Source: Patescibacteria group bacterium (GTDB taxonomy: Bacteria > Patescibacteriota > Patescibacteriia > UM-FILTER-42-10). From it: a DNA stretch of 64,000 nucleotides. Each line of letters begins with the position of its first letter. Within the stretch, counting starts at the first letter, position 1. The stretch is from NCBI GenBank assembly GCA_041664365.1, contig JBAYKW010000001.1, positions 144,862-208,861 of the forward strand, in the 5' to 3' direction. This document shows, one piece after another, positions 1 through 64,000 of this stretch. A model generated the notes under the pieces. The model did not search any database, was not told where the DNA came from, and saw only the letters and a program-made list of their open reading frames with translations. The translations under genes were made by a program, and so were the position numbers.

Positions 1-417
1 TTCGACTGGAAGTCGTTCCGGTGCGTCACCAAGCTTGACATCAAGGATTACTACTGGCCGGACATCAGGTTCGGGTGCAAGGTGACGAAGCACGTCAAGT
101 CCAATTCCGTGATCGTGGTTTGGAAAGGGCGCACGATCGGTATCGGCAATGGACAGACCAGCCGAATCAAGTCGACCCGGCTCGCGCTGGAACAGGCCAT
201 GCATAACATGGAAGAGCAGAACATGGATCTGCACCACGCGGTGCTGATCTCGGACAGTTTCTTCCCGTTCGACGACTGCGTGCGCCTTGCGGGCGAGTTC
301 GGCATCAGGACGATTGTACAGCAGGGCGGATCGATGCGTGACCAGGATTCAATCAAGGCTGCAGACGAACTGGGCATCGCGATGCTGTTCACCGACCGCA
401 GGATGTTCTGGCACTAG
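1..417 (+). CDS. purH: bifunctional AICAR transformylase/IMP cyclohydrolase PurH, C-terminal fragment (5' end lies outside window)
   Basis: Frame 1 is open from nt 1. The translation ...CKVTKHVKSNSVIVV...QQGGSMRDQDSIKAADELGIAMLFTDRRMFWH matches the conserved PurH C-terminal region (KHVKSNAIV, GGSxRD). GC is ~60%, against ~35% in the downstream genes. Confidence 0.7.
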   Translation, partial: FDWKSFRCVTKLDIKDYYWPDIRFGCKVTKHVKSNSVIVVWKGRTIGIGNGQTSRIKSTRLALEQAMHNMEEQNMDLHHAVLISDSFFPFDDCVRLAGEFGIRTIVQQGGSMRDQDSIKAADELGIAMLFTDRRMFWH

Positions 418-480
418 AGGGCGGTTCGCTCATTTTTCACGGACCCTGTCTTAACTGCGGAAGTTTTGACAGGTTTTTTT

Positions 481-583
481 ATCCCGTTAGAAGCAGGATA
501 CCTCGCACCTCGTTGCGGGGATGGATGGACATAAGGTATAGAGAATACGGGTTTTAATACCTAAAGTGAGCTTCTAACGGGAT
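481..583. repeat. 14-bp perfect inverted repeat (ATCCCGTTAGAAGC ... GCTTCTAACGGGAT) enclosing ~75 nt; MITE-like or structured-RNA candidate at the high-GC to low-GC junction
   Basis: Read directly: 481-494 atcccgttagaagc and 570-583 gcttctaacgggat are exact reverse complements. The region is non-coding and lies between the purH 3' end and the next gene. Confidence 0.5.
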
Positions 584-629
584 TTATTCCGTAAAATGCG
601 ATATAATATGGGTAATGAAGGAATAAAAT

Positions 630-1154
630 ATGAACGAAAAAAATGAATTGATGATTGTCGTTGATAATAGTAATAATGCTATTGGGAAAGCGACAATGGA
701 GGAAATTAGGAAAAAGGGGCTTAATCACCGTTCAGTACACATTTTCATTTTCAATAAAGATAATGAACTCCTAATCTGTAAACGCCCTCATTTTAAAAAA
801 GCATACCCAAACATGTATACATCTTCTGCTGGAGGAAAAGTTAACTTTGGCGAGACATTTGAAGAATCCGCAAATCGAGAATTAAAAGAGGAATTAGGCA
901 TAGTAACTGAACTGTCAAAAGTTGGGTCTTACGTTATAGAAAATGAGCTGAAAAATAATAAAGTATTTCATGAACTATTTTATGGTATGTCAGAAGGACC
1001 GTTCAATCTTGATCCAAATGAGATTGTACAATGTGAATTTGTTAAATTAGATGAGATTAGTAAAAGAATAAAAAAGGATAATAATAATTTTGTAAGACCA
1101 TTTATTGATGCTTTTAAACTGTATTTAAAAATAAATGATACAAAGAAAAGTTGA
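630..1154 (+). CDS. Nudix hydrolase, isopentenyl-diphosphate isomerase (IDI type 1)-like
   Basis: The GETFEESANRELKEELGI Nudix box (GX5EX7REUXEEXGU) is present. Overall layout resembles small IDI-like Nudix proteins. Confidence 0.6.
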   Translation: MNEKNELMIVVDNSNNAIGKATMEEIRKKGLNHRSVHIFIFNKDNELLICKRPHFKKAYPNMYTSSAGGKVNFGETFEESANRELKEELGIVTELSKVGSYVIENELKNNKVFHELFYGMSEGPFNLDPNEIVQCEFVKLDEISKRIKKDNNNFVRPFIDAFKLYLKINDTKKS

Positions 1155-2040
1155 TCTGCAGGTGCATTCTACCTACTCTGACGGGTCATTAACCCCCTTA
1201 GAGCTTTTTCGTATGGCGAAAAAAACAGGTGTGGAAATACTGGTAGTATGTGATCATGATGCGGCTGAAGGGATGACTGATGTAAAAAAAGCTGCAAAAA
1301 AATACGGATTTCCATTTATTTCCGGAATCGAAGTAACAGTAACTTTCAAAGGGGAAGAATTGCATTTATTAGGCTATGGATTTGATCATCAGCACATTGC
1401 GATAAAGAAAGCGGGGCAGTTTTATGTAAAAAGCAGAATAGTTCGCATTAAAAAGATGATTTCAAATCTTAATAGGCTTGGTTATATAGTCAGTTATAGC
1501 AAGGTTAGCAGAAGAGCAGAAAAAATTATAGGACGTCCGCACCTTGCTGACCAGGTAATATTTGATAAAAGAAATAATAAACAACTGATAAAAGATTTCG
1601 GGTTTGTCCCTGACCGCTCTCAATTCATTGCAAAATATTTGATCAAAGGAGCTAGTGCGTACGCGGAAAAGAAAAATCTTACCGCAAAGGATGCTATCAA
1701 TCTGATACACGACGCGGGCGGCTATGTATTTATATCCCATCCGCTGGGTAGAAGGTATTCGCCTGACCTGTCACTGTGGCCGGTAAAAGGTTCATGGAAA
1801 AGTAATCTGATGGAATTGAAGAAGCTTGGTCTGGACGGCATTGAAGCTTATGCCTCCGATCATTATGTTGAAGATATAAATAATCTGTTAAAATTTGCGA
1901 AGCGGAATAATCTGGAAGTGTCCGGTGGTAGTGATTTTCACAACAGTAACATTCCCGGATTGCCTCTGGGTCATATCTCAAAAACCCGTGCCGTGCCGTA
2001 TTCCGCAGGTGAAAAAATTTTGAAATTAGTTGCAAAATAA
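1135..2040 (+). CDS. PHP-domain phosphoesterase (TrpH/YcdX-like)
   Basis: N-terminal VDLQVHSTYSDGS matches the PHP-domain metal-binding signature (DLHxHSxxSDG). Further His/Asp motifs (CDHD, ISHP, GGSDFH) are present. Confidence 0.7.
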   Translation: MIQRKVDLQVHSTYSDGSLTPLELFRMAKKTGVEILVVCDHDAAEGMTDVKKAAKKYGFPFISGIEVTVTFKGEELHLLGYGFDHQHIAIKKAGQFYVKSRIVRIKKMISNLNRLGYIVSYSKVSRRAEKIIGRPHLADQVIFDKRNNKQLIKDFGFVPDRSQFIAKYLIKGASAYAEKKNLTAKDAINLIHDAGGYVFISHPLGRRYSPDLSLWPVKGSWKSNLMELKKLGLDGIEAYASDHYVEDINNLLKFAKRNNLEVSGGSDFHNSNIPGLPLGHISKTRAVPYSAGEKILKLVAK

Positions 2041-2077
2041 GCTATAATTATATAGGTTAATTATTAATATTATTACT

Positions 2078-2350
2078 ATGGATGAAGTAAAAAAACCGCT
2101 GAAGGAACAGGAAAAAATGTTTAATAAGCAGGAAGATGATCCGGAGCGGATGCTCCCGTCCGGGCATATGTCTCTCATGATGAAATTTCTGTTTCTGGTT
2201 GTACTAAATGTGGTAGTATTTGGCTCGATATATTTGATTGTGAAGTTCTTCTTTGCTCAGAGCAGTGACGTAGCAATCATGTTTTCTGAAATCTTTACGA
2301 TTGTAACATTAATAGGCAGTGTGCTATTCATCATGATAAAAAGAAAATAA
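2078..2350 (+). CDS. small hypothetical membrane protein
   Basis: 90-aa ORF with two hydrophobic helices. No recognisable family. Confidence 0.3.
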   Translation: MDEVKKPLKEQEKMFNKQEDDPERMLPSGHMSLMMKFLFLVVLNVVVFGSIYLIVKFFFAQSSDVAIMFSEIFTIVTLIGSVLFIMIKRK

Positions 2351-2354
2351 CTAT

Positions 2355-3041
2355 ATGCCAAAATCTGTTATCAAACTTCATAAAATTGATAAATCATACC
2401 AGTTAGGCAAGAAAAGATTCCTTCCTGTGATTAAACGTGTTTCACTCGAGATTAATAAAGGAGATTTTATCGCATTTATGGGTCCGTCGGGATCTGGTAA
2501 GTCAACGCTGATGAATATAATAGGATTATTGGACTGGCCGACTGACGGAATCTATGAACTGGACGGACAGAATATACTAGAAATTGCCAAACGTGAATTT
2601 CCAAAAATACGGGGAAAAAAAATTGGATTTATATTTCAAAGTTATAACCTGCTTCCCAGATATTCGGTATATAAAAATGTCGAACTGCCGCTGATTTATG
2701 CCAAAGAGCCGAGGGCTAAAAGAAAGCAAAAAGTCCTGGATGCGATAAAATCAGTAGGGATTACGGAGCGGATGCATCACAAGCCGAATGAACTTTCCGG
2801 CGGAGAAGCTCAAAGGGCGGCGATTGCCCGGGCACTGGTTAATCAACCGGAAATTATATTGGCCGACGAGCCGACCGGCAATTTAGATACTAAAACAGGG
2901 AAAGAAATTATGGAGTTGCTAAAAGCTGCCAATCAGAAAGGCACAACTTTATTGATCGTAACGCATGATCCGGAAATAGCTAAATGGGCAAATAAAACTA
3001 TCAGAATAGTTGACGGAGAATTGGAAGGAGAAAAGGTATGA
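2355..3041 (+). CDS. ABC transporter ATP-binding protein (MacB/LolD family)
   Basis: Walker A GPSGSGKST, ABC signature LSGGEAQR, Walker B ILADEPTGNLD and H-loop VTHD are all present. Confidence 0.85.
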   Translation: MPKSVIKLHKIDKSYQLGKKRFLPVIKRVSLEINKGDFIAFMGPSGSGKSTLMNIIGLLDWPTDGIYELDGQNILEIAKREFPKIRGKKIGFIFQSYNLLPRYSVYKNVELPLIYAKEPRAKRKQKVLDAIKSVGITERMHHKPNELSGGEAQRAAIARALVNQPEIILADEPTGNLDTKTGKEIMELLKAANQKGTTLLIVTHDPEIAKWANKTIRIVDGELEGEKV

Positions 3042-4276
3042 ATATATTTGAAAGCATCCGATTTGCATTTTCATCGATCTGGGCGAATCGCCTAAGGTCA
3101 GTTTTGACAATGCTTGGCATAATAATTGGCGTATTTTCAGTTATCACTTTGGTGAGTATTGGAGATGGCGTAAAACAGGAATTTACCGGTGCGATTGATT
3201 CCTTCGGCGGAAATCTGGCGGCTGTAATTGCAGGTGATATCACAAACGAAGAGATGAACCCCACTTCATTTATGAGCATGTCGTCACTGACAATGGGCGA
3301 TGTGGAAGCGATCAGCGGTGTTGAAAATGTAAATGCAGTCGCTCCACTCATGATAGTTCCGGGATCGGTTACTCCACCGGCGGGTAATCCCTATCTGCCG
3401 ATGGTTTTAGCCACAAACGATCGGATGGACGAGGTTGTTGATATTAAAACAATTGAAGGCAGAAATATTTCCGCGGAAGATATAGCAGAAAAGGCGAAAG
3501 TAATACTGGTGGGTCGCGATGCGGCAAAGAGTGATTTTAATGGGTCTGCTGTCGGACAGAAAGTGAAAGTGTTGGAAGAAGAATTTGAAGTAATAGGGGT
3601 GGTAGAAACAGATATGGAATTTCTGAGCGGTGGCGGTGAAGAAAGTAATATGATGACCAGTCAGCTGCCGAATCTGCATAAAGCATATACTATACCGATT
3701 ACCACAGCGGAAAATACCATGGATGCTTTGAATATATTCCGAATTATGATTGATTTCAAATCGACCGACGCAGTGATCCCCGGTGTTGATAAAATTGATG
3801 CATTAATGCTGGAAAGGCATAAGGGAATTAAGGATTTTACAGTAATGACAACAGATGACATGCTAGAATTATTTGATGAATTCTTTGGAATTTTGACAAA
3901 CGCGATTGCCGGAATAGCAGCAATATCTTTAATTGTGGGAGGAATCGGAATTATGAATATCATGCTTGTCTCTGTAACAGAAAGAACCAGGGAAATCGGA
4001 ATCAGGAAAGCACTGGGTGCTTCGGGATCAAATATTCTGTTCCAGTTTTTAGTTGAATCAAGCGTATTAAGCCTGGTCGGTGGTTTTATCGGGGTTGGAC
4101 TGGCATTTCTGGTTACGCAGTTTATTACGCAGTATTATGGGATTCCGGCATTGATAACTATAAATTCACTCGGGCTGGCATTTGGTGTTTCGGTGATTGT
4201 CGGAATAGTATTTGGAATAATGCCGGCATCAAAGGCCGCTAGAAAAAATCCAATAGAAGCATTGCGCTATGAATAA
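3038..4276 (+). CDS. ABC transporter permease, MacB/FtsX-like (periplasmic domain plus C-terminal 4-TM FtsX domain)
   Basis: There is an N-terminal TM helix, a large extracytoplasmic domain and a C-terminal FtsX-type membrane domain. It overlaps the upstream ATPase gene by 4 nt, which suggests an operon. Confidence 0.75.
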   Translation: MNIFESIRFAFSSIWANRLRSVLTMLGIIIGVFSVITLVSIGDGVKQEFTGAIDSFGGNLAAVIAGDITNEEMNPTSFMSMSSLTMGDVEAISGVENVNAVAPLMIVPGSVTPPAGNPYLPMVLATNDRMDEVVDIKTIEGRNISAEDIAEKAKVILVGRDAAKSDFNGSAVGQKVKVLEEEFEVIGVVETDMEFLSGGGEESNMMTSQLPNLHKAYTIPITTAENTMDALNIFRIMIDFKSTDAVIPGVDKIDALMLERHKGIKDFTVMTTDDMLELFDEFFGILTNAIAGIAAISLIVGGIGIMNIMLVSVTERTREIGIRKALGASGSNILFQFLVESSVLSLVGGFIGVGLAFLVTQFITQYYGIPALITINSLGLAFGVSVIVGIVFGIMPASKAARKNPIEALRYE

Positions 4277-4613
4277 AAAAACTGAGAAGAAAACCGCGAA
4301 AAAACTTCCAAAAAAAATTACCCGCCAGGACGCGGAAAATGCTCTAATGGAAGTGATCGATCCTGAATTAGGCATTAATATTGTTGATCTCGGACTGGTT
4401 TATAAACTTGTTATCCGAGACAATTCAATCACTCTGAAAATGACATTAACATTTCCGGGCTGTCCGCTGGCCGGGCCGATTACCAGGCAGGCACAGGATG
4501 TGCTGGAAAAAATACCAAACGTAAAAACTGTTAAAGTGTTTCTGGTTTGGGATCCGCCCTGGACACCGGATATGGTAAAAGAAAGCGCTAAAGATGAATT
4601 AGGACTATCGTAA
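4269..4613 (+). CDS. DUF59 / MIP18-family Fe-S cluster assembly protein (SufT-like)
   Basis: VIDPELGINIVDLGLVY...TLTFPGCP is the characteristic DUF59 motif with its conserved Cys. Confidence 0.6.
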   Translation: MNKKTEKKTAKKLPKKITRQDAENALMEVIDPELGINIVDLGLVYKLVIRDNSITLKMTLTFPGCPLAGPITRQAQDVLEKIPNVKTVKVFLVWDPPWTPDMVKESAKDELGLS

Positions 4614-5077
4614 TGAATAATAAAAAAATAACCGTAATAGTAGCAATTCTGTTTGGAATAATATTATTGTGGGTATGGCTTGCTCAAAATAATTATTTTA
4701 TGGATGAAAATGACAAAAGCAGTACTGCGGGTCAGGAGATTAATCTGGAGGACGAGCCGAAAGTTCGTTTAATATTTCCGGGAAACCAGGCAATACTGAA
4801 TCCCGGGCCGCTGGTCGCGCAATATTCATTATCCGGGGAAACAAGTAATGTACAAAGAGTTGATTTTGAATTAATAAAAAATGGCGAAACAGTTATCAAA
4901 GTTTCAGGTTCATTCAGTCCAGTGAGTAATTCGGGGAGTCAAATGATCAGGACGGTAGAGGAGGGAGAATACACGTTGAAAGCAATGCTTGTTAATCAGA
5001 CTGGAGAGTATTTTGAATCATCCGAATCAGCTTATATATCATTTTTTAAAGTTCAAAAATCGTATTTTGAAGAATAA
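4613..5077 (+). CDS. hypothetical N-terminally membrane-anchored protein
   Basis: Single N-terminal TM helix followed by a ~120-aa soluble domain. No family recognised. Confidence 0.3.
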   Translation: MNNKKITVIVAILFGIILLWVWLAQNNYFMDENDKSSTAGQEINLEDEPKVRLIFPGNQAILNPGPLVAQYSLSGETSNVQRVDFELIKNGETVIKVSGSFSPVSNSGSQMIRTVEEGEYTLKAMLVNQTGEYFESSESAYISFFKVQKSYFEE

Positions 5078-5095
5078 TTATTTTTCTAATTATCA

Positions 5096-5803
5096 ATGGC
5101 GGAATATTTAGCATTTCTTATGTGGTTTGTAATGTTGATAGTATTCAGTTTTGTGCTGGATTATTTGTGGAGCAGAATATTTCCAAAACACGGATACCGT
5201 TGGTTTATCACATTAGGAATAGTCATTCATGAGCTGAGCCATGCTGTAGCATGTGTTTTAGTTGGAGCTAAAATCATGAAGATCAGCTTTTTTGCCCCGA
5301 GTGGCGGAGAGGTGGAACATGGTCCTCCGAGAATCCCGATCATTGGAAAACCTATAATCGGCCTTGCTCCGTTAATCGGATGTTCATTATCACTATGGGG
5401 TCTTTTTGTGTTATTCGGTTATCATAATTCACTGCCGGTAATTGATTTTTCAGCGGAATTTCTGCAAAATGTAAATACTCTTTTTCAGAGCGCATTAGAA
5501 TTTTTTAAACAGTACAGCAATAACTGGATGTTTTGGTTATTTTTGTACCTTGCAACAGGTATTTCAGCGTCTATAGCGCCAAGCACTGTTGATATAAGAA
5601 ACGCCATATGGGGAATTCTATTTCTAACCATTTTAGGTGGTGCTATGATGTATTATGGAATTGGGAATGAATTAATTGAAAAATTGATTAACAAATATCT
5701 CGGGCGCGTGGTATCATTAGGAGCGCTGATGGAATTTTTTGCCCTAATTGTGACCTTGCCGATATATTTTATAAAAAGCACGCTGATGAAGCGGCCAATA
5801 TAA
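5096..5803 (+). CDS. putative membrane zinc metalloprotease (HExxH within a TM segment; M50/DUF3267-like)
   Basis: Multi-TM protein carrying IHELSHAV, an HExxH motif, inside a hydrophobic segment. Confidence 0.35.
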   Translation: MAEYLAFLMWFVMLIVFSFVLDYLWSRIFPKHGYRWFITLGIVIHELSHAVACVLVGAKIMKISFFAPSGGEVEHGPPRIPIIGKPIIGLAPLIGCSLSLWGLFVLFGYHNSLPVIDFSAEFLQNVNTLFQSALEFFKQYSNNWMFWLFLYLATGISASIAPSTVDIRNAIWGILFLTILGGAMMYYGIGNELIEKLINKYLGRVVSLGALMEFFALIVTLPIYFIKSTLMKRPI

Positions 5804-5807
5804 TAGT

Positions 5808-6386
5808 ATGAAAAAAATTATACTTGCCTCTACATCACCAAGAAGAACTGAACTGCTGAAAAATATAGGTTTGAAATTTTCAGTTGAAGACAGCAAATAC
5901 CAGGAGGACATGGGGAAAAAAATATCACCGGTCCGTCTGGCCAAGTTTTTGGCTTTGAGCAAAGCACAGGCCGTGGCAAAAAGGCACGCAAAGGGGATTG
6001 TCATCGGTGCGGATACCTTTGTAGTGCTAGGCGGACAGTTACTGGGCAAGCCGAAGAATAAAGCTGATGCCCGAAAAATGCTGAAAAAGATCAGTGGAAA
6101 AGATGTTTTGGTGATAACCGGTTTTGCGATTATTGACGCGGGAACGGGAAAGAAACATTCCGGTCACAGTACCGCAAAGGTTTCTATTAAGAATCTGACG
6201 TCCGGTGAGATAGAATGGTACATCAGGACCGGAGAACCACTGGATAAAGCGGGCGCTTTCGCTGTTCAGGAATACGGTGCAGTACTGATCCGGAAGCTGT
6301 CTGGTGATTATTTCAGCGTTGTCGGGTTACCAATTTACATGGTTGCAGAAGCACTAAAAAAATTTGGAATTACAGTAATGAAATAA
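5808..6386 (+). CDS. maf: Maf-like nucleoside triphosphate pyrophosphatase
   Basis: N-terminal IILASTSPRRTELL and the downstream GADT..V.G...GKP pattern are typical of the Maf/YhdE family. Confidence 0.8.
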   Translation: MKKIILASTSPRRTELLKNIGLKFSVEDSKYQEDMGKKISPVRLAKFLALSKAQAVAKRHAKGIVIGADTFVVLGGQLLGKPKNKADARKMLKKISGKDVLVITGFAIIDAGTGKKHSGHSTAKVSIKNLTSGEIEWYIRTGEPLDKAGAFAVQEYGAVLIRKLSGDYFSVVGLPIYMVAEALKKFGITVMK

Positions 6387-6387
6387 A

Positions 6388-7389
6388 ATGCTAATCAATA
6401 CTATTATATTAATCGCGCTTCTACTGATTGCTGGTTTTTTTTCCGCAGCTGAAAGCGCATTGCTTTCCATAACCGATGTGAAAGTACGAACGTTCCTCAA
6501 ACAGAAAAAAAGGGGAGCGGGTACACTGCAAAAGTTAAAAAGAAATCCACGCAGAATGATTATTGTGATACTGGTCGGTAACAACGTAGCGAATATTTCT
6601 GCGGCATCGCTCATGTCAATAATCGTTAATGATAGTTTCGGTTCGGCAGCGCTTGGTTATGCTACCGGAATACTGACTCTACTGGTATTGATCTTCGGAG
6701 AGATTACCCCAAAAACATTTGCTAACCGGTTTTCTGGTACAATTTCACTGTGGATTTCGCGTCCAATATATTTGTTCGGCATAGTAATATTTCCTGTTAC
6801 CTGGCTATTGGAATGGATAACCAGCGCAATGCACAAATTAGTAAAGGTGCAGGATCATGAATCGATAACAGAAACAGAAATAAAAGAAATGATCCAGTTC
6901 GGTGTGGAAAAAAATGTAATCGAACCGCATGAGCAGTACATCATGAACCGCGCTCTGAAATTCAGTGATATATCGGTGAAAGAAATTATGGTGCCTTTTA
7001 AAAATATTTTTTCTCTACCTGGCGAGAAAAACGTTGCTGAAGCGATGAATAAAATAATTCTGAGTGGATATTCACGCGTCCCGATCTATGAGAGAGATCC
7101 CAAAAATATCGTTAGTGTGGCGCTGGCAAAAGACATTGCACGTCAGTTAGTGAAAAAAAATGATTCAATTCAGATAAATCAGATCGCCAAAAAGCCGATT
7201 ATTGTTGATGAGGATTTTAAGATAAAATATTTGTTCAAAATATTTCAAAGAACTCATGTCCACATTGCTGTGATTGTTGATAAACAACAGAGGACTGTTG
7301 GTATAGCCACTTTAGAGGACTTGTTGGAAGAACTGGTGGGGGAAATAGAGGACGAAAGTGACAAAATAGAAAGCGGACAGATTGCTTGA
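6388..7389 (+). CDS. HlyC/CorC (CNNM) family transporter, DUF21 plus CBS pair
   Basis: N-terminal 4-TM DUF21 region followed by a CBS pair and C-terminal CorC_HlyC-like region. This is the typical TlyC/CorC architecture. Confidence 0.75.
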   Translation: MLINTIILIALLLIAGFFSAAESALLSITDVKVRTFLKQKKRGAGTLQKLKRNPRRMIIVILVGNNVANISAASLMSIIVNDSFGSAALGYATGILTLLVLIFGEITPKTFANRFSGTISLWISRPIYLFGIVIFPVTWLLEWITSAMHKLVKVQDHESITETEIKEMIQFGVEKNVIEPHEQYIMNRALKFSDISVKEIMVPFKNIFSLPGEKNVAEAMNKIILSGYSRVPIYERDPKNIVSVALAKDIARQLVKKNDSIQINQIAKKPIIVDEDFKIKYLFKIFQRTHVHIAVIVDKQQRTVGIATLEDLLEELVGEIEDESDKIESGQIA

Positions 7390-7499
7390 TATTTATTGCT
7401 CAATCAGTTAAAGTAACGGACTGATCTGTTTTTGGTCAGTTTGCTCATAAAATTAGGTCGAAGTTAGTAACCAAAGTCTCAATTCCGGGAGGTTTCCGC

Positions 7500-8753
7500 A
7501 TGAGAACCCTTTTGTGTTTGTGTGCCATCATTCTGATGGTGCTGCCTGGTCTTTCGGCAACAGCTGCCGAGCTCCAGTACAAGGCCGTTGCCGGACTCGA
7601 TGCAAGCCCCCGGCAAGTGGGCGGTGAACAGGTTGGAGACATCACGGCGTTCGGCTTGAAGCTGTTCGCCACGGATCCGCGCACGCACAGCATGCTTTTT
7701 GGCTTCCAGTACAAGGAATACGACAACAACGTGCCGGAGAGCGCGGGACTCGCTCTGACCAAGCATGAATTTGCCGCAGGAGTAAGCCTGCAGTTCAGCC
7801 GGCCTCTTTCGCTGAAGGTGGCCTACACGCAGGCTGAATACATGAACGACGATCCCTATTCCGCGTTCGGACTGTACCCCTGCTACCGTGGCGGTGATCG
7901 GGGACTGGATGCCGGTCTGGAGCGTGATCTGGCCGGGACCACATTCACGTTCCTGCAGGCGAAACTGAACCGAGGACACGGTACGTGGTACGGCAACGGG
8001 TCGTACGAGCGGTTTCTGACGACTGGTCACGGTTCTTCTGCTGAAGCGGAGAGCTTCGAGCGAATCGGCGGAGGGTATCTGTATTCGGTGCCGGACACGC
8101 GCTTCCGTCTTTTGGCCGGCGCCAACTACAATTTCACTGAGGCGAAACCCACCTGGATTTTTGGCGCTTCACACCACACAAACTCCGGATCGTCCGGCGT
8201 GAATCCGGCCCTTTCGGTATTCTACCGTCTGAAGCCGAATTCGCGGTATGCGCTGGGGATTCTGGCACTTTGGGCGGATTTCGGTCAGCATGCAACGCTT
8301 GGGATTCACGAGGCCGCGTTGCGTGGCGGTTTGAAACGGACGCAGATCATCGCCGGACGGAACATGGGGGATCCGGGAATCGGATCGGCATACGACGCCA
8401 GTGATTTCGGTCTGATCACTTTCGCCGCATCACTGATGTCAGTGGACGCCGGGGATGCGACTTTGATCGAGAACGATCTGACCGGTTACGCGACCTATCC
8501 TGGTTCAATTCTGGGAGTCGCACGGCCGTACATCGGTGCTACGTGGGTCGAGTCGTCTGACCTGATCTATGACCCCTCTCTGCACAGTCTCACCGATCCC
8601 GAGCAGTCCAGGACGGAGTTCAAGCTGGGAGCGAAGATTCCGGTCGGCACGGTTAACCCTGATGACCGGAATTATGAGACTGGCTACCTGCGGGTTGAGC
8701 TGGTCGTAAACAACATCGGCGGTGGAAGCATCAAATTCCAGCACTGGTTCTAG
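7500..8753 (+). CDS. putative outer-membrane beta-barrel protein (signal peptide, C-terminal ...KFQHWF), lying in a high-GC island
   Basis: Signal peptide ends SATA-AE. There are alternating amphipathic strands and a terminal aromatic Phe typical of OMP beta-barrels. GC is ~60% with a strong GGGAGG RBS, both out of character for the backbone. Confidence 0.5.
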   Translation: MRTLLCLCAIILMVLPGLSATAAELQYKAVAGLDASPRQVGGEQVGDITAFGLKLFATDPRTHSMLFGFQYKEYDNNVPESAGLALTKHEFAAGVSLQFSRPLSLKVAYTQAEYMNDDPYSAFGLYPCYRGGDRGLDAGLERDLAGTTFTFLQAKLNRGHGTWYGNGSYERFLTTGHGSSAEAESFERIGGGYLYSVPDTRFRLLAGANYNFTEAKPTWIFGASHHTNSGSSGVNPALSVFYRLKPNSRYALGILALWADFGQHATLGIHEAALRGGLKRTQIIAGRNMGDPGIGSAYDASDFGLITFAASLMSVDAGDATLIENDLTGYATYPGSILGVARPYIGATWVESSDLIYDPSLHSLTDPEQSRTEFKLGAKIPVGTVNPDDRNYETGYLRVELVVNNIGGGSIKFQHWF

Positions 8754-8776
8754 CACATCGTGCCCATAGGGGTACA

Positions 8777-8813
8777 CGCGCTGTTTTGAGAGGGGAATAC
8801 AGCGCTTTTTTTA
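8777..8813 (+). terminator. rho-independent terminator after the OMP gene
   Basis: Stem GCGCTGT / ACAGCGC followed by TTTTTTT, read directly. Confidence 0.6.
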
Positions 8814-8961
8814 TTCTTGTATATTACGATTGATGAAAATATTTATATATTGAAGTTATTTTAATAAACCAAAAAGCAGAAGCAACCAGTTCATGGTGCT
8901 AAGTTCATACTTAGTTGTAATGGAGTTAAGAATCTAGGGAAATAGTATCCTAGATCCTATA

Positions 8962-9261
8962 TTAATAGCCTGACTGTAGTTCTCTGAGTATTCCTAAAAT
9001 TTCATCAGATGTTAGCGACTCCTGCTTACCCCCTGGGAATTGTATTAAATATTCGTCGTCTCCCGCTTCGTCGTGGCTATTGTCTAAGAAAGCTCCATTT
9101 TCAATCGCGAAGGGTATAATTTCTTCTGGTGATTCAAATCTTGCACCATCGTTAATTACGATACAATTATCGTAGTTTGCATCGTCTGCAGGAACAACTT
9201 TAAATTTTTTTGATGCTAAATCTGGATTTTGGTCTTGATCCATTTTGAAATCGCCTATCAT
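8962..9261 (-). CDS. hypothetical acidic protein
   Basis: 99-aa ORF with a strongly acidic composition. No recognised motif. Confidence 0.3.
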   Translation of the reverse strand: MIGDFKMDQDQNPDLASKKFKVVPADDANYDNCIVINDGARFESPEEIIPFAIENGAFLDNSHDEAGDDEYLIQFPGGKQESLTSDEILGILRELQSGY

Positions 9262-9372
9262 AGTTTTATTGTTAATAATTTAAGACTAATGCTAGCTTAT
9301 ACTATTTATCATGAAAAGTAAAATTAATCCCGGCTTATTTGATCCACGATACGCAAAATATGGGGACTGTCT

Positions 9373-9651
9373 TTATTTAAACCACTTCTTTGCACTTGGT
9401 CTGCGATGAGGGCAACCGGGCCAACAGCAGGGTCTGCGTTTTCCTTCAAGTAGTTCAGCTGACAAGCGTTCCAGATGTTCTTTTCTTGTCTCGGGTTTCT
9501 TTACAATTGTAACCCAGCAAATCCACTCATTGCGGGCAAGGGGAGTAAGATTGTCCCATACTGCCAGTAAATCAGAATTGGCTTTTAAAACTTCATTTAG
9601 ATCCTTTGGGACTTTATGAAGTGGGCCCGATTCTTTCTGCTTTTCAATCAT
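9373..9651 (-). CDS. YdeI/OmpD-associated (bacteriocin-protection, OmdA) family protein
   Basis: LTPLARNEWICWVTIVKKPETRKEHLERL closely matches the conserved YdeI/OmdA C-terminal motif. Confidence 0.55.
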   Translation of the reverse strand: MIEKQKESGPLHKVPKDLNEVLKANSDLLAVWDNLTPLARNEWICWVTIVKKPETRKEHLERLSAELLEGKRRPCCWPGCPHRRPSAKKWFK

Positions 9652-9764
9652 AGTATTTTGTAAATATTATTAAGCTAAACGTAATATCTGAACACAGGAT
9701 ATATTATAATTATATCCTCTTACAGATAAAAGGCAAAAATTGATAAATAAAACTTAGTAAATTA

Positions 9765-10175
9765 TTATATTTTAGCCAAATCTCCGTTCAATGTAATCGG
9801 TTGCATAGCCAGAATTTCATCAGAGTAAAACATGTCAGGAATATTGTTCAACATGAAAATTGTTTTGTTTAAACAATGCGCAAACCCCATCTCCAGAAAA
9901 GCGTTTCCGCCGATATAATTGTGAATACCATTTTTATCAACATTAACAATCAGCACTGCGTCAGCTTTTTTTATCTCTTCAAAATAATCACGTATCAGAT
10001 CTTGTTCAATCTTATCTTTGATTGATTCATAGGAAGTGTCCACACCTAATCCCATTTCAGCATACTCTTTTGTATGCTTTGGCAATATTACTTCATGATT
10101 ATGCTTAAGCAATTCCTTCTCTATATCTAACATTTGAACAGCGGATGACATGCTCCCGCATATTACGATTTTCAT
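9765..10175 (-). CDS. nucleoside 2-deoxyribosyltransferase-like protein (Rossmann-like, NDT/DNPH1 superfamily)
   Basis: IVICGSMSS ... VLIVNVDKNGIHNYIGGNAFLEMGFAHCLNKTIF resembles the NDT-family active-site region (E-x-G-x-A). A paralog lies at 38204-38635. Start is placed at the second Met, directly after the upstream kinase stop. Confidence 0.55.
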   Translation of the reverse strand: MKIVICGSMSSAVQMLDIEKELLKHNHEVILPKHTKEYAEMGLGVDTSYESIKDKIEQDLIRDYFEEIKKADAVLIVNVDKNGIHNYIGGNAFLEMGFAHCLNKTIFMLNNIPDMFYSDEILAMQPITLNGDLAKI

Positions 10176-10666
10176 ATTTTTGGTAAATATGAAAGTATTT
10201 TTTTTGTACATTCATCAATATTTTTAGTAACATCAATTTCTGTGCCATAAGTAAATTCAGTAGATTTTTTATGGACAACAGTGGCAGCATCTTTTCCATG
10301 AGCCTTATCCCTTTTCGCATCTCTCTCTATACAAAGCTCAACGGGGGCTTTTAGGGTAAATACATAATGGGGAAAATCAATCTTTTTTATTAAATCATCA
10401 ATTTGAGATTTCCAATAAAAATTACCATCAAAAATAATTGATTTACCGGATTTTAAAATTTTAATCGCTTCGGGGATTATTATATTATTTGCTTTTTTAA
10501 AACTTTCTTGTGAGACATAACCATCTTCTTCACTTAAGGTAAAATGACCCTCATCTAAAATTCTATCAATAGCAAAATATTTAGCATCAATTATTTTTGT
10601 TAATTTTTCAGAAATTGTGGATTTACCACAACCTAGTGGACCTCTAATTATAATATAATAGTTCAT
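10172..10666 (-). CDS. P-loop nucleoside/nucleotide kinase-like protein (AAA_33/zeta-toxin-like fold)
   Basis: Walker A IIIRGPLGCGKST at the N-terminus. The ~160-aa size fits small NMP-type kinases. Confidence 0.6.
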   Translation of the reverse strand: MNYYIIIRGPLGCGKSTISEKLTKIIDAKYFAIDRILDEGHFTLSEEDGYVSQESFKKANNIIIPEAIKILKSGKSIIFDGNFYWKSQIDDLIKKIDFPHYVFTLKAPVELCIERDAKRDKAHGKDAATVVHKKSTEFTYGTEIDVTKNIDECTKKILSYLPKI

Positions 10667-10738
10667 ATGAAGGATAAAAAATTATTTCTTTTTGCCTCAT
10701 ATCCGGTGCTCGGCGATGTATTTTTCAAAAATACTTGT

Positions 10739-11215
10739 TTATTCAAAAATTATTCCAGATAAATATCTTTCTATCAAAATTTTGTCTGCCGGGAATAGAT
10801 TAAGTTTTAAAGCATCCTTTGGTGTATACCATTGCCAATCCAATCGTCCCTCGTTCTCGAGATCGGAAAAGTTACCATCTACATAATCTGCCTTCATTCC
10901 AATAGTAACATAACTTTTTTCTTTATCGGTTCTATAAAAATCATATACCGAAATAAGTTGAATATTTTCTATTTTAATACCACTTTCCTCTTTAACCTCA
11001 CGAGCAGCACATTCTTTTAGCGTTTCGCCTGATTCCCAATGTCCACCTGGAACACCAAAGACAGCTTCTCCCTTACGAGTATCTTTGCCAATGGCAATTT
11101 TCCCCTCTTTTGCTACAACCGTAGCCACTCCAATAGATGGAGGATTGGATTCATTATTTTGAGACATAAGTTTATTTTTAATATATATTTTGAAAATATT
11201 TCGCCTAACAGACAA
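10739..11215 (-). CDS. Nudix hydrolase
   Basis: Nudix box GGHWESGETLKECAAREVKEESGI. Confidence 0.7.
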   Translation of the reverse strand: MSVRRNIFKIYIKNKLMSQNNESNPPSIGVATVVAKEGKIAIGKDTRKGEAVFGVPGGHWESGETLKECAAREVKEESGIKIENIQLISVYDFYRTDKEKSYVTIGMKADYVDGNFSDLENEGRLDWQWYTPKDALKLNLFPADKILIERYLSGIIFE

Positions 11216-11348
11216 GCGTATGCGACGTTATGAGCGAGCTTTGCGGTAAAATATTTGCGGAGCAAACCACCATAGTGTGCGTAGCAGTTTGATCGTAGGG
11301 CTGCAAGCCCGAACTCATTCTAGTGTCAAGCAGGGATTTTAAGCCGAT

Positions 11349-12326
11349 TCATGCCTGTTTTTGAATATAAAAGGAACCCGGCTCCCTTTCTGGAGTCAAT
11401 CTAGGGCATTTATCCTTTAATAATTTATATTTTTTATGATGTAAAAAGTTTAATGCCCCAATAATTCTCCATTTACTATTAGATGTTAGAAATGCTTCCA
11501 GCAAGTATTGTTCATTCCAGAACCTCACTTTTCCAATTACCCAATCTTCCGGATAGTCTTTAGGCGAAAAGATATCATGAATATGGACAATCACCCCGTT
11601 ATTTAAAGTAGGTAATAATTCAAGATACTCGTACAATACGTCTCCTTGAGGACGTATCATGTGTGATGAGTCAATGAAAAGAATATCATTAGTATCTAAT
11701 TTTTTAAATACTTCCTTGTTGACTTCTTCAACTTTCTTACGAATAACATCAACATTCAGTTCCTCAAGCCAAGGCATTTCGTATGGTTCAATACAAATAT
11801 GTTCGCATTTATAATTTTCATCTTCAATTATATTTTTTTTAATAGCCAATTGAGCAATCTTTGTTGAACTGCCACTACCAATTTCAACAATTGTCTTGGG
11901 TTTTTTAAGTCTAACAATATTATACCAGTATTCGGCATCACCTGATTCAAATGAATCATTATTAAAGTTAAATGACAGATCATCTATATAATCACTTGGG
12001 ATATTATCAAATTCATCATTGTAATGAAACTTCTCTAAAAGAGAAATTTGTTCTGTAATATTCCAATCAATTCCTGGCAATTCTCGATTTTCTGATAAGG
12101 GTTTGCGTAGGCATTTTTTATCAAATAGTGGCTCATAATAATGATTGCAAATCGGCATTACTCCAACTTTCAATAAAGCTTTTTTGGATATTTTCAGATG
12201 TTCTAAGCCGATGCGACGAACAGCACGTAAAATAACCGCTGAAATAAATACAAATGGAAATAATAATACATCAATTAATGGTGAATGTCCTATGCCTTTT
12301 ACAATAGATCTAAAATTCAGTTTCAT
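11349..12326 (-). CDS. class I SAM-dependent methyltransferase (TylF/Methyltransf_24-like) with N-terminal TM helix
   Basis: IVEIGSGSST is a motif I glycine-rich SAM-binding loop. An acidic ILFIDSSH follows downstream. Confidence 0.55.
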   Translation of the reverse strand: MKLNFRSIVKGIGHSPLIDVLLFPFVFISAVILRAVRRIGLEHLKISKKALLKVGVMPICNHYYEPLFDKKCLRKPLSENRELPGIDWNITEQISLLEKFHYNDEFDNIPSDYIDDLSFNFNNDSFESGDAEYWYNIVRLKKPKTIVEIGSGSSTKIAQLAIKKNIIEDENYKCEHICIEPYEMPWLEELNVDVIRKKVEEVNKEVFKKLDTNDILFIDSSHMIRPQGDVLYEYLELLPTLNNGVIVHIHDIFSPKDYPEDWVIGKVRFWNEQYLLEAFLTSNSKWRIIGALNFLHHKKYKLLKDKCPRLTPEREPGSFYIQKQA

Positions 12327-12334
12327 AATAAATA

Positions 12335-13159
12335 TTAATCCTTTTTTTCTAATATAATTCTTGAGATTTCTGCGGCTATAAATTTCATTTCTTGCCTTGC
12401 TTTTTTTACTTCTTCCATTGTTGAAGGGGAGGAATTTTTAGTTGGATGGGCACTGATTTGATTAGTTTTTTCAACGCCAGTAAACATTCTTTTGTAAAAA
12501 GATAATCCAGCAAAATCCGTAGATCCATAAATAATTTTTTTGTTTTTCAGAGTTTCTAAATTTCCGAGATCTTGTGGATCATCTACGGATAATGATGCAA
12601 TGTCAAAATCTACATCCTGCTTTTCAAGTATTCTAGCTAAAGATCCTATACTGTATCCGGTTTGTATGTGTTCTGTTACCAGTAAAGCTTTATCGATGGA
12701 TAATTTTTTTTCAGCAATAAATTGTTGGATAGCTTCATTGATTTGAGCATTATGATGTTGTCCTCCTGCTATAAAGAATGTTTGTACAGGTTCTTCTTCT
12801 AATTCAGCTTTTTTTCTGTTAATTACTTCTCTTAAAAATAAGGATATAATCCTACCGCTAGCGTCATCACTAATTATAGTATCATAATTTGTTATCCTAT
12901 CTTCCAACTCAATGACTAAGCGGGCAAGAGACATAATCACTTCTATCGCTTTTTTTTGCCCCCAGTATTCTAATAAAAATGGAATATTTTTTAGTACATA
13001 ATCCGCGTCAATACAGTCCATTATTCTTTTTTCCGCAATTTCATCCACTTGTCTGGTTATCAGTATGTCTTCAGGGGGGTTTTCAGATTCGACGGCAGTT
13101 TGTTCGGTAGGTTTTTTATCAGAGCTTTCTCTTGTTGGTGATTCAAAAAAAGTTTTCAT
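12335..13159 (-). CDS. hypothetical protein with possible phosphoribosyltransferase-like PRPP motif
   Basis: ALLVTEHIQTGYSIGSL loosely resembles the type I PRTase PRPP-binding loop (four hydrophobics, two acidics, TG). The match is weak. Confidence 0.3.
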   Translation of the reverse strand: MKTFFESPTRESSDKKPTEQTAVESENPPEDILITRQVDEIAEKRIMDCIDADYVLKNIPFLLEYWGQKKAIEVIMSLARLVIELEDRITNYDTIISDDASGRIISLFLREVINRKKAELEEEPVQTFFIAGGQHHNAQINEAIQQFIAEKKLSIDKALLVTEHIQTGYSIGSLARILEKQDVDFDIASLSVDDPQDLGNLETLKNKKIIYGSTDFAGLSFYKRMFTGVEKTNQISAHPTKNSSPSTMEEVKKARQEMKFIAAEISRIILEKKD

Positions 13160-13232
13160 ACTTTTTATAATTTATTACTATTCAATATAATTGGCCTGCA
13201 AATGAGAAGTTGACCGTGAGTAATTGTGATAA

Positions 13233-13310
13233 AATTATAACATCACAGGCACAAGAAGACAATTTGCGAAAACCAGCTCTTTTAAGCTGGCTTTCTTGCG
13301 TACGCTCGCC
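13233..13310 (+). repeat. ~75-bp direct repeat copy 1, containing hairpin CCAGCTCTTTTAAGCTGG
   Basis: ...catcacaggcacaagaagacaatttgcgaaaaccagctcttttaagctggctttcttgcgtacg... recurs at 14063-14140 at roughly 90% identity. Confidence 0.75.
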
Positions 13311-13346
13311 TATACTTGCAGTCTATGGCGAGACGCACGCCGTTGG

Positions 13347-13979
13347 TTATTTAATAAAACTTAATATTTGTGACAGGTCATCAATAACGATGTCTGCACT
13401 GGATAAGTCATTACTAATTCTCGATTTGAAACCAATTGTTGTAATACCTAGCTTTTGTGCGACGGGAAAAATAGTAGACATATCATCGATATAAACAATA
13501 TTTTTTGGTTCAATATTAAGGAAACTAAGCGCTTTTTTCAGGCCCTCTGGGTGTGGTTTTGGATGTTCAACGTCCTGACCACTAATTATAAAAGAAAAAT
13601 ATTCTTGGAGATTAAATTTGTTTAAGCCAGAATTTATTCCATATTTATCTACACTGCTTAAAATTCCCATTTTAATTCCTTTTTGAGAAAGTGCCACTAG
13701 AACGTCGTTTGCATTTTTGGTGAGTTTCACAAAATCAGCGTACTTAGGATAGAAAGTTTTCATCATTGGCAATACCTTTTCTATATCTTTTTTTGATACT
13801 CCGTTGTCAAAAAAGAACTTATGCCAGTCTTGTTTTATTTCTTGAAACCAAGTAGAGGGGCCAACTGTTTTTCCGCTAAGTGCTTTAACGATGTCACAAT
13901 TTGCTCGAGCAACGGCATCTAAATCATCAATAATTACTCCATTCCAATCAAAGATAATAGCCTTTATTGTTTTATTCAT
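13347..13979 (-). CDS. HAD-family hydrolase (beta-phosphoglucomutase/phosphatase-like)
   Basis: Motif I IIFDWNGVI (DxDGV-type) and a C-terminal YIDDM motif IV. Confidence 0.75.
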   Translation of the reverse strand: MNKTIKAIIFDWNGVIIDDLDAVARANCDIVKALSGKTVGPSTWFQEIKQDWHKFFFDNGVSKKDIEKVLPMMKTFYPKYADFVKLTKNANDVLVALSQKGIKMGILSSVDKYGINSGLNKFNLQEYFSFIISGQDVEHPKPHPEGLKKALSFLNIEPKNIVYIDDMSTIFPVAQKLGITTIGFKSRISNDLSSADIVIDDLSQILSFIK

Positions 13980-14062
13980 AAATCATATATTCTATAATAA
14001 GCCCATAGAATTTCGCACAATAGGTAGTATATGCGAAGATGCCTTTGTGGTGACTATGATAC

Positions 14063-14140
14063 AATTTTAACATCACGGGCATAAGAAGACAATTTACAGA
14101 AAACCAGCTCTTTTAAGCTGGCTTTCTTGCATACGCGATG
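14063..14140 (+). repeat. ~75-bp direct repeat copy 2 (same orientation as 13233-13310)
   Basis: ...catcacgggcataagaagacaatttacagaaaaccagctcttttaagctggctttcttgcatacg... Confidence 0.75.
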
Positions 14141-14231
14141 ATAGAGTATATTCATTTTTATTACATCTTTATCATTAGAGTCAGTAACTCTATAACTGAG
14201 TAAGAAAAAATTTTAGATTCCCAATGTTAGC

Positions 14232-14894
14232 TTACTCGGGTAATCCGGCTCGTTCCCTTATAGCATTAACTTTTTCCTCGACTGTGGTGAAAAGATTCTC
14301 TATGGCTTCTATTTTTTCTAAATATGTTTTTCCACTATAAATTATTATTTCATCAAATCCAGGGTCCCTCTTCATTATTTCTTCAAATGCTTTAATATTA
14401 TCTTCTTGACCACCTTTTTCTTTTAATGCAGCTATATATTTATTTATTTTTCTAAAAAGTATCTCTGATCGTCTGTCAACAAATTTATCAGATAATTTTG
14501 ATATTACTGCTTCATTTTCAAACATACCCCTTTTTTGTGTTTCTTTCTCATACGCTTCAAACCTACTATTAAAACTATTATTACAAGCATATAGTAGTTT
14601 CAATTTTTCTGCTTCACTAATACTTTCATCGCTTGTAATTTCGTCTATATCAGAAATTAAGTATTCTAGAATAGCGTCAAGGCGACGTTCATCATGTGGG
14701 TGTTCAGCAACTTCATTGTACCTTTCATTTCCACTCTTTTGATTTAATACACGTTTGTTTGCCGATGCAATTATTTCTTCTCGTACTTCAGCGTATGATT
14801 CTGTACTATTGTCTATTGTTGGCATCTCATCAGCTGGAGGTATTTGCTCATCGGTTTCGTCTACTATTGGGGATGGGGATCCAAATTCGTTCAT
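14232..14894 (-). CDS. hypothetical acidic protein
   Basis: 220-aa ORF predicted to be helical and acidic. No family recognised. Confidence 0.3.
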   Translation of the reverse strand: MNEFGSPSPIVDETDEQIPPADEMPTIDNSTESYAEVREEIIASANKRVLNQKSGNERYNEVAEHPHDERRLDAILEYLISDIDEITSDESISEAEKLKLLYACNNSFNSRFEAYEKETQKRGMFENEAVISKLSDKFVDRRSEILFRKINKYIAALKEKGGQEDNIKAFEEIMKRDPGFDEIIIYSGKTYLEKIEAIENLFTTVEEKVNAIRERAGLPE

Positions 14895-15024
14895 ATTTTA
14901 TAATTATTCAATTATATCTATATTATAAATAAATAATGTAATTTTGCAAATAGCAGCCATTAGCATAGCTGAATGGCCGGTTTTCATGTATTATTAAATG
15001 TAGATAAGCATTAACTAAATACAT

Positions 15025-15360
15025 ATGAAAATACTTATAAGGTGGCTATTAGCAACAGTTGCTATTATGATCGCGGCATATTTATTGCCGGGTGTGGAAG
15101 TGGACGGCTTTTTTTCCGCATTAATCGGAGCGTTGGTATTGGGTTTGATTAATGCATTTATTAAACCGATATTGGTGATTTTTACCCTCCCGATCAATAT
15201 TCTGACCCTTGGTCTGTTTACCCTGGTGATCAACGCGCTATTGGTCATGCTCATGGCGATGATCGTCTCGGGATTCTCCGTGGCAAGTTTTTGGTGGGCA
15301 TTGCTATTTGGTGTGGTGCTGGCAACTGTGAACTGGTTTCTTTCGCAATTGTCCAAATAG
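15025..15360 (+). CDS. phage-holin-family 4 / DUF360 (YvlD-like) membrane protein
   Basis: Four TM helices. ALIGALVLGLINAFIKPIL...TLGLFTLVINAL is typical of the DUF360 / Phage_holin_4_2 family. Confidence 0.55.
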   Translation: MKILIRWLLATVAIMIAAYLLPGVEVDGFFSALIGALVLGLINAFIKPILVIFTLPINILTLGLFTLVINALLVMLMAMIVSGFSVASFWWALLFGVVLATVNWFLSQLSK

Positions 15361-15470
15361 AAAGCTGTAGTATGAATTAGCCAGAAATTTCTTTACTATT
15401 TTAGAATGTTTCGGCAATTTATTTCAAATCAAACATAATTTTATATAATTTACAATTAATAAATAAACTT

Positions 15471-15836
15471 ATGGAATCACCAAAAATTGGCATGGATGAT
15501 CCAAAACCAAAACCCGAGCAAGTAAAAAAGGAATTTCAATTTGGTCTATTAGTGAGTCCAAAACAACTTTGGAATGTTCTTTATGAGAGAGATATTAATG
15601 CCCCTTGGACGGTTGCTAAGCAACAAATCCTAAATAATATAACTAAATTTCTTCAGGATAGAGGCAGACATGTAGATGGAGTAGAGATGGAAAGAATAGA
15701 TAAAATTTTAGAAGGTGCCGATGAGGAATTTAAAAATCCAGCTGGAAATACGGAAAAATATCCCAGCGGAACACTCGCTTGGGGTATGGACAAACTCCAA
15801 CAAGCTATAGCGGAAGAATTAAATAGAAGAGAATAA
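15471..15836 (+). CDS. hypothetical protein
   Basis: 121-aa ORF with no recognised motif. Confidence 0.3.
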   Translation: MESPKIGMDDPKPKPEQVKKEFQFGLLVSPKQLWNVLYERDINAPWTVAKQQILNNITKFLQDRGRHVDGVEMERIDKILEGADEEFKNPAGNTEKYPSGTLAWGMDKLQQAIAEELNRRE

Positions 15837-16035
15837 ATTGCAAAAACTGTAAGAGGAAATTTTTTGTTTACATAACTTAATAGTACATAAGCGGTTCTGC
15901 TTATTACACTTTGTCACATTACTCATATTTGCCGAGTTGTAGCCATCGGTATATCACGTAACATGTAGTAGTTGCTTATGCGCAAACGTTAAACAAGTAA
16001 ATAAAAAAAGCGCTGATTGAATATCAACGCGCGCT

Positions 16036-16335
16036 TTAGTCTTCCCCGGATTCTCTCCAACTCTTTGTGCAGTTCTGGCAGCGGTATTCTACCTGTGTTT
16101 TTCCGAAGGAGAATATTCCGGAGAATGATGAGAAGGTGCGTTGACGAGTGGGAAAGACCAGGTAGTGGCGTGTCTTACAGACGGGACAGCAACGTTTCCC
16201 TTCTTCATCGCGAGGGATGAGATGATCTTCTAAAGGTGCAAGGTATATGACCGCCGCGATGGTCAGAAACAGGGGGTGGATGAAAAGTCCGAAAAGAAGC
16301 ATTATACAGAAAAGAACACGCTGGTTGCCTGACAT
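16036..16335 (-). CDS. small membrane protein with C-terminal zinc-ribbon (CPVC...CQNC), in a high-GC island
   Basis: GGAGGAGGTG RBS upstream of the second Met. Two TM helices, then CxxC...CxxC. A terminator hairpin AGCGC...GCGCT plus a T-run follows on the minus strand at about 16000-16035. Confidence 0.3.
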   Translation of the reverse strand: MSGNQRVLFCIMLLFGLFIHPLFLTIAAVIYLAPLEDHLIPRDEEGKRCCPVCKTRHYLVFPTRQRTFSSFSGIFSFGKTQVEYRCQNCTKSWRESGED

Positions 16336-16482
16336 TTTCACCTCCTCCATGAATTAATAAGTCAGCCTACAGGACAGTTAACAATGCTAATCTATTTGCG
16401 TTTTGCTGTCAATATTTGTAAATAAAAAATGGGCGAGTTTTGTGGACTCGCCCGGTGTGCATCTCAACGATGATCTTCTTCT

Positions 16483-16938
16483 CTACGCCTTCGCGTAGGC
16501 TGCGACAATTTCGGATGACAGGGCATCCGGTCCGATCCGCTGAATCAGCGCGGCAGCCTGCTTTCTGGTCGGCTTCGCCGTGCCGGTTCGTGGGTCGAGC
16601 TTCGGAATGCTCAGGAGGTTGACGGGGGGCGAGTAGCCTCCCGCCATGGCATCAGTCACATCCTGATCGAAGCAGCGCTGCAGGTAGCTGTGCAGGGGTC
16701 CTGCGGGGGTCATGGGGTTGTTGGAGTTCATGCAGCTCCCGCAGACGCACAACAGGACGGTGCGCGCGCATCCGACGGGGGATTCCTTGTCCTTGGGGGA
16801 CACTGACTGGACTACGAGCACGTGGCTCGAAGACCATTGGGTTTTGTCGCACATGCGAGATCCTCTCATCATTAGAGTCGTGGGCATTGACTGCTCTGAC
16901 GGAGAAGATCGCATGTCAACCGAACCCGCGATGTGCAT
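16483..16938 (-). CDS. hypothetical cysteine-rich protein (high-GC island); reading frame uncertain
   Basis: Longest ORF in the ~60% GC segment and contains a CVCGSC cluster. Several overlapping alternative frames are open, as expected at high GC, so the call is weak. Confidence 0.25.
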   Translation of the reverse strand: MHIAGSVDMRSSPSEQSMPTTLMMRGSRMCDKTQWSSSHVLVVQSVSPKDKESPVGCARTVLLCVCGSCMNSNNPMTPAGPLHSYLQRCFDQDVTDAMAGGYSPPVNLLSIPKLDPRTGTAKPTRKQAAALIQRIGPDALSSEIVAAYAKA

Positions 16939-17224
16939 GACACCACGAGTACATAGTGGGTACCTCCCTGTAGGATCGGGGTTGTGGGGTGGCCAACAGA
17001 TACGGACAGAGTGTCCGCACTACAAAATGGTAGAAGAAAGTGGGGTAGGAGGACACGCATTTAGCAAATCCCAGAGGGCAACATCTGCCCACGGGCGAGC
17101 GAACTCGCCAGTCAATGTTACCCAATGGGTAGCATTTCTGCCTGCTTTTTGGTGTTGCGGTCCTCCCACCCACATCGTTGTTTCAAAGGTCAATATACAA
17201 AGAAAGTAATACAAATATGCCCTA

Positions 17225-17269
17225 TTGTCAAGACTAGTGTAATATTGTACAAAGCTGCCAGCTTGACAA
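17225..17269. promoter_or_regulatory. candidate ArsR operator: inverted repeat TTGTCAAG-n25-CTTGACAA containing palindrome AAGCTGCCAGCTT
   Basis: Read directly, upstream of the arsR-family gene. ArsR/SmtB regulators typically bind imperfect 12-2-12 inverted repeats overlapping their own promoter. Confidence 0.4.
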
Positions 17270-17307
17270 ATTAATAAAACTGATATAACATTAAAACAGT
17301 TGAGCAA

Positions 17308-17658
17308 ATGATAAAACGTAATATGCTGACACAGAAACAGGTATTAAAAAATAAAAACTGGTTACTTAAAAACGGTAAACATATAAAAATCCAAAGTGAT
17401 CTTTGTAATGTTTTATCTGATCCGACCAGGATAAAAATATTGCTGTTATTAAAACATTACAAAGAGATTTGCGTTTCAGATATCGCATCCATTTTGGATG
17501 TAAGTGTCAGTGCGGTATCACATCAGCTGAGTATGATGGAACGCTCCAATATTGTGACTAAATACAAAATGGGTAAACATGTCTGCTACTTGCTTGAAAT
17601 TAATGATAAAAAGATGGTTGGAATGCTGGATAATCATTTAGATAAACATATTCACTAA
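17308..17658 (+). CDS. ArsR/SmtB-family transcriptional regulator
   Basis: LSDPTRIKILLLL...ICVSDIASILDVSVSAVSHQLSMM is a winged-HTH ArsR signature. Confidence 0.75.
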   Translation: MIKRNMLTQKQVLKNKNWLLKNGKHIKIQSDLCNVLSDPTRIKILLLLKHYKEICVSDIASILDVSVSAVSHQLSMMERSNIVTKYKMGKHVCYLLEINDKKMVGMLDNHLDKHIH

Positions 17659-17797
17659 TTATGCCTGTATAATATGCAGGTAAATATGAAAGGAACATAC
17701 AAATGACATCAGGTCCTGATTGCGGTTGCTAACCGATTTAATAAAACTCCTGCCATGAAAATGGAAGGAGTTTTACTTAATATTAAATATAAGATAT

Positions 17798-18313
17798 ATG
17801 AGTAAAAAAATGGGAATAATACTAACTGTACTGATAATCATTTTGTTTGGCGGTTGGTATGTCTGGAATGCAGGATCGGATAGTTCTGACGGTAACGCAA
17901 ACACCAACAGTATAGTTTTAGTAAATCAAAATGCCGGAATTAATAAATCCGCAACATCTGATGATAACACAAATGTAGCAGCAGAGGTTTTGCCGGAGAC
18001 GAAAAATAGTCCTGGAAAATACATAGATTATTCTGACTCCGCATTCTCGAAAGAAGTGGGAAAAAAGAGGGTTATATTTTTTCATGCCACTTGGTGTCCG
18101 ACCTGCAAGATTGCAAATCAGGTATTTATCGACAAGGCAAATGAAATACCAGAGGGTGTTGTAATTTTCAAAACTGACTATGATTCAGAAAAAGAATTAA
18201 AAAGTAAATACGGGATAACTTATCAGCATACTTTTGTTTTAGTGGATGAAGAAGGAAACGAAATTAAAAAGTGGAATGGCGGTGATATTGACCAATTAGT
18301 TAACAATATATAA
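17798..18313 (+). CDS. membrane-anchored thioredoxin-like protein
   Basis: N-terminal TM helix. WCPTC active site in FFHATWCPTCKIANQVF. Confidence 0.7.
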   Translation: MSKKMGIILTVLIIILFGGWYVWNAGSDSSDGNANTNSIVLVNQNAGINKSATSDDNTNVAAEVLPETKNSPGKYIDYSDSAFSKEVGKKRVIFFHATWCPTCKIANQVFIDKANEIPEGVVIFKTDYDSEKELKSKYGITYQHTFVLVDEEGNEIKKWNGGDIDQLVNNI

Positions 18314-18315
18314 TA

Positions 18316-20055
18316 ATGTTCCTACTTATTTTATTTGCGTTTATTGGCGGTGTTGTAACAATTCTTTCCCCGTGCATTCTGCCTGTTCTGCCTATTATAC
18401 TGTCCGGGTCAGTTGGGGGAGGTAAGCGCAAACCATTGGGCATTGTATTCGGATTTGTTCTGAGTTTTACTTTCTTTACACTATTCTTAACGTCAATTGT
18501 TAATATTTTAGGTGTCCCCGCAGATTCGCTAAGAAATTTATCAGTAATTATAATACTGATTTTTGGAATTTTCCTGTTTGTACCTAGATTTCAGATTTTA
18601 TTAGAAAAATTGTTTTCGAAACTTGCCAGCAAAGCGCCAAGACAGGGAAACTCAACCGGTTTTTCCGGCGGAATACTAATCGGATTAAGCCTGGGACTTA
18701 TCTGGACTCCTTGCGTTGGACCAATTTTAGCGTCAGTTATTTCCCTTGCTCTTACCGGAACAGTAACGGGTTCGGCTTTGCTTATCACGCTGGCATATTC
18801 ACTCGGTACTGCTATACCGATGCTGATAGTAATGCAGGGCGGCAGGAAAATTTTACTGAAAGTGCCGGGACTTATGAAAAATACAGTTAAAATACAGAAG
18901 GTGTTTGGTTTAATAATGGTATTGACTGCTTTCGGAATATTTTTTAATATTGACCGTTCTTTTCAAACATATATTTTAAATGTATTCCCGAATTATGGCA
19001 GCGGATTAACGGCAATTGAAGACAATAATGCGGTAAAACAGCAACTGGATAAAATTAGAAATGGCACAATCAATGAGGAAGACATGGGAAAGACATTAGA
19101 TCAAATTACAAATCTGGCACCGGAACTGATCCCTGGAGGAGAATGGATAAATTCTGACCCACTGACACTAAAGGAGCTAAGGGGAAAGGTTGTATTATTA
19201 GATATTTGGACATACTCTTGCATTAATTGTATTCGTACGCTGCCCTATATCCAGGCCTGGCACGAAAAGTACCGAGATCAGGGCTTGGTGATAATCGGTG
19301 TTCATACGCCGGAATTTGAGTTTGAAAAGATTGCGGATAACGTACGAAAAGCGACAGTTGATTTCGGTTTGACTTACCCAATCATGCAGGACAATAACTA
19401 TGCCACATGGCGGGCGTATAAAAATAACTACTGGCCACGTAAATTCCTGGTGGATCATACGGGAAAAATTATTTATGATCACATTGGAGAAGGTGATTAT
19501 GCTCAAACGGAAATGGAAATTATCAAAGCCCTAGAAAATATGAATGAATCTAACGGGGATTCATCAGAGATTAGCAATGATTTGGTAAATGCAGTAAAAA
19601 CGGATACTAATTATTTACAACAAAGAAGCCCAGAGACATATTTTGGTTCAGCCAGAAATAGTAATTTAGCAAATGGTACTCCCTCCAAAAGCGGTGTGCA
19701 AAATTTTATTGTTCCCAATACTATAAAATCCAATAAATTGTATCTGGAAGGTGAATGGGATATCACGGCGGAATATGCGCAAAATATTAATCCTGGTGAC
19801 AAAATTGTGTTTGAATATCAGGGGAAGGACGTTTATTTAGTTGCGAGCGCAGAAGATTCAGTACAATTATCAATACTTCGGGACGGTCAAAAGGCGGGTG
19901 AGGATGGCGGTGCGGATTTATCATCTGAAAGCACTATGAATATTACGGATGAACGGTTATATAGAATTATCGAGGCCAGCGATTATGGTACGCATACATT
20001 AGAAATAATTATCAATCAGCCCGGCTTGCGGGCATTTGCATTTACGTTTGGCTAG
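18316..20055 (+). CDS. cytochrome c biogenesis CcdA/DsbD-like membrane domain fused to TlpA/ResA-type redoxin and a C-terminal extracytoplasmic domain
   Basis: LSPCILPVLP and TPCVGPIL Cys motifs in a 6-TM DsbD core. Followed by a thioredoxin-like domain with WTYSCINCIRTLPY (CxxC). Confidence 0.75.
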   Translation: MFLLILFAFIGGVVTILSPCILPVLPIILSGSVGGGKRKPLGIVFGFVLSFTFFTLFLTSIVNILGVPADSLRNLSVIIILIFGIFLFVPRFQILLEKLFSKLASKAPRQGNSTGFSGGILIGLSLGLIWTPCVGPILASVISLALTGTVTGSALLITLAYSLGTAIPMLIVMQGGRKILLKVPGLMKNTVKIQKVFGLIMVLTAFGIFFNIDRSFQTYILNVFPNYGSGLTAIEDNNAVKQQLDKIRNGTINEEDMGKTLDQITNLAPELIPGGEWINSDPLTLKELRGKVVLLDIWTYSCINCIRTLPYIQAWHEKYRDQGLVIIGVHTPEFEFEKIADNVRKATVDFGLTYPIMQDNNYATWRAYKNNYWPRKFLVDHTGKIIYDHIGEGDYAQTEMEIIKALENMNESNGDSSEISNDLVNAVKTDTNYLQQRSPETYFGSARNSNLANGTPSKSGVQNFIVPNTIKSNKLYLEGEWDITAEYAQNINPGDKIVFEYQGKDVYLVASAEDSVQLSILRDGQKAGEDGGADLSSESTMNITDERLYRIIEASDYGTHTLEIIINQPGLRAFAFTFG

Positions 20056-20214
20056 CTGCGAATAAAAGTAGGAAACAGATCATTAAGGAGAATATATTCA
20101 ATTTTAAAATTTATAAAATACTGAAATAGTATCTGTAGTTATGTAAATACAAAATCAGAATTGAACAGCTGGCTGGATCCTAAACAATATATTTAAAAAT
20201 TAGCTTTAAATAAT

Positions 20215-20781
20215 ATGTCAGAGAATACTTTGAATATACCGATCATTCTTGGTACGACTAGGGAAGGCCGTGAAAGTGAGAAAGTTGCGAAATATATTGA
20301 GAAAAAGGTAAAAGAAAAAACGGAAATTGTTACTAAATTAATTGATGTAAGGAAACTGGATTTCTCCGGCACAGAAGGACGTGACTTAGGTGATAAGAAT
20401 ATTGAGTTTAAAGAATCAATTACTAATGCTGATGGTTTGATTATAGTTACACCCGAGTATAATCACAGTTTCCCGGGTAGTTTAAAAATGGCATTGGATA
20501 TGTTTTTGCCTGAATATAAACATAAAGCGGTCGGGTTATGCGGTGTTTCCGACGGCGGGTTTGGTGGCGCAAGAGCAATTGAAGGTCTGGTGTCTGTTAT
20601 GAAAACACTCCGATTATCTATGATTAAACCTGATTTGAATTTCTCATTGGTTGATCAACTATTCGACAAAAATGGTAACGTTTTAGATAACTCATACGAT
20701 AAAAGAATAGAGAGCTTTTTGGAGGAACTAATTTGGATGACAAAAACCCTTAAATGGGGAAGAAATAGTATTATAAATTAA
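20215..20781 (+). CDS. NADPH-dependent FMN reductase (flavodoxin-like FMN_red family)
   Basis: IPIILGTTREGRESEKVAKYI...GLIIVTPEYNHSFPGSLKMALD is a typical FMN_red family pattern. Confidence 0.7.
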   Translation: MSENTLNIPIILGTTREGRESEKVAKYIEKKVKEKTEIVTKLIDVRKLDFSGTEGRDLGDKNIEFKESITNADGLIIVTPEYNHSFPGSLKMALDMFLPEYKHKAVGLCGVSDGGFGGARAIEGLVSVMKTLRLSMIKPDLNFSLVDQLFDKNGNVLDNSYDKRIESFLEELIWMTKTLKWGRNSIIN

Positions 20782-20795
20782 TATTAGGAGGAAAT

Positions 20796-20990
20796 ATGCC
20801 AAATAGGGAATATTTCTTTGCCGGTGACAAAGCACCGGAGACTGGCGAATATCTTTGTATGCCATGCGCGTATAAATCTAAAATAAAAAAAGGAGAAAAA
20901 TTCCCAGAATGCGTTTCGTGCCTGGTTCCTCAGAAAAAAATAGATATTGAGGAAGTCGCTGATGATGCGTTTTGGGAAAAGGTGAGTTAA
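20796..20990 (+). CDS. small zinc-ribbon protein (rubredoxin-like CxxC...CxxC)
   Basis: 64 aa with CMPC and CVSC pairs. Confidence 0.4.
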   Translation: MPNREYFFAGDKAPETGEYLCMPCAYKSKIKKGEKFPECVSCLVPQKKIDIEEVADDAFWEKVS

Positions 20991-21007
20991 TTATTAATAT
21001 AAGAAAT

Positions 21008-21457
21008 ATGAAAAAGGGGATCTTTATCGCTGTTATATTATTAATCATTATAATTGCCGGTGTGTTAGCATTGACTAGGGGCAGCGAGAATAAAACGGCA
21101 AATCAAAATACTAATTCATTTGTTAATTCTGCCAATACAAATACGCGATTGAATGCCAATACAGATTCTCAATCCGAGGACGCAGTCAGAATATTTAATA
21201 TCACCGGCGAAAGTTATGCTTTTTCTGTGAAAGAAATTAGAGTGAAAAAAGGTGATCTAGTTAGAATTAATTTTTCCAGCAACGGTGGAATGCATGATTG
21301 GAATATTGACGAGTTTAATGCGTCAACAATATTGGTTGATGATGGAGATTCAGATTTTGTGGAATTTACAGCAAGTAAAACGGGAACATTTGAATATTAC
21401 TGCAGTGTTGAAAACCACCGAAGTATGGGTATGGTAGGCAAACTGATCGTAGAATAA
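21008..21457 (+). CDS. cupredoxin-like copper-binding protein (plastocyanin/azurin fold)
   Basis: N-terminal TM/signal anchor. Candidate type-1 Cu ligands H (GGMHDW) and C-x2-H-x4-M (YYCSVENHRSMGM). Start placed at the second Met to avoid overlap with the upstream gene. Confidence 0.55.
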   Translation: MKKGIFIAVILLIIIIAGVLALTRGSENKTANQNTNSFVNSANTNTRLNANTDSQSEDAVRIFNITGESYAFSVKEIRVKKGDLVRINFSSNGGMHDWNIDEFNASTILVDDGDSDFVEFTASKTGTFEYYCSVENHRSMGMVGKLIVE

Positions 21458-21501
21458 GACACACCGGTAATTACTTTTATAGAGCTGTTTTGTTTGCTAG
21501 T

Positions 21502-22992
21502 CTACCTTTTTGCTGATTTAGTCAGTTTTCTGATATTGACGGCCAGTTCTTCTGATAGTGCGTCATTTTTCATGCGCCATTGCCAATTTTTCTTTCTGGT
21601 TGATGGTTTATTCATGCGCGCTTCAGAACCTAAATTCAGGGCATCCTGAATCGGGAAGATAAACCAGCACGCTTTCGAGCGCAGGCCCAATTCAATCAGC
21701 CTCCACGCGAAATGTTTTTTATCTGTTTTAGTGTATTTTAGAGCAAATCTTTTCTGCTGTGTTTTGCCGGATTTTGTTATCCAACCGTAAGTTGTATCGT
21801 TATCATGCGTGCCGGTATATGCCACGCAGTCAGTTGTAAAATTAGTAGGTAAATGAAAATTATTCCGTTTTCCACTGAAACCGAACTGCATTACTCTCAT
21901 GCCGGGAAATTTCAGATCTTTCTTAAGCATCACAACGTCACGGGTGATATATCCCAAATCTTCTGCGATGATTGAGAGATTTTTAAATTTTGTCTTTACC
22001 TGTTTGAAAATATTTTTTCCTGGAACTATTACCCATTTTCCTTTTTTCGATGTTCGGGATTTCGGGTCAACATGCCATACAGCAGCGTACCCTCGGAAAT
22101 GATCCAGTCTGACATCATCATAAAACTGAGCGGCCATCTCAATTCTGCGTACAAACCACTGGAAATTATTTTTTTTCATTTTTTCCCAGTCGTATTGAGG
22201 GTCACCCCACAGCTGTCCGCGCTTGCTGAAATAATCCGGTGGTACGCCTGATTTAGCAAGTGGCTGGTTATTTTCATCCAGCAGAAAAAGATCTCTACTG
22301 ACCCAGACGTTAACACTGTCGTGAATTACAAAAAACGGAATATCGCCGAAAATCCTAACACGTTTTTTATTCGCATATTTTTTTACTTTGGCGTATTGTG
22401 AAAAAAAGATCCACTGTCCATATTGATATACTCTGATTTGCCGGTGGAGTTTTTTTTGCCAGAATTCAATCGCATGCTTGTTTCTTTTGGCAATATCCTC
22501 AGGCCAATTGAACCAGCGTGCGCCTTTGAAATGATCCTTCAGCGACATAAACAATCCAAAATCATTAAGCCATTTCGAATGGTGCTGGATGAATTTTTCC
22601 AGGCTGTCTTTTTGCTCGATCGACGCGTGTCTACGGAAATATTCATATGATGTTTCAATCAGCCTTCTTTTTTCCTGAAAAACTTTTGAATACTTCACTG
22701 GGCCAACGCGTTTTTCTTTTGGGAGAGAATTTTTATGCAATAATCCTTCATTAACTAATTCGTCCGGGCTGATTAAAAGCCAGTTACCAGCAAAAGCTGA
22801 TGGTGAGGCGTATGGTGATCCTATGGAGTCGGGGATTGTCAACGGAAGAATTTGCCAAATACTCTGGCCGGACATGCTTAAAAAATCAATAAATCGGAAT
22901 GCTTCTTTTCCCAAATCACCGATTCCGTACGGACTGGGTAGTGATGTGATATGCAATAATATTCCGGATTGTCTTTTCATAATACCAATCAT
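21502..22992 (-). CDS. malQ: 4-alpha-glucanotransferase (amylomaltase, GH77)
   Basis: N-terminus RQSGILLHITSLPSPYGIGDLG and ~500-aa length are typical of MalQ. Confidence 0.85.
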   Translation of the reverse strand: MIGIMKRQSGILLHITSLPSPYGIGDLGKEAFRFIDFLSMSGQSIWQILPLTIPDSIGSPYASPSAFAGNWLLISPDELVNEGLLHKNSLPKEKRVGPVKYSKVFQEKRRLIETSYEYFRRHASIEQKDSLEKFIQHHSKWLNDFGLFMSLKDHFKGARWFNWPEDIAKRNKHAIEFWQKKLHRQIRVYQYGQWIFFSQYAKVKKYANKKRVRIFGDIPFFVIHDSVNVWVSRDLFLLDENNQPLAKSGVPPDYFSKRGQLWGDPQYDWEKMKKNNFQWFVRRIEMAAQFYDDVRLDHFRGYAAVWHVDPKSRTSKKGKWVIVPGKNIFKQVKTKFKNLSIIAEDLGYITRDVVMLKKDLKFPGMRVMQFGFSGKRNNFHLPTNFTTDCVAYTGTHDNDTTYGWITKSGKTQQKRFALKYTKTDKKHFAWRLIELGLRSKACWFIFPIQDALNLGSEARMNKPSTRKKNWQWRMKNDALSEELAVNIRKLTKSAKR

Positions 22993-23248
22993 ACCATTTT
23001 ATCCGGTGATATAATAGTTGCGATATTATCAGTTTAATATTCAATAGGTAATTTCAAACAGTAAAAAAATGGCTAAAATTAGCCAATAAAAAATCATAAA
23101 AAAAATTATTATTGACATAAAAATAATTTTAGCTGATGAAAATAGTTATAAACAAAGGGGAATCTATGCAAATATTGCAAATTGGTATATACTACGCATG
23201 TAATCATTAACATGTGAATAACTAATTAAGTAAAGGAATGAGAACATT

Positions 23249-23530
23249 ATGGCATCAATGACCAAGTCTCAATTCATCGGAGCACTGGTTGAAAAAACCG
23301 GACTCCAAAAAAAAGAGGTTGTTTCGTTCATGGATAACCTGAACGAGCTGGTTTACAAGGAATGTAAATCAAACGGCGAAATCACTCTCCCGGGTTTGGG
23401 AAAGATGATCAAGAAACATCGTGAAGCACGCATGGGCCGAAACCCAGCCACAGGCGAATCGATTCAGATCAAAGCCAAAACTGTGCTGAAATTCAGAGTC
23501 GCCAAAGCAGCTAAAGACGCAATTCTCTAG
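23249..23530 (+). CDS. hup: HU-family DNA-binding protein
   Basis: [21 protein letters not shown]...GLGKM...[21 protein letters not shown] matches the HU signature (GFGxF...R.GRNP.TGE). Confidence 0.85.
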
Positions 23531-23558
23531 TAAAATAGAAATTGAAAAGGAGGAAGAA

Positions 23559-23594
23559 GGACCCCGATCCGCTTTGCGCGGTGGGGTCTTTTTT
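23559..23594 (+). terminator. rho-independent terminator after the HU gene
   Basis: GGACCCC...GGGGTC stem followed by TTTTTT. Confidence 0.65.
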
Positions 23595-23648
23595 ATAGAT
23601 ATGATTCTTTATTATATGGTTTAAATAAGGTATAATTGCTGTAATGCA

Positions 23649-23987
23649 ATGAAAAGCGAATCAAAAAAATGGCTAGGAAAAAAAGTGCAGGTAATAATTG
23701 ACCGTCCGATCGGATCAATCCATCCTGATTTTCCGGAAACCAAGTACAAAGTGAATTACGGATATATTCCCGGAACTTTAGCTGGAGACGGAGATCCGAT
23801 TGATGCCTATGTACTGGGAGTCAGTAATCCAATCAATGAATACGATGGTGTGGTCATTGCGTTTGTGGAAAGGGATGATGATAATGAATTTAAATTAGTA
23901 GTTGCCCAAGGTAAATACACTATCAATGAAATTAGTAACCTGATTGATTTTCAGGAGAAATATTTTAAATCAAAAATCATAATCTAA
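23649..23987 (+). CDS. short inorganic-pyrophosphatase-like protein (core of the family I PPase fold only)
   Basis: DRPIGSIHP...YKVNYGYIPGTLAGDGDPIDAYVL parallels the E. coli Ppa motif DRF...YPCNYGYI..T...DGDPVDVLV. At 112 aa it is far shorter than the ~175 aa of a canonical Ppa. Confidence 0.5.
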   Translation: MKSESKKWLGKKVQVIIDRPIGSIHPDFPETKYKVNYGYIPGTLAGDGDPIDAYVLGVSNPINEYDGVVIAFVERDDDNEFKLVVAQGKYTINEISNLIDFQEKYFKSKIII

Positions 23988-23988
23988 T

Positions 23989-24858
23989 ATGCCGGAACTT
24001 CCCGAAGTACAAACTATTGTTTCTGACTTAAATGTAAAATTGAAAGGACATTCCGTTCAAAAGATTTGGACTGATTGGCCAAAAAGTTTTCATCCATCCG
24101 TCTTAAGAGTTAGAAAAGGTATCGTTGGCAGGAAAGTAAACGGTGTCCGCAGACGGGCAAAAAATATTCTGATTGATTTTCAAGGCGACCAGACACTGCT
24201 GATTCATCTGAAAATGACCGGTCATTTGCTGTATCGTGATCATGATTGGAAGAACAAGGAAAGAAAAGACAGCCCGTTTTATGATTCATTCAATCAGTTT
24301 ATACGCACCTGCTTTTATCTGGATAAAAATAAAGAGCTGGCCTTTTCGGATGTGCGCAGGTTCGGGGAGATTAAACTGTTTAAAACAAGTGAAGAAAATG
24401 ATATTCCCCGTTTGAAAAAACTTGGTCCGGAACCGCTGAGCCGTGAATTCAAATTTGCGTTGTTTAAAACAAGACTGAAAAATAAAAAAGGATTTATTAA
24501 ATCAGTTTTACTGGATCAGAATACAATATCAGGAATAGGGAACATATATGCCGATGAGATTTTGTGGGAAGCGAAGATTAATCCTAAGCAGAAAACGGAC
24601 AGTTTGAATACCAAGCAAAGTATAGCAATCCACAAGGCTATTGTTAAAATACTGAAAAAAGCGGTAAAGTATCGTGGTACATCTATTTCGGATTACCGCG
24701 ATGCCCTCGGCAGAAAAGGTAATTATCAAAATGTGAGAAAAGTATATAAACGAGATGGATTAAATTGCTATCGTTGCAAAACAAAACTGTCCAGGACCAA
24801 AGTGAATAACCGCGGAACAACGTATTGTTCCAAATGCCAAAAATTATATGTTCAATAA
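23989..24858 (+). CDS. mutM: formamidopyrimidine-DNA glycosylase (Fpg/MutM)
   Basis: N-terminal MPELPEV with the catalytic Pro2/Glu3. C-terminal zinc finger CYRC...CSKC. Confidence 0.85.
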   Translation: MPELPEVQTIVSDLNVKLKGHSVQKIWTDWPKSFHPSVLRVRKGIVGRKVNGVRRRAKNILIDFQGDQTLLIHLKMTGHLLYRDHDWKNKERKDSPFYDSFNQFIRTCFYLDKNKELAFSDVRRFGEIKLFKTSEENDIPRLKKLGPEPLSREFKFALFKTRLKNKKGFIKSVLLDQNTISGIGNIYADEILWEAKINPKQKTDSLNTKQSIAIHKAIVKILKKAVKYRGTSISDYRDALGRKGNYQNVRKVYKRDGLNCYRCKTKLSRTKVNNRGTTYCSKCQKLYVQ

Positions 24859-26338
24859 ACTATCTGATTACCGTAAATATCGAATACTGGAAATTATACC
24901 CGGTGCGCTGACTTGGACGACTTTTATCACTGCAATTTCCCTGTCGTTTTTTCAGCCGATCTGGGTCATATATTTTGTAATTGTATTTGATTTGTTATGG
25001 CTCATGCGCATACTGTATCTGCAACTGTACATGATTATCTCATATCGCCGTTTTAAGAAAGCGATCAAAGTAAATTGGCTGGAGGAATGCAAAAAAAATC
25101 CCAGGTGGAATGATATGTATCATTTCATTATGTTACCGACATACAAAGAACCGATTGAAGTTATCCGGTCGACTTTCCAAAGTCTGGTAAACTCTAACTA
25201 TCCGAAAGACAAATTTATCGTTACATTTGCAATTGAAGAACGTGATAAAGAGAGAGCAAGGGGAATTGCGGAAATTATGCAAAGAGAATTCGGCGATATG
25301 TTTCATAAATTACTGGTGGTTGAACACCCGGCTGGAATTCCAGGAGAAATGCCCGGCAAGGGTTCGAATATCGCCTGGGCGGGAAGAAAAACAAAAGAGT
25401 ATATTGATAGTCAGAGTATCCCGTATGAAAACGTTATTGTGTCATCATTTGATGTGGATACATGTGTACACAGTGAATATTTTTCCTATTTGACGAACAT
25501 GTATCTCAATCATCCGAATCCGACTAAAACCAGTTTCCAGCCAGTACCGTTGTTTAACAATAATATCTGGGATTCGCCGGCTCTGATGCGAGTAGTGGCG
25601 AACGGTACGACATTCTGGCTGATGACCGAACAGCTGCGACCGGAAAGATTATTTACATTTTCATCGCACAGCATGAGCTTCCGCGCATTAGTAGACATTG
25701 ATTTTTGGCAAAATGACATTGTGACGGAAGATTCCAGAATATTTTTGCAGTGCTTTTTGGAATACGACGGTGACTATACTGTAACCCCGATGTATATACC
25801 GGTTTCCATGGATACGGTTATGGGGAGTACACTTTGGCAGAGTCTGAAAAATCAATACAAACAGCAAAGGCGCTGGGCATACGGCATAGAGCATTTTCCA
25901 TACATGCTTTGGTTTTTTAAGAAGAATAAAAAAATTAAATGGCATCAAAAATTCCACTATGTGTGGAATATGGCGGAAGGCCACTATTCATGGGCAACCG
26001 CGCCTATTCTGATATTTATTTTAGGCAGATTACCAATAGCGGTGGCGCACTATCAGGAATCTTCTTCAATAGCTGCTCAAACAGTGCCGTACGTTCTGGA
26101 ATGGCTGATGACGGCTGCGTTGATCGGTCTGATTTTAATGGCAATATTCAGTACTACACTGCTTCCAAAAAGACCGGAGCAAAAGCACAGGATTAAATTT
26201 GTTGAAATGCTTTTGCAGTGGGTGTTATTTCCAATCACTATGATTGTATTCGGATCTATTCCGGCAATCGATGCTCAGACCAGGCTGATGCTGGGTAAAT
26301 ACATGGGTTTTAATGTGACGGAAAAAATTAGAAAATAG
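24848..26338 (+). CDS. processive family-2 glycosyltransferase (cellulose/chitin-synthase-like, QxxRW motif) with TM domains
   Basis: GT2 fold with D,D,D motifs (FDVD) and QQRRW. TM helices sit N- and C-terminal. Confidence 0.7.
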   Translation: MFNKLSDYRKYRILEIIPGALTWTTFITAISLSFFQPIWVIYFVIVFDLLWLMRILYLQLYMIISYRRFKKAIKVNWLEECKKNPRWNDMYHFIMLPTYKEPIEVIRSTFQSLVNSNYPKDKFIVTFAIEERDKERARGIAEIMQREFGDMFHKLLVVEHPAGIPGEMPGKGSNIAWAGRKTKEYIDSQSIPYENVIVSSFDVDTCVHSEYFSYLTNMYLNHPNPTKTSFQPVPLFNNNIWDSPALMRVVANGTTFWLMTEQLRPERLFTFSSHSMSFRALVDIDFWQNDIVTEDSRIFLQCFLEYDGDYTVTPMYIPVSMDTVMGSTLWQSLKNQYKQQRRWAYGIEHFPYMLWFFKKNKKIKWHQKFHYVWNMAEGHYSWATAPILIFILGRLPIAVAHYQESSSIAAQTVPYVLEWLMTAALIGLILMAIFSTTLLPKRPEQKHRIKFVEMLLQWVLFPITMIVFGSIPAIDAQTRLMLGKYMGFNVTEKIRK

Positions 26339-26418
26339 GGTGTTTAAAAAGGGTATAGGGATTAGGGGAAAGGTGGAGAAAATACGGAGTATAAATGGTA
26401 AATACGAATTGCCAGCTT

Positions 26419-27384
26419 TCATTCAAGCTGAGCATTTTTAAAATCTGGATTACCGTTGATAAACTCATTGGCGGTTTGCAACCTTTTTCCTTCTAGCTGG
26501 AGTTTTAAAATTTTCAAATTGCCTTTGCCTGAACCGATTAATATTGAATTATCAGTATAGGATATTTTGCCCGGATCAAGCTGAATTTTTGCATCTGAAA
26601 TATCCGCAGAATGTATTTTCAATGTTTTTCTGTCATGCTTGCAAAAAGAACCCGGCCACGGATAATACGCTCTGATCTGTCTAGCTATCTGCTGCGCATC
26701 TTTAGTCCAGTCTATTCTGCCGTCTTCTTTTTTTATGATTGCTGTTTTTGTAGCAATTGAGTCGTCTTGTGGTATGGGCTTTAACTTTTCGTTCAAATAA
26801 TCAATCAGTGAATCTTTCAGTATATCCGCTCCGAGCAGAGCCAATTTATCATGCAGTGATTCAAAATTATCTTCATTACTGATCGGAATTATTTTTTGTT
26901 TGATAATTGCACCCGTATCCAGACCGGCATCAATCTTCATTAGAGTAACTCCCGTTTCTGTTTCACCATTTAAAATTGCCGCTTGAATCGGTGAAGCTCC
27001 TCGGAATTTCGGCAAAAGCGATCCATGAATATTTAGCCATCCATGCTTAGGCATATCTAGGACTTTTTCCGGTATGATTTTTCCGTAAGCCACAACTATT
27101 GCAACGTCAAGTTCAAGATCAGAAAGGCACTGATCGAACTTTGTTGATTTAATTCGTTCCGGCTGACAGACCGGCAGATTATATTTTTCTGACAGTTTTT
27201 TAACCGGCGGGGCAGTCAACTCCTGTTTTCGACCGACCGGCTTGTCCGGTTGAGTAACAGCGGTAACCATATCTATCTCCGGCATGGAAAGCAGTGCCTG
27301 CAGTGCGGGTACGGCAAAATCCGGAGTACCAAAAAAAGCAACTCGGAATTTATGGTTATTAGTATTTTGGTTCTTATCAGTCAT
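26419..27384 (-). CDS. fmt: methionyl-tRNA formyltransferase
   Basis: FRVAFFGTPDFAVPAL, HGSLLPKFRGASPIQAAI and the C-terminal domain are all present. Confidence 0.85.
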   Translation of the reverse strand: MTDKNQNTNNHKFRVAFFGTPDFAVPALQALLSMPEIDMVTAVTQPDKPVGRKQELTAPPVKKLSEKYNLPVCQPERIKSTKFDQCLSDLELDVAIVVAYGKIIPEKVLDMPKHGWLNIHGSLLPKFRGASPIQAAILNGETETGVTLMKIDAGLDTGAIIKQKIIPISNEDNFESLHDKLALLGADILKDSLIDYLNEKLKPIPQDDSIATKTAIIKKEDGRIDWTKDAQQIARQIRAYYPWPGSFCKHDRKTLKIHSADISDAKIQLDPGKISYTDNSILIGSGKGNLKILKLQLEGKRLQTANEFINGNPDFKNAQLE

Positions 27385-27480
27385 GATTCAAAGTATGGTA
27401 TACTACTGCTACAGTATGACCCAAGTTCAGATAATATTCAAGAATAATCATTAATAAAACTAGAATCGAGAACAACGGAT

Positions 27481-27759
27481 ATGGTCAAAAATGCGGTTGC
27501 CAGGATAGCACTGCTTGATCGGATCATGTATTTTATGGGTATTGCGATACCAATATTGACCTCCTCACAAGTATTGAAAATTTGGCTGAGTAAAAATGCT
27601 GATGGAGTCTCATTATTGGCCTGGGCCACTTATGCGATTAATTCAATATTGTGGGTGTACTACGGAAAACTGCATAGGAAAAAACCGGTAATATTTGCAA
27701 ACCTGATGTGTTTTGTAATCAATATCATGGTTGTTATCGGGACAATAATTTATAGCTAA
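27481..27759 (+). CDS. SemiSWEET / PQ-loop family small sugar-transporter-like protein (3 TM)
   Basis: 92 aa with three TM helices. The PQ-loop-like segment is ...ILTSSQVLKIW...LLAWATYAINSILWVYYG (W..YG). Confidence 0.5.
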   Translation: MVKNAVARIALLDRIMYFMGIAIPILTSSQVLKIWLSKNADGVSLLAWATYAINSILWVYYGKLHRKKPVIFANLMCFVINIMVVIGTIIYS

Positions 27760-27894
27760 AATTTCCAGTATTGAGCCCGTTAGAGGATTTTTTTCAAACG
27801 GGCTTGACAAAATTATTTTGGAGTGATACAATTCCGAGAAGCTCATTTTGTTTTCACCCCGAACGCGCTGTTTCAGCTTTGAAAGGACAGAGCA

Positions 27895-28095
27895 ATGACG
27901 GAAGAACCGCTCAAAGAACTGCATGATTTGGATCAACGTGATCCTCTCATCGATGGGGGCATCGAGTTCTGGAAAGGCGAATGGCACGCGGTGCCGCGCG
28001 CCGGAAAGATCTTCATTATTGTCCTTACGGTGGCGTTTATGATGATGTTTGTCCACGACATCTACGTGGAAATCAATCTCCCAGCAGTGCAATAA
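27895..28095 (+). CDS. small hypothetical membrane protein in a locally GC-enriched patch
   Basis: 66 aa with one TM helix. Local GC is ~50% against ~35% in the flanks. Weak call. Confidence 0.2.
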   Translation: MTEEPLKELHDLDQRDPLIDGGIEFWKGEWHAVPRAGKIFIIVLTVAFMMMFVHDIYVEINLPAVQ

Positions 28096-28426
28096 AGAGT
28101 GTCTGAAATGAGCTCTTTTTTTATAGTAAAAATATTTAAATATGGATAATATACTGACGAAAATTATAGAATGACTATTTGTTAGAGACTAAATAAACGC
28201 TAATATTAGAACTATACTACAAATAATTCATATGTATGCATATCCTTATTCTTTACATATATATGACAATTTAGTAAAATTAATAGTGTCTTTTATCATA
28301 AAATTAGCAGTTTTGCATGAATTAAGTAATGATTCAGCTTCAGCAAAAATTATGTAAATAAAATAAATTATAAAAAATTAAAGAATCATTATTACAAATC
28401 AAACTTAATGATTCTAACCAAATTAA

Positions 28427-30718
28427 ATGGTAAAGAACATTACATCTCAAGAATCGAAAAATATATTAATCAAATCTGAGCTTCGTTATCGCAGACTTTT
28501 TGAAACCGCACAGGATGGCATACTATTGGTTGATTATAGCAATGGAATGATTCTGGATGTAAATCCTTACTTAATAAAAATGCTTGGTTACCCCAAGTCT
28601 ATTTTTTTAAAAAAATATCTTTGGGAAATTGGAATTTTTAAAGACATTGCGGCATCTAAAAATAATTTCAAAATACTAAAGAAAAAGAATTATGTCCGCT
28701 TTGAAGATCTACCGCTTGAATCAAAAAATGGAAATAGAGTAGATGTTGAATTTGTCTCTAACGTCTATAAAGTCGGTAATGAAACAATCATTCAGTGCAA
28801 CATACGGAATATCACAGATCGTGTGGATGCGGTAAAGCGCATGAAGGACAGTGAAAGGCAATTCAGGCATCTCTTTGAAAATATGGATAGCGGAGCTATT
28901 ATTTATCGGCCAATAAAAAATGGTAATGATTTTATAATTATAGATTTAAATAAAGCGGTAGAAAAGATAGAAAAAGTTCAAAAAGATAAGATAATTGGTA
29001 AAAGTATTTTGAAAGTATTCCCGGGTATAAAAGATTTCGGTCTTTTTAGTGTTTTGCAAAAAGTATGGAAAACCGGCAGATCAGCACATCATCCAATTTT
29101 GTTTTATCAAGATAAACGAATAACCGGTTGGAGAGAAAATAGGGTCAATAAGCTTCCGAACGGAGATATTTTTACTATCTATAATGATCTTTCCGAGCGT
29201 CGAGAAATGGAGCATCATATCGAAACATCTGAACTTCGATATCGGAGACTTTTCGAAACGGCTAAAGATGGAATTTTGCTATTAGACTTTTATACCGGTA
29301 TGATCATCGATGTGAACCAATATCTGATTGATATGTTAGGGTATCCTAAGTCAGTTTTTTTGAAAAAATATCTTTGGGAGATCGGTACATTTAGAGATAT
29401 AGCAGCTTCAAAAGATAATTTTAAGACACTGCAGAAAAAGAAATATGTCCGCTTTGAAGATCTGCCACTGGTAACAAAAAAAGGAGAAAAGGTGGCGGTT
29501 GAGTTTGTTTCAAATGCCTACAAGGTAGATGGGGAAAAAATTATTCAGTGTAACATTCGTAACATTACAGATCGGAAAAGGGCTCAACAAGAGACGATAG
29601 ATAAAGTAAATGAGATTAGTTTGAGAGATGAGGCAATCTTAGATTCAATCGGAGAGGCTGTCTTTGCGTGTGATCGGAATGGAATAATATTTATCTACAA
29701 CAGAATTGCTGAACAAATGATCGGTGTTTCTGTAAAAAACGCTATTGGTAAACATTACAATAAAATAGTAGATTTTGTTAAAGCAAGTGACGGTAAACCC
29801 GGGGATGATTTTATAAAAAAAGCAATCAAAGAGGATAAAATTACAAGAATGTCTATTAAGACACTTTTAATCAATACCAATGGCGATAAAATACCGGTGC
29901 TGGAGGTTGCTTCGCCAATAAAAGATTTAGCGGATAAAATTGTCGGCACGGTCGTTGTTTTTCATGATGTTACGAAGGAATTTCAAATAGATAAGGCAAA
30001 AACGGAATTTGTTTCACTTGCATCACATCAACTCCGCACTCCCTTAGCCAGTATCAACTGGACCAGCGAAATGCTTCTTAATAACGATTTCGGCAAAATC
30101 TCAGAAAAACAAAAGGAAGGTTTGAAAATAGTTCACAGTTCAGGCAGAAGAATGGCCGTGCTAATTAGCGCGCTTCTGAATGTTTCCAGATTGGAACTTG
30201 GTACTTTTCCCGTTAATTCAAGGCCATTAAAATTAGCAAAAATCTGTGATGAAGTGCTGGAAGAATTACGTGAAGATACTAGATCAAAGCAAATCAAGAT
30301 CGTGAAAGAATATTTTAAAGGTGAATTTCAGATTAATGCCGATCCAATTCTTTTGAAAATTATATGCCAGAATATAATTGCTAATGCTATTCGTTACTCG
30401 AAATCACAATCAGAAGTTACTATTAAAATTGATAAAGATAAATATAATATTTTACTGAGTGTCAGTGATCATGGGATTGGTATTCCAAAAGAAGAACAAG
30501 TAAAAGTATTTACTAAATTGTTCCGCGCGAGTAACGCTCAGCAAATGGAGACAGATGGTACTGGATTAGGGCTATATATTGTAAAATCAATTTTGGATTC
30601 AACTGGTGGTAAGATTTGGTTTAGTTCCGTGCTAGGTAATGGTTCTAAATTTTATGTGTCAATTCCACTGACTGGCATGCTATCTAAAAAGGGGACCAAA
30701 CCACTCGAAATTTTATAA
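28427..30718 (+). CDS. multi-PAS sensor histidine kinase (HisKA plus HATPase_c)
   Basis: PAS repeats (LFETA.DGILL.D...NIRNITDR), H-box FVSLASHQLRTPL, and N/G-boxes in the C-terminal ATPase. Confidence 0.85.
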   Translation: MVKNITSQESKNILIKSELRYRRLFETAQDGILLVDYSNGMILDVNPYLIKMLGYPKSIFLKKYLWEIGIFKDIAASKNNFKILKKKNYVRFEDLPLESKNGNRVDVEFVSNVYKVGNETIIQCNIRNITDRVDAVKRMKDSERQFRHLFENMDSGAIIYRPIKNGNDFIIIDLNKAVEKIEKVQKDKIIGKSILKVFPGIKDFGLFSVLQKVWKTGRSAHHPILFYQDKRITGWRENRVNKLPNGDIFTIYNDLSERREMEHHIETSELRYRRLFETAKDGILLLDFYTGMIIDVNQYLIDMLGYPKSVFLKKYLWEIGTFRDIAASKDNFKTLQKKKYVRFEDLPLVTKKGEKVAVEFVSNAYKVDGEKIIQCNIRNITDRKRAQQETIDKVNEISLRDEAILDSIGEAVFACDRNGIIFIYNRIAEQMIGVSVKNAIGKHYNKIVDFVKASDGKPGDDFIKKAIKEDKITRMSIKTLLINTNGDKIPVLEVASPIKDLADKIVGTVVVFHDVTKEFQIDKAKTEFVSLASHQLRTPLASINWTSEMLLNNDFGKISEKQKEGLKIVHSSGRRMAVLISALLNVSRLELGTFPVNSRPLKLAKICDEVLEELREDTRSKQIKIVKEYFKGEFQINADPILLKIICQNIIANAIRYSKSQSEVTIKIDKDKYNILLSVSDHGIGIPKEEQVKVFTKLFRASNAQQMETDGTGLGLYIVKSILDSTGGKIWFSSVLGNGSKFYVSIPLTGMLSKKGTKPLEIL
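28465..28823 (+). repeat. PAS-domain coding repeat copy A (intragenic tandem duplication; partner at 29227-29575)
   Basis: SELRYRRLFETAQDGILLVDYSNGMILDVNPYLIKMLGYPKSIFLKKYLWEIG... is nearly repeated as SELRYRRLFETAKDGILLLDFYTGMIIDVNQYLIDMLGYPKSVFLKKYLWEIG... Confidence 0.7.
29227..29575 (+). repeat. PAS-domain coding repeat copy B
   Basis: See copy A. About 80% nucleotide identity over ~350 bp by eye. Confidence 0.7.
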
Positions 30719-30757
30719 CAAAATAAATTTAAATATTAGAACAACTATTTCACACCT

Positions 30758-31141
30758 ATGACAAATACAAAAAAGAAACTACTAATTATAGAAGATGATG
30801 AGGCAATCCTTTTTTCTTTAAAGAAAAAACTTGAATTAATACCAGAAATTCAGATTTTTAGTGCTTTGAATGGTGAGGAAGGGTTAAAGATTGCAATCGA
30901 TGAAACACCGGACCTGATATTATTGGATATTGTATTGCCAAAAATGAATGGTTTAGAGATGCTGAAAAAATTTCGGCAGAAAAATCCATCGAAAGATGTA
31001 AAAGTGATTATTTTGTCAAATCTTTCTAATACCAATGTGGAAGCAGAAGCAGTGGAGTTAGGAGTGAAAATGTATATAATTAAGGCGGACTGGAAGCTCG
31101 AGGATGTAATAACCAAGGTTAAAGAGAGTCTGGAAATATAA
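30758..31141 (+). CDS. stand-alone response-regulator receiver (CheY-like REC) protein
   Basis: LLIIEDDE...DLILLDIVLPKMNGLEML...K carries the conserved Asp pocket and phospho-acceptor. Confidence 0.8.
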   Translation: MTNTKKKLLIIEDDEAILFSLKKKLELIPEIQIFSALNGEEGLKIAIDETPDLILLDIVLPKMNGLEMLKKFRQKNPSKDVKVIILSNLSNTNVEAEAVELGVKMYIIKADWKLEDVITKVKESLEI

Positions 31142-31236
31142 TAGTATATTTCAAAATGATAATCTTAATTATCAATGATTTTTGTGATTAATAATATATC
31201 TAGGTAAAAATTTGTATAGTAATTTATCATAATAAA

Positions 31237-31866
31237 ATGACAATTTGGAATAATATATATAGCGATTATCAAAAAGGTGGGGAGGCTTGGGCGAGTTTAA
31301 AAGAAAGTCTGCTTCCACGTTTTGTCACTTTCGTTCAGAATAATGAATTTAATGAAAAAAGTGCTTTTGATATCGGAGTTGGCACAGGAAAATATTTGGC
31401 TTATCTGAAGAATTTAGGATTTGCAATCGCCGGAATTGATTCAAGTGAGGTTGCTGTTGAGATGACCAAAAAAGTTTTGGACAGTGATACAAATGTGCTG
31501 TGCGTTAACATGTATGAATATGAAATTCCGGAAAATAGATATGATTTTATATTTTCAATTTCTACAATATATCATGGCACAAAGAAGGAAGTAATAAGCC
31601 TGTTAGATCAAATTTATTATAAAATTATGCCTGGAGGCAAGATATTTATAACTCTGCCGGATACGGCAAGTAGCAAAAATTGGAAAACATTTAAAGAGAG
31701 TAAAGAAACATCTCCCGGAACATATATCCCTCAAACCGGACCGGAAAAAGGTTTACCACACAGTTTTTTTTCAGCGCAGGAAATTAGTAATATTTTTTCG
31801 AAATTTAGTAAAGTTGAATTTGAGTTAGGAGACAAAGGGAAATGGTGTATCATGGGGCAGAAGTAG
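31237..31866 (+). CDS. class I SAM-dependent methyltransferase (Methyltransf_11/23-like)
   Basis: FDIGVGTGKYLAYLKNLGFAIAGIDSS is a motif I glycine loop with an acidic motif II. Confidence 0.65.
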   Translation: MTIWNNIYSDYQKGGEAWASLKESLLPRFVTFVQNNEFNEKSAFDIGVGTGKYLAYLKNLGFAIAGIDSSEVAVEMTKKVLDSDTNVLCVNMYEYEIPENRYDFIFSISTIYHGTKKEVISLLDQIYYKIMPGGKIFITLPDTASSKNWKTFKESKETSPGTYIPQTGPEKGLPHSFFSAQEISNIFSKFSKVEFELGDKGKWCIMGQK

Positions 31867-32023
31867 TTATCAAGTTTGAATAAAGTATTATCTTTGCGAC
31901 AAACTTATCAAAATGCTTGTCTATGGTGGCAATAAAAAAACAAGCTGTGAAAACAGCTAAGGGTGATGGTAAGATATACCGTGAATTGAAAAATAGTTTT
32001 ATTAAGTCAATTATCAAAAATAA

Positions 32024-32530
32024 CTAAAGGATATTGTCATCCTGCGGATCGCGGGTTTTTTTGACCATCTTGTCGATAAAAAGTATGCCATTCAGGTGGT
32101 CAACCTCGTGCTGGATTACTCTGGCGAGCAAACCTTCCGCCTTAATTGTAAATAACTTTCCAGTGCTGTCCAAGGCATTGGCCTTAATTTTTTTTGATCG
32201 CTTAACCATGCCAAAAATTCCTGGTACACTGAGGCATCCTTCTTCAGCAATCTCGGTGCGGATCGATTTTATTATAATTTTCGGATTGATCATCACCAAT
32301 GGTTTATCTTTATGATTGATAATAATCATCTGAATTGATTCGCCGACCTGCGGGGCGGCGATACCAATCCCGTCCTCTTGAATCATAGTTTCTGTAAGTA
32401 TTGGGATCAGTTTCTGAATAGCTGCATCTAGCGGATTTTTGATTGTTTCCGCTTTTTTTCTCAATATTGGACTAGGGTTGATAACAATGGGTAGAGTTGG
32501 CATTTGATTGAAATATTGGTAATTTTGCAC
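32024..32530 (-). CDS. def: peptide deformylase
   Basis: GIGIAAPQVG, EGCLSVPG and HEVDHLNG are the three PDF motifs. Confidence 0.85.
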   Translation of the reverse strand: MQNYQYFNQMPTLPIVINPSPILRKKAETIKNPLDAAIQKLIPILTETMIQEDGIGIAAPQVGESIQMIIINHKDKPLVMINPKIIIKSIRTEIAEEGCLSVPGIFGMVKRSKKIKANALDSTGKLFTIKAEGLLARVIQHEVDHLNGILFIDKMVKKTRDPQDDNIL

Positions 32531-32664
32531 AAATCACGGGTTATAAGTATAATTAGACTACCGCATGTTTGCAAAATGTGCAAATTTGCCTGAATTTAGA
32601 TTTTAGAGTACTGCTTGGCTAGAGGCAGGCTCAATAAATATTAAACTGTAGAGAATTAATCTAT

Positions 32665-33498
32665 TTGAGCAACTTGTTACCCGGAATCATCATGTCATTT
32701 CGGGAGGGGCTGGAGGCATTTTTAATCCTAATATTGATATTCAGATTTTTAACAAAAACTGAAAATCAACATTTAAATCGAAGCGTTATCTATGGCTTTA
32801 TATCCAGTATCGTCTTTTCTTTAGTTTTCGGGGGGCTACTGTTTATTATCGGATCACAGTTCGATAACCTGGATGAAATCGGTAAGGTATGGGAAAGCAT
32901 AATCAGCATTGTAGCTGTCGGATTTGTTACGTCGTTTATTATCTGGATGATACGTCATGGCGACGGTATAAAAAGTTATGTAGAAAGCAAAACGGCTTTC
33001 AGACTTACAAAAAAGGGGATATACATTATATCGTTTGTGCTGGTGGGTAGAGAGGGTGTGGAAATCGCGTTATTCTCATTTGCCGGTCAGTACCATTACT
33101 TATCAGTTGTCATCGGAATATTCCTTGCTATGATTGTTGCGCTGGGAATATTCTTCTCACTGTTTAGGATAAATATTTCTGTTTTATTTAAAATCACACT
33201 CCTTTATATAATTATTCAGGTTGGTTATTTATTGGGATATGGAATCCACGAGGGATTATCGGCACTTAATTCCACCGGTTACCTGGAATCAAATAGCTTC
33301 CTGCTGACCAAAGCATATGATATGTCAAATACTGTTTTGAATCACAAGGAAGGTATAATCGGATTGCCCTTGAATATTCTGGTCGGTTGGTATTCCAAAC
33401 CGGAATGGACCCAGTTATTTGCACAATATACATTTACAATCTACCTATTACTCTACTGGTTAAGTTACAATCGGAAAAAATCGAAATTAAGCGTATAA
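32665..33498 (+). CDS. FTR1/EfeU-family iron permease-like membrane protein
   Basis: Two REXXE motifs (REGLEAF, REGVEIAL) within a 7-TM protein. Confidence 0.55.
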   Translation: MSNLLPGIIMSFREGLEAFLILILIFRFLTKTENQHLNRSVIYGFISSIVFSLVFGGLLFIIGSQFDNLDEIGKVWESIISIVAVGFVTSFIIWMIRHGDGIKSYVESKTAFRLTKKGIYIISFVLVGREGVEIALFSFAGQYHYLSVVIGIFLAMIVALGIFFSLFRINISVLFKITLLYIIIQVGYLLGYGIHEGLSALNSTGYLESNSFLLTKAYDMSNTVLNHKEGIIGLPLNILVGWYSKPEWTQLFAQYTFTIYLLLYWLSYNRKKSKLSV

Positions 33499-33580
33499 TG
33501 GTATAATATGATAATATAAAGATATTAAACTATTCTTTAGTATTGTAATAATTTATTGAAAATCAGGCATTTCTCATAAT

Positions 33581-34138
33581 ATGAAATTTCCAAAAAATTC
33601 GAAAAAGGTATTTACAGGAAAAATATTCAGTGTATATCAATGGCGCCAGAAGATGTATGACGGGACGTATAAGATATTTGAAGGTGCCTATCGAAAGGCA
33701 ACTGTTGATATTATTGCAACGGTTGGTGATAAAATAATCGTACTGAAGCAGGAACAGCCAACTAAACCGCTTTTTCCGTCGCTTCCGGGTGGTGGTATTG
33801 AAAGCGGCCAAACTGCTTTACAAACCGTAAAAAGGGAACTGCTGGAAGAAACCGGGTTTGCTGCAAAAAAAATTATTAAATATAAATATTTTGAAGGAAC
33901 TCCCAAGATAATATTTCATCAGTTTGTTTTTATAGCCAAAGAATGTGCCAAAGTTTCCGATCAGCATCTGGATAGCGGTGAAAGAATTACAGTTACTTTT
34001 AAAACCTTTGATCAGTTTTTGCAGCTTTGCCGTGACGAACGTTTTACCGCAGTACTCGGCCTACGATTTATAATGTATGAAGCACTTTTGGATCGGAAAA
34101 AATATATGGAATTGAAAAAAGTGATATTCAAAAAATAG
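33581..34138 (+). CDS. Nudix hydrolase (ADP-ribose pyrophosphatase-like)
   Basis: Nudix box GGGIESGQTALQTVKRELLEETGF. Confidence 0.7.
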   Translation: MKFPKNSKKVFTGKIFSVYQWRQKMYDGTYKIFEGAYRKATVDIIATVGDKIIVLKQEQPTKPLFPSLPGGGIESGQTALQTVKRELLEETGFAAKKIIKYKYFEGTPKIIFHQFVFIAKECAKVSDQHLDSGERITVTFKTFDQFLQLCRDERFTAVLGLRFIMYEALLDRKKYMELKKVIFKK

Positions 34139-34148
34139 ACGAAAACTT

Positions 34149-34604
34149 ATGCCCAAGAGAGACTATTACCACATATCTTTAAAGCTGATTTTAAAAAATG
34201 AAAAAGACGAAGTTTTGGTATTGGGTTCAGACCCGAAAGGGAGTCTGTTAGGCAAATATGATTTGCCCGGCGGTAGAATTGACGAGTCGGAATTTAGTAC
34301 TCCCTATGAGCAAATTATCAGACGCGAAGTTTCCGAGGAAGTCGGTAATATTGAATTATCACTAAATCAAAAGCCGGTCGCCATCGGTCGCCATTTAATT
34401 CCGAAAAAATTAACGAGTGAGAATAAGGATATTCACATCATGTATATATTTTTTGAAGCAAAAATGATCAGTGGCAACATACAGATCAGTTCAGAACATA
34501 ATGGATATAAATGGGTTAAACTTGGCGAGAATGATCCCGCTGACTATTTCACATCCGGTATTTTGGAAGGAATAAATATGTATCTATCTAATTCTAATAA
34601 ATAA
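34149..34604 (+). CDS. Nudix hydrolase
   Basis: Nudix box GGRIDESEFSTPYEQIIRREVSEEVG. Confidence 0.65.
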   Translation: MPKRDYYHISLKLILKNEKDEVLVLGSDPKGSLLGKYDLPGGRIDESEFSTPYEQIIRREVSEEVGNIELSLNQKPVAIGRHLIPKKLTSENKDIHIMYIFFEAKMISGNIQISSEHNGYKWVKLGENDPADYFTSGILEGINMYLSNSNK

Positions 34605-34612
34605 TTTATAAA

Positions 34613-35053
34613 ATGAAGATCAAAGTCATTTGCGGTGCCGTGGTTGTAAAAGATAATAAATTTGTGATAGTCCAGGAAGCACAAGGTCTCGTGCGCGGTC
34701 TGTGGAATATTCCGGCCGGCCATCTGGATGACGAAGAGGATCTTAAAAGTGCGGCTGTACGAGAGGTGAAAGAGGAGACGGGTCTGGATGTTAAACTGGA
34801 AGGTCTGATTGGCATTTACCAACATAAAAGCTTGCATGGCAATAATGTCGTTGGCTTTTATTTCAAAGCGTCTGTACTAGGCGGTGAGCTGTTAATTAAT
34901 CCTGTTGAAATCCTTGATTCCAAATGGGTAACTTTTGAGGAGTTTTTGAATTACCCAGAAAATATTGTCCGAGCGCTACTGTTGAAAACAGTCATCAAAG
35001 ACTATTTGGATCATGGCTCTGTTGATAATAGAATAAATAGCGGAATTAATTAG
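34613..35053 (+). CDS. Nudix hydrolase
   Basis: Nudix box AGHLDDEEDLKSAAVREVKEETGL. Confidence 0.7.
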   Translation: MKIKVICGAVVVKDNKFVIVQEAQGLVRGLWNIPAGHLDDEEDLKSAAVREVKEETGLDVKLEGLIGIYQHKSLHGNNVVGFYFKASVLGGELLINPVEILDSKWVTFEEFLNYPENIVRALLLKTVIKDYLDHGSVDNRINSGIN

Positions 35054-35117
35054 TAACCTGTTAACATTGACAGCTAGATTTAGTTGATATATACTTGATA
35101 TGTTAAGTAAATATTAA

Positions 35118-35555
35118 TTGACCATTATGACAACAGTAAATCCTTCGCTAAAACTATTTATTAATTTATCCCGTGTTCTGACCGAAAACAGCCGTAGATT
35201 CAACGGCGGACTGGACGGAATAGGATTTAACGAATTTGTGATACTTTTTCATTTGAACCAAGCGGAAGGTGCTAAAATGCGCCGGATTGATTTGGCTGAA
35301 AAAATGGGTCTGACCGCGTCCGGCGTGACCAGAATTCTGGCACCAATGGAGAAAATAGGACTGGTGAAAAGAGAAGCTTCAACCGGTGATGCCCGCGTAA
35401 GTTTTGTAGCTATAACTACAAGCGGGCAACGCAATTTAAAAGAGACTCTAGTCCATTCGGAACCGTTTTTTGAGGAGATATTTCCAAGCGAGAAATTGAA
35501 AAAAATTTCCGGTCTATCAGATTTACTGATCGAACTGGGTGGGGCGGTTAAATAA
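35118..35555 (+). CDS. MarR-family transcriptional regulator
   Basis: NEFVILFHLNQAEGAKMRRIDLAEKMGLTASGVTRILAPMEKIGLVKRE is a winged HTH of MarR type. Confidence 0.7.
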   Translation: MTIMTTVNPSLKLFINLSRVLTENSRRFNGGLDGIGFNEFVILFHLNQAEGAKMRRIDLAEKMGLTASGVTRILAPMEKIGLVKREASTGDARVSFVAITTSGQRNLKETLVHSEPFFEEIFPSEKLKKISGLSDLLIELGGAVK

Positions 35556-35587
35556 TATTATTAGCTAATTAGCATTATTGTTAAAAC

Positions 35588-36523
35588 ATGAAAAAAATCA
35601 TTGTCACCGGTGCAACCGGGCAAATCGGGTCGGAACTTGTGGATGAGTTAAGAAAAAAGTACGGCAAGGATCAAGTCGTTGCTGTCGGCCATTCCAAACC
35701 TAAAGCGGGCGACGACAATAGCGGACCGTTTGAAAGTGTGGATGTAACAAATAAACAAGCATTGGATGAATTGGTAAAAAAGCATGAGCCGGATACAATT
35801 TTTCATTTGGTTGGAATATTGTCGGCTACCGGAGAGAAAAATCCGGAATTAGCCTGGAATGTAAACATGGGTGGTCTGAAAAACGTCCTGGATATTTCTA
35901 TCGCCCGCGGAGTGAAACATGTTTTTTGGCCAAGTTCAATTGCAGCGTTCGGACCGACTACGCCCCGCGATTTTACTCCTCAGCATACAATTTTAGAACC
36001 GACCACAATATACGGTGTAACAAAGGTTGCCGGGGAACTTTTGTGCCAGTACTATTTTAAAAAATTTGCACTGGATATCCGCAGTCTGCGCTACCCGGGG
36101 TTAATTAGCTATAAAACCCCTCCGGGTGGAGGCACGACAGATTACGCAGTGGCAATATATTTTGATGCAATAAAAAATAAAACATATGATTGTTTTGTCG
36201 GACCGGATACTGTCCTGCCAATGATGTACATGGCTGACGGTGTCCGTGCAACGATAGAATTAATGGAGGCTCCGGCGGAAAATATCAAGGTGCGTACAAG
36301 TTACAACCTTACTGCTATGAGTTTTTCTGCGGAAGAGCTGGCAGAGTCAGTCGCCAAGCACATTCCTGATTTTGTATGTACATACAATCCGGATGAACGT
36401 CAGAAAATAGCTGACTCGTGGCCGAAATCGATAGATGACAGCGCTGCCAGAGCGGATTGGGGTTGGAAACATGAATTTGATCTGGATAGGATGACGGCTG
36501 ACATGCTTAAAAATGTGAAATAA
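35588..36523 (+). CDS. NAD-dependent epimerase/dehydratase family protein (L-threonine 3-dehydrogenase-like extended SDR)
   Basis: TGATGQIGSEL Rossmann motif and YGVTKVAGELL (YxxxK). Overall resembles short-chain-type L-threonine dehydrogenases. Confidence 0.7.
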   Translation: MKKIIVTGATGQIGSELVDELRKKYGKDQVVAVGHSKPKAGDDNSGPFESVDVTNKQALDELVKKHEPDTIFHLVGILSATGEKNPELAWNVNMGGLKNVLDISIARGVKHVFWPSSIAAFGPTTPRDFTPQHTILEPTTIYGVTKVAGELLCQYYFKKFALDIRSLRYPGLISYKTPPGGGTTDYAVAIYFDAIKNKTYDCFVGPDTVLPMMYMADGVRATIELMEAPAENIKVRTSYNLTAMSFSAEELAESVAKHIPDFVCTYNPDERQKIADSWPKSIDDSAARADWGWKHEFDLDRMTADMLKNVK

Positions 36524-36584
36524 TTATTGATTATTAATCAAAATTTATAAGGATTAATTTTCTAGGAAGGTCTAGTCATAATTT

Positions 36585-36947
36585 ATGAAGGATTTTAAAA
36601 CGATTAATGATTACATCAAATCGTTTCCGGAAAGTACGCAAGTGCTGCTAAAGAAGATGAGAAAGACAATTACGGAGGCCGCGCCCACCGCAGATGAAGC
36701 AATAAGATATGGCATGCCAACATTCAGGCTTAATGACAGAAATCTGGTACATTTTGCTGGGTATGCCAAGCATATTGGTTTTTATCCGGCGCCGAGCGGT
36801 ATTATTGCATTCAAAAAGGAATTATTTAATTTCAAAACTTCCAAAGGCGCAATTCAGTTTCCGATTAGTGAAGAACTACCACTTGCTCTGATAAAAAAGA
36901 TTGTAAAATATCGAGTAAAAGAGAATGCAGGACGAATAAAGAAGTAA
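36585..36947 (+). CDS. DUF1801 (YdhG-like) domain protein
   Basis: INDYIKSFPESTQVLLKKMRKTI...YGMPTF...LVHFAGYAKHIGFYP is the typical DUF1801 pattern. Confidence 0.5.
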   Translation: MKDFKTINDYIKSFPESTQVLLKKMRKTITEAAPTADEAIRYGMPTFRLNDRNLVHFAGYAKHIGFYPAPSGIIAFKKELFNFKTSKGAIQFPISEELPLALIKKIVKYRVKENAGRIKK

Positions 36948-36958
36948 AAGAAAGATAC

Positions 36959-37447
36959 ATGATAAAAGCAATTGTCAGTGATTTTTCCAGGGTAGTGTTA
37001 CTACCGAATGATGAAACCTATACCGGGGGTCTTAATGCGTTGCATAAAAAATTATCCAAAGACGGGGAATATGATTTTTGGAATTACTTCCGATTAAACA
37101 GTGATTTAGTTGATTTTTACAAATCTATCAGTAGTAAAGTTGATGTATATATTTTTACAAAAGGATATATCCAAGAATACCCTGTATTGAAAGAAAAAAT
37201 TAGAGGAAGTTTTAAGAATATTTTTAGCGCCTCAGAATTAGGAATAAAAAAAGATAACGACGAATCATATCGGATAATTGCGGATCTAATTAAAATTGAG
37301 CCAGAACAAGTAATTTATATCGACGACAATCAGGATAATTTAAATTCAGCAAAAAAAGCAGGTATGCACGTAATTTGCTATAATTCAAATGAACAGGTGA
37401 TCAATAGTATTAGTGAGGAACTAAAATTAAACATTAATAAAAATTAA
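36959..37447 (+). CDS. HAD-like hydrolase
   Basis: C-terminal IYIDDNQDNLNSAKKAGMHVI (motif III/IV). The N-terminal motif is degenerate. Confidence 0.45.
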   Translation: MIKAIVSDFSRVVLLPNDETYTGGLNALHKKLSKDGEYDFWNYFRLNSDLVDFYKSISSKVDVYIFTKGYIQEYPVLKEKIRGSFKNIFSASELGIKKDNDESYRIIADLIKIEPEQVIYIDDNQDNLNSAKKAGMHVICYNSNEQVINSISEELKLNINKN

Positions 37448-37449
37448 AT

Positions 37450-38187
37450 ATGAGATTAGAAAATAAGGTCGCAATAGTAACAGGATCAGCATCCGGAATA
37501 GGCAAAGCGATCGCTGAACAATTTATAAAAGAAGGAGCCAAAGTTGTTTTCAGTGACATTAACGGAGATGATTCAATTTCTGCGGAATTTGGTGACAAGG
37601 CAATATTTGTAAAATGTGATGTATCAAAATCGCAGGATGTAAAGAATTTAGTTGAAAAAACATTAGCACATTTCGGACAGCTGGATGTAATGGTGAATAA
37701 TGCCGGAATCGGCGGTTTGGGCGGGATTATTGATATTACGGATGAGAGTTGGGAAAAAACAATCGGAATCAACCTTTCCGGAACAATGTTTGGGATGAGA
37801 GCAGCGGCTGGCGTCATGAAAGATAAAGGTATAAAAGGTTCAATTATTAATTTGAGTTCAATACTTGGAAAAGTGGGTTTCAGCGGTGCGATAGCCTACT
37901 GTGCGTCAAAAGGAGGAGTTGTTCAGTTAACTCATGCCGGGGCTTTGGACTTAGCACCGGACCAAATCAGGGTAAATGCCATTGCGCCGGGATTTATAGA
38001 AACGAATATGACTAAGGATGTTCTTGAGATGAAAGAGTTTAACGATTTAGTTATATCATCAACGCCACTCGGTTATGTCGGCAAGACTGAGGACATTGCT
38101 AACGCAGCAGTATATTTGGCATCGGACGAATCCGGCTATGTAACCGGTACCGTGATTTATGTAGACGGCGGTTGGACAGCTAAATAA
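37450..38187 (+). CDS. SDR-family oxidoreductase (FabG / glucose 1-dehydrogenase-like)
   Basis: TGSASGIGKAIA, NNAGI and YCASKGGV (YxxxK) are present. Confidence 0.85.
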   Translation: MRLENKVAIVTGSASGIGKAIAEQFIKEGAKVVFSDINGDDSISAEFGDKAIFVKCDVSKSQDVKNLVEKTLAHFGQLDVMVNNAGIGGLGGIIDITDESWEKTIGINLSGTMFGMRAAAGVMKDKGIKGSIINLSSILGKVGFSGAIAYCASKGGVVQLTHAGALDLAPDQIRVNAIAPGFIETNMTKDVLEMKEFNDLVISSTPLGYVGKTEDIANAAVYLASDESGYVTGTVIYVDGGWTAK

Positions 38188-38203
38188 ATACAAAAATATT
38201 CAT

Positions 38204-38635
38204 ATGAAAATAGGATTAATGCACAGCCTGGATTTTTCTAACGAAGTTCTGGCGATAAAAAAGCAACTGGAGGAAAAAGGACACAGTGTTTCCATGTGTT
38301 ATTCAGTTTCAAAAATAGAGAACGGAATATTCAGTGTTCAGGAAGTATTGGATTTGAAAAAATCCGGTAATTTTTCTGACTATACTATTTCCAAGGATTT
38401 GATCAGATGGAATTGGGAACGGATGAAGAAAGATGATGCTATCCTGGTTATCAATCTAGATAAAAATGGAATTGAAAATTATATCGGCGGTAATACATTC
38501 CTAGAAATAGGATTTGCGCATGTACTGAATAAGAAAATATTTTTGTGGAATGATGTCCCGGCAATGCCTTATTCTGACGAGATAAAAGCAATGCAGCCAG
38601 TGGTAATTAACCACAATTTAGATTTGATTGTTTAG
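38204..38635 (+). CDS. nucleoside 2-deoxyribosyltransferase-like protein (paralog of 9765-10175)
   Basis: DAILVINLDKNGIENYIGGNTFLEIGFAHVLNKKIFLWNDVPAMPYSDEIKAMQP aligns almost residue-for-residue with the motif block of the 9765-10175 protein. Confidence 0.55.
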   Translation: MKIGLMHSLDFSNEVLAIKKQLEEKGHSVSMCYSVSKIENGIFSVQEVLDLKKSGNFSDYTISKDLIRWNWERMKKDDAILVINLDKNGIENYIGGNTFLEIGFAHVLNKKIFLWNDVPAMPYSDEIKAMQPVVINHNLDLIV

Positions 38636-38701
38636 GTATTAGAGCGTTGCCGGTTTAGGTTCACGATGATATAATTACTGATAATATTTAATAAAATTTC
38701 A

Positions 38702-39661
38702 ATGCTAACGTATATCTTGTTTGTAATTGGATTCGTAGTTTTAATTAAAGGAGCGGATCTCCTGGTGGACGGCGCGGCTTCGGTCGCCAAAAAAATGAAA
38801 GTATCCAGCATCGTGATTGGACTCACGATTGTGGCTTTTGGAACGTCCGCGCCGGAGTTCATTGTAAATATCTTCGCCAGTTTTCAGGGCAATACTGAAA
38901 TTGCCATTGGTAATATTTTGGGCAGTAATATCGCCAATATACTTCTTATTCTGGGAATCTCAGCCATTATATTTCCATTAGTATCAAAGAAAAATACAGT
39001 TTGGAAAGAAATACCACTCGCACTGCTCGCGGCGCTTTTGCTTGGGGTTATGGCAAACGACATTCGAATTGATAATGGAATATATTCCGGTTTGACCAGG
39101 ATTGACGGTATGGTACTTTTAAGTTTCTTTATCATATTCATGTATTATACTTTCGGAATATCAAAAGTAACTGGAGATGGTGCGGACGATGGTAATATCA
39201 AAAAGATGAGTTATCCAATGGCTACACTCTACATAATTGGTGGACTAGTACTATTGATATTTGGAGGAAAATGGATTGTGGATGGTGCGGTTAAAATTGC
39301 CGAAGCATTTAATGTTAGTGAGTCGCTGATCGGTTTGACGGTTGTTGCGGTCGGCACATCCCTACCTGAGCTTGCGACGTCCGCAATCGCCGCCCGCAAA
39401 AAACAAACTGATATTGCAATTGGAAATATCGTCGGGTCGAACATCTTTAATATTTTCTGGATTCTGGGTGTAAGTGCTTTGATTCGACCACTCCCTTTCA
39501 GCCCCACAAATAATGTAGATATTATAATGACGGTTGTAGCAAGCGTGATTCTTTTTATGATTATGTTTATCGGAAAGCGCCATACGATAGAAAGATGGCA
39601 GGGGGTGTTAATGATCATGATTTATGTCGGTTATGTCGTATTTTTGGTCATGACTAAATAG
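38702..39661 (+). CDS. Ca2+/Na+ antiporter (CaCA family, YrbG-like)
   Basis: Two alpha-repeats, GNILGSNIANILLILG and GNIVGSNIFNIFWILG. Confidence 0.8.
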   Translation: MLTYILFVIGFVVLIKGADLLVDGAASVAKKMKVSSIVIGLTIVAFGTSAPEFIVNIFASFQGNTEIAIGNILGSNIANILLILGISAIIFPLVSKKNTVWKEIPLALLAALLLGVMANDIRIDNGIYSGLTRIDGMVLLSFFIIFMYYTFGISKVTGDGADDGNIKKMSYPMATLYIIGGLVLLIFGGKWIVDGAVKIAEAFNVSESLIGLTVVAVGTSLPELATSAIAARKKQTDIAIGNIVGSNIFNIFWILGVSALIRPLPFSPTNNVDIIMTVVASVILFMIMFIGKRHTIERWQGVLMIMIYVGYVVFLVMTK

Positions 39662-39681
39662 ATTAAATATTCCTAAATTAC

Positions 39682-40209
39682 TTGAAAGTATTAGATTTCC
39701 CGTCAATTCGGCAAACATATAAATGGGACTGCGGAGCAAACGTCGTCCAATCTCTTTTGGAGTATTACGGCATTGACCGGCGGGAAGATAATACAATTAA
39801 ATCAGTCGGAACAGATCAGAGTGGCACATCGGTTATTCAAATACAGAAAGCATTTAAAAAGTTCGGGTTAAATGTATATGCCGGTGAAATGATGGTAGAT
39901 GATATAAAAAAATATATCGATAATAAAATTCCGATAATTATACCGCTTCAGGCCTGGACAAATAAGAAAAAAGTAAATTGGGAGGAAAATTGGACGGACG
40001 GGCATTACGTTGTGGTTATCGGTTATGATCAAAAGAAAATATATTTTGAGGACCCTTCATCTTTTAATCGCACATATCTTGCATATGCAGAGCTAAAAAA
40101 ACGCTGGCATGATGAAGGAGTGGACGGAAAAAAATATATCAACTGGGGGATTGCCGTTTACGGAAAAAAACCGGTTTATAACTCCAGAAAAATAAAGCAC
40201 ATGGATTAA
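39682..40209 (+). CDS. papain-like cysteine peptidase, C39-like (Peptidase_C39_2-type)
   Basis: QTYKWDCGANVV suggests a catalytic Cys in a Q...C context. GHYVVVIGYD gives a downstream His. Confidence 0.5.
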   Translation: MKVLDFPSIRQTYKWDCGANVVQSLLEYYGIDRREDNTIKSVGTDQSGTSVIQIQKAFKKFGLNVYAGEMMVDDIKKYIDNKIPIIIPLQAWTNKKKVNWEENWTDGHYVVVIGYDQKKIYFEDPSSFNRTYLAYAELKKRWHDEGVDGKKYINWGIAVYGKKPVYNSRKIKHMD

Positions 40210-40328
40210 CAATTAGATAGCGCAATATTAGGCAATATGCGTCAGGAGTTGACAGAAACATCGTTATCAGGCATACTGTACGAGTTAATCAATCTAGTCG
40301 CAATTTGCGCGACTTTTTTTAATAAAAT

Positions 40329-42086
40329 ATGGAAATTAGAAATATAGCGATCATTGCTCATGTTGATCACGGAAAAACCGCTTTGACGGATGCTTTGATG
40401 CGCCAGTGCAACATGGTTGAAGAAGGCGTTAGTATGGACAGCAATGATTTGGAATTGGAAAGAGGAATCACGATTTATTCCAAGAATACGTCGGTTTTTT
40501 ACAAAGACACAAAAATTAATATCGTGGATACCCCGGGACATGCTGATTTCGGTTCCGAAGTGGAACGGGTATTGCGTTCGATTGATTGCGTATTGCTGGT
40601 TGTGGATGCTCAGGAAGGTCCGATGCCCCAGACCACATTTGTATTGAGAAAATCGCTGGAACTGGGATTGAAACCGATTGTTGTTCTGAATAAGATTGAT
40701 AAGCCGGCAGCGAGACCAGACTGGGCGCATGACGCCGTATTTGAACTGTTTATGAGTCTCGGCGCATCTGACGAACAGCTGGATTTTGCCGTGATATACA
40801 CAATCGGCAGAGACGGCTTAGCCAAATTAAAAATGGAAGATGAGGCGAAGGATCTGACTCCGCTTCTGGATTTAATTTTGCGTGAAGTACCGCCGGCGTC
40901 ATCAGAAGTATTTGAAGAAAAGGATTTGGCAGCACAAGTTTTTAATCTGGGTTATGATAATTTTCTGGGTCGTATGGCTGTTTCCAGAATATACACAGGC
41001 AAGCTGAAAGTCGGAGATAGTGTATTTATCAAGAAGATCGGCGGTGAGACCAATTCAAATAAGATTACAAAAATATATACATTTGAGGGTATAAAGAAAA
41101 AGGAAGTACCTGAGGCCTCCGCGGGAGATATTGTTATGATTGCCGGCATCCCCGATATATTTATTGGTGAAACAATTTGTGAAAAAGAAGATCGCGAGGC
41201 ACTACCAGCTATTATGGTGGACGAACCGACAATCTCTTTGGACTTCCTCGCTAATAATTCACCATTTGCGGGAAAGGACGGAAAGTATGTTACTACCAGG
41301 CAAATAAAAGAACGCCTGCAGAAAGAACTGGAGATCAATGTCGGTTTGAAGATTGATTTTTCATCAACAGATCACTATAAAGTGTTCGGCAGGGGAGAAT
41401 TGCACATTGCTATTCTGCTCGAGAACATGCGCAGAGAAGGATATGAACTGCAGGTTTCCCAACCGCAGGTCATCATCAAAGAAATTGACGGAGTAAAATG
41501 CGAACCTTTTGAGGAGATAACTGTGGATGTTCCGGTAGACTATTCCGGCATTGTGATAGAAAAGCTTTCCAAACGCAAAGCGAACATGCTGGAAATGCGT
41601 CCGGAACTGAGTCATATCCGAATAATTTTTGAAATACCAACCAGAGGTTATCTCGGTTATCGTAATGAATTTGTGATTGATACCAAAGGCGAGGGGATCA
41701 TCAGTTCGCGCATTACAGGATTTAAACCGTATGTTGAAGGAATAGAAAAACACAGCTTTGGTTCCATGATTTCCATGGCGACCGGCAAAGCGCTCGGATT
41801 TTCACTTTCCAATTTGCAGGATAGAGGAACTCTGTATATTGGACCTGGAGTAGATGTATATGAAGGAATGATAATTGGTAGCGCTGCAAAGGGATATAAT
41901 ATGGATGTAAACCCGATCAAAGGAAAACATCTGACCAATATGCGCGCTTCGGCAGCCGACGATGCTCTGAATCTGGCGCCTCCGATGGAGCTGACCCTGG
42001 AACGCGGTCTGGAAATAATCAAAGAAGATGAATATTTGGAAATAACTCCGAAAAATATCCGCCTTAGAATCAACAAACGGAAATAA
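40329..42086 (+). CDS. typA: translational GTPase TypA/BipA
   Basis: [15 protein letters not shown] (G1), DTPGHADF (G3) and NKID (G4). At 585 aa it carries the EF-G-like domains typical of BipA. Confidence 0.9.
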
Positions 42087-42097
42087 TATTATTAGTT

Positions 42098-42135
42098 AAA
42101 ATCGACTGTAAAATTGAGCAGTCGGTTTTGATTTA
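42098..42135 (+). terminator. rho-independent terminator after typA
   Basis: AAAATCGACTG...CAGTCGGTTTT hairpin plus T-run. Confidence 0.55.
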
Positions 42136-42138
42136 CAG

Positions 42139-42167
42139 TTGATTTTTAAGCTAAAATATGCTAAGAT
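42139..42167 (+). promoter_or_regulatory. sigma70-like promoter (TTGATT-17-TAAGAT) for paralog 1; duplicated at 42844-42872
   Basis: ttgatttttaagctaaaatatgctaagat. The same string with 4 substitutions lies upstream of paralog 2. Confidence 0.5.
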
Positions 42168-42196
42168 ACGGTCATCTAAGTATTAATCAAAATATT

Positions 42197-42688
42197 ATGG
42201 CAGATCCAAAAATGCCAATGCCTGGCACACCAGATGATAATATGCCTGACGAGACTTCAGTTGATGAGAATAATCAGGAGACAATGGAGGCGGAAGTAAA
42301 CGAAAAAATAAGAGTATTTTTTGCTGATATAACAGAGTTGCGAGCTACCGGTGAGTTTGCTAGGAAAGACATATATAGTCAGTATTTTGACCAAGTATTT
42401 GATTCAATAAGTAAAAGTAAAGGTGAATATGTAAATTTTGATCATGTTGCTAACCAAGTTGACAATGCTACAGATATAATAAGAAGACTTCAGTTTAAAT
42501 GCGAAGCCGAAGCGCGTCATAAAAAGGATGAAGGAAATGATGTTATTAGTGAAAAAATGAATCAATTAGTAAAAAGAGCAGAAGAGATCTTACATCAGAT
42601 AATGGTAATAGCTTATAGAAAACATTACGATCTAGATTATGATGAGGTCCAGAGGGCATATGCAGAAATTCAAAAAGACGAAGAATGA
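42197..42688 (+). CDS. hypothetical acidic protein, M-A-D-P-K-x-P N-terminal family, paralog 1
   Basis: Starts MADPKMPMPG. The C-terminal RAEEILHQIM is shared with paralog 2. The ORF-track start at 42158 lies inside the conserved promoter string and is rejected. Confidence 0.4.
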   Translation: MADPKMPMPGTPDDNMPDETSVDENNQETMEAEVNEKIRVFFADITELRATGEFARKDIYSQYFDQVFDSISKSKGEYVNFDHVANQVDNATDIIRRLQFKCEAEARHKKDEGNDVISEKMNQLVKRAEEILHQIMVIAYRKHYDLDYDEVQRAYAEIQKDEE

Positions 42689-42843
42689 CATTTTGATGAA
42701 AATTTAAACAATAGTAAGAAAGATCAAGTGAAATTGTAACTCATAGAATTGGTGATTGATAGCAATCATCATGATCAGTAATCTTAGAAAAGAATAGTCA
42801 GTAAAATAGACCACAATAGTAGGTGGTCTATTGTTTTGTAGCT

Positions 42844-42872
42844 TGATTTTTAAGCTAAAATGTGGTAAACTT
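42844..42872 (+). promoter_or_regulatory. duplicated sigma70-like promoter (TTGATT-17-TAAACT) for paralog 2
   Basis: ttgatttttaagctaaaatgtggtaaact. Near-identical to 42139-42167. Confidence 0.5.
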
Positions 42873-42899
42873 CACTTAATTAAGTATTAAAACAATATT

Positions 42900-43307
42900 A
42901 TGGCTGATCCAAAACTACCAACATATGGGCAGGATAAAGAGTCTGAAAATAATGTGGAAGTAATGAAGTCATTAGTAAGTCAAAAAACAGAATCGCTATT
43001 TTCTGATTTAATGGAATCATATTCAGAAGATGAAGATCTTAACCTGGAGGATTATCATAGTCAGAATTTTGAATATTATCTAAATAGAATAAGACAATAT
43101 AGTTATATATATCCAGATGGACAGAATCCTGATATGGAGGAAGATGAGCGTTCCTTTTTAAAAAGAATTAAAACTATATGTGAAATGGAAAAAGAATTTC
43201 AGGCAGAAAATATGAATGAAGTTCTGCGAAATAAATATCAAAATTTTACTGAAAGAGCCGAAGAAATTTTACAACTGATAGGTGCCATAATTGATGCGTC
43301 AAAATAA
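42900..43307 (+). CDS. hypothetical acidic protein, M-A-D-P-K-x-P family, paralog 2
   Basis: Starts MADPKLPTYG. C-terminal ERAEEILQLIGAI. Confidence 0.4.
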   Translation: MADPKLPTYGQDKESENNVEVMKSLVSQKTESLFSDLMESYSEDEDLNLEDYHSQNFEYYLNRIRQYSYIYPDGQNPDMEEDERSFLKRIKTICEMEKEFQAENMNEVLRNKYQNFTERAEEILQLIGAIIDASK

Positions 43308-43338
43308 ATAATTATAGTGATAAATAAAGAAAATATTT

Positions 43339-43896
43339 ATGCAAGAAAAACAAGATCCGATATACGCAGATGATGATTATGAATCTGTCGGACTGCTATT
43401 TCGGCTACGCGCGCCGGCACTGATTATTGGGCTGTTTTTGGGCATTATCATTTCTTTTGTTACTTCTAATTTTGAGAAAGTTTTGGAAAAAGACTTTCAA
43501 GTTGCCTATTTTATTCCGTTTATTGTCTATATCGCAGACGCGATTGGCTCACAGACGACGGCTATCTATTCGCGCGACTTAAAGTCCGGAACGACAAAGC
43601 TTGGGAACTATATGAAAAAAGAGTTTTTGCTCGGCCTGTTATTTGGAACAGCGTTTGGTGTTGTATCAGGATTCGTGACTTATTTATGGCTACATAATTA
43701 TTTATTATCAATTACGATAGCTATTTCGGCGGTGCTGGCTATTACTACCGCACCATTAGTAGCCTTGGTTGTAGCCACTTTGTTCCAAAGATCGCACAGA
43801 GATCCGGCGGCGGGAACCGCTCCTATCGCAACCGTACTCCAGGATATTCTAAGCGTTGTGATATACGGTACTGTGGCAAGTATCATAATATTATAA
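43339..43896 (+). CDS. MgtE-family divalent-cation transporter membrane domain only (no N-terminal MgtE_N/CBS module)
   Basis: YFIPFIVYIADAIGSQT and GTAPIATVLQDILSVVIY match the MgtE TM-domain signatures. At 185 aa it has no cytosolic sensor domains. Confidence 0.6.
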   Translation: MQEKQDPIYADDDYESVGLLFRLRAPALIIGLFLGIIISFVTSNFEKVLEKDFQVAYFIPFIVYIADAIGSQTTAIYSRDLKSGTTKLGNYMKKEFLLGLLFGTAFGVVSGFVTYLWLHNYLLSITIAISAVLAITTAPLVALVVATLFQRSHRDPAAGTAPIATVLQDILSVVIYGTVASIIIL

Positions 43897-43921
43897 ACAC
43901 ATAATAAACTAACTAAATTTT

Positions 43922-44461
43922 ATGGGAGATCCAAAACCACCGTTACCAGATGAATTTAACGATCCGCAAATTGACCGTGTGCTTGGCGATGCAGAAATGA
44001 GTGATACGAACCACCTCATTGATAGTGCTGCAAGTGCGGGCAATCCTGAGCAAGGCACCTACCGTGAACCAGCCGACCTAGAAGCACACATCGCGTTGCG
44101 AGACGAGATGTTGGATCAATACTACCGCTATAAAGATAAGTCAAAGCGACCAACTCAAAGAATTGGAGAAAATTTTGAGCCAGCGGCAGATCTGGATGGT
44201 CTTTTGCGACAGATAGAGGTTGTTACCGATGAGTGGCACCGTGATCTGGGTCCTGACGATTCACTAGATTATATGCGAAACGAAGCAGTTCGTGTACTAG
44301 AACTACCACTTATTCAATCACTCGCAATACGTATTAACGAGATACCTGAAGAAAAGCGTAGCGACGTCATTGCACTTCTAGAAGACTTTGCAACTATTGG
44401 TGATGATAGGCGCGCAAGAGAAGAAGCACAATCCATTATTGAACGTCTTCAAGGTGCATAG
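43922..44461 (+). CDS. hypothetical acidic protein, M-G-D-P-K-P-P family, divergent paralog 3 (higher GC)
   Basis: Starts MGDPKPPLPDE. C-terminal ...ARREEAQSIIERLQGA resembles the RAEEIL tail of paralogs 1 and 2. GC is ~47%. Confidence 0.35.
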   Translation: MGDPKPPLPDEFNDPQIDRVLGDAEMSDTNHLIDSAASAGNPEQGTYREPADLEAHIALRDEMLDQYYRYKDKSKRPTQRIGENFEPAADLDGLLRQIEVVTDEWHRDLGPDDSLDYMRNEAVRVLELPLIQSLAIRINEIPEEKRSDVIALLEDFATIGDDRRAREEAQSIIERLQGA

Positions 44462-44462
44462 T

Positions 44463-45107
44463 ATGGTAAAAGCTGTAATATTCGACATGGATGGTGTGAT
44501 ATCAGACACGCAGAAATTCCACTCAAAAGTTGAAAGTGAATTACTTGGTCGTTTCGGGATTGTTATAACCCCGGCGCAGATAACCGAAAGGTATGCCGGA
44601 GTAAAGACGACTGAATTTTTTACAGATTTGCTGGAAAAAAACGGCGCAAGTTTTGATCTGGATGAACTGATGAAAGAAAAATGGGTGATGATGGAAAATT
44701 TATCAAAGTCACATGTAGATGAAATTACTGGATCCGTCTCTCTGATAAAAATGCTGACTGAGATGAATATTAAACTAGCAGTGGCATCGGCGTCTGATAC
44801 AAAATATGTAATTTCAGTATTGGATAAATTAGCGATAAGGGACTATTTTGAAGCGGTTGTAACGGGACAAATGGTTTCTCGCGGAAAGCCCGATCCGGAA
44901 ATATTTCTGCTGGCTGCGGAAAAAATTGGTGTTGATCCGAAAAATTGCGTAGTTATTGAAGACGGAAAAAGCGGGATGCAGGCAGCAGCTGCTGCGCAAA
45001 TGAAAAGTATTGGCTTGGTTAACGATAAAAATGCTGATTACCCGACAAAAAACCTGGTAACTACTTTGCCTGAAATTACATTTGGATATATTAATAAATT
45101 GGTTTGA
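44463..45107 (+). CDS. HAD-family hydrolase (beta-phosphoglucomutase-like)
   Basis: VIFDMDGVISDT motif I, LAVASAS motif II, and C-terminal VVIEDGKSGMQAA motif IV. Start moved to the Met at 44463 to remove overlap with the upstream gene. Confidence 0.75.
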   Translation: MVKAVIFDMDGVISDTQKFHSKVESELLGRFGIVITPAQITERYAGVKTTEFFTDLLEKNGASFDLDELMKEKWVMMENLSKSHVDEITGSVSLIKMLTEMNIKLAVASASDTKYVISVLDKLAIRDYFEAVVTGQMVSRGKPDPEIFLLAAEKIGVDPKNCVVIEDGKSGMQAAAAAQMKSIGLVNDKNADYPTKNLVTTLPEITFGYINKLV

Positions 45108-45400
45108 ATATGAACCGTGCACCGTTAAAAAAATCAGAAATGGAAAATATCGGTGATATTTTCAAGAAAAAAACCCCCGGCAAAAAACCGCCCGCTTACC
45201 AGTGGCAGGATCTGGCATTGCGGGTGATTGAGGATTTACATATACCCAGTTTCAAAAGGAATTCCGTCTTTAAAGCCTGCCGGGATCATGATAAATATTT
45301 TATCCAGAAGTGTGTAGCAGACACGAAAGAATTGGCGGATGAAGGAGAAAAGTGGAAATACTTTTTCAAACTGGTTGGTAAAAAGCCTGAGGAAAAATAA
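45104..45400 (+). CDS. hypothetical basic protein
   Basis: 98 aa, lysine-rich. No motif recognised. Confidence 0.3.
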   Translation: MNMNRAPLKKSEMENIGDIFKKKTPGKKPPAYQWQDLALRVIEDLHIPSFKRNSVFKACRDHDKYFIQKCVADTKELADEGEKWKYFFKLVGKKPEEK

Positions 45401-45432
45401 AAAAGAGTTTAGTCGCTAAGCTCTTTTTTTGT
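45398..45432. terminator. bidirectional rho-independent terminator between convergent genes
   Basis: AAAAAGAG-loop-CTCTTTTT with A/T runs on both sides. Confidence 0.6.
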
Positions 45433-45436
45433 TTGA

Positions 45437-46231
45437 TTACCCAAGCAAAAAATTACAGGTCAGATAACCGACGCCGAATGGATGTTCGTACGCCAAAACG
45501 TTTGCGCGATAATTAATCCCTTTCAAAATTCCCATCAGCATCACCATTGAACGGTATCCGCATTCTGCAGCTTCTTCCACAAATTTGGGATCCAATTTTA
45601 ATATGTTTTGTTCCTGTTTATTCTTCAGCATATCGACTATCATTTCATCAAATTCTTTCCCTTTTTCGTTGAAACCGGCCGGAGCTTCGGAAGTTATGGC
45701 GTGAGAAAGGTCGCCGGAAGCGATTACGGCAATTCTTTTATTCGTCTTCATTATTTCTCTTTGTAAAAGCTTTCCGAATTCAAAGTGCGTCTTTACGTCC
45801 AAAAAACTGAAACTGATCGGAACTATCGGTACGCTTTTAAGATTTTTCATAAGGTAAAAAAGCGGAACAGCACAGCCGTGATCCAGCTTTGATTCACAGA
45901 TCAGATTTAGAGGAATACCCTCATCCTGAGTGCGCATTTTTATATTGGCGGAAAGTTCCAGATCAGGCTTGAAGGAAAAGGAAGTTTCGAAATCACCAAA
46001 ATCTTCAAAATCGCAGTTAAATTTTTCGCAAGCATTAATAAAAAAAGTGTCCTCGGAAATCGGAGCGTGCGGGGAAATTATAATAACTGTATCCGGCTTT
46101 GAAGCGTAAAGTTCATTCGCCAGACTATGCAGGGCCTGTTCTGATTTCTTAACCCTCTCTAAATTTTCCCGTCCGACATTCGGGATGAGCAGGGGAGGAT
46201 GCGGTGTGATGGCGCTGAAAATAAGCGACAT
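45437..46231 (-). CDS. class III extradiol dioxygenase-like protein (LigB/YgiD/MEMO1 superfamily)
   Basis: ITPHPPLLIP, IISPHAP and ASGDLSHAI parallel the His-containing motifs of YgiD/LigB (GHGSP, SAHW, ASGNVVHNL). Confidence 0.5.
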   Translation of the reverse strand: MSLIFSAITPHPPLLIPNVGRENLERVKKSEQALHSLANELYASKPDTVIIISPHAPISEDTFFINACEKFNCDFEDFGDFETSFSFKPDLELSANIKMRTQDEGIPLNLICESKLDHGCAVPLFYLMKNLKSVPIVPISFSFLDVKTHFEFGKLLQREIMKTNKRIAVIASGDLSHAITSEAPAGFNEKGKEFDEMIVDMLKNKQEQNILKLDPKFVEEAAECGYRSMVMLMGILKGINYRANVLAYEHPFGVGYLTCNFLLG

Positions 46232-46249
46232 AACTTTTATGTGAGTTAT

Positions 46250-47671
46250 TTATTCTACCTTAATCGAAGGCCCGGTTGGGTGAATGTCTAGCGATCTTTG
46301 ATTGGTATGGATGATATTATCCCATTTGTAGCCGAAGGAAACAAAAGCATCGCCATTTTTGAACGGTCTTTTCTCGCCGTTGGAGATAACGTAAACTATA
46401 CCTGTCTGATCGGATGTAACTAATTCACCATCCTTGAATTTGACGTAATCTCCCTTGGGATATTTTTCCATATCAGCCTGGTCAACCTGTGTCAGCACTC
46501 TGTTTCGATAGCGGGATTGCAGAATCTCTTTGGACATTATTGGATGGAGGACGCCGTCTTCAATATAGGCAACACCGCCAGTCTCTTTGGATTGGAGCAG
46601 TATGCCCGTTGGAAAAACGGAATCAATTGTAATCGGTTCTCCTTCCGCTATTGAATTAATCTCATTCCAACTGGCAGGGATTACTTCTTCCGGATTGAAT
46701 CCGAGATACGCAAAAACATCCTGAGAAGTCATCCCACGTCTTTCACCGTTGATAATTATATAAACAGTTCCTTTTGGCGATTGGATCAATACATTATCAG
46801 GAAATTTTATCTCAGGCCCGTCTTCATAAGCATCAAGTTCGTTCGGGCTGACGATGATTATTTTGTTCGGGTCATAATTAGCCAGTAAAGTAGTCCTGTT
46901 TCGGAATGGATACTTTTTTCCGTTCTTAATCAGATAAACACCGTTCTGTCCTTCTGCCTGAACAAGTGTCCCGTCCAGATAGTGTCTGACAAACCATTCC
47001 TGGAAAAGTTTGCCAACAAGCGATGTCCCACCCCAGTTTGTAGCACCGCCGCCGTATTTTCCAACCCATGGCGTATAGGTGTATAGGGCAGCAGTTGCCG
47101 CATTTTCAGGAGTAACCGCTATACCTTCTTGCGTTATTTTTGTTATGCCTGGTCCCCAGCCGCTGATAGTTGTACCTGTTGTAGCAATACGGGTTAAATA
47201 TCCTCTAGGGTTACCATATTTATCAAGTTCTTCATTAATAAAAACTTTTGCACCCCAATTAATCTGATTAAAAAATCCTATATATTCCGGATTACATGGT
47301 CGTCCATCCGCGCAGGAATATCCCATAGCATAATCTACTTGTCTCTGAGTAGGATCATTATCATATATCAGGCTTTGTTCCACCTGTAATCTAACTAGTA
47401 AATATTTAGGGCTTATTTGGTAAAAATTAGCGGCATCAAAGATAATTTCTGCCGCGGTTTTAGGAGCCCCACCGACACCTTCTGTCATGTAACCAGCAAG
47501 ATAACTGCCTTTATCTTTCAAAAAATTCTGAATTCTCACTATTGACATAGAATCGTAATCAAGTAATTCCGAATCTGAAAGAATATTATTCCTATTGATT
47601 GAATAAGCCTGTGTAATAGTAGGTAAAACCAGTGAGAAAGCAACTGAAAAAATAGCGATTTTTTTGAGCAT
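46250..47671 (-). CDS. secreted protein with N-terminal domain and four ~55-60-aa C-terminal tandem repeats (possible cell-wall-binding repeats)
   Basis: Signal peptide MLKKIAIFSVAFSLVLPTITQA. Four repeats of the form G.VY.I.NG.(K)RP/G..., for example VYLIKNGKKYPF, VYIIINGERRGM, VAYIEDGVLHPI, VYVISNGEKRPF. Confidence 0.5.
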   Translation of the reverse strand: MLKKIAIFSVAFSLVLPTITQAYSINRNNILSDSELLDYDSMSIVRIQNFLKDKGSYLAGYMTEGVGGAPKTAAEIIFDAANFYQISPKYLLVRLQVEQSLIYDNDPTQRQVDYAMGYSCADGRPCNPEYIGFFNQINWGAKVFINEELDKYGNPRGYLTRIATTGTTISGWGPGITKITQEGIAVTPENAATAALYTYTPWVGKYGGGATNWGGTSLVGKLFQEWFVRHYLDGTLVQAEGQNGVYLIKNGKKYPFRNRTTLLANYDPNKIIIVSPNELDAYEDGPEIKFPDNVLIQSPKGTVYIIINGERRGMTSQDVFAYLGFNPEEVIPASWNEINSIAEGEPITIDSVFPTGILLQSKETGGVAYIEDGVLHPIMSKEILQSRYRNRVLTQVDQADMEKYPKGDYVKFKDGELVTSDQTGIVYVISNGEKRPFKNGDAFVSFGYKWDNIIHTNQRSLDIHPTGPSIKVE

Positions 47672-47754
47672 ATTTTGTATCTATTTTAATATTATTACGA
47701 ATTTAAGTATATCATAAAATGTGATATAATTCAATTGAATAAATATATGAAATT

Positions 47755-48303
47755 ATGAAATATCGTGCATTTTTAGCGATTTATCCTAGCACTGAGATTA
47801 TAAAATTACTGGGCAGGGTACTCGCGGATTTAAAAGGCAGTTCAATTCCCGCGAAGTGGGTTGAGAAGCAGAATCTGCACCTGACTTTGAAATTTTTCGG
47901 CGCGCAAGCTGACGATCGGATATATGATATTGAACAGGTACTGGAGGATGTTTTGTCAGACTTTAATCCCTTTACATTACGATTGAAGGGAGTTTCCATA
48001 TTTCCTGAGGGCAATCCGAAAATTGTCAGTGCTGATCTGGATGTTTCGCAGGAACTTACAAAAATTAAAAGAACGATTGACAGCGAGGTTTCTAATCTGC
48101 CGTTTGTCCAAGGAGACCGGCGTTCTTTCCTGACGCACATTACTCTGGGTAGAATCAGTTCGCAATTGTCGGAAGATCATAGAAAGTTATTGAGCAATAT
48201 TGTACTTGATGACGTGTGGGAAGTAGGCTCCGTGCATCTGATGGAGAGCGATCTCACAGGAGCATCGCCTAATTATTCCGTATTACAATCATATCAATTA
48301 TGA
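47755..48303 (+). CDS. thpR: RNA 2',3'-cyclic phosphodiesterase (2H phosphoesterase, ThpR/LigT)
   Basis: Two HxT/Sx motifs, HLTLKFFG and HITLGRI, at the expected spacing. Confidence 0.75.
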   Translation: MKYRAFLAIYPSTEIIKLLGRVLADLKGSSIPAKWVEKQNLHLTLKFFGAQADDRIYDIEQVLEDVLSDFNPFTLRLKGVSIFPEGNPKIVSADLDVSQELTKIKRTIDSEVSNLPFVQGDRRSFLTHITLGRISSQLSEDHRKLLSNIVLDDVWEVGSVHLMESDLTGASPNYSVLQSYQL

Positions 48304-49064
48304 AACAGGATATATTAGGGGTACAAGTCAGTAGGATTAATATGAAGGAAGCGCTGGATGTTATAGAACAATGCGTAGTTTTTCCGCGCTTGAATTATAT
48401 CGTTACTCCCAACCCGGAATTCATTGTACGCGCACAAAAAGATAAAATATTCCGGGACATTTTGAATAACGCTGTGATTGCGCTTCCAGATGGATTTGGT
48501 CTGATGCTCGCCGCGAAGTTTTTGAAACGCCCGCTTAACCAGCGCATAACTGGAGTTGATTTTATCTGGCATGTTGCTGAGCTTGCCGAGAAAAATGATT
48601 ATTCAATATATTTATACGGCGCTGGAAAAGGCATTGCAAAAAAAACAGCACAGAGATTACAGAAAAGATTTCCACATTTGAAAATTCTGGGTGCGGAAAG
48701 CGGGTATGACAAAGATGGTAAAATGAATGATGCTTTGTTTGTTGAAGACATCCGGTTAAAATCCCCGGATATACTGCTGGTTGCGCTGGGAGCACCAAAA
48801 CAGGAAAAATGGATCGCCGCGCATTTGCCGGATTTTACCGGTGTGAAAGTGGCAATGGGCGTGGGCGGAGCATTCGATTATATTTCCGGCAGTATCAAGC
48901 GAGCGCCAAAACTTATTCGAAAGATTGGACTGGAGTGGCTCTACCGTTTAATTCTTCAGCCATGGCGCATAAAGCGGATTTTTACCGCTACAATTCATTT
49001 TACATATTTAGTTATTAAGGTAAAGATAATGGATTCCCGCCTGCGCGGGAATGACATACAATAA
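48300..49064 (+). CDS. WecB/TagA/CpsF-family glycosyltransferase; its C-terminal 10 codons are read from a palindromic repeat unit
   Basis: ILGVQVSRINMKEALDVIEQ...NYIVTPNPEFIV is typical of the TagA/WecG family. The tail ...MDSRLRGNDIQ* is encoded by repeat unit C1 (ggattcccgcctgcgcgggaatgaca). Confidence 0.7.
   Translation: MKQDILGVQVSRINMKEALDVIEQCVVFPRLNYIVTPNPEFIVRAQKDKIFRDILNNAVIALPDGFGLMLAAKFLKRPLNQRITGVDFIWHVAELAEKNDYSIYLYGAGKGIAKKTAQRLQKRFPHLKILGAESGYDKDGKMNDALFVEDIRLKSPDILLVALGAPKQEKWIAAHLPDFTGVKVAMGVGGAFDYISGSIKRAPKLIRKIGLEWLYRLILQPWRIKRIFTATIHFTYLVIKVKIMDSRLRGNDIQ
49031..49056. repeat. palindromic repeat unit C1 (GGATTCCCGC-ctgc-GCGGGAATGACA)
   Basis: 7-bp perfect stem, read directly. 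Reverse-orientation member of the family GTCATyyyCGG...CCGrrATCCA. Confidence 0.7.
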
Positions 49065-49075
49065 CAATTCAATAG

Positions 49076-49095
49076 TGTCATCTTCGGACTCGACT
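49076..49095. repeat. partial repeat unit A' (TGTCATCTTCGGACTCGAC)
   Basis: Matches the first 15 nt of unit A. Confidence 0.5.
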
Positions 49096-49120
49096 TTAAT
49101 GTAATTACCGCTATCTCTCT

Positions 49121-49153
49121 GTCATTATCGGGCTTGGCCCGGTAATCCAAAAA
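49121..49153. repeat. palindromic repeat unit B1 (GTCATTATCGGGCTTGGCCCGGTAATCCAAAAA)
   Basis: Hairpin CGGGC-ttgg-CCCGG. About 75% identical to unit A. Confidence 0.7.
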
Positions 49154-49160
49154 CAATCAA

Positions 49161-49205
49161 TGGATCCCCGGACCACCTTCTGCGAAGGCGTCCGAGGATG
49201 ACAAT
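49161..49205. repeat. palindromic repeat unit D (GGATCCCCGGACC-loop-GTCCGAGGATGACA) with internal hairpin CCTTC-tgc-GAAGG
   Basis: Same terminal arms as C1 with a longer loop. Confidence 0.6.
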
Positions 49206-49242
49206 ACTGGGGTTTACTGACATGTCAAATACAATTTTTAAT

Positions 49243-49272
49243 GTCATCTTCGGACTTGGTCCGGAGATCCAC
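49243..49272. repeat. palindromic repeat unit A1 (GTCATCTTCGGACTTGGTCCGGAGATCCAC)
   Basis: Exact 30-nt copy recurs at 49645-49674. Hairpin CGGAC-ttg-GTCCG. Confidence 0.8.
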
Positions 49273-49281
49273 GAATAGAAT

Positions 49282-49569
49282 ATGAACCAATACTACGTTT
49301 ACATAATGGCAAGTAAAAAGAATGGAACGCTTTACATAGGCGTTACGAATAATATTATCAGAAGAGTATATGAGCATAAGAATAATGAAGTTGAAGGATT
49401 TTCGAAGAAATATAAAGTGCATAGACTAGTCTATTACGAGCAAACAGAAAATGTGGAGAGTGCATTGAATCGTGAAAAGCAATTAAAAAAGTGGAATAGA
49501 GAGTGGAAAATTAATTTAATACAAAAAGAAAATCCGAATTGGAAAGATTTATATAACGAGCTAATATAA
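49282..49569 (+). CDS. GIY-YIG nuclease-family protein (UPF0213/YhbQ-like)
   Basis: YYVYIMASKKNGTLYIGVTNNIIRRVYEHK contains the GIY...YIG...R...E catalytic motifs. At 95 aa it resembles E. coli YhbQ. Confidence 0.75.
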   Translation: MNQYYVYIMASKKNGTLYIGVTNNIIRRVYEHKNNEVEGFSKKYKVHRLVYYEQTENVESALNREKQLKKWNREWKINLIQKENPNWKDLYNELI

Positions 49570-49575
49570 AGACAT

Positions 49576-49626
49576 GGATTCCCGTTCCCCGATCAAGTCG
49601 AGGACAAGCTTTGCGGGAATGACAAA
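49576..49626. repeat. palindromic repeat unit C2 (GGATTCCCG-long loop-CGGGAATGACA)
   Basis: Same arms as C1 with an expanded loop. Confidence 0.6.
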
Positions 49627-49644
49627 CAATGTAGTATAACAAAT

Positions 49645-49674
49645 GTCATCTTCGGACTTGGTCCGGAGATCCAC
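49645..49674. repeat. palindromic repeat unit A2 (exact copy of A1)
   Basis: gtcatcttcggacttggtccggagatccac is identical to 49243-49272. Confidence 0.8.
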
Positions 49675-49689
49675 AAACAATCTAAAACT

Positions 49690-49722
49690 GTCATTCTCGG
49701 GCTTGACCCGGGAATCCAAAAA
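49690..49722. repeat. palindromic repeat unit B2 (GTCATTCTCGGGCTTGACCCGGGAATCCAAAAA)
   Basis: Differs from B1 at 4 positions. Confidence 0.7.
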
Positions 49723-49748
49723 ATAAATAAAATAAGTAATATAACAGC

Positions 49749-51203
49749 ATGAAAAATAAAGAAGTCAGAGTCCGAATTGCTCCATCACCAACCGGCTCCT
49801 TGCATTTAGGAACGGCGAGGTCCGCTTTGTATAACTATTTATTTGCCAAAAGAGAAGGCGGAACATTTATTCTGCGCATAGAAGATACCGACCTGGAACG
49901 CTCTGAAGAAAGATTCACCAAACAAATTATAGAGGGTTTGGAATGGCTAGGCATAGAGTGGGACGAAGGTCCGACATTAGACGGAAAAGAAAAAGGCAAA
50001 TATGGTCCGTATTTCCAGACCAAACGAACCGCAACTTATGAAAAATATATAAAACAGCTTCTGGATGAAGACAAGGCGTATTATTGCTACTGCACCAAAG
50101 AAGAGCTGGAAGCGGAAAGAAAAGCGATGGGAGAAAAAGGTGAAGCGCCGATCTATAGCGGTAAATGCGCGCATTTATCAAAAGAAGAAAAAGAAGCATT
50201 TGAAAAAGAAGGAAGGAATTCAATCATCCGATATCGTGTGCCGGAAAGTACGATCAAATTCAAAGACATGATCAGGGGCGATATGAGTTTTGAAGCCGGG
50301 CTGATGGGCGATATTGCCGTGGCACGCGATGTTAAAACTCCGCTCTACAATCTGGCAGTCGTGATCGACGACTACATGATGGAGATATCGCACGTGATCC
50401 GTGGAGAGGATCATTTATCCAACACACCAAAGCAGATATTAATGACCGAGGCGCTGGGATTTCCCGTGCCGGAATTTGGGCATCTGCCTTTGATTCTCAA
50501 TGAAGATAAAACCAAACTTTCCAAACGCAAGACCAAGGTAACGATAGATGATTATAAAGAAGAGGGCTATCTGCCGGAAGCAATCTTAAACTTTGTATTA
50601 CTTCTCGGTTGGAACCCGAAAACCGAACAGGAAATGTTTACTCTGCCTGAGATGGTTCATGTATTCAATATCGGCGGTGTGCACAAGGGTGGTGCGGTTT
50701 TCGCCAAGGATAAATTGGACTGGATCAATTCCCAATATCTGCGCAAACTTTCTCCCGACCAATTCCTGGAACTTGCTTTACCATTCTTAGAAAAAGCGGG
50801 GATTAATATTAGCGACAAAGAATATGTGAGGAAAGCAATCGTGTTGGAACAGGAGCGGATTAAAAAACTTTCCGACCTGCCCGAAATGGTGAAATTCTTC
50901 TTCAATGACATTTCCTACGACCCGAAACTTTTGGTCTGGAAAAAATCCGATCCGGAAGTTACAAAAGTAAATTTAAAATTGGCTTTGGAATTCTTTGAAA
51001 GCCTGGATGAAAAAGACTGGTCCGAGGAGAAAATAGAAAATGGATTGATGAAACTGATTGAAGAAAAGGGATTGAAAAACGGTGAAATCCTCTGGCCGAT
51101 CCGCGTGGCTTTGACGGGGGAAGAAAAATCCCCAAGTCCTTTTGAAGTCGCGGGGGTTTTGGGTAAGGAGAGGGTGGTGGAGAGGTTAAATAATGTTGTT
51201 TAA
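49749..51203 (+). CDS. gltX: glutamate--tRNA ligase
   Basis: RVRIAPSPTGSLHLGTARSALYNY (HIGH region), KLSKRK (KMSKS) and a C-terminal anticodon-binding domain. Confidence 0.9.
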   Translation: MKNKEVRVRIAPSPTGSLHLGTARSALYNYLFAKREGGTFILRIEDTDLERSEERFTKQIIEGLEWLGIEWDEGPTLDGKEKGKYGPYFQTKRTATYEKYIKQLLDEDKAYYCYCTKEELEAERKAMGEKGEAPIYSGKCAHLSKEEKEAFEKEGRNSIIRYRVPESTIKFKDMIRGDMSFEAGLMGDIAVARDVKTPLYNLAVVIDDYMMEISHVIRGEDHLSNTPKQILMTEALGFPVPEFGHLPLILNEDKTKLSKRKTKVTIDDYKEEGYLPEAILNFVLLLGWNPKTEQEMFTLPEMVHVFNIGGVHKGGAVFAKDKLDWINSQYLRKLSPDQFLELALPFLEKAGINISDKEYVRKAIVLEQERIKKLSDLPEMVKFFFNDISYDPKLLVWKKSDPEVTKVNLKLALEFFESLDEKDWSEEKIENGLMKLIEEKGLKNGEILWPIRVALTGEEKSPSPFEVAGVLGKERVVERLNNVV

Positions 51204-51220
51204 TTTTTTCAAATGTAAAT

Positions 51221-51817
51221 ATGAAGTTTGAAGTTGAAAAAAGAAGTAAAATAGATGATGCTGAAGAAATAGAAAGAGTTAAGGAATACTTATCTGCACA
51301 CGGAGAGTACCTGGGCTCAAAAATGATGCGCTCTTTTCTATTTCGGAATCCTACATCTCTACGAATTCGTCTGATTGAAGGAAAGGATTCAGCATTGGTT
51401 ACAATAAAGAAAGGTGAATATGCTGATCCGGCGATGGAAGAAGAGGAGTATGAAGTACCATTAACAGAATTAGATGCTTTTATTGAGCAAAAAAAAGTTG
51501 AAGGCTATGAGGCATGTTCAGAAGTAAATACTTTTCGCGAAACATATATTTTAAATGGATTGAAAATTGAGATAAATGATATTGATTCTTTGGGTTTGAT
51601 TATTGAGATAGAGGCATTGACTGAAGATAAAGATGAAATAGATGGTTTAGAAGAACGAATTCGTGAGACAATGCAGGAATTAAATTTGCCGGAACTCGAT
51701 CCATCTGAATATAAATTGATGATGGACGCAATGCAGGACGAAACAAATAGGCCAGTAAGTGAGCAAGTTTTTACAGTTGATTGGGATGAAGATATTAATG
51801 AGAAGAAAATTAAGTAA
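51221..51817 (+). CDS. CYTH-domain protein (triphosphate tunnel metalloenzyme, CyaB/ThTPase-like)
   Basis: N-terminal MKFEVEKRSKI resembles the CYTH ExExK motif. Acidic beta-strand pattern throughout. Confidence 0.45.
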   Translation: MKFEVEKRSKIDDAEEIERVKEYLSAHGEYLGSKMMRSFLFRNPTSLRIRLIEGKDSALVTIKKGEYADPAMEEEEYEVPLTELDAFIEQKKVEGYEACSEVNTFRETYILNGLKIEINDIDSLGLIIEIEALTEDKDEIDGLEERIRETMQELNLPELDPSEYKLMMDAMQDETNRPVSEQVFTVDWDEDINEKKIK

Positions 51818-52374
51818 TGAGTCTAATGAGTAGAACCTGGAAAAAATTGAATTCAAAGATTGTATATAGTAACTCTTGGATAAAAGTCCATGAGGATCAA
51901 GTTTTGAAGCCGGATGGTAAGGAAGGTATCTATGGTTATCTGGAAAAAAACCAAGCTTGCTTTGTGATAGCGCTGGATAATGAAGAAAATATCTATCTGG
52001 TAAAACAGTTCAGATATGCTCTGCAAAAAACAATTCTGGAATTACCGGCCGGTACGGTAAATAATGAAGATATCGCTGATAGAGCAAAAGCGGAACTTTT
52101 GGAAGAAGCAGGAATAGAAGCAAAGGAATGGAAAAGGCTGGGTGGGTTTTACGTAGCACCAGGGCATGAATCTACTTATATTAATGTTTACCTCGCGACG
52201 GATTTAGATTTATCCAAACTATCTACCAGTGGGCAAGATGATGATGAATCAATATTGGAGATAGTTAAAGTAAGTCAGCCAGAATTAAAGAAGATGTTAA
52301 CAGATGGAAAGATTGAATGCGGAATATCGATAGCCGCTTTGAATCTGTTTTTTCTGAGTCATAATAAAAGTTAA
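51817..52374 (+). CDS. Nudix hydrolase (ADP-ribose pyrophosphatase NudF-like)
   Basis: Nudix box AGTVNNEDIADRAKAELLEEAGI. N-terminal substrate-recognition beta-domain. Confidence 0.7.
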   Translation: MSLMSRTWKKLNSKIVYSNSWIKVHEDQVLKPDGKEGIYGYLEKNQACFVIALDNEENIYLVKQFRYALQKTILELPAGTVNNEDIADRAKAELLEEAGIEAKEWKRLGGFYVAPGHESTYINVYLATDLDLSKLSTSGQDDDESILEIVKVSQPELKKMLTDGKIECGISIAALNLFFLSHNKS

Positions 52375-52384
52375 GATTGTGAGT

Positions 52385-52460
52385 ATGAAAAAGATTGAGA
52401 AAAAAGTTTGGCAGGAATATTTTCAGTAAATATTGGATGGTAACAAAAAATTAAAAACTT
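52385..52460 (+). pseudogene. decayed 5' fragment of the DUF3850 gene (intact copy at 53479)
   Basis: atgaaaaagattgagaaaaaagtttggcaggaatattttcagTAAatattggatgg... is ~88% identical to 53479-53550 and translates MKKIEKKVWQEYFQ* with an in-frame stop. Confidence 0.7.
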
Positions 52461-52478
52461 TATTGTTAAATAAATATT

Positions 52479-53420
52479 ATGCTAGAAAAATCAACCCAGG
52501 AGAAAGAGCAAAAACGTATTGTTAAAAAAATTAGCGGTTTTACAATATTAGGAATATTTTTGACTGTAGGTTCCTTGCCGGTTTGGTTTGGTGGTAATAT
52601 GGTAGGATACTTGCTACGTTTTGAAGAGTGGTATGCCTTCAATATTTTTAATTATTTTGCATTTGTCATGCTTCTTGTTGGTGTGTATTTCCTCATCAAG
52701 GCAAACCAAAAAAGCCAACAAAAAAATATACCAACAAATTCTACTAAGTATGCATTTATCGCTGCATCTTTTTGTCTATTGATAATATTCTTAACAATAG
52801 TGTTTCCCAGTTTAAACACAATTATTAAAAAAAACATAACTCCTTTATCAACATTTGTTCTTGATGACGGATCATTTATTAGTGTACGTGAATATAGAGA
52901 ATACTCAAAAAAATTGATTGGCATTTTACCTGGAAATAATTTAAATGAGGATAGAGTTGATGTTGTAAGAGCACGTGTTGTAAACAGCAAATACGAATTT
53001 ATTTGGGAAAATGTATATTTGAGAAAATCAACACAAGGTTTAAGTGTGACGCCAGGTACAGCAATAGAGGGTGCAAACATTATGGAAGAGATTTCTAATA
53101 GAATTCCAAATGTTCTGCATTTGGATAACTATGATGGTAAGACGATTAGGAAATGTTCAGATGGAAGTATTCAAATTGCCTGGGAAAAAACAAGTCGGGA
53201 TAGTTCCCCAATAAATGATGCACATATAGATATTGATACAGGAAAAACTGTTGCATTTCAGAATGTTGCATTTCCACATCTGGAATTTGAGCAACCATTA
53301 TGTGACGAAACTATACCTGAAAGTATATGGCAAGATATGAGTCACTGTCTTGGAAACAGCCAGATCGAAACATTATCTGGCAAAGAGTGTTCCGAGGCTG
53401 TCTTTAAGACTTTGCAATGA
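52479..53420 (+). CDS. hypothetical membrane protein (2-3 N-terminal TM helices plus a soluble domain)
   Basis: 313-aa ORF with N-terminal hydrophobic helices. No recognised motif. Confidence 0.3.
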   Translation: MLEKSTQEKEQKRIVKKISGFTILGIFLTVGSLPVWFGGNMVGYLLRFEEWYAFNIFNYFAFVMLLVGVYFLIKANQKSQQKNIPTNSTKYAFIAASFCLLIIFLTIVFPSLNTIIKKNITPLSTFVLDDGSFISVREYREYSKKLIGILPGNNLNEDRVDVVRARVVNSKYEFIWENVYLRKSTQGLSVTPGTAIEGANIMEEISNRIPNVLHLDNYDGKTIRKCSDGSIQIAWEKTSRDSSPINDAHIDIDTGKTVAFQNVAFPHLEFEQPLCDETIPESIWQDMSHCLGNSQIETLSGKECSEAVFKTLQ

Positions 53421-53478
53421 GAATCATTATTAGTAAATATAGATATTAGTTTATATTAGAGTATATAATACCCAGAAA

Positions 53479-53742
53479 ATGAAAAAAATTGAGAAAAAAG
53501 TTTGGCCGGAATATTTTCAGCAAATACTGGACGGTGACAAGAAATACGAACTTCGTCTTGCTGATTTTGACTGCCAACCCGGTGATGTATTGCTATTAAA
53601 AGAATGGGACAATAAAACCAAAAAATATACCGGCAGGGAAATTGAAAAGGAAGTAACTTCCATTTTGAAAACAAAGGATGTAAAATTTTGGAATGAAGAG
53701 GAAATAGATAAACATGGGTTTCAGATTATTTCTTTTAAGTAA
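53479..53742 (+). CDS. DUF3850 (ASCH/PUA-like) domain protein
   Basis: KVWPEYFQQILDGDKKYELRLADFDCQPGDVLLLKEWD matches the DUF3850 consensus (W.EYF..V..G.K.FE.R.ND..FQVGD.L.L.E). Confidence 0.55.
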   Translation: MKKIEKKVWPEYFQQILDGDKKYELRLADFDCQPGDVLLLKEWDNKTKKYTGREIEKEVTSILKTKDVKFWNEEEIDKHGFQIISFK

Positions 53743-53788
53743 TGTAATAATCACGTTTAAGAAATTAGATTATTAAATAAATAGTTAT

Positions 53789-54286
53789 ATGGAAAAATTC
53801 AGTCTGCCGATTATTTCCGCGATTATTGAGAGGCAAAAAGACGGAGAAACAGAAATATTGGTTCAAACTAGGTGGAAACCGGAAGAAGATCCTGTATATA
53901 CGGGATGTTTGGAAATTCCGGCAGGAAAAATAAGGGAATTTGAAAATGTCTATGATGCTTTAAATAGAGAGGTGAAGGAAGAAACGGGGTTGAAAATAAC
54001 CAGTATTTTTCCAGATATTAAAACAAAAACGCATTCTCCAAAGGATGACGGATCGTTCGCTTTTCAGCCGTTTTGCTGCCAGCAACAAACAAAAGGAGGA
54101 CGACCATGGATCGGTTTCGTTTTTATTTGCAATGTTGAGGATAAGACACCATTAAAGGAGGGGGATAATACAAGAGATATTCGTTGGATAAAAAAATCTG
54201 AATTGAAGAGAATTTTTGAAGAAACACCAGAAAAGATATTTACCCTGCAATTAGGGGTTTTGGATTATTACTTTAATAAAAGTTAG
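53789..54286 (+). CDS. Nudix hydrolase
   Basis: Nudix box AGKIREFENVYDALNREVKEETGL. Confidence 0.65.
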   Translation: MEKFSLPIISAIIERQKDGETEILVQTRWKPEEDPVYTGCLEIPAGKIREFENVYDALNREVKEETGLKITSIFPDIKTKTHSPKDDGSFAFQPFCCQQQTKGGRPWIGFVFICNVEDKTPLKEGDNTRDIRWIKKSELKRIFEETPEKIFTLQLGVLDYYFNKS

Positions 54287-54321
54287 GTATTATTTTGTGA
54301 TTAAAACATTCAAGGCATTAC

Positions 54322-54418
54322 ATGATCAAAATCAGAAAACACTTGCCGAAAGATATTCCGTACCGTGTTTTATGGTTAATTACCACAAGGTAAACAGGTT
54401 CACTGGTGAGGGAGTTTG
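54322..54418 (+). pseudogene. decayed 5' fragment (~100 nt) of the GNAT acetyltransferase gene (intact copy at 56592)
   Basis: atgatcaaaatcagaaaacacttgccgaaagatattccgtaccgtgttttatggtt... is ~88% identical to 56592-56695. It translates MIKIRKHLPKDIPYRVLWL then frameshifts (1-nt deletion) to a stop. Confidence 0.7.
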
Positions 54419-54476
54419 CTTCGAAACCACAATAAAATGATTTTACTAATTATTTAATGATGTGTTCATAGAATTT

Positions 54477-54953
54477 ATGGCATTAATATACGAGTCAATA
54501 AACTATATAGTAGAAGCAGTAGAGAAACCTCATGTGGATAGAAATGATGGTGGTCATATTAAGATATATCCAAAAGTTAGAATCATAGATAGGCAGCAAC
54601 TTTCTCCAAAACTGGCTATTGAATTGATGAGATTGACAATGGTTGTCGGAGAGGCAATGAAGATCGCAATGGCCAAAAGTGGTATTAAAATAATGAGAGT
54701 TAATTATCAGGATATGGGTAATTGGGCTTTTAAAAAAAATGAAAAACCATATTTTCATATCCATATTTATGGGAGAGCAAAAAATGCAAAATTTCAACCA
54801 TTTCAGGAAGCAGTCAAACTGCCTGATAGAGCTTCTGGATTCTATGATAAATTTATTCCCTTAAATCCTGTAGATATCAAGGGCATAAGAGCTGAGATTA
54901 ACAGGCTAATAAAAGAAAATAAATATTCTGAGTCTGATTGGGGAATTCTATAA
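54477..54953 (+). CDS. HIT-like domain protein (histidine-triad-like FHIHIYGR motif)
   Basis: YFHIHIYGRAKN resembles the HIT HxHxH(xx) loop. The ORF-track start at 54462 is a GTG, so the first ATG is used instead. Confidence 0.35.
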   Translation: MALIYESINYIVEAVEKPHVDRNDGGHIKIYPKVRIIDRQQLSPKLAIELMRLTMVVGEAMKIAMAKSGIKIMRVNYQDMGNWAFKKNEKPYFHIHIYGRAKNAKFQPFQEAVKLPDRASGFYDKFIPLNPVDIKGIRAEINRLIKENKYSESDWGIL

Positions 54954-54971
54954 AAAATATATGAATAAAAT

Positions 54972-55880
54972 ATGAAATTCAAACAGATAGTATTATTAGA
55001 CAAGGTGGGACTTTCTGATAACGCGGTTGAGAAACTTGCGAAATTTTCTGATAGCCCGATAAAGACATTTTCCTCTGATCCTGCGGATGAAGCGGAAGTG
55101 TGTAAAAGAATCTCGGATGCTGACTGCATCATGCTGACCTGGCGGACATCAATATCAAAAGAAGTGCTTGCAAAGTGTGAGAACCTGAAATTCATCTGCC
55201 TTTGCTCTACTAATTCCAATAATATTGATCTGAATGAATGTGCAAAAAGAGGTATCACAGTTTCCAACGTGCGCGATTATGGAGACGAGGGAGTTGTGGA
55301 GTGGATTATCATGCAGTTATTGCTCCTGTTCAGAGGAGTCGGAAAAAATCAATATAAAGGGTTTAGTTCAGAACTAAGCGGGAAAACAATCGGGATATTT
55401 GGTATGGGTGTTGTAGGAAAACTGCTTGCCAAGGCAGCAAAAGGTCTTGGTATAAATGTTTTGTATAACAGTAAAACCAGGAATTCTGATCTGGAAAAAC
55501 AGGGGATACAGTTTGTGGAGAAAAGCAGTCTGCTGGCGAAGAGTGATATCATTGGCCTGCATACACCGAAGAATGTAAAGATTTTGGACAAATCGGACTT
55601 CGATCTGATGCAAGGAAAAATTCTCGTTAATACAACCCTGGGAAAAGCATTTGATTCAAGCGATTTTATGAGATGGATTAAGCGTGAAAATAATTTTGCG
55701 ATATTTGATGGAGCGTCAGAATTTGGCGCGGAATTTGAGGGATTGGATAGAGTAATATATTCAGATGTAGTCTCTGGTTTAACAAATGAAGCAATAGAAA
55801 GATTGAGCCAAAAAACCTTAGATAATGTAGCCTCATATATTTCGGGTAATCCGATTAATGTAGTCACAGGTTTAAAATAA
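54972..55880 (+). CDS. D-isomer-specific 2-hydroxyacid dehydrogenase family protein
   Basis: GIFGMGVVGKLLAKAAKGLGINVLY (GxGxxG NAD-binding motif) plus downstream catalytic R/E/H positions. Confidence 0.8.
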   Translation: MKFKQIVLLDKVGLSDNAVEKLAKFSDSPIKTFSSDPADEAEVCKRISDADCIMLTWRTSISKEVLAKCENLKFICLCSTNSNNIDLNECAKRGITVSNVRDYGDEGVVEWIIMQLLLLFRGVGKNQYKGFSSELSGKTIGIFGMGVVGKLLAKAAKGLGINVLYNSKTRNSDLEKQGIQFVEKSSLLAKSDIIGLHTPKNVKILDKSDFDLMQGKILVNTTLGKAFDSSDFMRWIKRENNFAIFDGASEFGAEFEGLDRVIYSDVVSGLTNEAIERLSQKTLDNVASYISGNPINVVTGLK

Positions 55881-55892
55881 ATATAATAATTC

Positions 55893-55945
55893 ATGCTCAA
55901 AATCCGAAAAAATTTACCGAGAGATATTCCATGCCGGTTTTTTTA
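55893..55945 (+). pseudogene. decayed 5' fragment (~50 nt) of the GNAT acetyltransferase gene
   Basis: atgctcaaaatccgaaaaaatttaccgagagatattccatgccggttttt is ~85% identical to 56592-56641. It translates MLKIRKNLPRDIPCRFF*. Confidence 0.65.
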
Positions 55946-55958
55946 AACAAAAAAATAT

Positions 55959-56588
55959 ATGAATAAAAAAAGAATACTATGTTATGGCGATTCCAATACT
56001 TGGGGATGTGTCCCTGGAACCAGGTTTGAAAGATTTTCTGAGGAAATCAGATTTCCAAAGCGCCTCCAAAAACTATTAGGGACTGATTTTGAAATTATTG
56101 AAGAAGGACTATACAGCCGGACACTGGCATCTGAATATGATCGACCGAATAAAGAGGGTAGAAATGGGAGTACGTATTTTGTCCCATGCCTTTTATCTCA
56201 TGATCCGCTAGATTTGGTAATTATAATGCTTGGAACTACAGAATTAAAAGCAGAATTCAATAATTCGGTGGAAGAAATTGGTAGATATCTGGAGGACTAT
56301 TATATTAGAGTTATTTCGAAAATCAAATATCTGACTCGAGATGAATCTCCTGAATTATTAATTATATGTCCACCAATAATTAACGAGAGTCTTACGTCCA
56401 AAAGATATGCCGGTGGGGAGGAGAAATCGAAACAGTTAGCTGGGGTGTATTCAAAAATTTCCAATAGTAACAAATGTGCGTTTATTGACGCAAGTAAACT
56501 AATGGTTGGTTCTGACGGAGTTCATATGACGGAAGAAAGTCATAAGAAACTTGCGGAAATGATTGCATATGAAATAAATAAGAAGTAA
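55959..56588 (+). CDS. SGNH/GDSL-family hydrolase
   Basis: ILCYGDSNTWG (block I GDS), block III GTTE and block V DGVHMT. Confidence 0.75.
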   Translation: MNKKRILCYGDSNTWGCVPGTRFERFSEEIRFPKRLQKLLGTDFEIIEEGLYSRTLASEYDRPNKEGRNGSTYFVPCLLSHDPLDLVIIMLGTTELKAEFNNSVEEIGRYLEDYYIRVISKIKYLTRDESPELLIICPPIINESLTSKRYAGGEEKSKQLAGVYSKISNSNKCAFIDASKLMVGSDGVHMTEESHKKLAEMIAYEINKK

Positions 56589-56591
56589 TTT

Positions 56592-57101
56592 ATGCTCAAA
56601 ATCAGAAAACATTTACCGAAAGATATTCCGTACCGTGTTTTATGGTTGAATGACCATAAGGTAAACAAGTTTACTGGTGAGGAAGTTTGGGAAGAGACAA
56701 CACTGAGGAAACAAAAACAGTGGTTTGCCGAATATCAAAAGTCTGACGAAAAACGTTTTTTTACCATCTGTGACGGAACGAAGCCGGTTGGATTCATGGG
56801 ACTGTCTAAAATATCCAAGATAAATAAAAATGCGGATTTGTTTGTTGCCATCGGTGATGCTGATTACCGCGGAAAAGGCGTAGGAAGATTAGTAATGACC
56901 TGGATAATTGATTACGGTTTTAATAAGCTCAAACTGCATAAAATTTATTTGAACGTCTATGAGGATAATATTCCGGCAGTTAATTTATATAAATCTTTGG
57001 GCTTTGTCGTAGAGGGGAAGATAAAAGATGATGTTTTCTTTGGAGGGAAATTCCATAACACTTTGTACATGGCAAAATTTTATAAACGATCTAAAAAGTA
57101 A
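56592..57101 (+). CDS. GNAT-family N-acetyltransferase
   Basis: YRGKGVGRLVMTWIIDYGF...LKLHKIYLNVYEDNIPAVNLYKSLGF contains acetyl-CoA-binding motif A (R/QxxGxG/A). Confidence 0.75.
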   Translation: MLKIRKHLPKDIPYRVLWLNDHKVNKFTGEEVWEETTLRKQKQWFAEYQKSDEKRFFTICDGTKPVGFMGLSKISKINKNADLFVAIGDADYRGKGVGRLVMTWIIDYGFNKLKLHKIYLNVYEDNIPAVNLYKSLGFVVEGKIKDDVFFGGKFHNTLYMAKFYKRSKK

Positions 57102-57117
57102 TTTGAAATTTACCAAT

Positions 57118-57576
57118 ATGCGCCACAAAGCTTTTTCTTCCATCGTCAATATACTTACGCTTTGCATAATCATCGGAGCAGTAAGTTTTTATTCAATTGA
57201 TCATTCTGAATGGACCGGAATTATTCTTATTCTATTATCCGTTATCTGCGTAGTTTCATTGTTGCCGTTTAAAATAAAATTAAAATCATTGAAACCAGAT
57301 ATTATATTCGGTTTGATTGATAATGGCATTCTCGCCGTGATGGCGATATTCGGCGGACATTTTGCCGGGGTGGCTGGCGCGGTTATGGGTGGAGTGGTTG
57401 GCAATGCCATCACGGACGGTATCGCGGGCATCTTTGAGGGACGGTCGGCGGAAAAACTGCGCCAACAGCTGATACCGGAAGAGCGTACTATGCTGAAATC
57501 AGCAGTCGGCAAAATGGCCGGGTGTCTTTTGGGTGCCGGGATAATTTTATTAATTGCGGATTTATTTAACTTTTAA
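57118..57576 (+). CDS. membrane protein with glycine-zipper segment
   Basis: Two TM helices followed by GGHFAGVAGAVMGGVVGNAITDGIAGIFEG. Start placed at the ATG at 57118 (MRHKAFSS), after the GNAT stop. Confidence 0.35.
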   Translation: MRHKAFSSIVNILTLCIIIGAVSFYSIDHSEWTGIILILLSVICVVSLLPFKIKLKSLKPDIIFGLIDNGILAVMAIFGGHFAGVAGAVMGGVVGNAITDGIAGIFEGRSAEKLRQQLIPEERTMLKSAVGKMAGCLLGAGIILLIADLFNF

Positions 57577-57578
57577 AT

Positions 57579-57983
57579 ATGTCAGAAAAAAGAGTTTCAG
57601 CAGTGATTATCAGTGGAGATAAACAAATATTGTTAGTCCATAGGATAAAAAATGGCAGTGAATATTTTGTTTTGCCCGGCGGGAGTGTTGAGACGGAAGA
57701 AGATCATATATCTGCCCTGATCAGAGAAGTAAAAGAGGAAACAAATTTAGATGTGAAAATTGGAAAAGAACTTTGGCAGGTAAAAAGTGATGCTGATCGG
57801 AGAATTCAACATATATTCCTAGTTTCAAAATATGCTGGTAATCTGGAATTAGGCAGTCCGGAAAAAGAAAGGCAATCAGAAAGTAACAAATACTTTTTGG
57901 AGTGGCGTAAGATTGAAGATATTAGCAATATTGATTTTTATCCAGAAGAAATTAGATTAAACATTATTAAAGAATTCGCATGA
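57579..57983 (+). CDS. Nudix hydrolase
   Basis: Nudix box GGSVETEEDHISALIREVKEETNL. Confidence 0.7.
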   Translation: MSEKRVSAVIISGDKQILLVHRIKNGSEYFVLPGGSVETEEDHISALIREVKEETNLDVKIGKELWQVKSDADRRIQHIFLVSKYAGNLELGSPEKERQSESNKYFLEWRKIEDISNIDFYPEEIRLNIIKEFA

Positions 57984-58567
57984 GCACAGTAACAACCATT
58001 ATCGAAGGATATGTTCGCGATGAAGGCGAAGATGAATACGCCTCATCTTCAGTTACGCTGGTTCGTGATGGCAATATAAATATTCTCGTGGATGTCGGTA
58101 TGGACCGGGAGCGCCTGCTGGATGCGCTGAACAATGAAAATTTAAGACCGATTGATATTGACTTTGTTGTTTTGACTCATACCCATTTGGATCATTGTTT
58201 ACTCACTGGAATATTTGAGAACGCAAAAATTTTGGATGTCTCAAGCATCTATTCTTTTGACGGTAAAATTACCGAACATAAAGGTAAAATTCCCGGAACA
58301 GAAATAGAAATAATTCCTACACCCGGTCACGACCATCACCACTCGGCAGTACTCGTTAAAACTGAGGAATTCGGCATGGTAGCAATCGTCGCGGATCTCT
58401 TCTGGTGGGAAGACGGCCAGGAGCAGAAAACTGATCGCATGAGTTTACTCAATCTGAAAGATCCGTATCTGAATGACGGTGTTATTTTGAGAATGAGCCG
58501 TGAAAAAGTTCTAAAAATGGCTGACTATATCATTCCTGGTCACGGCAAACCATTTAAGCTACAATAG
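57980..58567 (+). CDS. MBL-fold metallo-hydrolase
   Basis: VLTHTHLDH (HxHxDH), downstream PTPGHDHHH and final PGHG. Confidence 0.75.
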   Translation: MSTVTTIIEGYVRDEGEDEYASSSVTLVRDGNINILVDVGMDRERLLDALNNENLRPIDIDFVVLTHTHLDHCLLTGIFENAKILDVSSIYSFDGKITEHKGKIPGTEIEIIPTPGHDHHHSAVLVKTEEFGMVAIVADLFWWEDGQEQKTDRMSLLNLKDPYLNDGVILRMSREKVLKMADYIIPGHGKPFKLQ

Positions 58568-58598
58568 ACTTGAATAGGGTAATTAAACTTCATAAAAA

Positions 58599-58916
58599 AT
58601 GTCAATTGAAGGCGAGCAAAACGTAGATCGGGACCGAAAACCGCAAGCATTTATCCGCTTCGGTCTGCCGGGCCATGAGACGGAATATGTGTTCAAAACA
58701 CAGGCGAATAAGTACAGCGAAGCTGAAACGATGTCGGACGAATGGGAATACGCAATTACGCAACAACTGGGCGCGGAATGGGCTGTGATGAATCGCGGTG
58801 AAAGAATAGAAATAATCCCTCCGCGTAGTCAGCGGACTCCAGAAACGGATCAAAAAGTTAATCAAGTGATAATGTCTGTAATTGGGGATGGTTACGAATT
58901 TCCTGAGGAAGAATAA
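58599..58916 (+). CDS. hypothetical acidic protein
   Basis: 105-aa ORF with no recognised motif. Confidence 0.3.
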   Translation: MSIEGEQNVDRDRKPQAFIRFGLPGHETEYVFKTQANKYSEAETMSDEWEYAITQQLGAEWAVMNRGERIEIIPPRSQRTPETDQKVNQVIMSVIGDGYEFPEEE

Positions 58917-58920
58917 TAGT

Positions 58921-59568
58921 ATGAAACCAAAAAAACAAAATGAACCGCTCAGCGCACTAACCCATTTGATTGGGGCGATTTTATCTGTTGTTGCCTTGGT
59001 TCTGATGGTTGTATTTGCGTCAATGAAGGGAACGGCAGTACATGTCATTGGTGTTTCTATTTTCGGCGCCAGTTTAATAATTCTTTATACAACCAGCACG
59101 TTGTATCATTTTTTTCCGCAGGAAACGAAAGTTAAAACTGTTTTCCAGCGTTTGGATCATGCCATGATCTATTTTTTAATTGCCGGCTCATATACGCCAA
59201 TTACTTTACTGATGCCCCAGAGAGTATGGGGCTGGAGTATTTTCGGTGTTGTCTGGGCTATTGCAATCGCTGGAATAATTATGAAAAGTCTCGGCATCAA
59301 AATGACCGGCTGGCTTTCCGTGGTTATGTATATCGGAATGGGCTGGATGCTCCTGATTGCAATTCGCCCACTGGCTGAGTGGCTTTCTCCCGGTGCTTTG
59401 ACGTGGCTGTTTGTTGGTGGAGTGATGTACACTGCTGGATGCCTTTTTTACGCGCTGGACAAATACGTTCCGCGTACCAGATGGTTCGGGATGCACGAAA
59501 TATTCCATCTCTTTGTAATCGCCGGAAGCTTCAGTCATTTTTGGATGATGATTAAATACGTTGTATAA
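58921..59568 (+). CDS. hemolysin III / PAQR-family channel protein
   Basis: 7-TM protein. YHFFP, HAMIYFLIAGSYTP and HLFVIAGSFSHFW are hlyIII motifs. Start at the Met after the upstream stop. Confidence 0.75.
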   Translation: MKPKKQNEPLSALTHLIGAILSVVALVLMVVFASMKGTAVHVIGVSIFGASLIILYTTSTLYHFFPQETKVKTVFQRLDHAMIYFLIAGSYTPITLLMPQRVWGWSIFGVVWAIAIAGIIMKSLGIKMTGWLSVVMYIGMGWMLLIAIRPLAEWLSPGALTWLFVGGVMYTAGCLFYALDKYVPRTRWFGMHEIFHLFVIAGSFSHFWMMIKYVV

Positions 59569-59608
59569 TTTTAATACTTTTTGATTAGAAATCAGTTTGA
59601 AAAAAAAT

Positions 59609-60040
59609 ATGGATAATGTTTGGATAATTTACGCGTTGCTTTCGGCTTTTGGCGCGGCGCTTGTAGCCATTTTCGGAAAAATTGGTTTGCAGGGGATTGA
59701 TACAAATGTCGCGACCGCGATCAGGGCAGTAGTCATGGCACTTTTTTTGATTGGTATAATCTTTATTCAAGGCAAGCTGGTTGATATCAAACCGGTTCTG
59801 ACGAATCACAAAGCACTGCTTTTTATTGTTTTGAGCGGAGTGGCCGGAGCGGTGTCGTGGCTTTTCTATTTCATTGCGCTGAAAAACGCCAAGGTGTCGC
59901 AGATTGTACCGATTGACCGCCTGAGCGTAGTATTTGCTCTGCTACTGGCATTTATTATCTTGGGTGAAAAGATATCACTACAGGCGTGGATTGGCGCGGT
60001 ACTGGCGGTGATTGGTGGCATACTGATTGCGCTGGGATAA
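59609..60040 (+). CDS. small EamA/DMT-family transporter (single EamA domain, 4 TM)
   Basis: Four TM helices with an EamA-like pattern ...LSAFGAALVAIFGKIGLQGID...ATAIRAVVMALFL. The ORF-track start is a TTG, so the first ATG is used. Confidence 0.5.
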   Translation: MDNVWIIYALLSAFGAALVAIFGKIGLQGIDTNVATAIRAVVMALFLIGIIFIQGKLVDIKPVLTNHKALLFIVLSGVAGAVSWLFYFIALKNAKVSQIVPIDRLSVVFALLLAFIILGEKISLQAWIGAVLAVIGGILIALG

Positions 60041-60060
60041 AAGATTAATTTAATAAATAT

Positions 60061-60678
60061 ATGCTGAATATTTACGTAGCACGGCACGGGCAGGATGAGG
60101 ATAACCGGAGGGGAATCCTGAACGGCAGGAGAAACATGGGTCTGACCAGTCTGGGGATTGAGGAAGCAATATCGGTCGGGAAGAGGATCGCAGAGCACCA
60201 AATAAACTTTGATCAGATTTATTCCTCTCCCTTAAAAAGGGCCATGCATACGGCAGAACTGATTGCTTCTGAAGCCGGCGGTCCCCAGCCGCAAATTATC
60301 GAAGACCTAATTGAGCGGGATTTCGGCGTTATGACCGGGCTTCCGCATTCCAGCATTATCCCGATGTGCTCGCCGGATGTAATTATTTCGGAACATGTGG
60401 ACTACTTTCTTAATCCGGAAAACGGCGAAACATTTCCACAACTGATTGAAAGAGGGAAAAGGGTAATCAATGATCTACACATAGCCCACCCGGAAGGAAA
60501 TATACTGTTGGTTACTCATGGCGACACAGGTATGATGATGTATAATGAATTTTACAAACTGGAATGGATGAAAACTTTGAAAGATTTCTATTTTCATAAC
60601 GCGGAACTCATTTTGCTTTCCAAAGATACATCGCCTGAAAATCCGCATGTATTTAGAATTAATGATTACAAAAAGTAA
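60061..60678 (+). CDS. histidine phosphatase family protein (phosphoglycerate-mutase-like)
   Basis: IYVARHGQDEDNRRGILNG is the RHG catalytic motif. LLVTHGDT downstream. Confidence 0.75.
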   Translation: MLNIYVARHGQDEDNRRGILNGRRNMGLTSLGIEEAISVGKRIAEHQINFDQIYSSPLKRAMHTAELIASEAGGPQPQIIEDLIERDFGVMTGLPHSSIIPMCSPDVIISEHVDYFLNPENGETFPQLIERGKRVINDLHIAHPEGNILLVTHGDTGMMMYNEFYKLEWMKTLKDFYFHNAELILLSKDTSPENPHVFRINDYKK

Positions 60679-60681
60679 CCA

Positions 60682-61479
60682 ATGAAGATTATCAGCTTAA
60701 ATGTCGGGATTAAGATTGACAACTCAAAACAAGTTGGTGAGTTTATTCAATCACAGAATCCGGATATAGTTGCATTTCAGGAAATTATCCGAAATTTGGA
60801 TGAATCAGTTTATGATATTTACCGCTCAAAAGAACATATCGAGAAAATAATCGGTAAAGAACTGCCGTATTCTTTTTTCGGTCCGCTTTTTGTTGCTAGA
60901 GATTTTACGAAGGATGGAAAGATTCATAGAGATTTTGGCGGTTACATAGAACAGGGGAATGAGGTTATCTCAAAATTTCCGATTAATGAAGCAACAAACG
61001 AATTTTATTATAAAGCGTATTCATACGATAAAGACCGCACGAACTTTGCAACAGAGGATAATTCAAGGGCACTACAGGTTGTTGATTTGGATATCGCTGG
61101 TCAAAAATTGATTATTATCAATGTGCACGGAACATACTCAAAAGATAAGCAGGATAGCGAAAGATCACTCGCGCAGTCAAAATATGTAATTAAAGTAGCG
61201 TTAAGGAAAAAATTGCCAACTATAATAGTCGGTGATTTTAACCTGTTTCCGGAGACAAACAGTATTAAAATTATCAACAGAAAATTCAGAAATTTAGTTG
61301 TTGAAAATAAAATAAAAACAACCAGGCCTAAATTTGATGATGGTTTAGATAAAGGAGAAAATGTCGTGGATTATATTTTTGTTAATGATCAGATCAAAGT
61401 TAATAAGTTTGAGCTTATTGATACCAATATTTCAGACCATCTTCCAATAATACTGGATTTCGATATTATAAAAAAATAA
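60682..61479 (+). CDS. endonuclease/exonuclease/phosphatase (EEP) family protein
   Basis: N-terminal IISLNVG...IVAFQEI and C-terminal SDHLPI are EEP catalytic motifs. Confidence 0.75.
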   Translation: MKIISLNVGIKIDNSKQVGEFIQSQNPDIVAFQEIIRNLDESVYDIYRSKEHIEKIIGKELPYSFFGPLFVARDFTKDGKIHRDFGGYIEQGNEVISKFPINEATNEFYYKAYSYDKDRTNFATEDNSRALQVVDLDIAGQKLIIINVHGTYSKDKQDSERSLAQSKYVIKVALRKKLPTIIVGDFNLFPETNSIKIINRKFRNLVVENKIKTTRPKFDDGLDKGENVVDYIFVNDQIKVNKFELIDTNISDHLPIILDFDIIKK

Positions 61480-61493
61480 TTTGTAAATATATT

Positions 61494-61901
61494 ATGTGGA
61501 CATGTCCAAAATGCAAAAGGGTGTTTCAGCGCGCCGGGCAACAGCACTCATGTGCGACAAAACCACTGAGTGAACACTTTAAGAACAAGCAGGAGGCTTT
61601 TAGTTTATATAAAAATCTTTTGAAAGTAATTGAAAACAAAGTTGGCAAGTTCAAAGTAATATCAATTCCTTGCTGTATCCATTTGTTCGGCAAGTATGAC
61701 TTTTTAGCAATATTGCCAAAAAAAGATGGTGTAATTGAAATACGGATTGCACTGAATCATGCAATTAAAGACAAAAGCATTGTTAACTGTGTTCCACTTT
61801 CCTCGACATGCTATAAGAATTGCATGAATATTAAATCGTCTGCAGATATTAATTCAAAACTGATCGGATGGTTGAAGGAGTCGTATGATTTGCAACGGTA
61901 A
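61494..61901 (+). CDS. hypothetical protein with N-terminal zinc-ribbon (CPKC...HSC)
   Basis: MWTCPKCKRVFQRAGQQHSC, then a ~110-aa domain with no recognised motif. Confidence 0.3.
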   Translation: MWTCPKCKRVFQRAGQQHSCATKPLSEHFKNKQEAFSLYKNLLKVIENKVGKFKVISIPCCIHLFGKYDFLAILPKKDGVIEIRIALNHAIKDKSIVNCVPLSSTCYKNCMNIKSSADINSKLIGWLKESYDLQR

Positions 61902-61904
61902 AAT

Positions 61905-61975
61905 ATTTTGATCAAATAAAAAAACCGCATTCAGCAAAGATTGCTGGTGCGGTGTGGGGAATGAACGGCGTTCAG
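61905..61975. terminator. bidirectional terminator-like hairpin between convergent genes
   Basis: AAAAAACCGC...GCGGTTTTTTT with internal complementarity. Marks the boundary into the high-GC segment. Confidence 0.45.
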
Positions 61976-63969
61976 CGCGGTTTTTTTGCATGCAGCAGAT
62001 CTTTGAGAAATGCTGAAAACAGCGCTAGGTCAGCATGAGCGAAACGGATTGTTCTGGCGCTGAAAAGTAGCCAGATCCTTCCGTGGGCAACTCTGTGTTT
62101 CAAAATCCGCCAATGCTCCTCAATGTCCACCCGTGTGTTTCTGGCTGAAGTACGCATGTTGGCCAGTCGTAAACCACTTGGTACCTTATGACCATGTGAT
62201 TTATACAAACTCCTTAGCTCAGAGAGTTTGAGGTTCGGCCAATGGCCCGCATGCTTCTTTTCAACCAGCTGGATGACCTCTTCCTCGATCTTGCCCTGTT
62301 CACGGGTTTGTAGCCACACTTCCAGCATGATCCGCAGGAACCGGGCTGTCTCCCGGGCTAGGCGGATGTTTTCACGCGTGTTGTAGACCCAAAACTGGAA
62401 CAGATTGAGCTGAGGAAAACTGCTCCTCCTCGAATGCCGGGATCGCACCCGGGCAAAACCCGCCACCATCGGATGGCGTTTCGGCACCATCAGCGCGTAT
62501 TTGTACCAGACGAGGTTCCAGAAGATCTTCCAGTAATCCTGCCTTTCCGTATGTTTGAGGATACGTACCATGTTCTCGGTGGAATAGAACGTCTCCCACG
62601 CAGACCGGTAGGCGGATAGCCACTCCTCCCGGGTCATCAGCGGGTGATCTATGACCGGATGTGAGAATGAGTCGAAGGAGTTCAGGTCCGAATCCATCGG
62701 TACACCGGCTAGGAACAGCCGTTTGTGATCCATTGCTCCCGGCAGTGGTGTGGCAATGAAAAACGACACGGTATCCGGTTCCAGCTCCATCAGCTGAAGA
62801 ACGTCCTTATGCACTGATTCCGGCGTGTCGTGCGGCAGGCCGATCATGAAGGCAAGGTGGGTCGCGATGCCGTGCTTTTTGAAGGCAGACATCATTTCCC
62901 GGAACTGCTCCACGTGGTTTTGGCCTTTGCCGACCGCAGACAAGTTCAAAGGGTTCAGACTTTCGATCCCGATGAACGCCATCGAACAGCCGGCCAGCGC
63001 CGCTTTTTCTAGGAATTGCGGAATCTTGTGGCACTGGGTATCCACCTGCATCAGGAAGTGAATATGGATTCTTTCTTCTTTCTGCATGGCGATCAGCGTG
63101 TCGAAGCGCTCTTCCCAAAAAGGATCTCGGGCTGTGTTGTCAGAAGTCAGGAAGTAGACCCGAATGCCCAATCTCCAGTTGGCTCGGATCGCGTCCGCGA
63201 AACCCTGAACGCCTCGCGCCCTAATCACCCTGCCTTGGACTACCCAGATCGTGCAGTACTGGCAGTTGAATGGGCATCCACGGCACGCGTCGATGGTGCT
63301 GGTGTTCGGATAGACGAATCGGTGCTTAATCTCCGCAATGGACATTGGAACCGGTTCCTCCAGAAGGCTCGGCGGATCGTCGACGTAGTTGTATGTCGGC
63401 TTGAGACCGCCGGACAGAAAGTCCTGCAGCAATCCCAGCATCCTGCCTTCTGCTTCACCGGCAAACAGCGCCACGCCATTGTCGGTCAGAGCTTTCAGAC
63501 CCAGTTCCTTGTAGGCTCTCATGTTATCCGCGCTCCCGTCCTGCGGAAACTGCTTCAGGATTCCGGACACATGGTATCCGCCCATGATCACGGAAATTCC
63601 CCGTTTCCTGAACTCGAGCGCAAGATCGGAAGCTCGTACGAACTGGCTGGTTTGAACACCGGCCAGCATTACCAGAGTACGTCCGGGAAGGGTACGGCAG
63701 AGAAAAGCTATCCTGCTCGGCAGAACAGCCTCCACCGCCTCGTCGTAGATTCTGACGACGATGTGCACCTTGATTCCCAGTCGCAGATTTTGCCTCACAT
63801 CCTGAATCAGGCTGTAAAGCGTCGCCAGCGTATTGCTGGGATACACGCCCCGGAAGTCCTGCCAGACAAAGCCGTTCTCATCGTCGTATTTTGACGGTTT
63901 GATCAGCACCAAGTTGAGGACTTTCTTTCCCGAAAGCACAGCCCAGAAAGACGTTGTTTGTCTCGCCAA
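61972..63969 (-). CDS. B12-binding-domain radical SAM protein (cobalamin-dependent rSAM with DUF4070-like C-terminus), in a high-GC segment
   Basis: N-terminal Rossmann-like B12-binding region, then CRGCPFNCQYC (the CxxxCxxC radical SAM cluster motif) and a ~250-aa C-terminal domain. GC is ~58%. Confidence 0.75.
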   Translation of the reverse strand: MARQTTSFWAVLSGKKVLNLVLIKPSKYDDENGFVWQDFRGVYPSNTLATLYSLIQDVRQNLRLGIKVHIVVRIYDEAVEAVLPSRIAFLCRTLPGRTLVMLAGVQTSQFVRASDLALEFRKRGISVIMGGYHVSGILKQFPQDGSADNMRAYKELGLKALTDNGVALFAGEAEGRMLGLLQDFLSGGLKPTYNYVDDPPSLLEEPVPMSIAEIKHRFVYPNTSTIDACRGCPFNCQYCTIWVVQGRVIRARGVQGFADAIRANWRLGIRVYFLTSDNTARDPFWEERFDTLIAMQKEERIHIHFLMQVDTQCHKIPQFLEKAALAGCSMAFIGIESLNPLNLSAVGKGQNHVEQFREMMSAFKKHGIATHLAFMIGLPHDTPESVHKDVLQLMELEPDTVSFFIATPLPGAMDHKRLFLAGVPMDSDLNSFDSFSHPVIDHPLMTREEWLSAYRSAWETFYSTENMVRILKHTERQDYWKIFWNLVWYKYALMVPKRHPMVAGFARVRSRHSRRSSFPQLNLFQFWVYNTRENIRLARETARFLRIMLEVWLQTREQGKIEEEVIQLVEKKHAGHWPNLKLSELRSLYKSHGHKVPSGLRLANMRTSARNTRVDIEEHWRILKHRVAHGRIWLLFSARTIRFAHADLALFSAFLKDLLHAKKPR

Positions 63970-64000
63970 TTCACGCAGAACGGCGATGACAGCATGCGAC

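What the first reader, a model, noticed from the sequence alone, without database searches (positions are those of the whole stretch)
49031..49725. GIY-YIG (UPF0213) nuclease gene embedded in a cluster of eight hairpin-forming palindromic repeat units that also rewrites the upstream gene's C-terminus
Within ~700 bp there are eight members of one repeat family, consensus roughly GTCATyyTCGGrCTTGryCCGGrrATCCA, each a hairpin. Two are exact 30-nt copies (49243 and 49645), and some are in reverse orientation with expanded loops (C1, D, C2). Five lie upstream and three downstream of a 95-aa GIY-YIG nuclease gene, between the WecB/TagA glycosyltransferase gene and gltX. The last 10 codons of the glycosyltransferase (...MDSRLRGNDIQ*) are read straight out of repeat unit C1, so the insertion has replaced or extended that gene's end. 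Small GIY-YIG genes are known to behave as selfish or homing-like elements. An association with a private family of REP/MITE-like palindromes suggests either a mobile module that spreads with its repeats, or a nuclease that targets these hairpins.
Basis: partly seen in the sequence, partly recalled or inferred. Interest (0 to 1): 0.72.

Follow-up and report, generated by a model that had tools for sequence, protein, structure and literature searches.

The report
Ssn nuclease gene with hairpin targets
A small DNA-cutting enzyme gene in an uncultured Patescibacteria genome sits inside a cluster of the hairpin repeats that enzymes of this family (Ssn, described in 2025) bind and cut on single-stranded DNA; it is a typical member of a known system, and related genomes show the block was inserted between two formerly overlapping genes.

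Summary
Seven complete hairpin units and one half unit lie in window 49030-49718, around a 95-aa GIY-YIG gene (49282-49569). No other unit occurs in the 64-kb window.

This is a known system: an Ssn-family single-stranded-DNA nuclease with its Ssn-related motifs (SRM/NTS hairpins), described by Chenal et al. 2025 (PMC11893778).
- The protein is 52% identical, without gaps, to the 94-aa Neisseria gonorrhoeae SsnA orthologue. Y7/Y18/E65 align with the published Y6/Y17/E64.
- Unit 49030-49055 is almost the Neisseria NTS, and three units match the published SRM search string.
- In 80 homologous loci from many phyla, such hairpins are about 100-fold denser within 100 bp of the gene than beyond 300 bp.

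Related Patescibacteria genomes add three points.
- One lineage has an empty site, where the wecG stop overlaps the gltX start.
- Four lineages carry ssn plus variable hairpin sets at this junction, and ssn is under purifying selection (dN/dS about 0.06).
- Only the window genome has the unit that rewrites the WecG C-terminus.

The "UPF0213" and "private repeat family" labels are wrong. This is a new member of a known kind. Whether the block moves by itself remains open.

The parts
48300..49064 (+). WecG/TagA-family glycosyltransferase gene (254 aa). Its last 11 residues (MDSRLRGNDIQ) replace the native end because of the inserted hairpin unit.
   Evidence: Pfam PF03808, E 8e-58. The NCBIfam TarA profile match ends at residue 243. 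Orthologues are 245-248 aa and end K[G/S]K.K...
49030..49055 (-). SRM unit of the canonical NTS type, GTCATTCCCGCGCAGGCGGGAATCCA, lying inside the wecG 3' end. It is present only in this genome.
   Evidence: Matches the published SRM string. Scores 43.8 bits, E 2e-10, with a model built from other genomes. DNA hairpin of -9.3 kcal/mol, z -3.6. Absent from L001, L004, L206, L208 and L210.
49077..49090 (+). Half unit (left arm only, GTCATCTTCGGACT), an old relic.
   Evidence: Direct-repeat family D2. Does not fold. The same relic follows the wecG stop in L001 and, degraded, in L004.
49121..49149 (+). SRM unit GTCATTATCGGGCTTGGCCCGGTAATCCA.
   Evidence: Hairpin z -3.8. Model hit of 13.9 bits.
49161..49202 (-). 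SRM unit with an expanded loop that forms a nested hairpin.
   Evidence: Fold of -11.3 kcal/mol, z -3.2. The orthologous units in L001 and L004 keep the inner stem through a compensatory C-G to T-A change.
49243..49271 (+). SRM unit, copy 1 of the exact 30-mer. It is the innermost upstream unit, 10 nt before the ATG.
   Evidence: Matches the published SRM string at 49242-49272. Position and orientation match the family norm.
49282..49569 (+). ssn gene: a 95-aa single-domain GIY-YIG nuclease of the Ssn family.
   Evidence: Pfam PF01541, E 5e-16, residues 3-78. 52% identity, no gaps, E 7e-39 to the N. gonorrhoeae SsnA orthologue. Y7/Y18/E65 align with Y6/Y17/E64. dN/dS about 0.06 against L001 and L004.
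49575..49623 (-). SRM unit with an NTS-type outer stem and a composite loop. It is the innermost downstream unit, 5 nt after the stop codon.
   Evidence: Fold of -10.8 kcal/mol, z -2.8. The minus orientation matches the family norm (51 of 63 loci).
49645..49673 (+). SRM unit, copy 2 of the exact 30-mer.
   Evidence: SRM string match at 49644-49674. An identical 30-mer is in L004 at 6445.
49690..49718 (+). SRM unit GTCATTCTCGGGCTTGACCCGGGAATCCA.
   Evidence: Model hit of 24.7 bits, E 1e-4. The same arms occur in L001 and L004 with a 38-nt nested hairpin in the loop.
49749..51203 (+). gltX (glutamate--tRNA ligase), the right boundary of the inserted block.
   Evidence: Pfam PF00749 and PF19269. 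In L208 and L209 its ATG overlaps the wecG stop codon.

Best explanation
This is an Ssn-SRM locus.

What the parts are. The 95-aa protein is a single-domain GIY-YIG nuclease of the Ssn family. The surrounding units are its cognate Ssn-related motifs (NTS-type hairpins).

How it most likely works (inferred from characterised homologues). When this DNA is single-stranded, as in replication, repair or DNA uptake, the strand reading GTCA...TCCA folds into a hairpin. Ssn binds it by both sequence and shape. It then cuts the single strand a few nucleotides 5' of GTCAT. It does not act on double-stranded DNA, RNA or the complementary strand.

History of the block (shown by comparison here). The hairpins plus ssn were inserted between wecG and gltX, which were formerly translationally coupled, in an ancestor of this lineage. 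The gene has since been kept at that site under purifying selection. The hairpin set keeps turning over. One recent unit landed in the last codons of wecG and gave WecG a new 11-residue tail.

Biological role (inferred, not shown). The most likely role is control of what happens to hairpin-bearing single-stranded DNA, for example incoming transforming DNA as in Neisseria.
For: Published biochemistry of the family.
- Ssn enzymes from N. meningitidis, N. elongata, N. wadsworthii and Wolbachia cut ssDNA next to their own NTS/SRM.
- NTS is CGTCATTCCCGCGMAVGCGGGAATCYRG.
- 71% of ssnA homologues have flanking SRMs (PMC11893778).

Protein.
- It is 52% identical over 93 residues without gaps, E 7e-39, to a 94-aa N. 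gonorrhoeae protein.
- That protein carries Y6, Y17 and E64 and is flanked by NTS.
- Pfam finds a GIY-YIG domain and nothing else.

Hairpins.
- Three units match the published SRM search string, against 0.09 hits expected per random window.
- All seven full units keep the GTC before the palindrome and the C after it. The paper found these bases most critical for cutting and binding.
- All seven fold as DNA hairpins.
- All units in 64 kb lie within 700 bp around the gene.

Family-wide association, re-derived here from 80 loci in many phyla.
- Hairpin density is 9.4 per kb within 100 bp of the gene, against 0.05-0.1 per kb beyond 300 bp.
- 73 of 80 loci have a unit within 300 bp, and 49 of 80 have one on both sides.
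- The nearest upstream unit is '+' in 52 of 65 loci. The nearest downstream unit is '-' in 51 of 63. The window follows both rules.

Insertion and retention.
- L208 and L209 have the wecG stop overlapping the gltX start (ATGA), with no hairpins.
- L001, L004, L206 and L212 have ssn at the same junction with different unit sets.
- dN/dS is 0.06 at dS 0.5-0.7.
Against: - No enzyme assay exists for this protein or for any Patescibacteria member. Its specificity for the non-NTS subtypes here (the TTCGGAC/CTTG type) is assumed.
- The CDD assignment (cd10448) that the authors use to delimit the family could not be run.
- Four of the seven full units fail the published SRM string, either by one or two positions or because of long loops.
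- The Neisseria role relies on hundreds of dispersed NTS copies. In this genome no unit was seen outside the locus in 64 kb, so the same role is not obvious here.
- Starting from hairpins instead of genes, only 3 of 120 metagenomic loci with this hairpin subtype also hold an ssn gene. Most hairpins therefore live away from the gene.
Confidence: 0.88

Rival explanations
1. The block is primarily an autonomous selfish element. In this reading, SRM(+)-ssn-SRM(-) is an IS-like or homing-like unit whose hairpin ends are cut by its own nuclease. Solitary hairpins would be its non-autonomous, MITE-like derivatives. This does not exclude the best explanation; it is a claim about why the system exists and spreads.
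For: - An empty site exists in a related genome, with overlapping wecG and gltX.
- A solitary unit was gained inside the wecG 3' end in this genome only.
- The innermost hairpins are in inverted orientation in about 80% of 80 loci.
- An identical 30-mer is shared with L004, although synonymous sites in the adjacent gene have diverged (dS 0.67).
- The protein is 70-75% identical to proteins of unrelated phyla. That is as close as the same-locus orthologue in L206, at 74%.
- GIY-YIG genes are listed among genes exchanged between Patescibacteria and other bacteria (PMC12455944).
- The authors of PMC11893778 raise the IS analogy themselves.
Against: - GIY-YIG nucleases hydrolyse DNA. None is known to carry out strand transfer.
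- The gene has stayed at one locus through dS of at least 0.6 under strong purifying selection.
- No clear target-site duplication is visible at either boundary.
- There is no second ssn copy in the window.
- No homologue was found in 50,697 phage records.
- 32 of 33 plasmid-collection hits are on non-mobilizable replicons, some of them mislabelled chromosomes.
Confidence: 0.25
2. The hairpins act at the RNA level, as small RNA genes, terminators or attenuators for wecG, ssn and gltX. In this reading the nuclease gene is an unrelated neighbour.
For: - Sub-threshold Rfam hits to FtrB (Francisella sRNA B) fall on the minus strand at 30.4 and 26.2 bits, against a gathering score of 66. This shows that such units can be part of a transcribed sRNA elsewhere.
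- One unit lies 10 nt before the ssn ATG and another lies 5 nt after its stop codon.
Against: - No Rfam family reaches its gathering score.
- Terminator-like and promoter-like sites are no more frequent than in shuffled sequence, and the hairpins lack T-runs.
- SsnA does not bind RNA of the same sequence (PMC11893778).
- The roughly 100-fold enrichment next to ssn genes across phyla argues against an unrelated neighbour.
Confidence: 0.05
3. These are generic REP/BIME-type extragenic palindromes maintained by a RAYT (Y1 transposase) elsewhere in the genome, or a chance or assembly artefact.
For: They are short, GC-rich, imperfect palindromes clustered in an intergenic region in both orientations, as BIMEs are.
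Against: - The units match NTS/SRM in sequence, not only in shape.
- The adjacent gene is GIY-YIG, not a Y1 transposase.
- Chance expectation is 0.00 matches.
- The arrangement recurs exactly in another contig, and with variations in four related genomes.
Confidence: 0.02

Closest known systems
Ssn nucleases with NTS/SRM hairpins (SsnA of Neisseria meningitidis; Chenal et al. 2025, PMC11893778)
   Same: - A single-domain GIY-YIG protein of 94-95 aa.
- 52% identity to the Neisseria orthologue, with the mutated catalytic residues aligned.
- Hairpins with a GTCAT 5' flank and a C after the palindrome. One unit is virtually the NTS itself.
- Hairpins on both sides of the gene.
   Different: - The host is a Patescibacteria MAG, a group not mentioned in that paper.
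- Most units here belong to a TTCGGAC/CTTG-loop subtype or have expanded, nested loops that the published search string misses.
- No dispersed copies were seen in 64 kb, whereas pathogenic Neisseria carry hundreds.
- There is no functional assay.
REP/BIME repeats with RAYT (Y1/HUH) transposases
   Same: - Clustered imperfect palindromes in both orientations next to the gene of the enzyme thought to act on them as single-stranded hairpins.
- A domesticated-looking, single-copy gene.
   Different: - The enzyme fold and chemistry differ: a GIY-YIG hydrolase, not an HUH tyrosine transposase.
- The repeat sequence is unrelated.
IS200/IS605 (TnpA, 'peel and paste')
   Same: A small gene bracketed by subterminal hairpins that are recognised on single-stranded DNA.
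   Different: - IS200/IS605 cuts both ends on the same strand using a covalent tyrosine intermediate.
- Here the innermost hairpins are inverted relative to each other, so the predicted cuts fall on opposite strands.
- The nuclease has no known joining activity.
GIY-YIG homing endonucleases (I-TevI type)
   Same: - A GIY-YIG catalytic domain.
- A patchy, cross-phylum distribution.
   Different: - No DNA-binding domain, and the gene is not in an intron or a phage.
- The group I intron endonuclease model scores 18 bits against a cut-off of 56.
- The published substrate of the family is ssDNA, not dsDNA.
UPF0213 proteins (BH0048/1zg2, EF2693/1ywl; the YhbQ type)
   Same: A stand-alone GIY-YIG protein of about 100 aa.
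   Different: Similarity is only weak (E 8e-4 and 0.17).
dRS3 repeats of Neisseria, and the Rfam family FtrB (Francisella sRNA B, RF02748)
   Same: - dRS3 (ATTCCC-N8-GGGAAT) is the palindromic core of NTS and of unit 49030-49055.
- The FtrB consensus contains GUCAUUCCCGCGUAGGCGGGAAUC.
   Different: - dRS3 was defined without the oriented flanks.
- FtrB is defined as a transcript. The window matches it only below threshold.

Membership tests
Ssn nuclease family (cd10448 clade, PMC11893778) | Single-domain GIY-YIG protein of about 94 aa with no extra domain. | tested here: met
   95 aa. PF01541 covers residues 3-78, and the only other Pfam hit is the related T5orf172.
Ssn nuclease family (cd10448 clade, PMC11893778) | Homology to N. 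meningitidis SsnA (the authors' criterion is E < 1e-10). | tested here: met
   Tested against the N. gonorrhoeae orthologue (L205:1498-1782). This is a 94-aa protein, flanked by NTS, with Y6, Y17 and E64 as published. tblastn E 9e-28. blastp 52% identity, no gaps, E 7e-39. The N. meningitidis protein itself was not available.
Ssn nuclease family (cd10448 clade, PMC11893778) | Catalytic Tyr, Tyr and Glu residues, whose mutation abolishes cutting (Y6, Y17, E64). | tested here: met
   Y7, Y18 and E65 align with them. They are invariant in 15 family members.
Ssn nuclease family (cd10448 clade, PMC11893778) | Top CDD hit is cd10448 (GIY-YIG_unchar_3). | not testable with these tools
   No CDD/rpsblast is available. 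NCBIfam has no specific model.
Ssn nuclease family (cd10448 clade, PMC11893778) | SRM hairpins flank the gene on both sides. | tested here: met
   The published search string hits 49242-49272 (upstream) and 49644-49674 (downstream). There are five upstream and three downstream units in all.
Ssn nuclease family (cd10448 clade, PMC11893778) | Site-specific cleavage of ssDNA only, next to the hairpin. | not testable with these tools
   This needs purified protein and oligonucleotide substrates.
SRM/NTS hairpin repeats | Match to HGTCWYN(0-2)YYVSBRHN(0-5)WNVSBRGN(0-2)RNCYNB. | tested here: inconclusive
   Three of seven full units match. 49121 and 49690 fail by one or two positions. 49161 and 49575 fail because their loops exceed 5 nt. 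A structure model built from other genomes' units still recovers 49121 and 49690.
SRM/NTS hairpin repeats | Oriented flanks: GTC before the palindrome and C directly after it. | tested here: met
   All seven full units read GTCA...TCCA. The importance of these bases comes from mutagenesis in PMC11893778.
SRM/NTS hairpin repeats | Predicted hairpin as single-stranded DNA. | tested here: met
   -6.6 to -11.3 kcal/mol, z -2.4 to -3.8, for the seven units. The half unit does not fold.
UPF0213 | Close sequence similarity to the UPF0213 representatives with solved structures. | tested here: inconclusive
   1zg2 E 7.7e-4 (23 bits) and 1ywl E 0.17. This is distant superfamily-level similarity only.
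REP/RAYT and IS200/IS605 | An associated Y1 (HUH) transposase gene. | tested here: not met
   The gene inside the cluster is GIY-YIG. Its neighbours are LigT, WecG and GltX. The rest of the window was not screened for Y1 transposases.
GIY-YIG homing endonucleases | A nuclease domain plus a C-terminal DNA-binding domain, with an intron or phage context. | tested here: not met
   95 aa with a single domain. TIGR01453 scores 18 bits against a cut-off of 56. No phage homologues were found.
Intrinsic terminators | A GC-rich stem followed by a T-run. | tested here: not met
   One terminator-like site was found against 1.3 expected in shuffles.

The most novel reading that the evidence does not exclude
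SRM(+)-ssn-SRM(-) is a self-mobilising, hairpin-ended element of a new mechanistic class. In this reading a GIY-YIG single-strand nick at each 5' end is completed by host replication or repair. Dispersed solitary SRMs would be its non-autonomous derivatives. The window would then show one old insertion that split a translationally coupled wecG-gltX pair, and one recent solitary hairpin insertion that rewrote a protein's C-terminus.
Probability: 0.22. Interest if true: 0.8.

Novelty: new member of a known kind. Interest (0 to 1): 0.35.

Why it matters
For annotation, the locus can be named: an ssn nuclease gene with SRM hairpins, not 'UPF0213' and not a private repeat family. It also explains the odd 'MDSRLRGNDIQ'-type protein tails as read-through into hairpin units.

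For biology, it extends the Ssn system to Patescibacteria. These are ultra-small bacteria in which DNA-uptake genes are prevalent (PMC12455944), so single-stranded DNA processing is plausibly important.

The set of related genomes gives a concrete natural series for an open question in the 2025 paper: whether NTS-ssnA-NTS is, or was, a mobile element. The series runs from an empty site, to a hairpin-only site, to four different filled sites.

The orientation rule found here (innermost upstream unit '+', innermost downstream unit '-', in about 80% of 80 loci) is a testable constraint on any mechanism.

Tried and rejected
- Strand asymmetry of stem mismatches. Five window units carry a T·G at stem position 4, which suggested selection on one strand. 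In an unbiased sample of 195 units near ssn genes, 176 stems were perfect, with 9 T·G against 4 C·A. That gives no clear signal, so the idea was dropped.
- Promoter and terminator scan. No excess over shuffled sequence.
- Rfam. Nothing reaches gathering score in the region or in the whole window. The sub-threshold FtrB hits are explained by an NTS unit inside that model.
- Genome-wide copy count. It did not return the source contig or the 1.18-Mb relative, so the count outside the 64-kb window remains unknown. It did show that 117 of 120 such hairpin loci hold no ssn gene.
- Supplementary tables of PMC11893778 are not held. The Neisseria comparison sequence came instead from an N. gonorrhoeae chromosome filed as a plasmid in PLSDB.
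- Phage collection: no homologue.
- PADLOC defence models: only insignificant hits of about 15 bits.
- Target-site duplication. The boundaries are AT-rich and diverged, and none could be called.
- Pair-covariation statistics on unit alignments were not used as evidence, because the units had been selected for pairing.
Full report
OBSERVATION. The region reads as the first-stage reader described.
- A scan for GTCA-stem-loop-stem-TCCA on both strands finds seven complete units. They lie at 49030-49055(-), 49121-49149(+), 49161-49202(-), 49243-49271(+), 49575-49623(-), 49645-49673(+) and 49690-49718(+). The only other hit in 64 kb is a weak, long-looped one at 47955.
- A half unit, GTCATCTTCGGACT, lies at 49077-49090.
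- The 30-mers at 49243 and 49645 are identical.
- All seven full units fold as DNA hairpins, with z-scores from -2.4 to -3.8. The half unit does not fold.
- The genes are a WecG/TagA glycosyltransferase (48300-49064), a 95-aa GIY-YIG protein (49282-49569) and gltX (49749-51203).
- There is no second GIY-YIG gene in the window.
- A 1086-bp contig from a JGI sample is an exact substring of window 48748-49833. A 392,022-bp ENA contig carries the same protein. The arrangement is therefore not an assembly accident.

WHAT IT IS. A literature search led to Chenal et al. 2025 (PMC11893778). That paper reports the following.
- It defines the Ssn family: single-domain GIY-YIG proteins of about 94 aa, in the CDD cd10448 clade.
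- These proteins bind hairpin repeats only as single-stranded DNA and cut a few nucleotides upstream.
- They do not act on dsDNA, RNA or the reverse strand.
- The Neisseria repeat (NTS) is CGTCATTCCCGCGMAVGCGGGAATCYRG.
- The generalised Ssn-related motif (SRM) is HGTCWYN(0-2)YYVSBRHN(0-5)WNVSBRGN(0-2)RNCYNB.
- 71% of ssnA homologues have SRMs in their flanks.

HAIRPINS COMPARED WITH THE PUBLISHED MOTIF.
- Window unit 49030-49055 reads GTCATTCCCGCGCAGGCGGGAATCCA on the minus strand, which is essentially the NTS.
- The published SRM string hits 49029-49056(-), 49242-49272(+) and 49644-49674(+).
- It also hits a non-hairpin site at 42341, which is probably chance. About 0.09 hits are expected per random window.
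- The other four units miss the string by one or two positions, or because their loops are longer than five nucleotides.
- All seven full units keep the GTC before the palindrome and the C after it. The paper's mutagenesis found these bases most critical for cutting and binding.
- A covariance model built only from units of other genomes recovers five window units (best 43.8 bits, E 2e-10). It finds nothing credible elsewhere in the window.

PROTEIN MEMBERSHIP.
- The paper's supplements are not held.
- A protein search of the plasmid collection hit two 2.17-Mb Neisseria gonorrhoeae records, which are chromosomes filed as plasmids.
- The matching ORF (L205:1498-1782) encodes 94 aa with Y6, Y17 and E64. 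These are the residues mutated in the paper. It is flanked by canonical NTS units.
- The window protein is 52% identical to it over 93 residues without a gap, E 7e-39. Y7, Y18 and E65 are aligned.
- Similarity to the UPF0213 structures is only distant (1zg2 E 8e-4; 1ywl E 0.17).
- The CDD assignment itself could not be run.

THE ASSOCIATION, RE-DERIVED. The source is a Patescibacteria MAG.
- Homologues that are 58-78% identical occur in Patescibacteria, Omnitrophota, Dadabacteria, Nitrospirae, Planctomycetes, Chloroflexi, Cyanobacteria, Bacteroidota-related groups and several proteobacterial classes.
- In 80 genome loci, hairpin density is 9.4 per kb within 100 bp of the gene and 1.7 per kb at 100-300 bp. 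Beyond 300 bp it is 0.05-0.1 per kb.
- 73 of 80 loci have a unit within 300 bp, and 49 of 80 have one on both sides.
- The commonest unit is the 26-nt GTCATTCCCGCGAAAGCGGGAATCCA.
- The nearest upstream unit is in the '+' orientation in 52 of 65 loci, at a median of about 19 nt before the ATG. I did not find this orientation rule stated in the paper's text.
- The nearest downstream unit is in the '-' orientation in 51 of 63 loci, at a median of about 8 nt after the stop codon.
- The window obeys both rules, at 10 nt and 5 nt.
- The converse association is weak. Of 120 metagenomic loci holding the TCGGRCTTG-type unit, from hosts with 31-68% GC, only three also hold an ssn homologue.
- The repeat family is therefore widespread and mostly dispersed. 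It is not private to this locus.

HISTORY OF THIS LOCUS. Relatives were found through the Ssn and GltX proteins. They share the order LigT-WecG-(Ssn)-GltX.
- L001 (GltX 90% identical), L004 and L212, and L206 (84%) all carry ssn at the junction.
- Their hairpins differ in number, order, orientation and loop content. Spacer lengths range from about 640 to 1080 bp.
- L208 and L209 (79%) have no ssn and no hairpins. There the wecG stop overlaps the gltX start (ATGA).
- L210 and L211 (78%) have a 522-bp spacer without ssn. It contains two SRM-like hairpins that end in TCTA, plus other palindromes.
- The simplest reading is an insertion of the block into a translationally coupled gene pair, followed by vertical inheritance.
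- Between the window, L001 and L004, ssn has dN/dS of about 0.06 at dS 0.5-0.7.
- At that divergence the exact 30-mer is still shared with L004.
- The nested stem of unit 49161-49202 is maintained in L001 by a compensatory C-G to T-A change.
- The hairpins are therefore constrained or renewed.

THE WecG TAIL.
- Five orthologues are 245-248 aa and end ...K[G/S]K.K..
- The window protein is 254 aa and ends ...KVKIMDSRLRGNDIQ.
- The DNA alignment shows about 35 extra nucleotides in the window only, 26 of which are unit 49030-49055.
- The NCBIfam TarA model match ends at residue 243.

MECHANISM.
- Shown here: family membership by sequence; hairpin identity and predicted fold; clustering at the gene; insertion relative to an empty site; purifying selection; turnover of units.
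- Inferred from characterised homologues: binding of the GTCA...TCCA strand as a hairpin and cutting 5' of it on ssDNA only.
- Inferred without direct support: the role in this organism.
- Competence genes are prevalent in Patescibacteria, and GIY-YIG genes are among those predicted to have been exchanged with other bacteria (PMC12455944). A role in handling incoming or replicative ssDNA is therefore plausible.
- No unit was seen outside the locus in 64 kb. The Neisseria model, in which many dispersed NTS copies shape recombination, may therefore not transfer directly.
- The mobile-element reading is not excluded. In its favour are the empty site, the inverted innermost hairpins, the solitary unit gain and the cross-phylum similarity.
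- Against it are the lack of any known joining activity in GIY-YIG enzymes, the long residence at one site, and the absence of a recognisable target duplication.

REJECTED ALTERNATIVES.
- Terminators or promoters: no excess over shuffled sequence.
- A curated RNA family: none reaches gathering score. The sub-threshold FtrB hits arise because that model contains an NTS unit.
- REP/RAYT or IS200/IS605: the associated gene is not a Y1 transposase.
- Homing endonuclease: single domain, TIGR01453 at 18 bits against a cut-off of 56, and no phage homologues.
- Defence-system component: only insignificant PADLOC hits.

VERDICT. The finding is real and correctly intuited, but it is explained by a system published in 2025. 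It is a new member of a known kind, in a phylum-level group that the paper does not mention. Its modest added value is comparative evidence on insertion, on turnover of units and on the orientation rule.

Noticed in passing
window 48990-49081(-) and 49095-49228(-); Rfam RF02748: The Rfam family FtrB (Francisella sRNA B) has a consensus containing GUCAUUCCCGCGUAGGCGGGAAUC, which is an NTS/SRM unit, followed by a second SRM-like hairpin. The window hits score 30 and 26 bits against a gathering score of 66 for that reason. This suggests FtrB is a transcript built from Ssn-type hairpins.
   Followed up: partly
L001:5921-5986 and 6304-6369; L004:5925-5990 and 6304-6369; L206:3613-3678: Several units in related genomes carry the same roughly 38-nt nested hairpin (CCAGCCCCACTGCCTAAYRGCAGTTAGGYGGCCGGGGG) in the loop. 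The corresponding window units (49243, 49690) have a plain CTTG(G/A) loop there. About 30% of units near ssn genes in 80 loci have expanded loops (34-94 nt), which the published SRM search string cannot match.
   Followed up: partly
L210:3479-4000 (and L211): A relative without ssn has a 522-bp wecG-gltX spacer. It holds two inverted SRM-like hairpins that end in TCTA (GTCAYYCTGAACTTGTTTCAGRRTCTA) and other unrelated palindromes. Either ssn was lost there or hairpins arrived without it.
   Followed up: partly
L208:5471-6961 (and L209:3259-4749): In the empty-site relative, a 496-aa reverse transcriptase (PF00078) gene lies directly downstream of gltX. The window and the other relatives do not have it there.
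   Followed up: no
window 61972-63969 (-): A 665-aa ORF with a CxxxCxxC motif (CRGCPFNCQYC, radical-SAM-like) has about 54% GC in a genome that averages about 38%. The boundary at about 62000 is sharp, so this may be horizontally acquired DNA. No rRNA or other Rfam family is present there.
   Followed up: no
PLSDB records NZ_CP119140.1 and NZ_CP119142.1 (L205): Two 2.17-Mb Neisseria gonorrhoeae records filed as plasmids are evidently chromosomes. They carry the ssnA orthologue with flanking NTS units. There the unit directly after the stop codon is '+', unlike the 80% rule seen in other phyla.
   Followed up: partly
sample ERZ27249449: contigs k141_744634 (L214) and k141_1042103 (L212): Two diverged lineages coexist in one sample: the window type, and the L004 type with a 94% identical Ssn. 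Their hairpin sets at the same junction differ. This would allow a read-level test for exchange or turnover.
   Followed up: no
window 42341-42371 (-): The published SRM search string also matches TGTCTTTCCTAGCAAACTCACCGGTAGCTCG. This sequence forms no hairpin and is probably a chance hit. It illustrates the false-positive rate of that string.
   Followed up: yes

Follow-up and report, generated by a model that had tools for sequence, protein, structure and literature searches.

A run of co-oriented genes for small stand-alone enzymes, all on the + strand, occupies positions 51221-61479 of the window (the whole 64-kb stretch of DNA analysed, from a metagenome-assembled Patescibacteria genome). 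This block is probably (about 70%) the present occupant of a flexible-genome hotspot with conserved core genes on both sides, in a lineage of the ultra-small Patescibacteria (CPR). Comparison of the block with its counterparts in relatives demonstrates, at the level of sequence, the gain, loss and exchange of single genes at this locus.

Gene content of the block

The initial annotation, made from the sequence alone, listed fourteen genes in the block. Pfam searches bore out the listed domains, their order and their strand, with the HIT domain below threshold (Table 1). The list was not complete: genes for proteins of 313, 152 and 105 residues had been overlooked, and these have homologues in relatives with dN/dS of 0.05-0.24. 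The variable array also runs past 61479, through the DUF5655 and radical-SAM genes up to the gene for an alpha-2-macroglobulin (A2M). The description of the block as rich in hydrolases was correct, but the enrichment is modest: 8 of its 19 genes are of phosphohydrolase type, against 12 of the 66 other genes in the window (Fisher p = 0.035). Genes of this kind abound throughout the window, whose 64 kb contain eight Nudix genes. The mention of reduced genomes in the initial annotation fits the host, which, as a member of the Patescibacteria, has one.

Table 1. Genes and gene-start copies at the gltX locus (positions in the window).
Feature	Position	Strand	Basis or remark
gltX, glutamyl-tRNA synthetase	49749..51203	+	Pfam tRNA-synt_1c, Anticodon_2; left anchor
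CYTH-domain protein, 198 aa	51221..51817	+	Pfam CYTH, E 4.5e-11
Nudix hydrolase 1, ADP-sugar pyrophosphatase-like, 185 aa	51817..52374	+	Pfam NUDIX; precomputed NDPSase_N
Scar, first 67 nt of DUF3850 gene, decayed	52385..52451	+	upstream of 313-aa gene
Membrane protein, 313 aa, no family	52479..53420	+	ORF and ENA gene call
DUF3850/ASCH-like protein, 87 aa	53479..53742	+	Pfam DUF3850, E 7.5e-18
Nudix hydrolase 2, 165 aa	53789..54286	+	Pfam NUDIX, E 3e-15
Scar, first 110 nt of GNAT gene	54322..54431	+	upstream of HIT-like gene
HIT-like protein, 158 aa	54477..54953	+	Pfam HIT, sub-threshold
D-2-hydroxyacid dehydrogenase family, 302 aa	54972..55880	+	Pfam 2-Hacid_dh, 2-Hacid_dh_C
Scar, second and more decayed GNAT start copy	55893..55948	+	upstream of GDSL gene
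GDSL/SGNH esterase, 209 aa	55959..56588	+	Pfam Lipase_GDSL_2
GNAT acetyltransferase, 169 aa	56592..57101	+	Pfam Acetyltransf_1, Acetyltransf_3
Membrane protein, 152 aa, no family	57118..57576	+	ENA gene call; no Pfam match
Nudix hydrolase 3, 134 aa	57579..57983	+	Pfam NUDIX, E 1.9e-15
Metallo-beta-lactamase (MBL)-fold hydrolase, MBLAC1-like, 195 aa	57980..58567	+	Pfam Lactamase_B
105-aa protein, no family	58599..58916	+	no Pfam, no PADLOC match
Hemolysin-III (HlyIII) family membrane protein	58921..59568	+	Pfam HlyIII, E 2e-51
EamA transporter, single domain, 143 aa	59609..60040	+	Pfam EamA
Histidine phosphatase, branch 1, 205 aa	60061..60678	+	Pfam His_Phos_1, E 9e-38
Endonuclease/exonuclease/phosphatase (EEP) family, 265 aa	60682..61479	+	Pfam Exo_endo_phos
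DUF5655 protein, 135 aa	61494..61901	+	Pfam DUF5655; last co-oriented array gene
Radical-SAM protein, 695 aa	61972..64000	-	Pfam Radical_SAM; cut by window end

Functional assignments stayed at the level of families, and no array protein, including the 2-hydroxyacid dehydrogenase, passed an NCBIfam equivalog cut-off. The best PDB match of the CYTH protein was the archaeal CYTH protein PH1819 (7e-8); the cyaB model scored below cut-off and PADLOC gave no match. Models of the NudE/YffH type were below cut-off for Nudix hydrolase 1, as were the cobC and PGM models for the histidine phosphatase. The HIT-like gene is placed correctly, whereas its family remains tentative: the match reached 18.6 bits against a Pfam cut-off of 21.5 (E 0.003), and an H-I-H-I-Y motif was seen in the alignment, but neither a PDB profile search, which returned no match, nor a single-sequence AF2 model, unusable at pLDDT 47.5, confirmed the fold. 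The 313-residue membrane protein (GC3 of 0.25) matched no Pfam family above cut-off. The start of Nudix hydrolase 3 at ATG 57579 is backed by an orthologue in the related array L094. Promoter and terminator scans performed no better than on shuffled sequence.

The units of the array, which for the most part encode small hydrolases, transferases and membrane proteins, are functional, independent single genes that form no pathway. Their putative role is most likely accessory clean-up and salvage of nucleotides and metabolites, together with envelope functions.

Boundaries of the locus and defence genes in relatives

Seven related arrays, located through gltX or HlyIII, were compared with the studied one. 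The gltX gene anchored L003, L004, L005, L006 and more distant genomes, and it is also present in four arrays that were reached via HlyIII; where present, its products are 78-95% identical to that of the window. Several arrays are incomplete, since they run into a contig end or exceed the 10-kb limit set on the flanks. The left flank, LigB-hyp473-LigT-WecG-gltX, is common to all seven related arrays and is syntenic even at 52% GluRS identity. On the right, the 1780-aa A2M gene is visible in three related arrays, directly after DUF5655 in L003 and L094 and after the EEP gene in L132; Memo and DUF1653 genes accompany it in the conserved right flank.

No known defence system had been recognised in the block, and PADLOC indeed finds none in the window: its only strong, full-coverage match to a window protein is with a generic Nudix model. 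What had been missed is that genuine defence genes, among them single-gene anti-phage systems, are present at the same locus in relatives. The first slot 3' of gltX, filled here by the CYTH gene, holds AbiP2 (1e-191), a UG13 reverse transcriptase (RT_UG13a, 3e-68), SoFic (1.5e-41), PDC-S33 (2e-94) or PDC-S45 (1e-14) in five relatives, and the L085 array also has a PDC-M70B homologue.

The block itself could be a defence or counter-defence island, in which some of the small nucleotide enzymes (the CYTH, Nudix and HIT-like proteins, the MBL-fold hydrolase, the EEP protein and the histidine phosphatase) act as uncharacterised single-gene immune effectors or break down nucleotide signals of immunity. 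We regard this as rather unlikely. Besides the genes in the first slot and in L085, it draws on matches of two Nudix proteins to the PADLOC candidate PDC-S07 (5e-11 for Nudix hydrolase 2, and 9e-15), on a weak Anti-Pycsar_Apyc1 flag raised by the MBL-fold orthologues, and on reports that defence systems are dense in CPR genomes and that some may have escaped detection (PMC12259885). However, the Nudix match is generic, and the MBL-fold protein is nearest to human MBLAC1 (best PDB match, 1e-14), not to Apyc1. Many array genes look metabolic or envelope-related (hydroxyacid dehydrogenase, GDSL, EamA, HlyIII, asparaginase, NAPRTase, cation efflux, rhodanese), and similar small enzymes are found elsewhere in the window, outside the hotspot. 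In a flexible island of general content, association with defence genes is a weak argument.

The locus resembles cDHS1 and cDHS2, the core defence hotspots of Pseudomonas aeruginosa, which are likewise variable regions bounded by core genes that are the same in each genome, and not tied to a single mobile-element family, with defence systems that differ per isolate, mostly unannotated genes, and NUDIX and alpha/beta-hydrolase genes nearby (Johnson et al. 2023, PMC10250203). Unlike these, the gltX site consists almost entirely of single small genes that share one orientation and are packed with spacers of 2-46 nt, and its defence genes are mainly in the first slot, with none in the studied window. 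Its host is a CPR bacterium with a genome of about 1 Mb, and the arrays were compared at species-to-genus divergence (dS of at least 0.55) rather than among isolates of one species.

Mosaic arrays and gene-start scars

Each of the eight arrays differs from all the others. Together they comprise 67 gene families, 40 of which occur in a single array, and HlyIII is the only near-universal member (7 of 8 arrays; the L005 contig ends inside its copy). Of the 18 genes in the studied array, 17 recur in one or more relatives, for the most part in a matching order, and the content of this array comes close to that of the L003, L094 and L132 arrays combined. Nudix hydrolase 1 and the GNAT gene each occur in four other arrays, while the CYTH gene (77% identity), the GDSL gene (73%) and the sole homologue of the 313-aa gene (36%) are found elsewhere only in L005. 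Nudix hydrolase 2 is a singleton family, unique to the studied genome. Orthologues of the 2-hydroxyacid dehydrogenase are present in L131 and L132, of the 105-aa protein in the same two (52% and 76% identity; dN/dS 0.10-0.19), of the DUF3850 protein in L094 and L132 (dN/dS 0.05-0.08), and of the 152-aa membrane protein in L003, L131 and L132 (dN/dS 0.05-0.11). The HIT-like protein has orthologues in these last three at only 64-68% identity. EamA is 94-98% identical in L003, L094 and L132 (dN/dS 0.01-0.02). Nudix hydrolase 3 is missing from L003 and L131; the EEP gene is absent from L003 and present in L094, L132, L084, L085 and L127 at 62-78% identity; DUF5655 is in L003 and L094 and absent from L132. 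The radical-SAM gene, located between the DUF5655 and A2M genes, is unique to the studied genome.

The closest relative differs from gene to gene: L131 for GluRS, L003 for LigT and GNAT, L132 for the 152-aa membrane protein, the EEP protein and the 105-aa protein, and L094 for HlyIII. Such shifts argue for recombination. All comparable array genes with an orthologue have dN/dS of 0.01-0.26 and are under purifying selection. At dS of 0.55-1.3 to the nearest relative, the turnover rate is uncertain and the history of gains and losses is beyond reconstruction.

Gene-start scars are a further feature of the array. The initial annotation described its genes as separated only by decayed gene-start repeats, which is the case at 3 of about 18 junctions; the remaining ones are overlaps or 2-46 nt spacers. 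The DUF3850 scar is 90% identical to 53479-53545. The GNAT 5' end is the origin of the two other scars, the first 86% identical to 56592-56702 (95% over its first 56 nt) and the second 86% identical to 56592-56641 over its first 50 nt (about 75% over 56 nt). Homology begins at the ATG in all three, and the arrangement is X / Y-start / C / Y, where a copy of the first 50-110 nt of a downstream gene precedes one or more intervening genes. Mis-assembly is unlikely because the scars are reproduced in independent assemblies: the DUF3850 scar in Logan assembly L138 (100% identity), the first GNAT scar in JGI assembly L136 (99.9%) and the second in Logan assembly L135 (100%). With a fourth, weak example (L094:913-950), four scars were found in total; all are 5' remnants, and no 3' or internal ones were found. 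L003 has a likely deletion scar between its HIT-like and GNAT genes, where the initial 10 nt of the 2-hydroxyacid dehydrogenase gene remain.

Differential loss could explain much of this pattern, since 17 of 18 genes are shared and mostly collinear. Loss alone, that is vertical descent from a large ancestral array with the remnants as former full-length paralogues, is nevertheless improbable. It would account for the shared order in most arrays, for a studied array that is nearly a union of three others and for the 10 nt kept in L003 where the dehydrogenase gene is missing. However, with 40 of 67 families as singletons, the ancestral array would have had more than 60 genes in a genome of about 1 Mb. 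Loss alone also fits poorly with the non-collinear swaps (HIT-like/DUF3850 between the studied window and L132; MazG/family f34 between L005 and L085), with the foreign GC content (0.543 against about 0.38 elsewhere) and opposite orientation of the radical-SAM gene, and with the gene-by-gene change of closest relative. Finally, every remnant is a 5' end that directly precedes an intervening gene, with the intact copy next, which is not what random decay of paralogues predicts.

A conserved housekeeping operon serving one pathway, such as nucleotide or cofactor salvage, would suit the co-orientation, the tight or overlapping spacing and the several genes acting on nucleotides; synteny contradicts it and makes it very improbable, as each relative carries a different set of genes, the one closest by GluRS (94.6%) is missing 8 or more of the 14 genes upstream of the point where its contig stops, and no protein matches an equivalog of a pathway enzyme. 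The accumulation by insertion proposed by the initial annotation fared better: an identical gene order in relatives, which would speak against it, was sought in the seven arrays and not found. Insertion is not the sole process, as differential loss and allele exchange matter as much.

Proposed recombination between array variants

Sedentary chromosomal integrons carry long, co-oriented, mostly promoterless cassette arrays that are enriched in acetyltransferase and Nudix genes and highly variable between strains. The gltX array is likewise long, co-oriented, strain-variable and rich in small enzymes, and its single-gene units, which seem to lack promoters and in which GNAT and Nudix genes are well represented, resemble such cassettes. 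An integron-like or otherwise mobile-element-borne array, or a degraded prophage or ICE, is hardly credible all the same: precomputed Pfam matches for the gene calls that span nearly all of the window, and for 10 kb beyond, include no integrase, transposase or relaxase; the window has no tRNA, Rfam match or attC-like structure; and flanking att repeats, structured inverted repeats at gene ends and a start-region motif specific to the array are likewise absent. The spacers, at 2-46 nt, are too short to accommodate attC sites. Unlike integrons, the array is without IntI, attI and attC, and its units are bounded by start codons and short spacers rather than by structured sites.

The scars instead point to recombination between array variants, as far as sequence can tell. 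Diverged variants may recombine with neighbouring genes as the homology; most exchanges would be clean, and occasional events would leave a gene-start copy of 50-110 nt. This could occur by Campbell-type integration, in which a circularised fragment enters through the 5' end of gene Y, or by an illegitimate join of two array variants with homology as the anchor, and would involve no dedicated recombinase. In transformable bacteria, Campbell-type insertion-duplication and homology-facilitated illegitimate recombination leave an insert with part of the homologous anchor duplicated beside it. This is the topology X / Y-start / C / Y, seen three times in the window and once in L094; a donor, an intermediate and a role of DNA uptake are what we infer for the gltX array. 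To our knowledge, the process has not been demonstrated in CPR bacteria.

Genomic islands and gene transfer, mainly among Patescibacteria, have been reported: Patescibacteria from groundwater have islands by the hundreds, as well as genes transferred singly, with exchange mostly within the phylum (PMC12455944). Those islands were predicted from composition (IslandViewer, MetaCHIP), and the study describes neither a gltX-anchored hotspot nor gene-by-gene mosaics or gene-start scars. The gltX locus is a concrete example of such islands and of transfer within the phylum.

Gene content of the array downstream of gltX

The gene content of the array was defined from the listing of open reading frames combined with Pfam scans of the window. 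A run of plus-strand genes begins directly after gltX and continues without interruption up to a DUF5655 gene, where it meets a converging radical-SAM gene. Neighbouring genes overlap by up to 4 nt or are spaced by no more than 46 nt, with the exception of three gaps of 104, 190 and 78 nt. The initial annotation had given the domains and their order correctly. Its inventory was nevertheless incomplete, as three genes without a recognised family were omitted and the HIT-like call lies below the Pfam gathering cut-off (18.6 bits against 21.5). In this protein the motif H-x-H-x-H-x-x reads H-I-H-I-Y, the third histidine being replaced, and this is conserved across four orthologues. A HIT fold was not confirmed by a single-sequence PDB search, a profile PDB search or the AF2 model (pLDDT 47.5).

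Ten proteins were also tested against NCBIfam equivalogs (NudE/NudF, MutT, CyaB, CobC, Xth, AiiA and others), and all scored far under every curated cut-off. Therefore, functions can be assigned at the superfamily level only. An Apyc1 identity for the MBL-fold gene was not supported, its best solved relative being MBLAC1, and the CYTH protein is closest to archaeal CYTH proteins. Phosphohydrolase-type genes account for 8 of the 19 genes in the block and for 12 of 66 in the remaining window (p = 0.035), a modest enrichment; the window as a whole is unusual in that its 64 kb contain eight Nudix genes and another co-oriented enzyme run.

This other run of small genes contains FTR1, three tandem Nudix genes, MarR, an epimerase, DUF1801, HAD, SDR, a Na/Ca exchanger and a C39 peptidase. 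As FTR1 is also the first array gene in the related array L127, the two regions appear to exchange cassettes. The window belongs to a 392-kb metagenomic contig (ENA ERZ27249449), and among gltX relatives the closest come from Patescibacteria MAGs; the earlier guess of a reduced genome was right.

Features at the gltX-A2M locus and elsewhere in the window. Positions without a prefix refer to the window; L121 is the same contig beyond the window end, and the other prefixes are related genomes or contigs.
Feature	Position	Strand	Description
GIY-YIG gene	49282-49569		95 aa
Hairpin repeats	49118-49722		four copies, 36 nt, GC-rich
gltX	49749-51203	+	glutamyl-tRNA synthetase
Small-enzyme block	51221-61479	+	
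HIT-like gene	54477-54953	+	low GC3 (0.26)
Scar 1	52385-52451		first 67 nt of DUF3850, 90% identity
Scar 2	54322-54431		first 110 nt of GNAT, 86% identity (95% over first 56 nt)
Scar 3	55893-55948		GNAT start, 86% over first 50 nt, ~75% over full 56 nt
Fourth, weaker scar	L094:913-950		DUF3850 start upstream of Nudix1
Radical-SAM gene	61972-64000	-	695 aa, cut by window end
A2M-like gene	L121:12757-18102		conserved right-flank gene, alpha-2-macroglobulin-like, 1781 aa; Hint/intein-type matches PT-HINT, Hom_end_hint
Slot after gltX, L085	L085:2988-4478		full-length AbiP2 reverse transcriptase, E 1e-191
Slot after gltX, L131	L131:4003-5790		UG13-class defence RT (RT_UG13a), 3e-68
Slot after gltX, L005	L005:2244-3434		SoFic, 1.5e-41
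First gene seen in L094 array	L094:16-897		PDC-S33, RelA/SpoT-like, 2e-94
Slot after gltX, L132	L132:1529-2323		PDC-S45, trypsin-like, 1e-14
Defence slot, L003	L003:11479-12872		three consecutive genes (165, 161, 147 aa)
Second small-gene run	32665-40209		tandem Nudix genes at 33581-35053
Duplicated module	13202-13305; 14031-14136		106 nt, 84% identity
Shared gene starts	42069-42218; 42774-42921		genes of 176 and 135 aa
Inverted match	9799-9985; 38412-38598		187 nt, 69% identity; - strand gene (~9.8-10.2 kb) and + gene (38204-38635)

Arrays between gltX and the A2M gene in related genomes

Seven further arrays were recovered at this site, using as anchors gltX in species-representative genomes, HlyIII in JGI metagenomes and HlyIII homologues in a large protein collection. 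Where present, the gltX product is 78-95% identical to that of the window. No two of the eight arrays are identical: they comprise 67 families, of which 40 were seen once, and HlyIII is the sole near-universal one. The left flank (LigB-hyp473-LigT-WecG-gltX) keeps its synteny even at 52% GluRS identity. On the right, a 1780-aa A2M gene and, after it, Memo and DUF1653 are common to the window and L132; at least the A2M gene is also present in L094 and L003.

Gene order in the eight arrays.
Array	Genes
Window	gltX, CYTH, Nudix (ADP-sugar pyrophosphatase-like), 313-aa membrane protein, DUF3850/ASCH, Nudix, HIT-like (sub-threshold), 2HADH (D-2-hydroxyacid dehydrogenase), GDSL esterase, GNAT, TM152 (152-aa membrane protein), Nudix, MBL-fold hydrolase, hyp105 (105-aa protein), HlyIII, single-domain EamA, branch-1 histidine phosphatase (HisPhos), EEP, DUF5655, converging radical-SAM
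L003	gltX, three unknowns, Nudix1, HIT-like, GNAT, TM152, MBL, HlyIII, EamA, HisPhos, DUF5655, A2M
L094	RelA/SpoT, Nudix1, DUF3850, GATase, GNAT, Nudix3, MBL, HlyIII, EamA, HisPhos, EEP, DUF5655, A2M
L132	gltX, trypsin-like, Nudix1, HIT-like, DUF3850, 2HADH, GNAT, TM152, Nudix3, MBL, hyp105, HlyIII, EamA, HisPhos, EEP, A2M
L131	gltX, RT, HIT-like, 2HADH, TM152, MBL, hyp105, HlyIII (contig end)
L005 with L084	gltX, Fic, small TM, CYTH, Ser-hydrolase, GDSL, asparaginase, TM protein, dCMP deaminase, unknown, methyltransferase, nitroreductase, two unknowns, AdoMet decarboxylase, MazG, HlyIII, EEP, DUF5655
L085 and L127 (longer)	include RT, Nudix, MazG, P-loop kinases, rhodanese, HopJ, cation efflux, LMW-PTP, cupin, HD, GyrI-like, NAPRTase, others

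Since no two arrays are identical while their flanks are syntenic, a conserved operon or pathway is excluded. The block is the form that a hotspot between core genes takes in this genome. The proposal that these genes had accumulated rather than formed a pathway survives the synteny comparison suggested along with it, no relative having the identical order. Construction of the block by gene-level turnover is supported, with loss and allele exchange contributing alongside insertion.

All array genes having an orthologue gave dN/dS values of 0.01-0.26, indicating that they are maintained by selection. The dS to the nearest relatives was 0.55-1.3, so that the comparison spans approximately a species- to genus-level distance and claims on how fast the genes turn over need caution. 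The nearest relative differs from gene to gene: L131 for GluRS, L003 for LigT and GNAT, L094 for HlyIII, and L132 for TM152, EEP, hyp105 and DUF3850. Moreover, the HIT-like allele of the window, which also has a low GC3, is only 64-68% identical to three orthologues; where it departs from them, the three mostly match each other. These properties are consistent with replacement of the allele from a more distant lineage. Together with the gene-by-gene change of nearest relative, this divergence indicates recombination among lineages, and not vertical loss alone.

Two other genes near the anchors were observed. The radical-SAM gene has a GC content of 54%, compared with ~38% around it. It runs against the direction of the array, ahead of the A2M gene, and was seen in the window's genome only, which suggests a foreign acquisition. 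Just upstream of gltX, a GIY-YIG gene is flanked by the copies of a hairpin repeat with the core GTCATCTTCGGACTTGGTCCGGAGATCC, identical over this core in two of the four copies. The gene is found in L005 and in the gltX-anchored relative L004 and is absent in L003 and L085, the repeat region being partly kept in L003. Gene and repeats may form a small mobile or homing-type element.

Gene-start scars and a proposed mechanism of turnover

In each of the three larger gaps lies a copy of the 5' end of a gene located further downstream, and homology starts at that gene's ATG. A fourth, weaker copy was detected in L094. The genes had been described as separated by gene-start repeats; this applies to the three larger gaps, the others ranging from overlap to 46 nt. 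All four scars display the same arrangement, in which the remnant precedes at least one other gene, followed by the intact gene to which the remnant corresponds. No 3' or internal remnants were found when each array gene was searched against each array. An assembly artefact was ruled out, as independent assemblies reproduce the scars: one Logan contig matches 52215-54276 exactly, a JGI contig matches 53154-55267 at 99.9%, and a second Logan contig covers 54348-56645 with the GNAT-start repeat at each end.

No orthologue is closer to a remnant than the corresponding gene start of this genome itself. Along the 110-nt GNAT copy, identity falls from 95% to 80%, mirroring the differences between GNAT orthologues; this copy may therefore come from a diverged allele rather than reflect slow neutral decay. 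In L003, where the 2HADH gene is missing, the spacer between the HIT-like and GNAT genes retains the first 10 nt of 2HADH, probably a deletion scar. The remaining junctions compared were clean, with breakpoints within the few bases separating stop and start codons. Short ATGAATAA spacer motifs were rejected as extra scars, being indistinguishable from a generic AT-rich leader.

Other repeats in the window are different in nature from the array scars, as are the GIY-YIG hairpins. Two copies of a module combining a terminator hairpin with promoter-like sequence lie at 13.2 and 14.0 kb, upstream of two consecutive minus-strand genes. Near 42 kb, two neighbouring family-less genes have in common their upstream terminator/promoter and first codons, and are likely tandem paralogues. 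The two genes sharing an inverted match are probably distant paralogues.

What was observed is that single genes are present or absent, that alleles form a mosaic, and that parts of gene starts are duplicated ahead of the genes lying in between. We infer that diverged array variants would recombine homologously, anchored on common neighbours, and that this turnover would yield clean junctions. Scars would then result from occasional events, either by Campbell-type insertion-duplication, in which a circularised fragment enters through the 5' region of the next gene, or by a join that is homologous on one side and illegitimate on the other. Either route would produce the four scars, which do not discriminate between them.

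A gene-capture platform operating without a recombinase, whose cargo includes undescribed immune or counter-immune enzymes, is a bolder and rather unlikely interpretation. Single genes would enter and leave at start-codon boundaries, anchored on the 5' ends of resident genes, which would explain why scars are exclusively 5'. The CYTH, several Nudix, HIT-like, MBL, EEP, MazG, HD and deaminase genes would constitute a nucleotide-processing reservoir of single-gene immune or counter-immune functions, lying beside the AbiP2, DRT, SoFic and PDC genes that relatives carry in the same slot.

Dedicated recombination machinery was not seen for the turnover: the precomputed Pfam hits, whose gene calls span almost the entire window plus a further 10 kb, include neither an integrase nor a transposase. 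A gene-start motif as recombination site was rejected: contexts from -30 to +12 were alike for 18 array and 65 other genes, AT-rich and mostly missing a Shine-Dalgarno sequence, with no motif specific to the array. Promoter scan counts equalled those of shuffled sequence, and terminator counts were only slightly above.

The array resembles an integron cassette array in appearance but lacks both defining elements: no IntI integrase was found among the precomputed Pfam hits (window and 10 kb downstream), nor was any attI or attC, the 2-46 nt spacers having no structured inverted repeats at gene ends. An integrative island, prophage or ICE was rejected, with no integrase among those hits, no tRNA, tmRNA or Rfam family across the whole window, and no flanking direct att repeats.

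Defence genes at the locus and biological meaning

The window's proteins gave no significant near full-length system match in PADLOC-DB 2.0. Two Nudix proteins matched the candidate PDC-S07 generically, and some other hits were partial and weak, with E above 1e-5. The earlier remark that the window has no recognisable known defence system is upheld. Five relatives carry known, differing defence genes at the locus, and none was found in the window, L003 or L127. A PDC-M70B homologue lies further along the L085 array. In general, each array has about one recognisable defence gene, the other cargo being small enzymes and membrane proteins. In L003, the slot is occupied by three consecutive genes with no Pfam or PADLOC match, a candidate uncharacterised system. 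The first slot after gltX is a landing site for defence genes in this CPR lineage. The association with defence islands, left open in the initial annotation, is strengthened by the relatives; for the window's own enzymes a role in immunity is only a possibility.

Given the differing defence genes in this slot, the locus behaves like a defence hotspot flanked by core genes. It is similar to those of P. aeruginosa (PMC10250203) in its conserved flanks and in its different defence genes per genome, but most of its cargo consists of small enzymes and membrane proteins. In groundwater Patescibacteria, genomic islands have been reported along with gene transfer, mostly within the phylum (PMC12455944), and a high defence density has been stated for CPR genomes (PMC12259885). 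The locus is a specific, well-resolved instance of these phenomena and not a new kind of system. What sets it apart is its single-gene granularity, its extreme compaction, its gltX anchor and its 5' gene-start scars.

Altogether, the results support the block as a toolbox, not a pathway, arising from gene-level turnover with contributions from loss and allele exchange. In such genomes, annotating runs of Nudix-, HIT- or CYTH-type genes as pathways should be avoided. The genomes of CPR bacteria are tiny and dependence on hosts is assumed, yet the location and upkeep of their accessory genes are little understood. The gltX anchor makes this hotspot, where related genomes exchange single small genes, recognised anti-phage genes included, easy to locate. 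In CPR bacteria, it is a site where new enzymes of defence or of nucleotide-signal degradation could be sought, and its gene-start scars are a natural record of gene entry into a streamlined genome without mobile-element machinery.

Follow-up and report, generated by a model that had tools for sequence, protein, structure and literature searches.

Truncated copies of gene starts at a hypervariable locus of a Patescibacteria group bacterium, possibly left by one-sided homologous recombination between relatives

The 5' end of a GNAT acetyltransferase gene occurs three times, and that of a DUF3850 gene twice, in one part of a genome of a Patescibacteria group bacterium, and the extra copies are truncated, decayed and interspersed with unrelated genes. 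The DNA analysed, referred to here as the window, is a stretch of 64,000 nucleotides (GCA_041664365.1 JBAYKW010000001.1:144862-208861). The arrangement is most likely a recombination scar between close strains at one hypervariable spot, rather than a mobile element of a novel kind. More specifically, we propose, at a probability of roughly one half, that one-sided homologous recombination between relatives stacked alternative versions of the locus.

All genes and fragments of the locus lie on the plus strand. The conserved left flank is an NDPSase_N/Nudix gene of 185 aa (51817-52374; Pfam NUDIX and NDPSase_N), followed by a decayed 5' fragment of the DUF3850 gene (52385-52460) that keeps its start codon and carries an in-frame TAA at codon 15. 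Unit 1 has as its cargo a predicted membrane protein of 313 aa with no significant Pfam family (52479-53420), and its 58-nt trailer (53421-53478) contains the sequence that most resembles a promoter in this region, TAGATA-18-TATAAT at 53440-53469. The intact DUF3850/ASCH gene (53479-53742; Pfam DUF3850, 7.5e-18), a second Nudix gene of 165 aa (53789-54286; Pfam NUDIX, 3.2e-15) and the 111-nt decayed GNAT fragment A (54322-54432), with a 1-nt deletion after nt 56, come next. Unit 2 carries a HIT-like protein of 158 aa (54477-54953; weak Pfam HIT) and a D-2-hydroxyacid dehydrogenase (54972-55880; Pfam 2-Hacid_dh and 2-Hacid_dh_C), and is followed by GNAT fragment B (55893-55942), the most decayed copy at 80-83% overall, which has 3 mismatches over nt 1-38 and forms a 17-codon ORF ending in TAA. 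The cargo of unit 3 is a GDSL/SGNH hydrolase (55959-56588; Pfam Lipase_GDSL_2), the nearest homologues of which (71-73%) lie in unrelated contexts with no adjoining GNAT. The intact GNAT gene (56592-57101; Pfam Acetyltransf_1/3/4) is the conserved right flank. The three units hold only the membrane protein, the HIT-like protein with the dehydrogenase, and the GDSL hydrolase, with neither an integrase nor a transposase. Pfam thus agrees with the gene identities given in a first-pass annotation of the window (Nudix, DUF3850/ASCH, weak HIT, 2-Hacid_dh, GDSL and GNAT). PADLOC returned just two weak matches on the cargo.

Self-BLAST of the window gave four repeat pairs at the GNAT and DUF3850 starts, with identities of 80-90%. 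Fragment A (54322-54431) matches the intact GNAT gene (56592-56702) at 86.5% over 111 nt with the single 1-nt deletion (E=4.5e-28), and by tblastn it encodes GNAT residues 1-19 (95%) followed by residues 19-39 in a shifted frame. The fragment B region (55875-55942) aligned with 56572-56641 at 82.9% over 70 nt (E=5e-11), of which only about ATG+45 nt is true homology; fragments A and B matched each other at 80.4% (54321-54371 vs 55892-55942, E=2.7e-6). The DUF3850 fragment is 89.6% identical to the first ~70 nt of the intact gene (52385-52451 vs 53479-53545, 67 nt, E=1e-16). GNAT nt 1-38 occurs three times at up to 3 mismatches, against 0.00 expected from 100 shuffles. The left edge of the repeat is the ATG in fragment A and in the DUF3850 fragment, with 2-3 of 8 upstream bases matching, and lies ~5-7 nt upstream of the ATG in fragment B. 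The right edges vary: in GNAT the repeats stop after 45 and 111 nt, in DUF3850 after ~70 nt.

The repeats are real and no artefact. The same sequence is in GenBank (proteins MFA6391338.1 and MFA6391339.1) and in ENA ERZ27249449 (392-kb contig k141_744634), and contigs from JGI 3300037810 and Logan SRR6484324 span all the junctions (52215-54276, 53154-55267 and 54348-56645) at 99.9-100% identity. An assembly chimera, in which co-occurring strains were joined at common sequence, might be imagined, given that three related genomes are present in one sample and that the Logan contigs break within a 31-nt identical block, at 54348 and 56645. It is nonetheless barely credible, as the fragments are decayed and unlike any intact copy, and each junction is spanned in two or three independent assemblies. 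Self-BLAST, shuffles and independent assemblies therefore bear out the claim of the first-pass annotation that the GNAT start is present three times and the DUF3850 start twice. One correction to its copy lengths of ~50-105 nt is that the copy at 55893 is homologous over only ~45-50 nt. Similarity did not fall below the 70% at which that annotation would have given up its reading, and no relative showed the same gene order without the repeats.

Two relatives from the same sample, G2 (contig L005) and G3 (contig L009), were compared with the window's own genome (W). The flanks are common to all three at 78-89% nucleotide identity, and the interval differs in each. The gene order is Nudix-HIT-GNAT in G2, Nudix-DUF3850-GATase-GNAT in G3, and Nudix-[DUF3850 fragment]-membrane protein-DUF3850-Nudix (165 aa)-[GNAT fragment A]-HIT-dehydrogenase-[GNAT fragment B]-GDSL-GNAT in W. 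The left-flank Nudix gene is 81-86% identical in nucleotides to its orthologues (L005 8944-9489 and L009 956-1513), and GNAT orthologues sit at the same chromosomal position (84% aa in G2, 79% aa in G3). The interval between the left-flank Nudix gene and GNAT is thus a hypervariable locus among co-occurring sister lineages. No repeats were found in the interval of G2 or G3.

The units of W mirror the relatives. The stretch 51811-52451, comprising Nudix and the DUF3850 fragment, is colinear with the Nudix-DUF3850 junction of G3, where the gene is intact; the membrane-protein gene is missing there, and the DUF3850 gene of G3 is 84% identical in nucleotides to the intact copy of W. The fragment retains the ancestral Nudix junction, and the intact copy has a new upstream region. 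This colinearity supports additive insertion, as had been proposed, in which the old 5' end came to mark the outer limit and the gene was restored whole downstream of it. The empty sites that had been predicted were found in part: DUF3850 directly follows Nudix in G3, so that the empty site is seen between lineages only, but GNAT directly after Nudix was not found, since GNAT follows HIT in G2 and GATase in G3. The HIT-like gene lies upstream of a GNAT start in W and directly between Nudix and GNAT in G2 (L005 9496-9975; 74% nt, 64% aa), and homology with G2 begins 9 nt upstream of its ATG, at the G2 Nudix stop codon. At 64% aa it is more diverged than the flanks (83-91%), which fits the expectation for import. 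Fragment A is a mosaic: at nt 4 and 25 it agrees with G3, whereas the intact GNAT and fragment B agree with G2 at these two positions, and at nt 57-100 it has W-specific states in common with the intact GNAT. Gene-by-gene identities among W, G2 and G3 are likewise mosaic.

We propose that W accumulated several alternative versions of the Nudix-GNAT interval in tandem. The source of each addition would have been a relative in whose genome the cargo adjoined the same bounding gene (DUF3850 or GNAT), and the DNA of this relative would have recombined homologously on one side only. It may have done so (a) when a circularised piece holding the cargo and the initial 45-111 nt of the bounding gene integrated by a Campbell-type single crossover, or (b) by homology-facilitated illegitimate recombination (HFIR) or unequal crossover. 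By either route the cargo would be added, resident genes would not be replaced, and a truncated second 5' copy of the bounding gene would remain, which, being unselected, would decay. The left repeat edge at or near the ATG would then be the point where homology between alternative versions begins, and the other edge would be arbitrary. The identity of the donors, the order of events and the choice between routes (a) and (b) are what we infer from the locus as it stands.

A partial duplication with an edge at the limit of homology, as single crossover or HFIR should leave, is what the locus shows. In E. coli, 60 events were picked as HFIR candidates, and 56 of them proved to be single crossovers in which a circular molecule with a truncated segment of homology had integrated, so that 109-950 bp of the homologous locus lay duplicated on the two sides of the insert (PMC3240628). 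The known cases, from Acinetobacter, S. pneumoniae, P. stutzeri and E. coli (PMC3240628), resemble W in that an insert is flanked by a partial duplication that begins where donor-recipient homology starts and ends arbitrarily, with no dedicated recombinase or special site. They differ in being laboratory selections with engineered substrates and 109-950 bp duplications, whereas the W locus is natural, belongs to uncultivated Patescibacteria and shows the pattern three times, with repeats of 45-111 nt.

Several observations count against homologous recombination. A repeat of 45 nt is close to the lower limit for RecA-type recombination. The metagenome scan gave G2 and G3 only, with the HIT-GNAT adjacency in G2 and Nudix-DUF3850 in G3, and no donor with a membrane protein-DUF3850, HIT-dehydrogenase-GNAT, dehydrogenase-GNAT or GDSL-GNAT adjacency. 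Some versions of the model predict a leftover of the Nudix 3' end on the left side of the units, but none rose above background. W has four repeat-flanked inserts in the ~16 kb that it has in common with the relatives, while 20 kb of G2 and 13 kb of G3 contain none, and this density hints at something lineage-specific that the homologous recombination model leaves unexplained. W-specific genes inserted without repeats also exist, among them a gene of 105 aa at 58599-58916.

The first-pass annotation had read the repeats as site-specific integration into gene 5' ends or as a cassette-capture system. Such a dedicated system, acting on integrase-less cassettes that bring a replacement 5' end, with the recombinase elsewhere in the genome, is in our view unlikely. 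It would account for the old 5' end lying outermost, for the new 5' end and upstream promoter-like site brought by the insert, for the targeting of GNAT twice and for the apparent confinement of the insert density to this lineage. GNAT codons 1-19 are also somewhat more conserved at synonymous sites among W, G2 and G3 (81-88% vs 54-65%, p=0.01-0.38). However, in line with the annotation's own remark, no recombinase was found in the parts of the window that the analysis covered: tblastn of the whole window with the L017 Patescibacteria integron-type integrase gave no tyrosine recombinase match at E<10, although the same query found homologues at five other GNAT loci, and the gene tables for ~1.3-22.3, 25.6-35.1 and 43.5-64 kb (~2/3 of the window) list none. 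A conserved crossover core did not emerge: no core common to the GNAT and DUF3850 starts rose above the background of 84 gene starts and the end points differ, those of GNAT (45 vs 111 nt) requiring two crossover sites. The three fragments and intact 5' ends folded, on both strands, no better than shuffles (z -1.4 to +0.9), and no terminal inverted repeats or inverted repeats were found at the unit boundaries, in keeping with the earlier statement that attC-like sites are absent. A search of 52 other genomes that have a GNAT of this family gave no further 5' fragments, the GNAT 5' end showed no nucleotide conservation across the family, and a search of viral contigs gave nothing. Moreover, HIT-GNAT is the ordinary, repeat-less chromosomal order in G2, and the window contains repeat-flanked inserts at intergenic sites.

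One of these intergenic inserts, on the minus strand at 13202-14136, carries a HAD hydrolase gene (13347-13979; Pfam HAD_2) between 105-nt direct repeats (13202-13305 and 14031-14136) that are 84% identical over 106 nt (E=6e-22) and comprise a terminator-like hairpin and a promoter-like stretch. The other, on the plus strand at 49045-49722, carries a GIY-YIG gene (49282-49569) between ~110-nt direct repeats of an intergenic region rich in palindromic units; G2 has the same intergenic sequence in single copy, with the gene absent (L005 5860-6030). Since the same architecture occurs at intergenic sites, a special site in gene 5' ends is unnecessary. In all, the 64 kb hold five repeat-flanked inserts of 0.5-1.6 kb; some lie in coding and others in non-coding sequence, and their repeats measure 45-130 nt. 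This variety, and the lack of such inserts at the relatives' loci, would suit a new mechanism of sequence-independent insertion with long target-site duplications (45-130 nt), for example by filling in of widely staggered nicks on either side of a captured fragment. We regard it as very improbable: a random left edge is expected, yet two or more of the three coding cases have it at the start codon (by our estimate ~0.05 each by chance); fragment A and the intact GNAT differ where each matches a different relative; and neither an associated enzyme nor terminal repeats nor conserved ends came to light. As doubtful as site-specific integration is a two-step decay of paralogues, in which whole extra GNAT and DUF3850 genes were acquired with their neighbours and deletions afterwards removed the 3' parts of the older, redundant copies. 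Decay of redundant copies is to be expected, Patescibacteria genomes are prone to deletion, and an internal GNAT fragment (residues 92-139) does lie upstream of an intact GNAT in another genome (L035 9126-9266). But three independent deletions would be needed, each of them taking away the gene up to a point 14-45 nt short of the following start codon while leaving the first 45-111 nt in place, and no 3' or internal GNAT fragments are left in W. The DUF3850 fragment also occupies the position of the intact gene in G3, with the intact copy displaced, for which a single-step event is simpler.

The locus resembles several known systems in part. Like the T6SS effector-immunity arrays of Vibrio cholerae and orphan Rhs/CDI modules, it suggests tandem stacking by one-sided recombination between strains, with fragments of the conserved bounding gene remaining between modules; HFIR-type sequential displacement has been proposed for the T6SS immunity and Rhs orphan arrays (PMC5361080). 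In those arrays, however, the piece repeated comes from the conserved part of the toxin gene upstream, and the modules carry toxin/immunity pairs subject to selection through kin competition. In W the repeats derive from the start of the gene downstream, and the units carry a membrane protein and unrelated enzymes. Islands and prophages at dusA (PMC4482086) and accretion at tRNA genes share with W the integration in a gene end whose old 5' part becomes the outer boundary, the new 5' end brought by the element, by which the target is regenerated as it is in W, and the partial copies left by tandem accretion. The dusA islands encode an integrase at the boundary, use a single fixed position with a semi-conserved att core of 21 bp, and span tens of kb (PMC4482086), unlike W with its variable ends, 0.7-1.5-kb units, and no integrase or common core found. 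A transposon or insertion sequence was rejected, the units having no terminal inverted repeats and no transposase, and repeats of variable length (45-111 nt). Integrons and CALINs are likewise co-directional arrays of small, mostly single-gene units, but W has no attC-like imperfect palindromes, integron integrase or attI, and what is repeated in W is coding sequence from gene starts. In other Patescibacteria (L017, L042 and L038), GNAT genes of the same family are themselves cassettes of integron-like arrays.

In the window, 51.8-57.1 kb is occupied by small genes that are all co-directional. Their order is CYTH; Nudix (NDPSase_N type, 51817-52374); a 313-aa membrane protein; DUF3850/ASCH (53479); a second Nudix; a weak HIT-like gene; a D-2-hydroxyacid dehydrogenase; a GDSL hydrolase; and a GNAT acetyltransferase (56592). 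Nearly all of the intergenic space in this run is made up of three decayed gene starts. The DUF3850 fragment (52385-52460) matches the first ~70 nt of DUF3850 at 89.6% identity. Fragment A (54322-54432) matches the first 111 nt of GNAT at 86.5% identity with one 1-nt deletion, and fragment B (55893-55942) matches the first ~45 nt of GNAT, with 3 mismatches in the first 38 nt. The 38-mer at the GNAT 5' end has 3 occurrences with 3 or fewer mismatches, against 0.00 expected. The left edge of the repeat is the ATG itself in fragment A and in the DUF3850 fragment, where the preceding 8-10 bases are unrelated; in fragment B it lies about 5-7 nt upstream of the ATG. The right ends reach different depths among the fragments, 45 versus 111 nt for the two from GNAT. 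The intact DUF3850 gene stands behind the membrane-protein gene with a new 58-nt upstream region. The first-pass annotation had taken this arrangement for a series of insertions that left remnants of gene starts, and our analysis showed that this structural inference was right and the feature real. An Rfam search of 48.5-58 kb gave no match, promoter-like sites occurred at chance level only, and PADLOC returned just two matches, PDC-S07 (4.8e-11) and PDC-M11A (2e-4).

The window comes from a 392-kb MEGAHIT contig (ENA ERZ27249449), which is deposited in GenBank too (proteins MFA6391338.1 and MFA6391339.1, locus tags WCW66_). We rejected an assembly artefact because JGI and Logan (SRR6484324) contigs, which belong to other assemblies, cross every junction at 99.9-100% identity. 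The Logan contigs break within 31 nt over which fragment A and the intact GNAT gene do not differ, as expected of a real repeat.

The host is a Patescibacteria (CPR) bacterium, and two sister genomes, G2 (GCA_041666845.1) and G3 (JBAYGW01), co-occur in the sample and share the flanking genes with the window at 78-89% nucleotide identity. The interval reads Nudix-HIT-GNAT in G2 and Nudix-DUF3850-GATase-GNAT in G3, and neither version contains internal repeats. Because the bounding genes are conserved and the content differs among the three genomes, the Nudix-to-GNAT interval is a hypervariable locus between conserved genes. The Nudix gene and the DUF3850 fragment of the window are colinear with the Nudix-DUF3850 junction of G3, and the DUF3850 fragment is thus the original gene start, still in its old position. 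An empty site of the kind proposed for relatives exists for DUF3850, which directly follows Nudix in G3, and was not found for GNAT, which follows HIT in G2 and GATase in G3. The G3 state could be either pre-insertion or post-excision. The HIT gene of the window is homologous to that of G2, which directly precedes GNAT, and the homology begins at the Nudix stop codon of G2. Amino acid identity is 64% for HIT, which has thus diverged further than the flanks (83-91%). The three genomes lie at roughly equal distances from one another, with identities that are mosaic gene by gene, and for this reason we rejected the tree (W,G2),G3, in which W is the genome of the window, for polarising mosaic sites.

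Differences by single genes without flanking repeats were also seen among the three genomes, at 57118-57983, 58599-58916, 60724-61468 and 61970-64000. A 152-aa protein is missing from G3, Nudix126 and Exo_endo_phos are missing from G2, and a 105-aa protein and a radical SAM gene are present only in the window. The gene at 58599-58916 is lineage-specific and has no repeats, showing that not all such genes are repeat-flanked.

We consider it most likely that the fragments are scars of recombination that stacked alternative versions of the hypervariable locus, which would make them a variation on a type of event already known. One-sided homologous recombination produces repeats that begin where the locus versions become homologous and stop at an arbitrary position, the pattern seen in the fragments. 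In E. coli, a screen for homology-facilitated illegitimate recombination recovered 60 events, of which 56 proved to be single crossovers by circular molecules whose homology segment was truncated; these left duplications of 109-950 bp of the locus flanking the insert (PMC3240628). Recombination of this kind has also been put forward as the source of sequential displacement in T6SS immunity arrays and Rhs orphan arrays (PMC5361080). At nt 4 and 25, fragment A is G3-like and the intact GNAT gene and fragment B are G2-like; further into the gene, fragment A and the intact GNAT share window-specific states. These mosaic states fit an exchange among closely related genomes, as does the mosaic of identities from gene to gene. 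Duplication of a long target independently of its sequence is disfavoured, since the repeat edges coincide with start codons. The fragments decay from left to right (90%, 86% and ~80%), which weakly suggests that additions were made on the Nudix side rather than the GNAT side. Searched for along the left edges of the units, a Nudix 3' remnant did not rise above background; the sole match is the stretch of 9-10 nt that immediately precedes HIT, which the window has in common with G2.

The first-pass annotation had instead favoured site-specific integration inside the gene starts. Islands of the dusA type do have the same architecture, with a new 5' end supplied by the element (PMC4482086). Nonetheless, the site-specific reading was unsupported: no recombinase was found in the parts of the window examined for one, no core is shared and the repeat ends vary. 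A tyrosine recombinase was not found in the window, and no recombinase of any kind is listed in the gene tables covering about two thirds of it. Checked as a test of this reading, a tRNA gene was not present. There is no single-strand structure in the fragments and there are no terminal inverted repeats at the units. An att core common to the GNAT and DUF3850 starts was rejected because the similarity between the two is no higher than among other gene starts, and the ends of the GNAT fragments give no indication of a fixed crossover site. The search for more copies of the GNAT 5' end yielded none among 52 species-representative genomes carrying the same GNAT family, and viral contigs scanned for both 5' strings and the GNAT family gave nothing related. 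When a metagenome collection was scanned for the GNAT 5' string, the only contigs to match were those of G2 and G3; this collection evidently lacks short contigs bearing the window's own copies. Special synonymous conservation of the GNAT 5' end is absent family-wide, and the synonymous-site excess there among the three relatives is weak and non-significant (p=0.01-0.38). Among the three sisters, identity reaches 90-93% over the initial 56-60 nt of GNAT (window 56592-56647; G2, locus L005:10001-10056; G3, locus L009:2364-2419), and 60-nt blocks farther along the gene give 72-93%, mostly 75-87%.

We keep an enzyme acting in trans as a possibility because the window lineage has four repeat-flanked inserts in the ~16 kb common with its relatives, which have none, and because donors were not found for two of the three units (membrane protein; HIT-like plus dehydrogenase; GDSL hydrolase). 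The two nearest GDSL homologues, searched for GDSL-GNAT adjacency, lie in unrelated contexts; being only 71-73% identical, they were rejected as donors. It is rather unlikely that the locus records a cassette accretion distinct from integrons, in which small integrase-less units with a replacement gene start, served by a recombinase or nuclease encoded elsewhere, would insert within the first 50-110 nt of a resident gene or within a promoter region, producing co-directional arrays in which the new gene gains the resident promoter.

The same architecture was found elsewhere in the window. At 13202-14136, a HAD hydrolase gene on the minus strand has on either side a 105-nt direct repeat, the two copies being 84% identical; each combines a terminator-like hairpin, a 38-nt part in which the copies are 97% identical, with a promoter-like stretch. 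An empty site for it was sought through homologues of the neighbouring gene, but G2 and G3 lack a close orthologue of that gene and a 52% homologue is not syntenic. At 49045-49722, a 95-aa GIY-YIG gene (49282-49569) lies between ~110-nt direct repeats of an intergenic region, amid REP-like palindromic units (GGATTCCCGC..GCGGGAATGACA; TGTCATCTTCGGACTTGGTCCGGAGATCCA); G2 carries this intergenic region once and lacks the gene. These two cases show that repeat-flanked additions need no gene 5' end. The tandem MADPK/MGDPK genes (42069-44461, genes 42158-44461) were rejected as remnants because they are three intact paralogues, which have a promoter-like region and first codons in common.

Gene gain in the tiny genomes of Patescibacteria is little understood, and the locus bears on this question as a clear record from nature of three gene additions made one after another at a single site, with alternative states in relatives from the same sample. 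If the recombination reading is true, sister lineages that occur together can, by exchange, acquire additional genes and not just replace existing ones, and decaying gene-start fragments could then serve to mark recently gained genes in metagenome-assembled genomes. Were a dedicated enzyme responsible instead, the locus would represent a cassette-capture system without attC sites.

Integron-like arrays were seen in other Patescibacteria (L017, L042, L038, L036, L025, L034 and L054). In L017 (L017:1-20489, Gracilibacteria MAG JAVEWJ010000001.1), a tyrosine recombinase (538-1350, minus strand, Phage_integrase and SAM_4) adjoins a series of at least 12 imperfect-palindrome repeats of 100-200 nt, which recur every 0.7-2.5 kb, and the same GNAT family forms one cassette of the array (10001-10489). 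Integrases homologous to this one, or fragments of them, lie near GNAT in five more loci. Related attC-like repeats (ACATCG..AACAGCG...CGTTA) are also present in L025, L034 and L036. The sequence in L034 had resembled a further gene-5' repeat and was rejected as such, since it is an attC-like site within an integron-type array.

The window has an unusually high density of Nudix hydrolase genes, with at least 7 in 64 kb (11160-11588, 33581-35050, 51817-52374, 53789-54286 and 57579-57983), three of them consecutive at about 33.6-35.1 kb. Together with CYTH, HIT-like, His_Phos and Exo_endo_phos genes they form a neighbourhood rich in nucleotide and phosphoester hydrolases. An inverted similarity between 9799-9985 and 38412-38598 (187 nt, 69%, E=3e-25) presumably reflects paralogous genes. 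The G+C content rises to 52-55% at 8001-9000, 16001-17000 and 62001-64000, against a window average of 39%.
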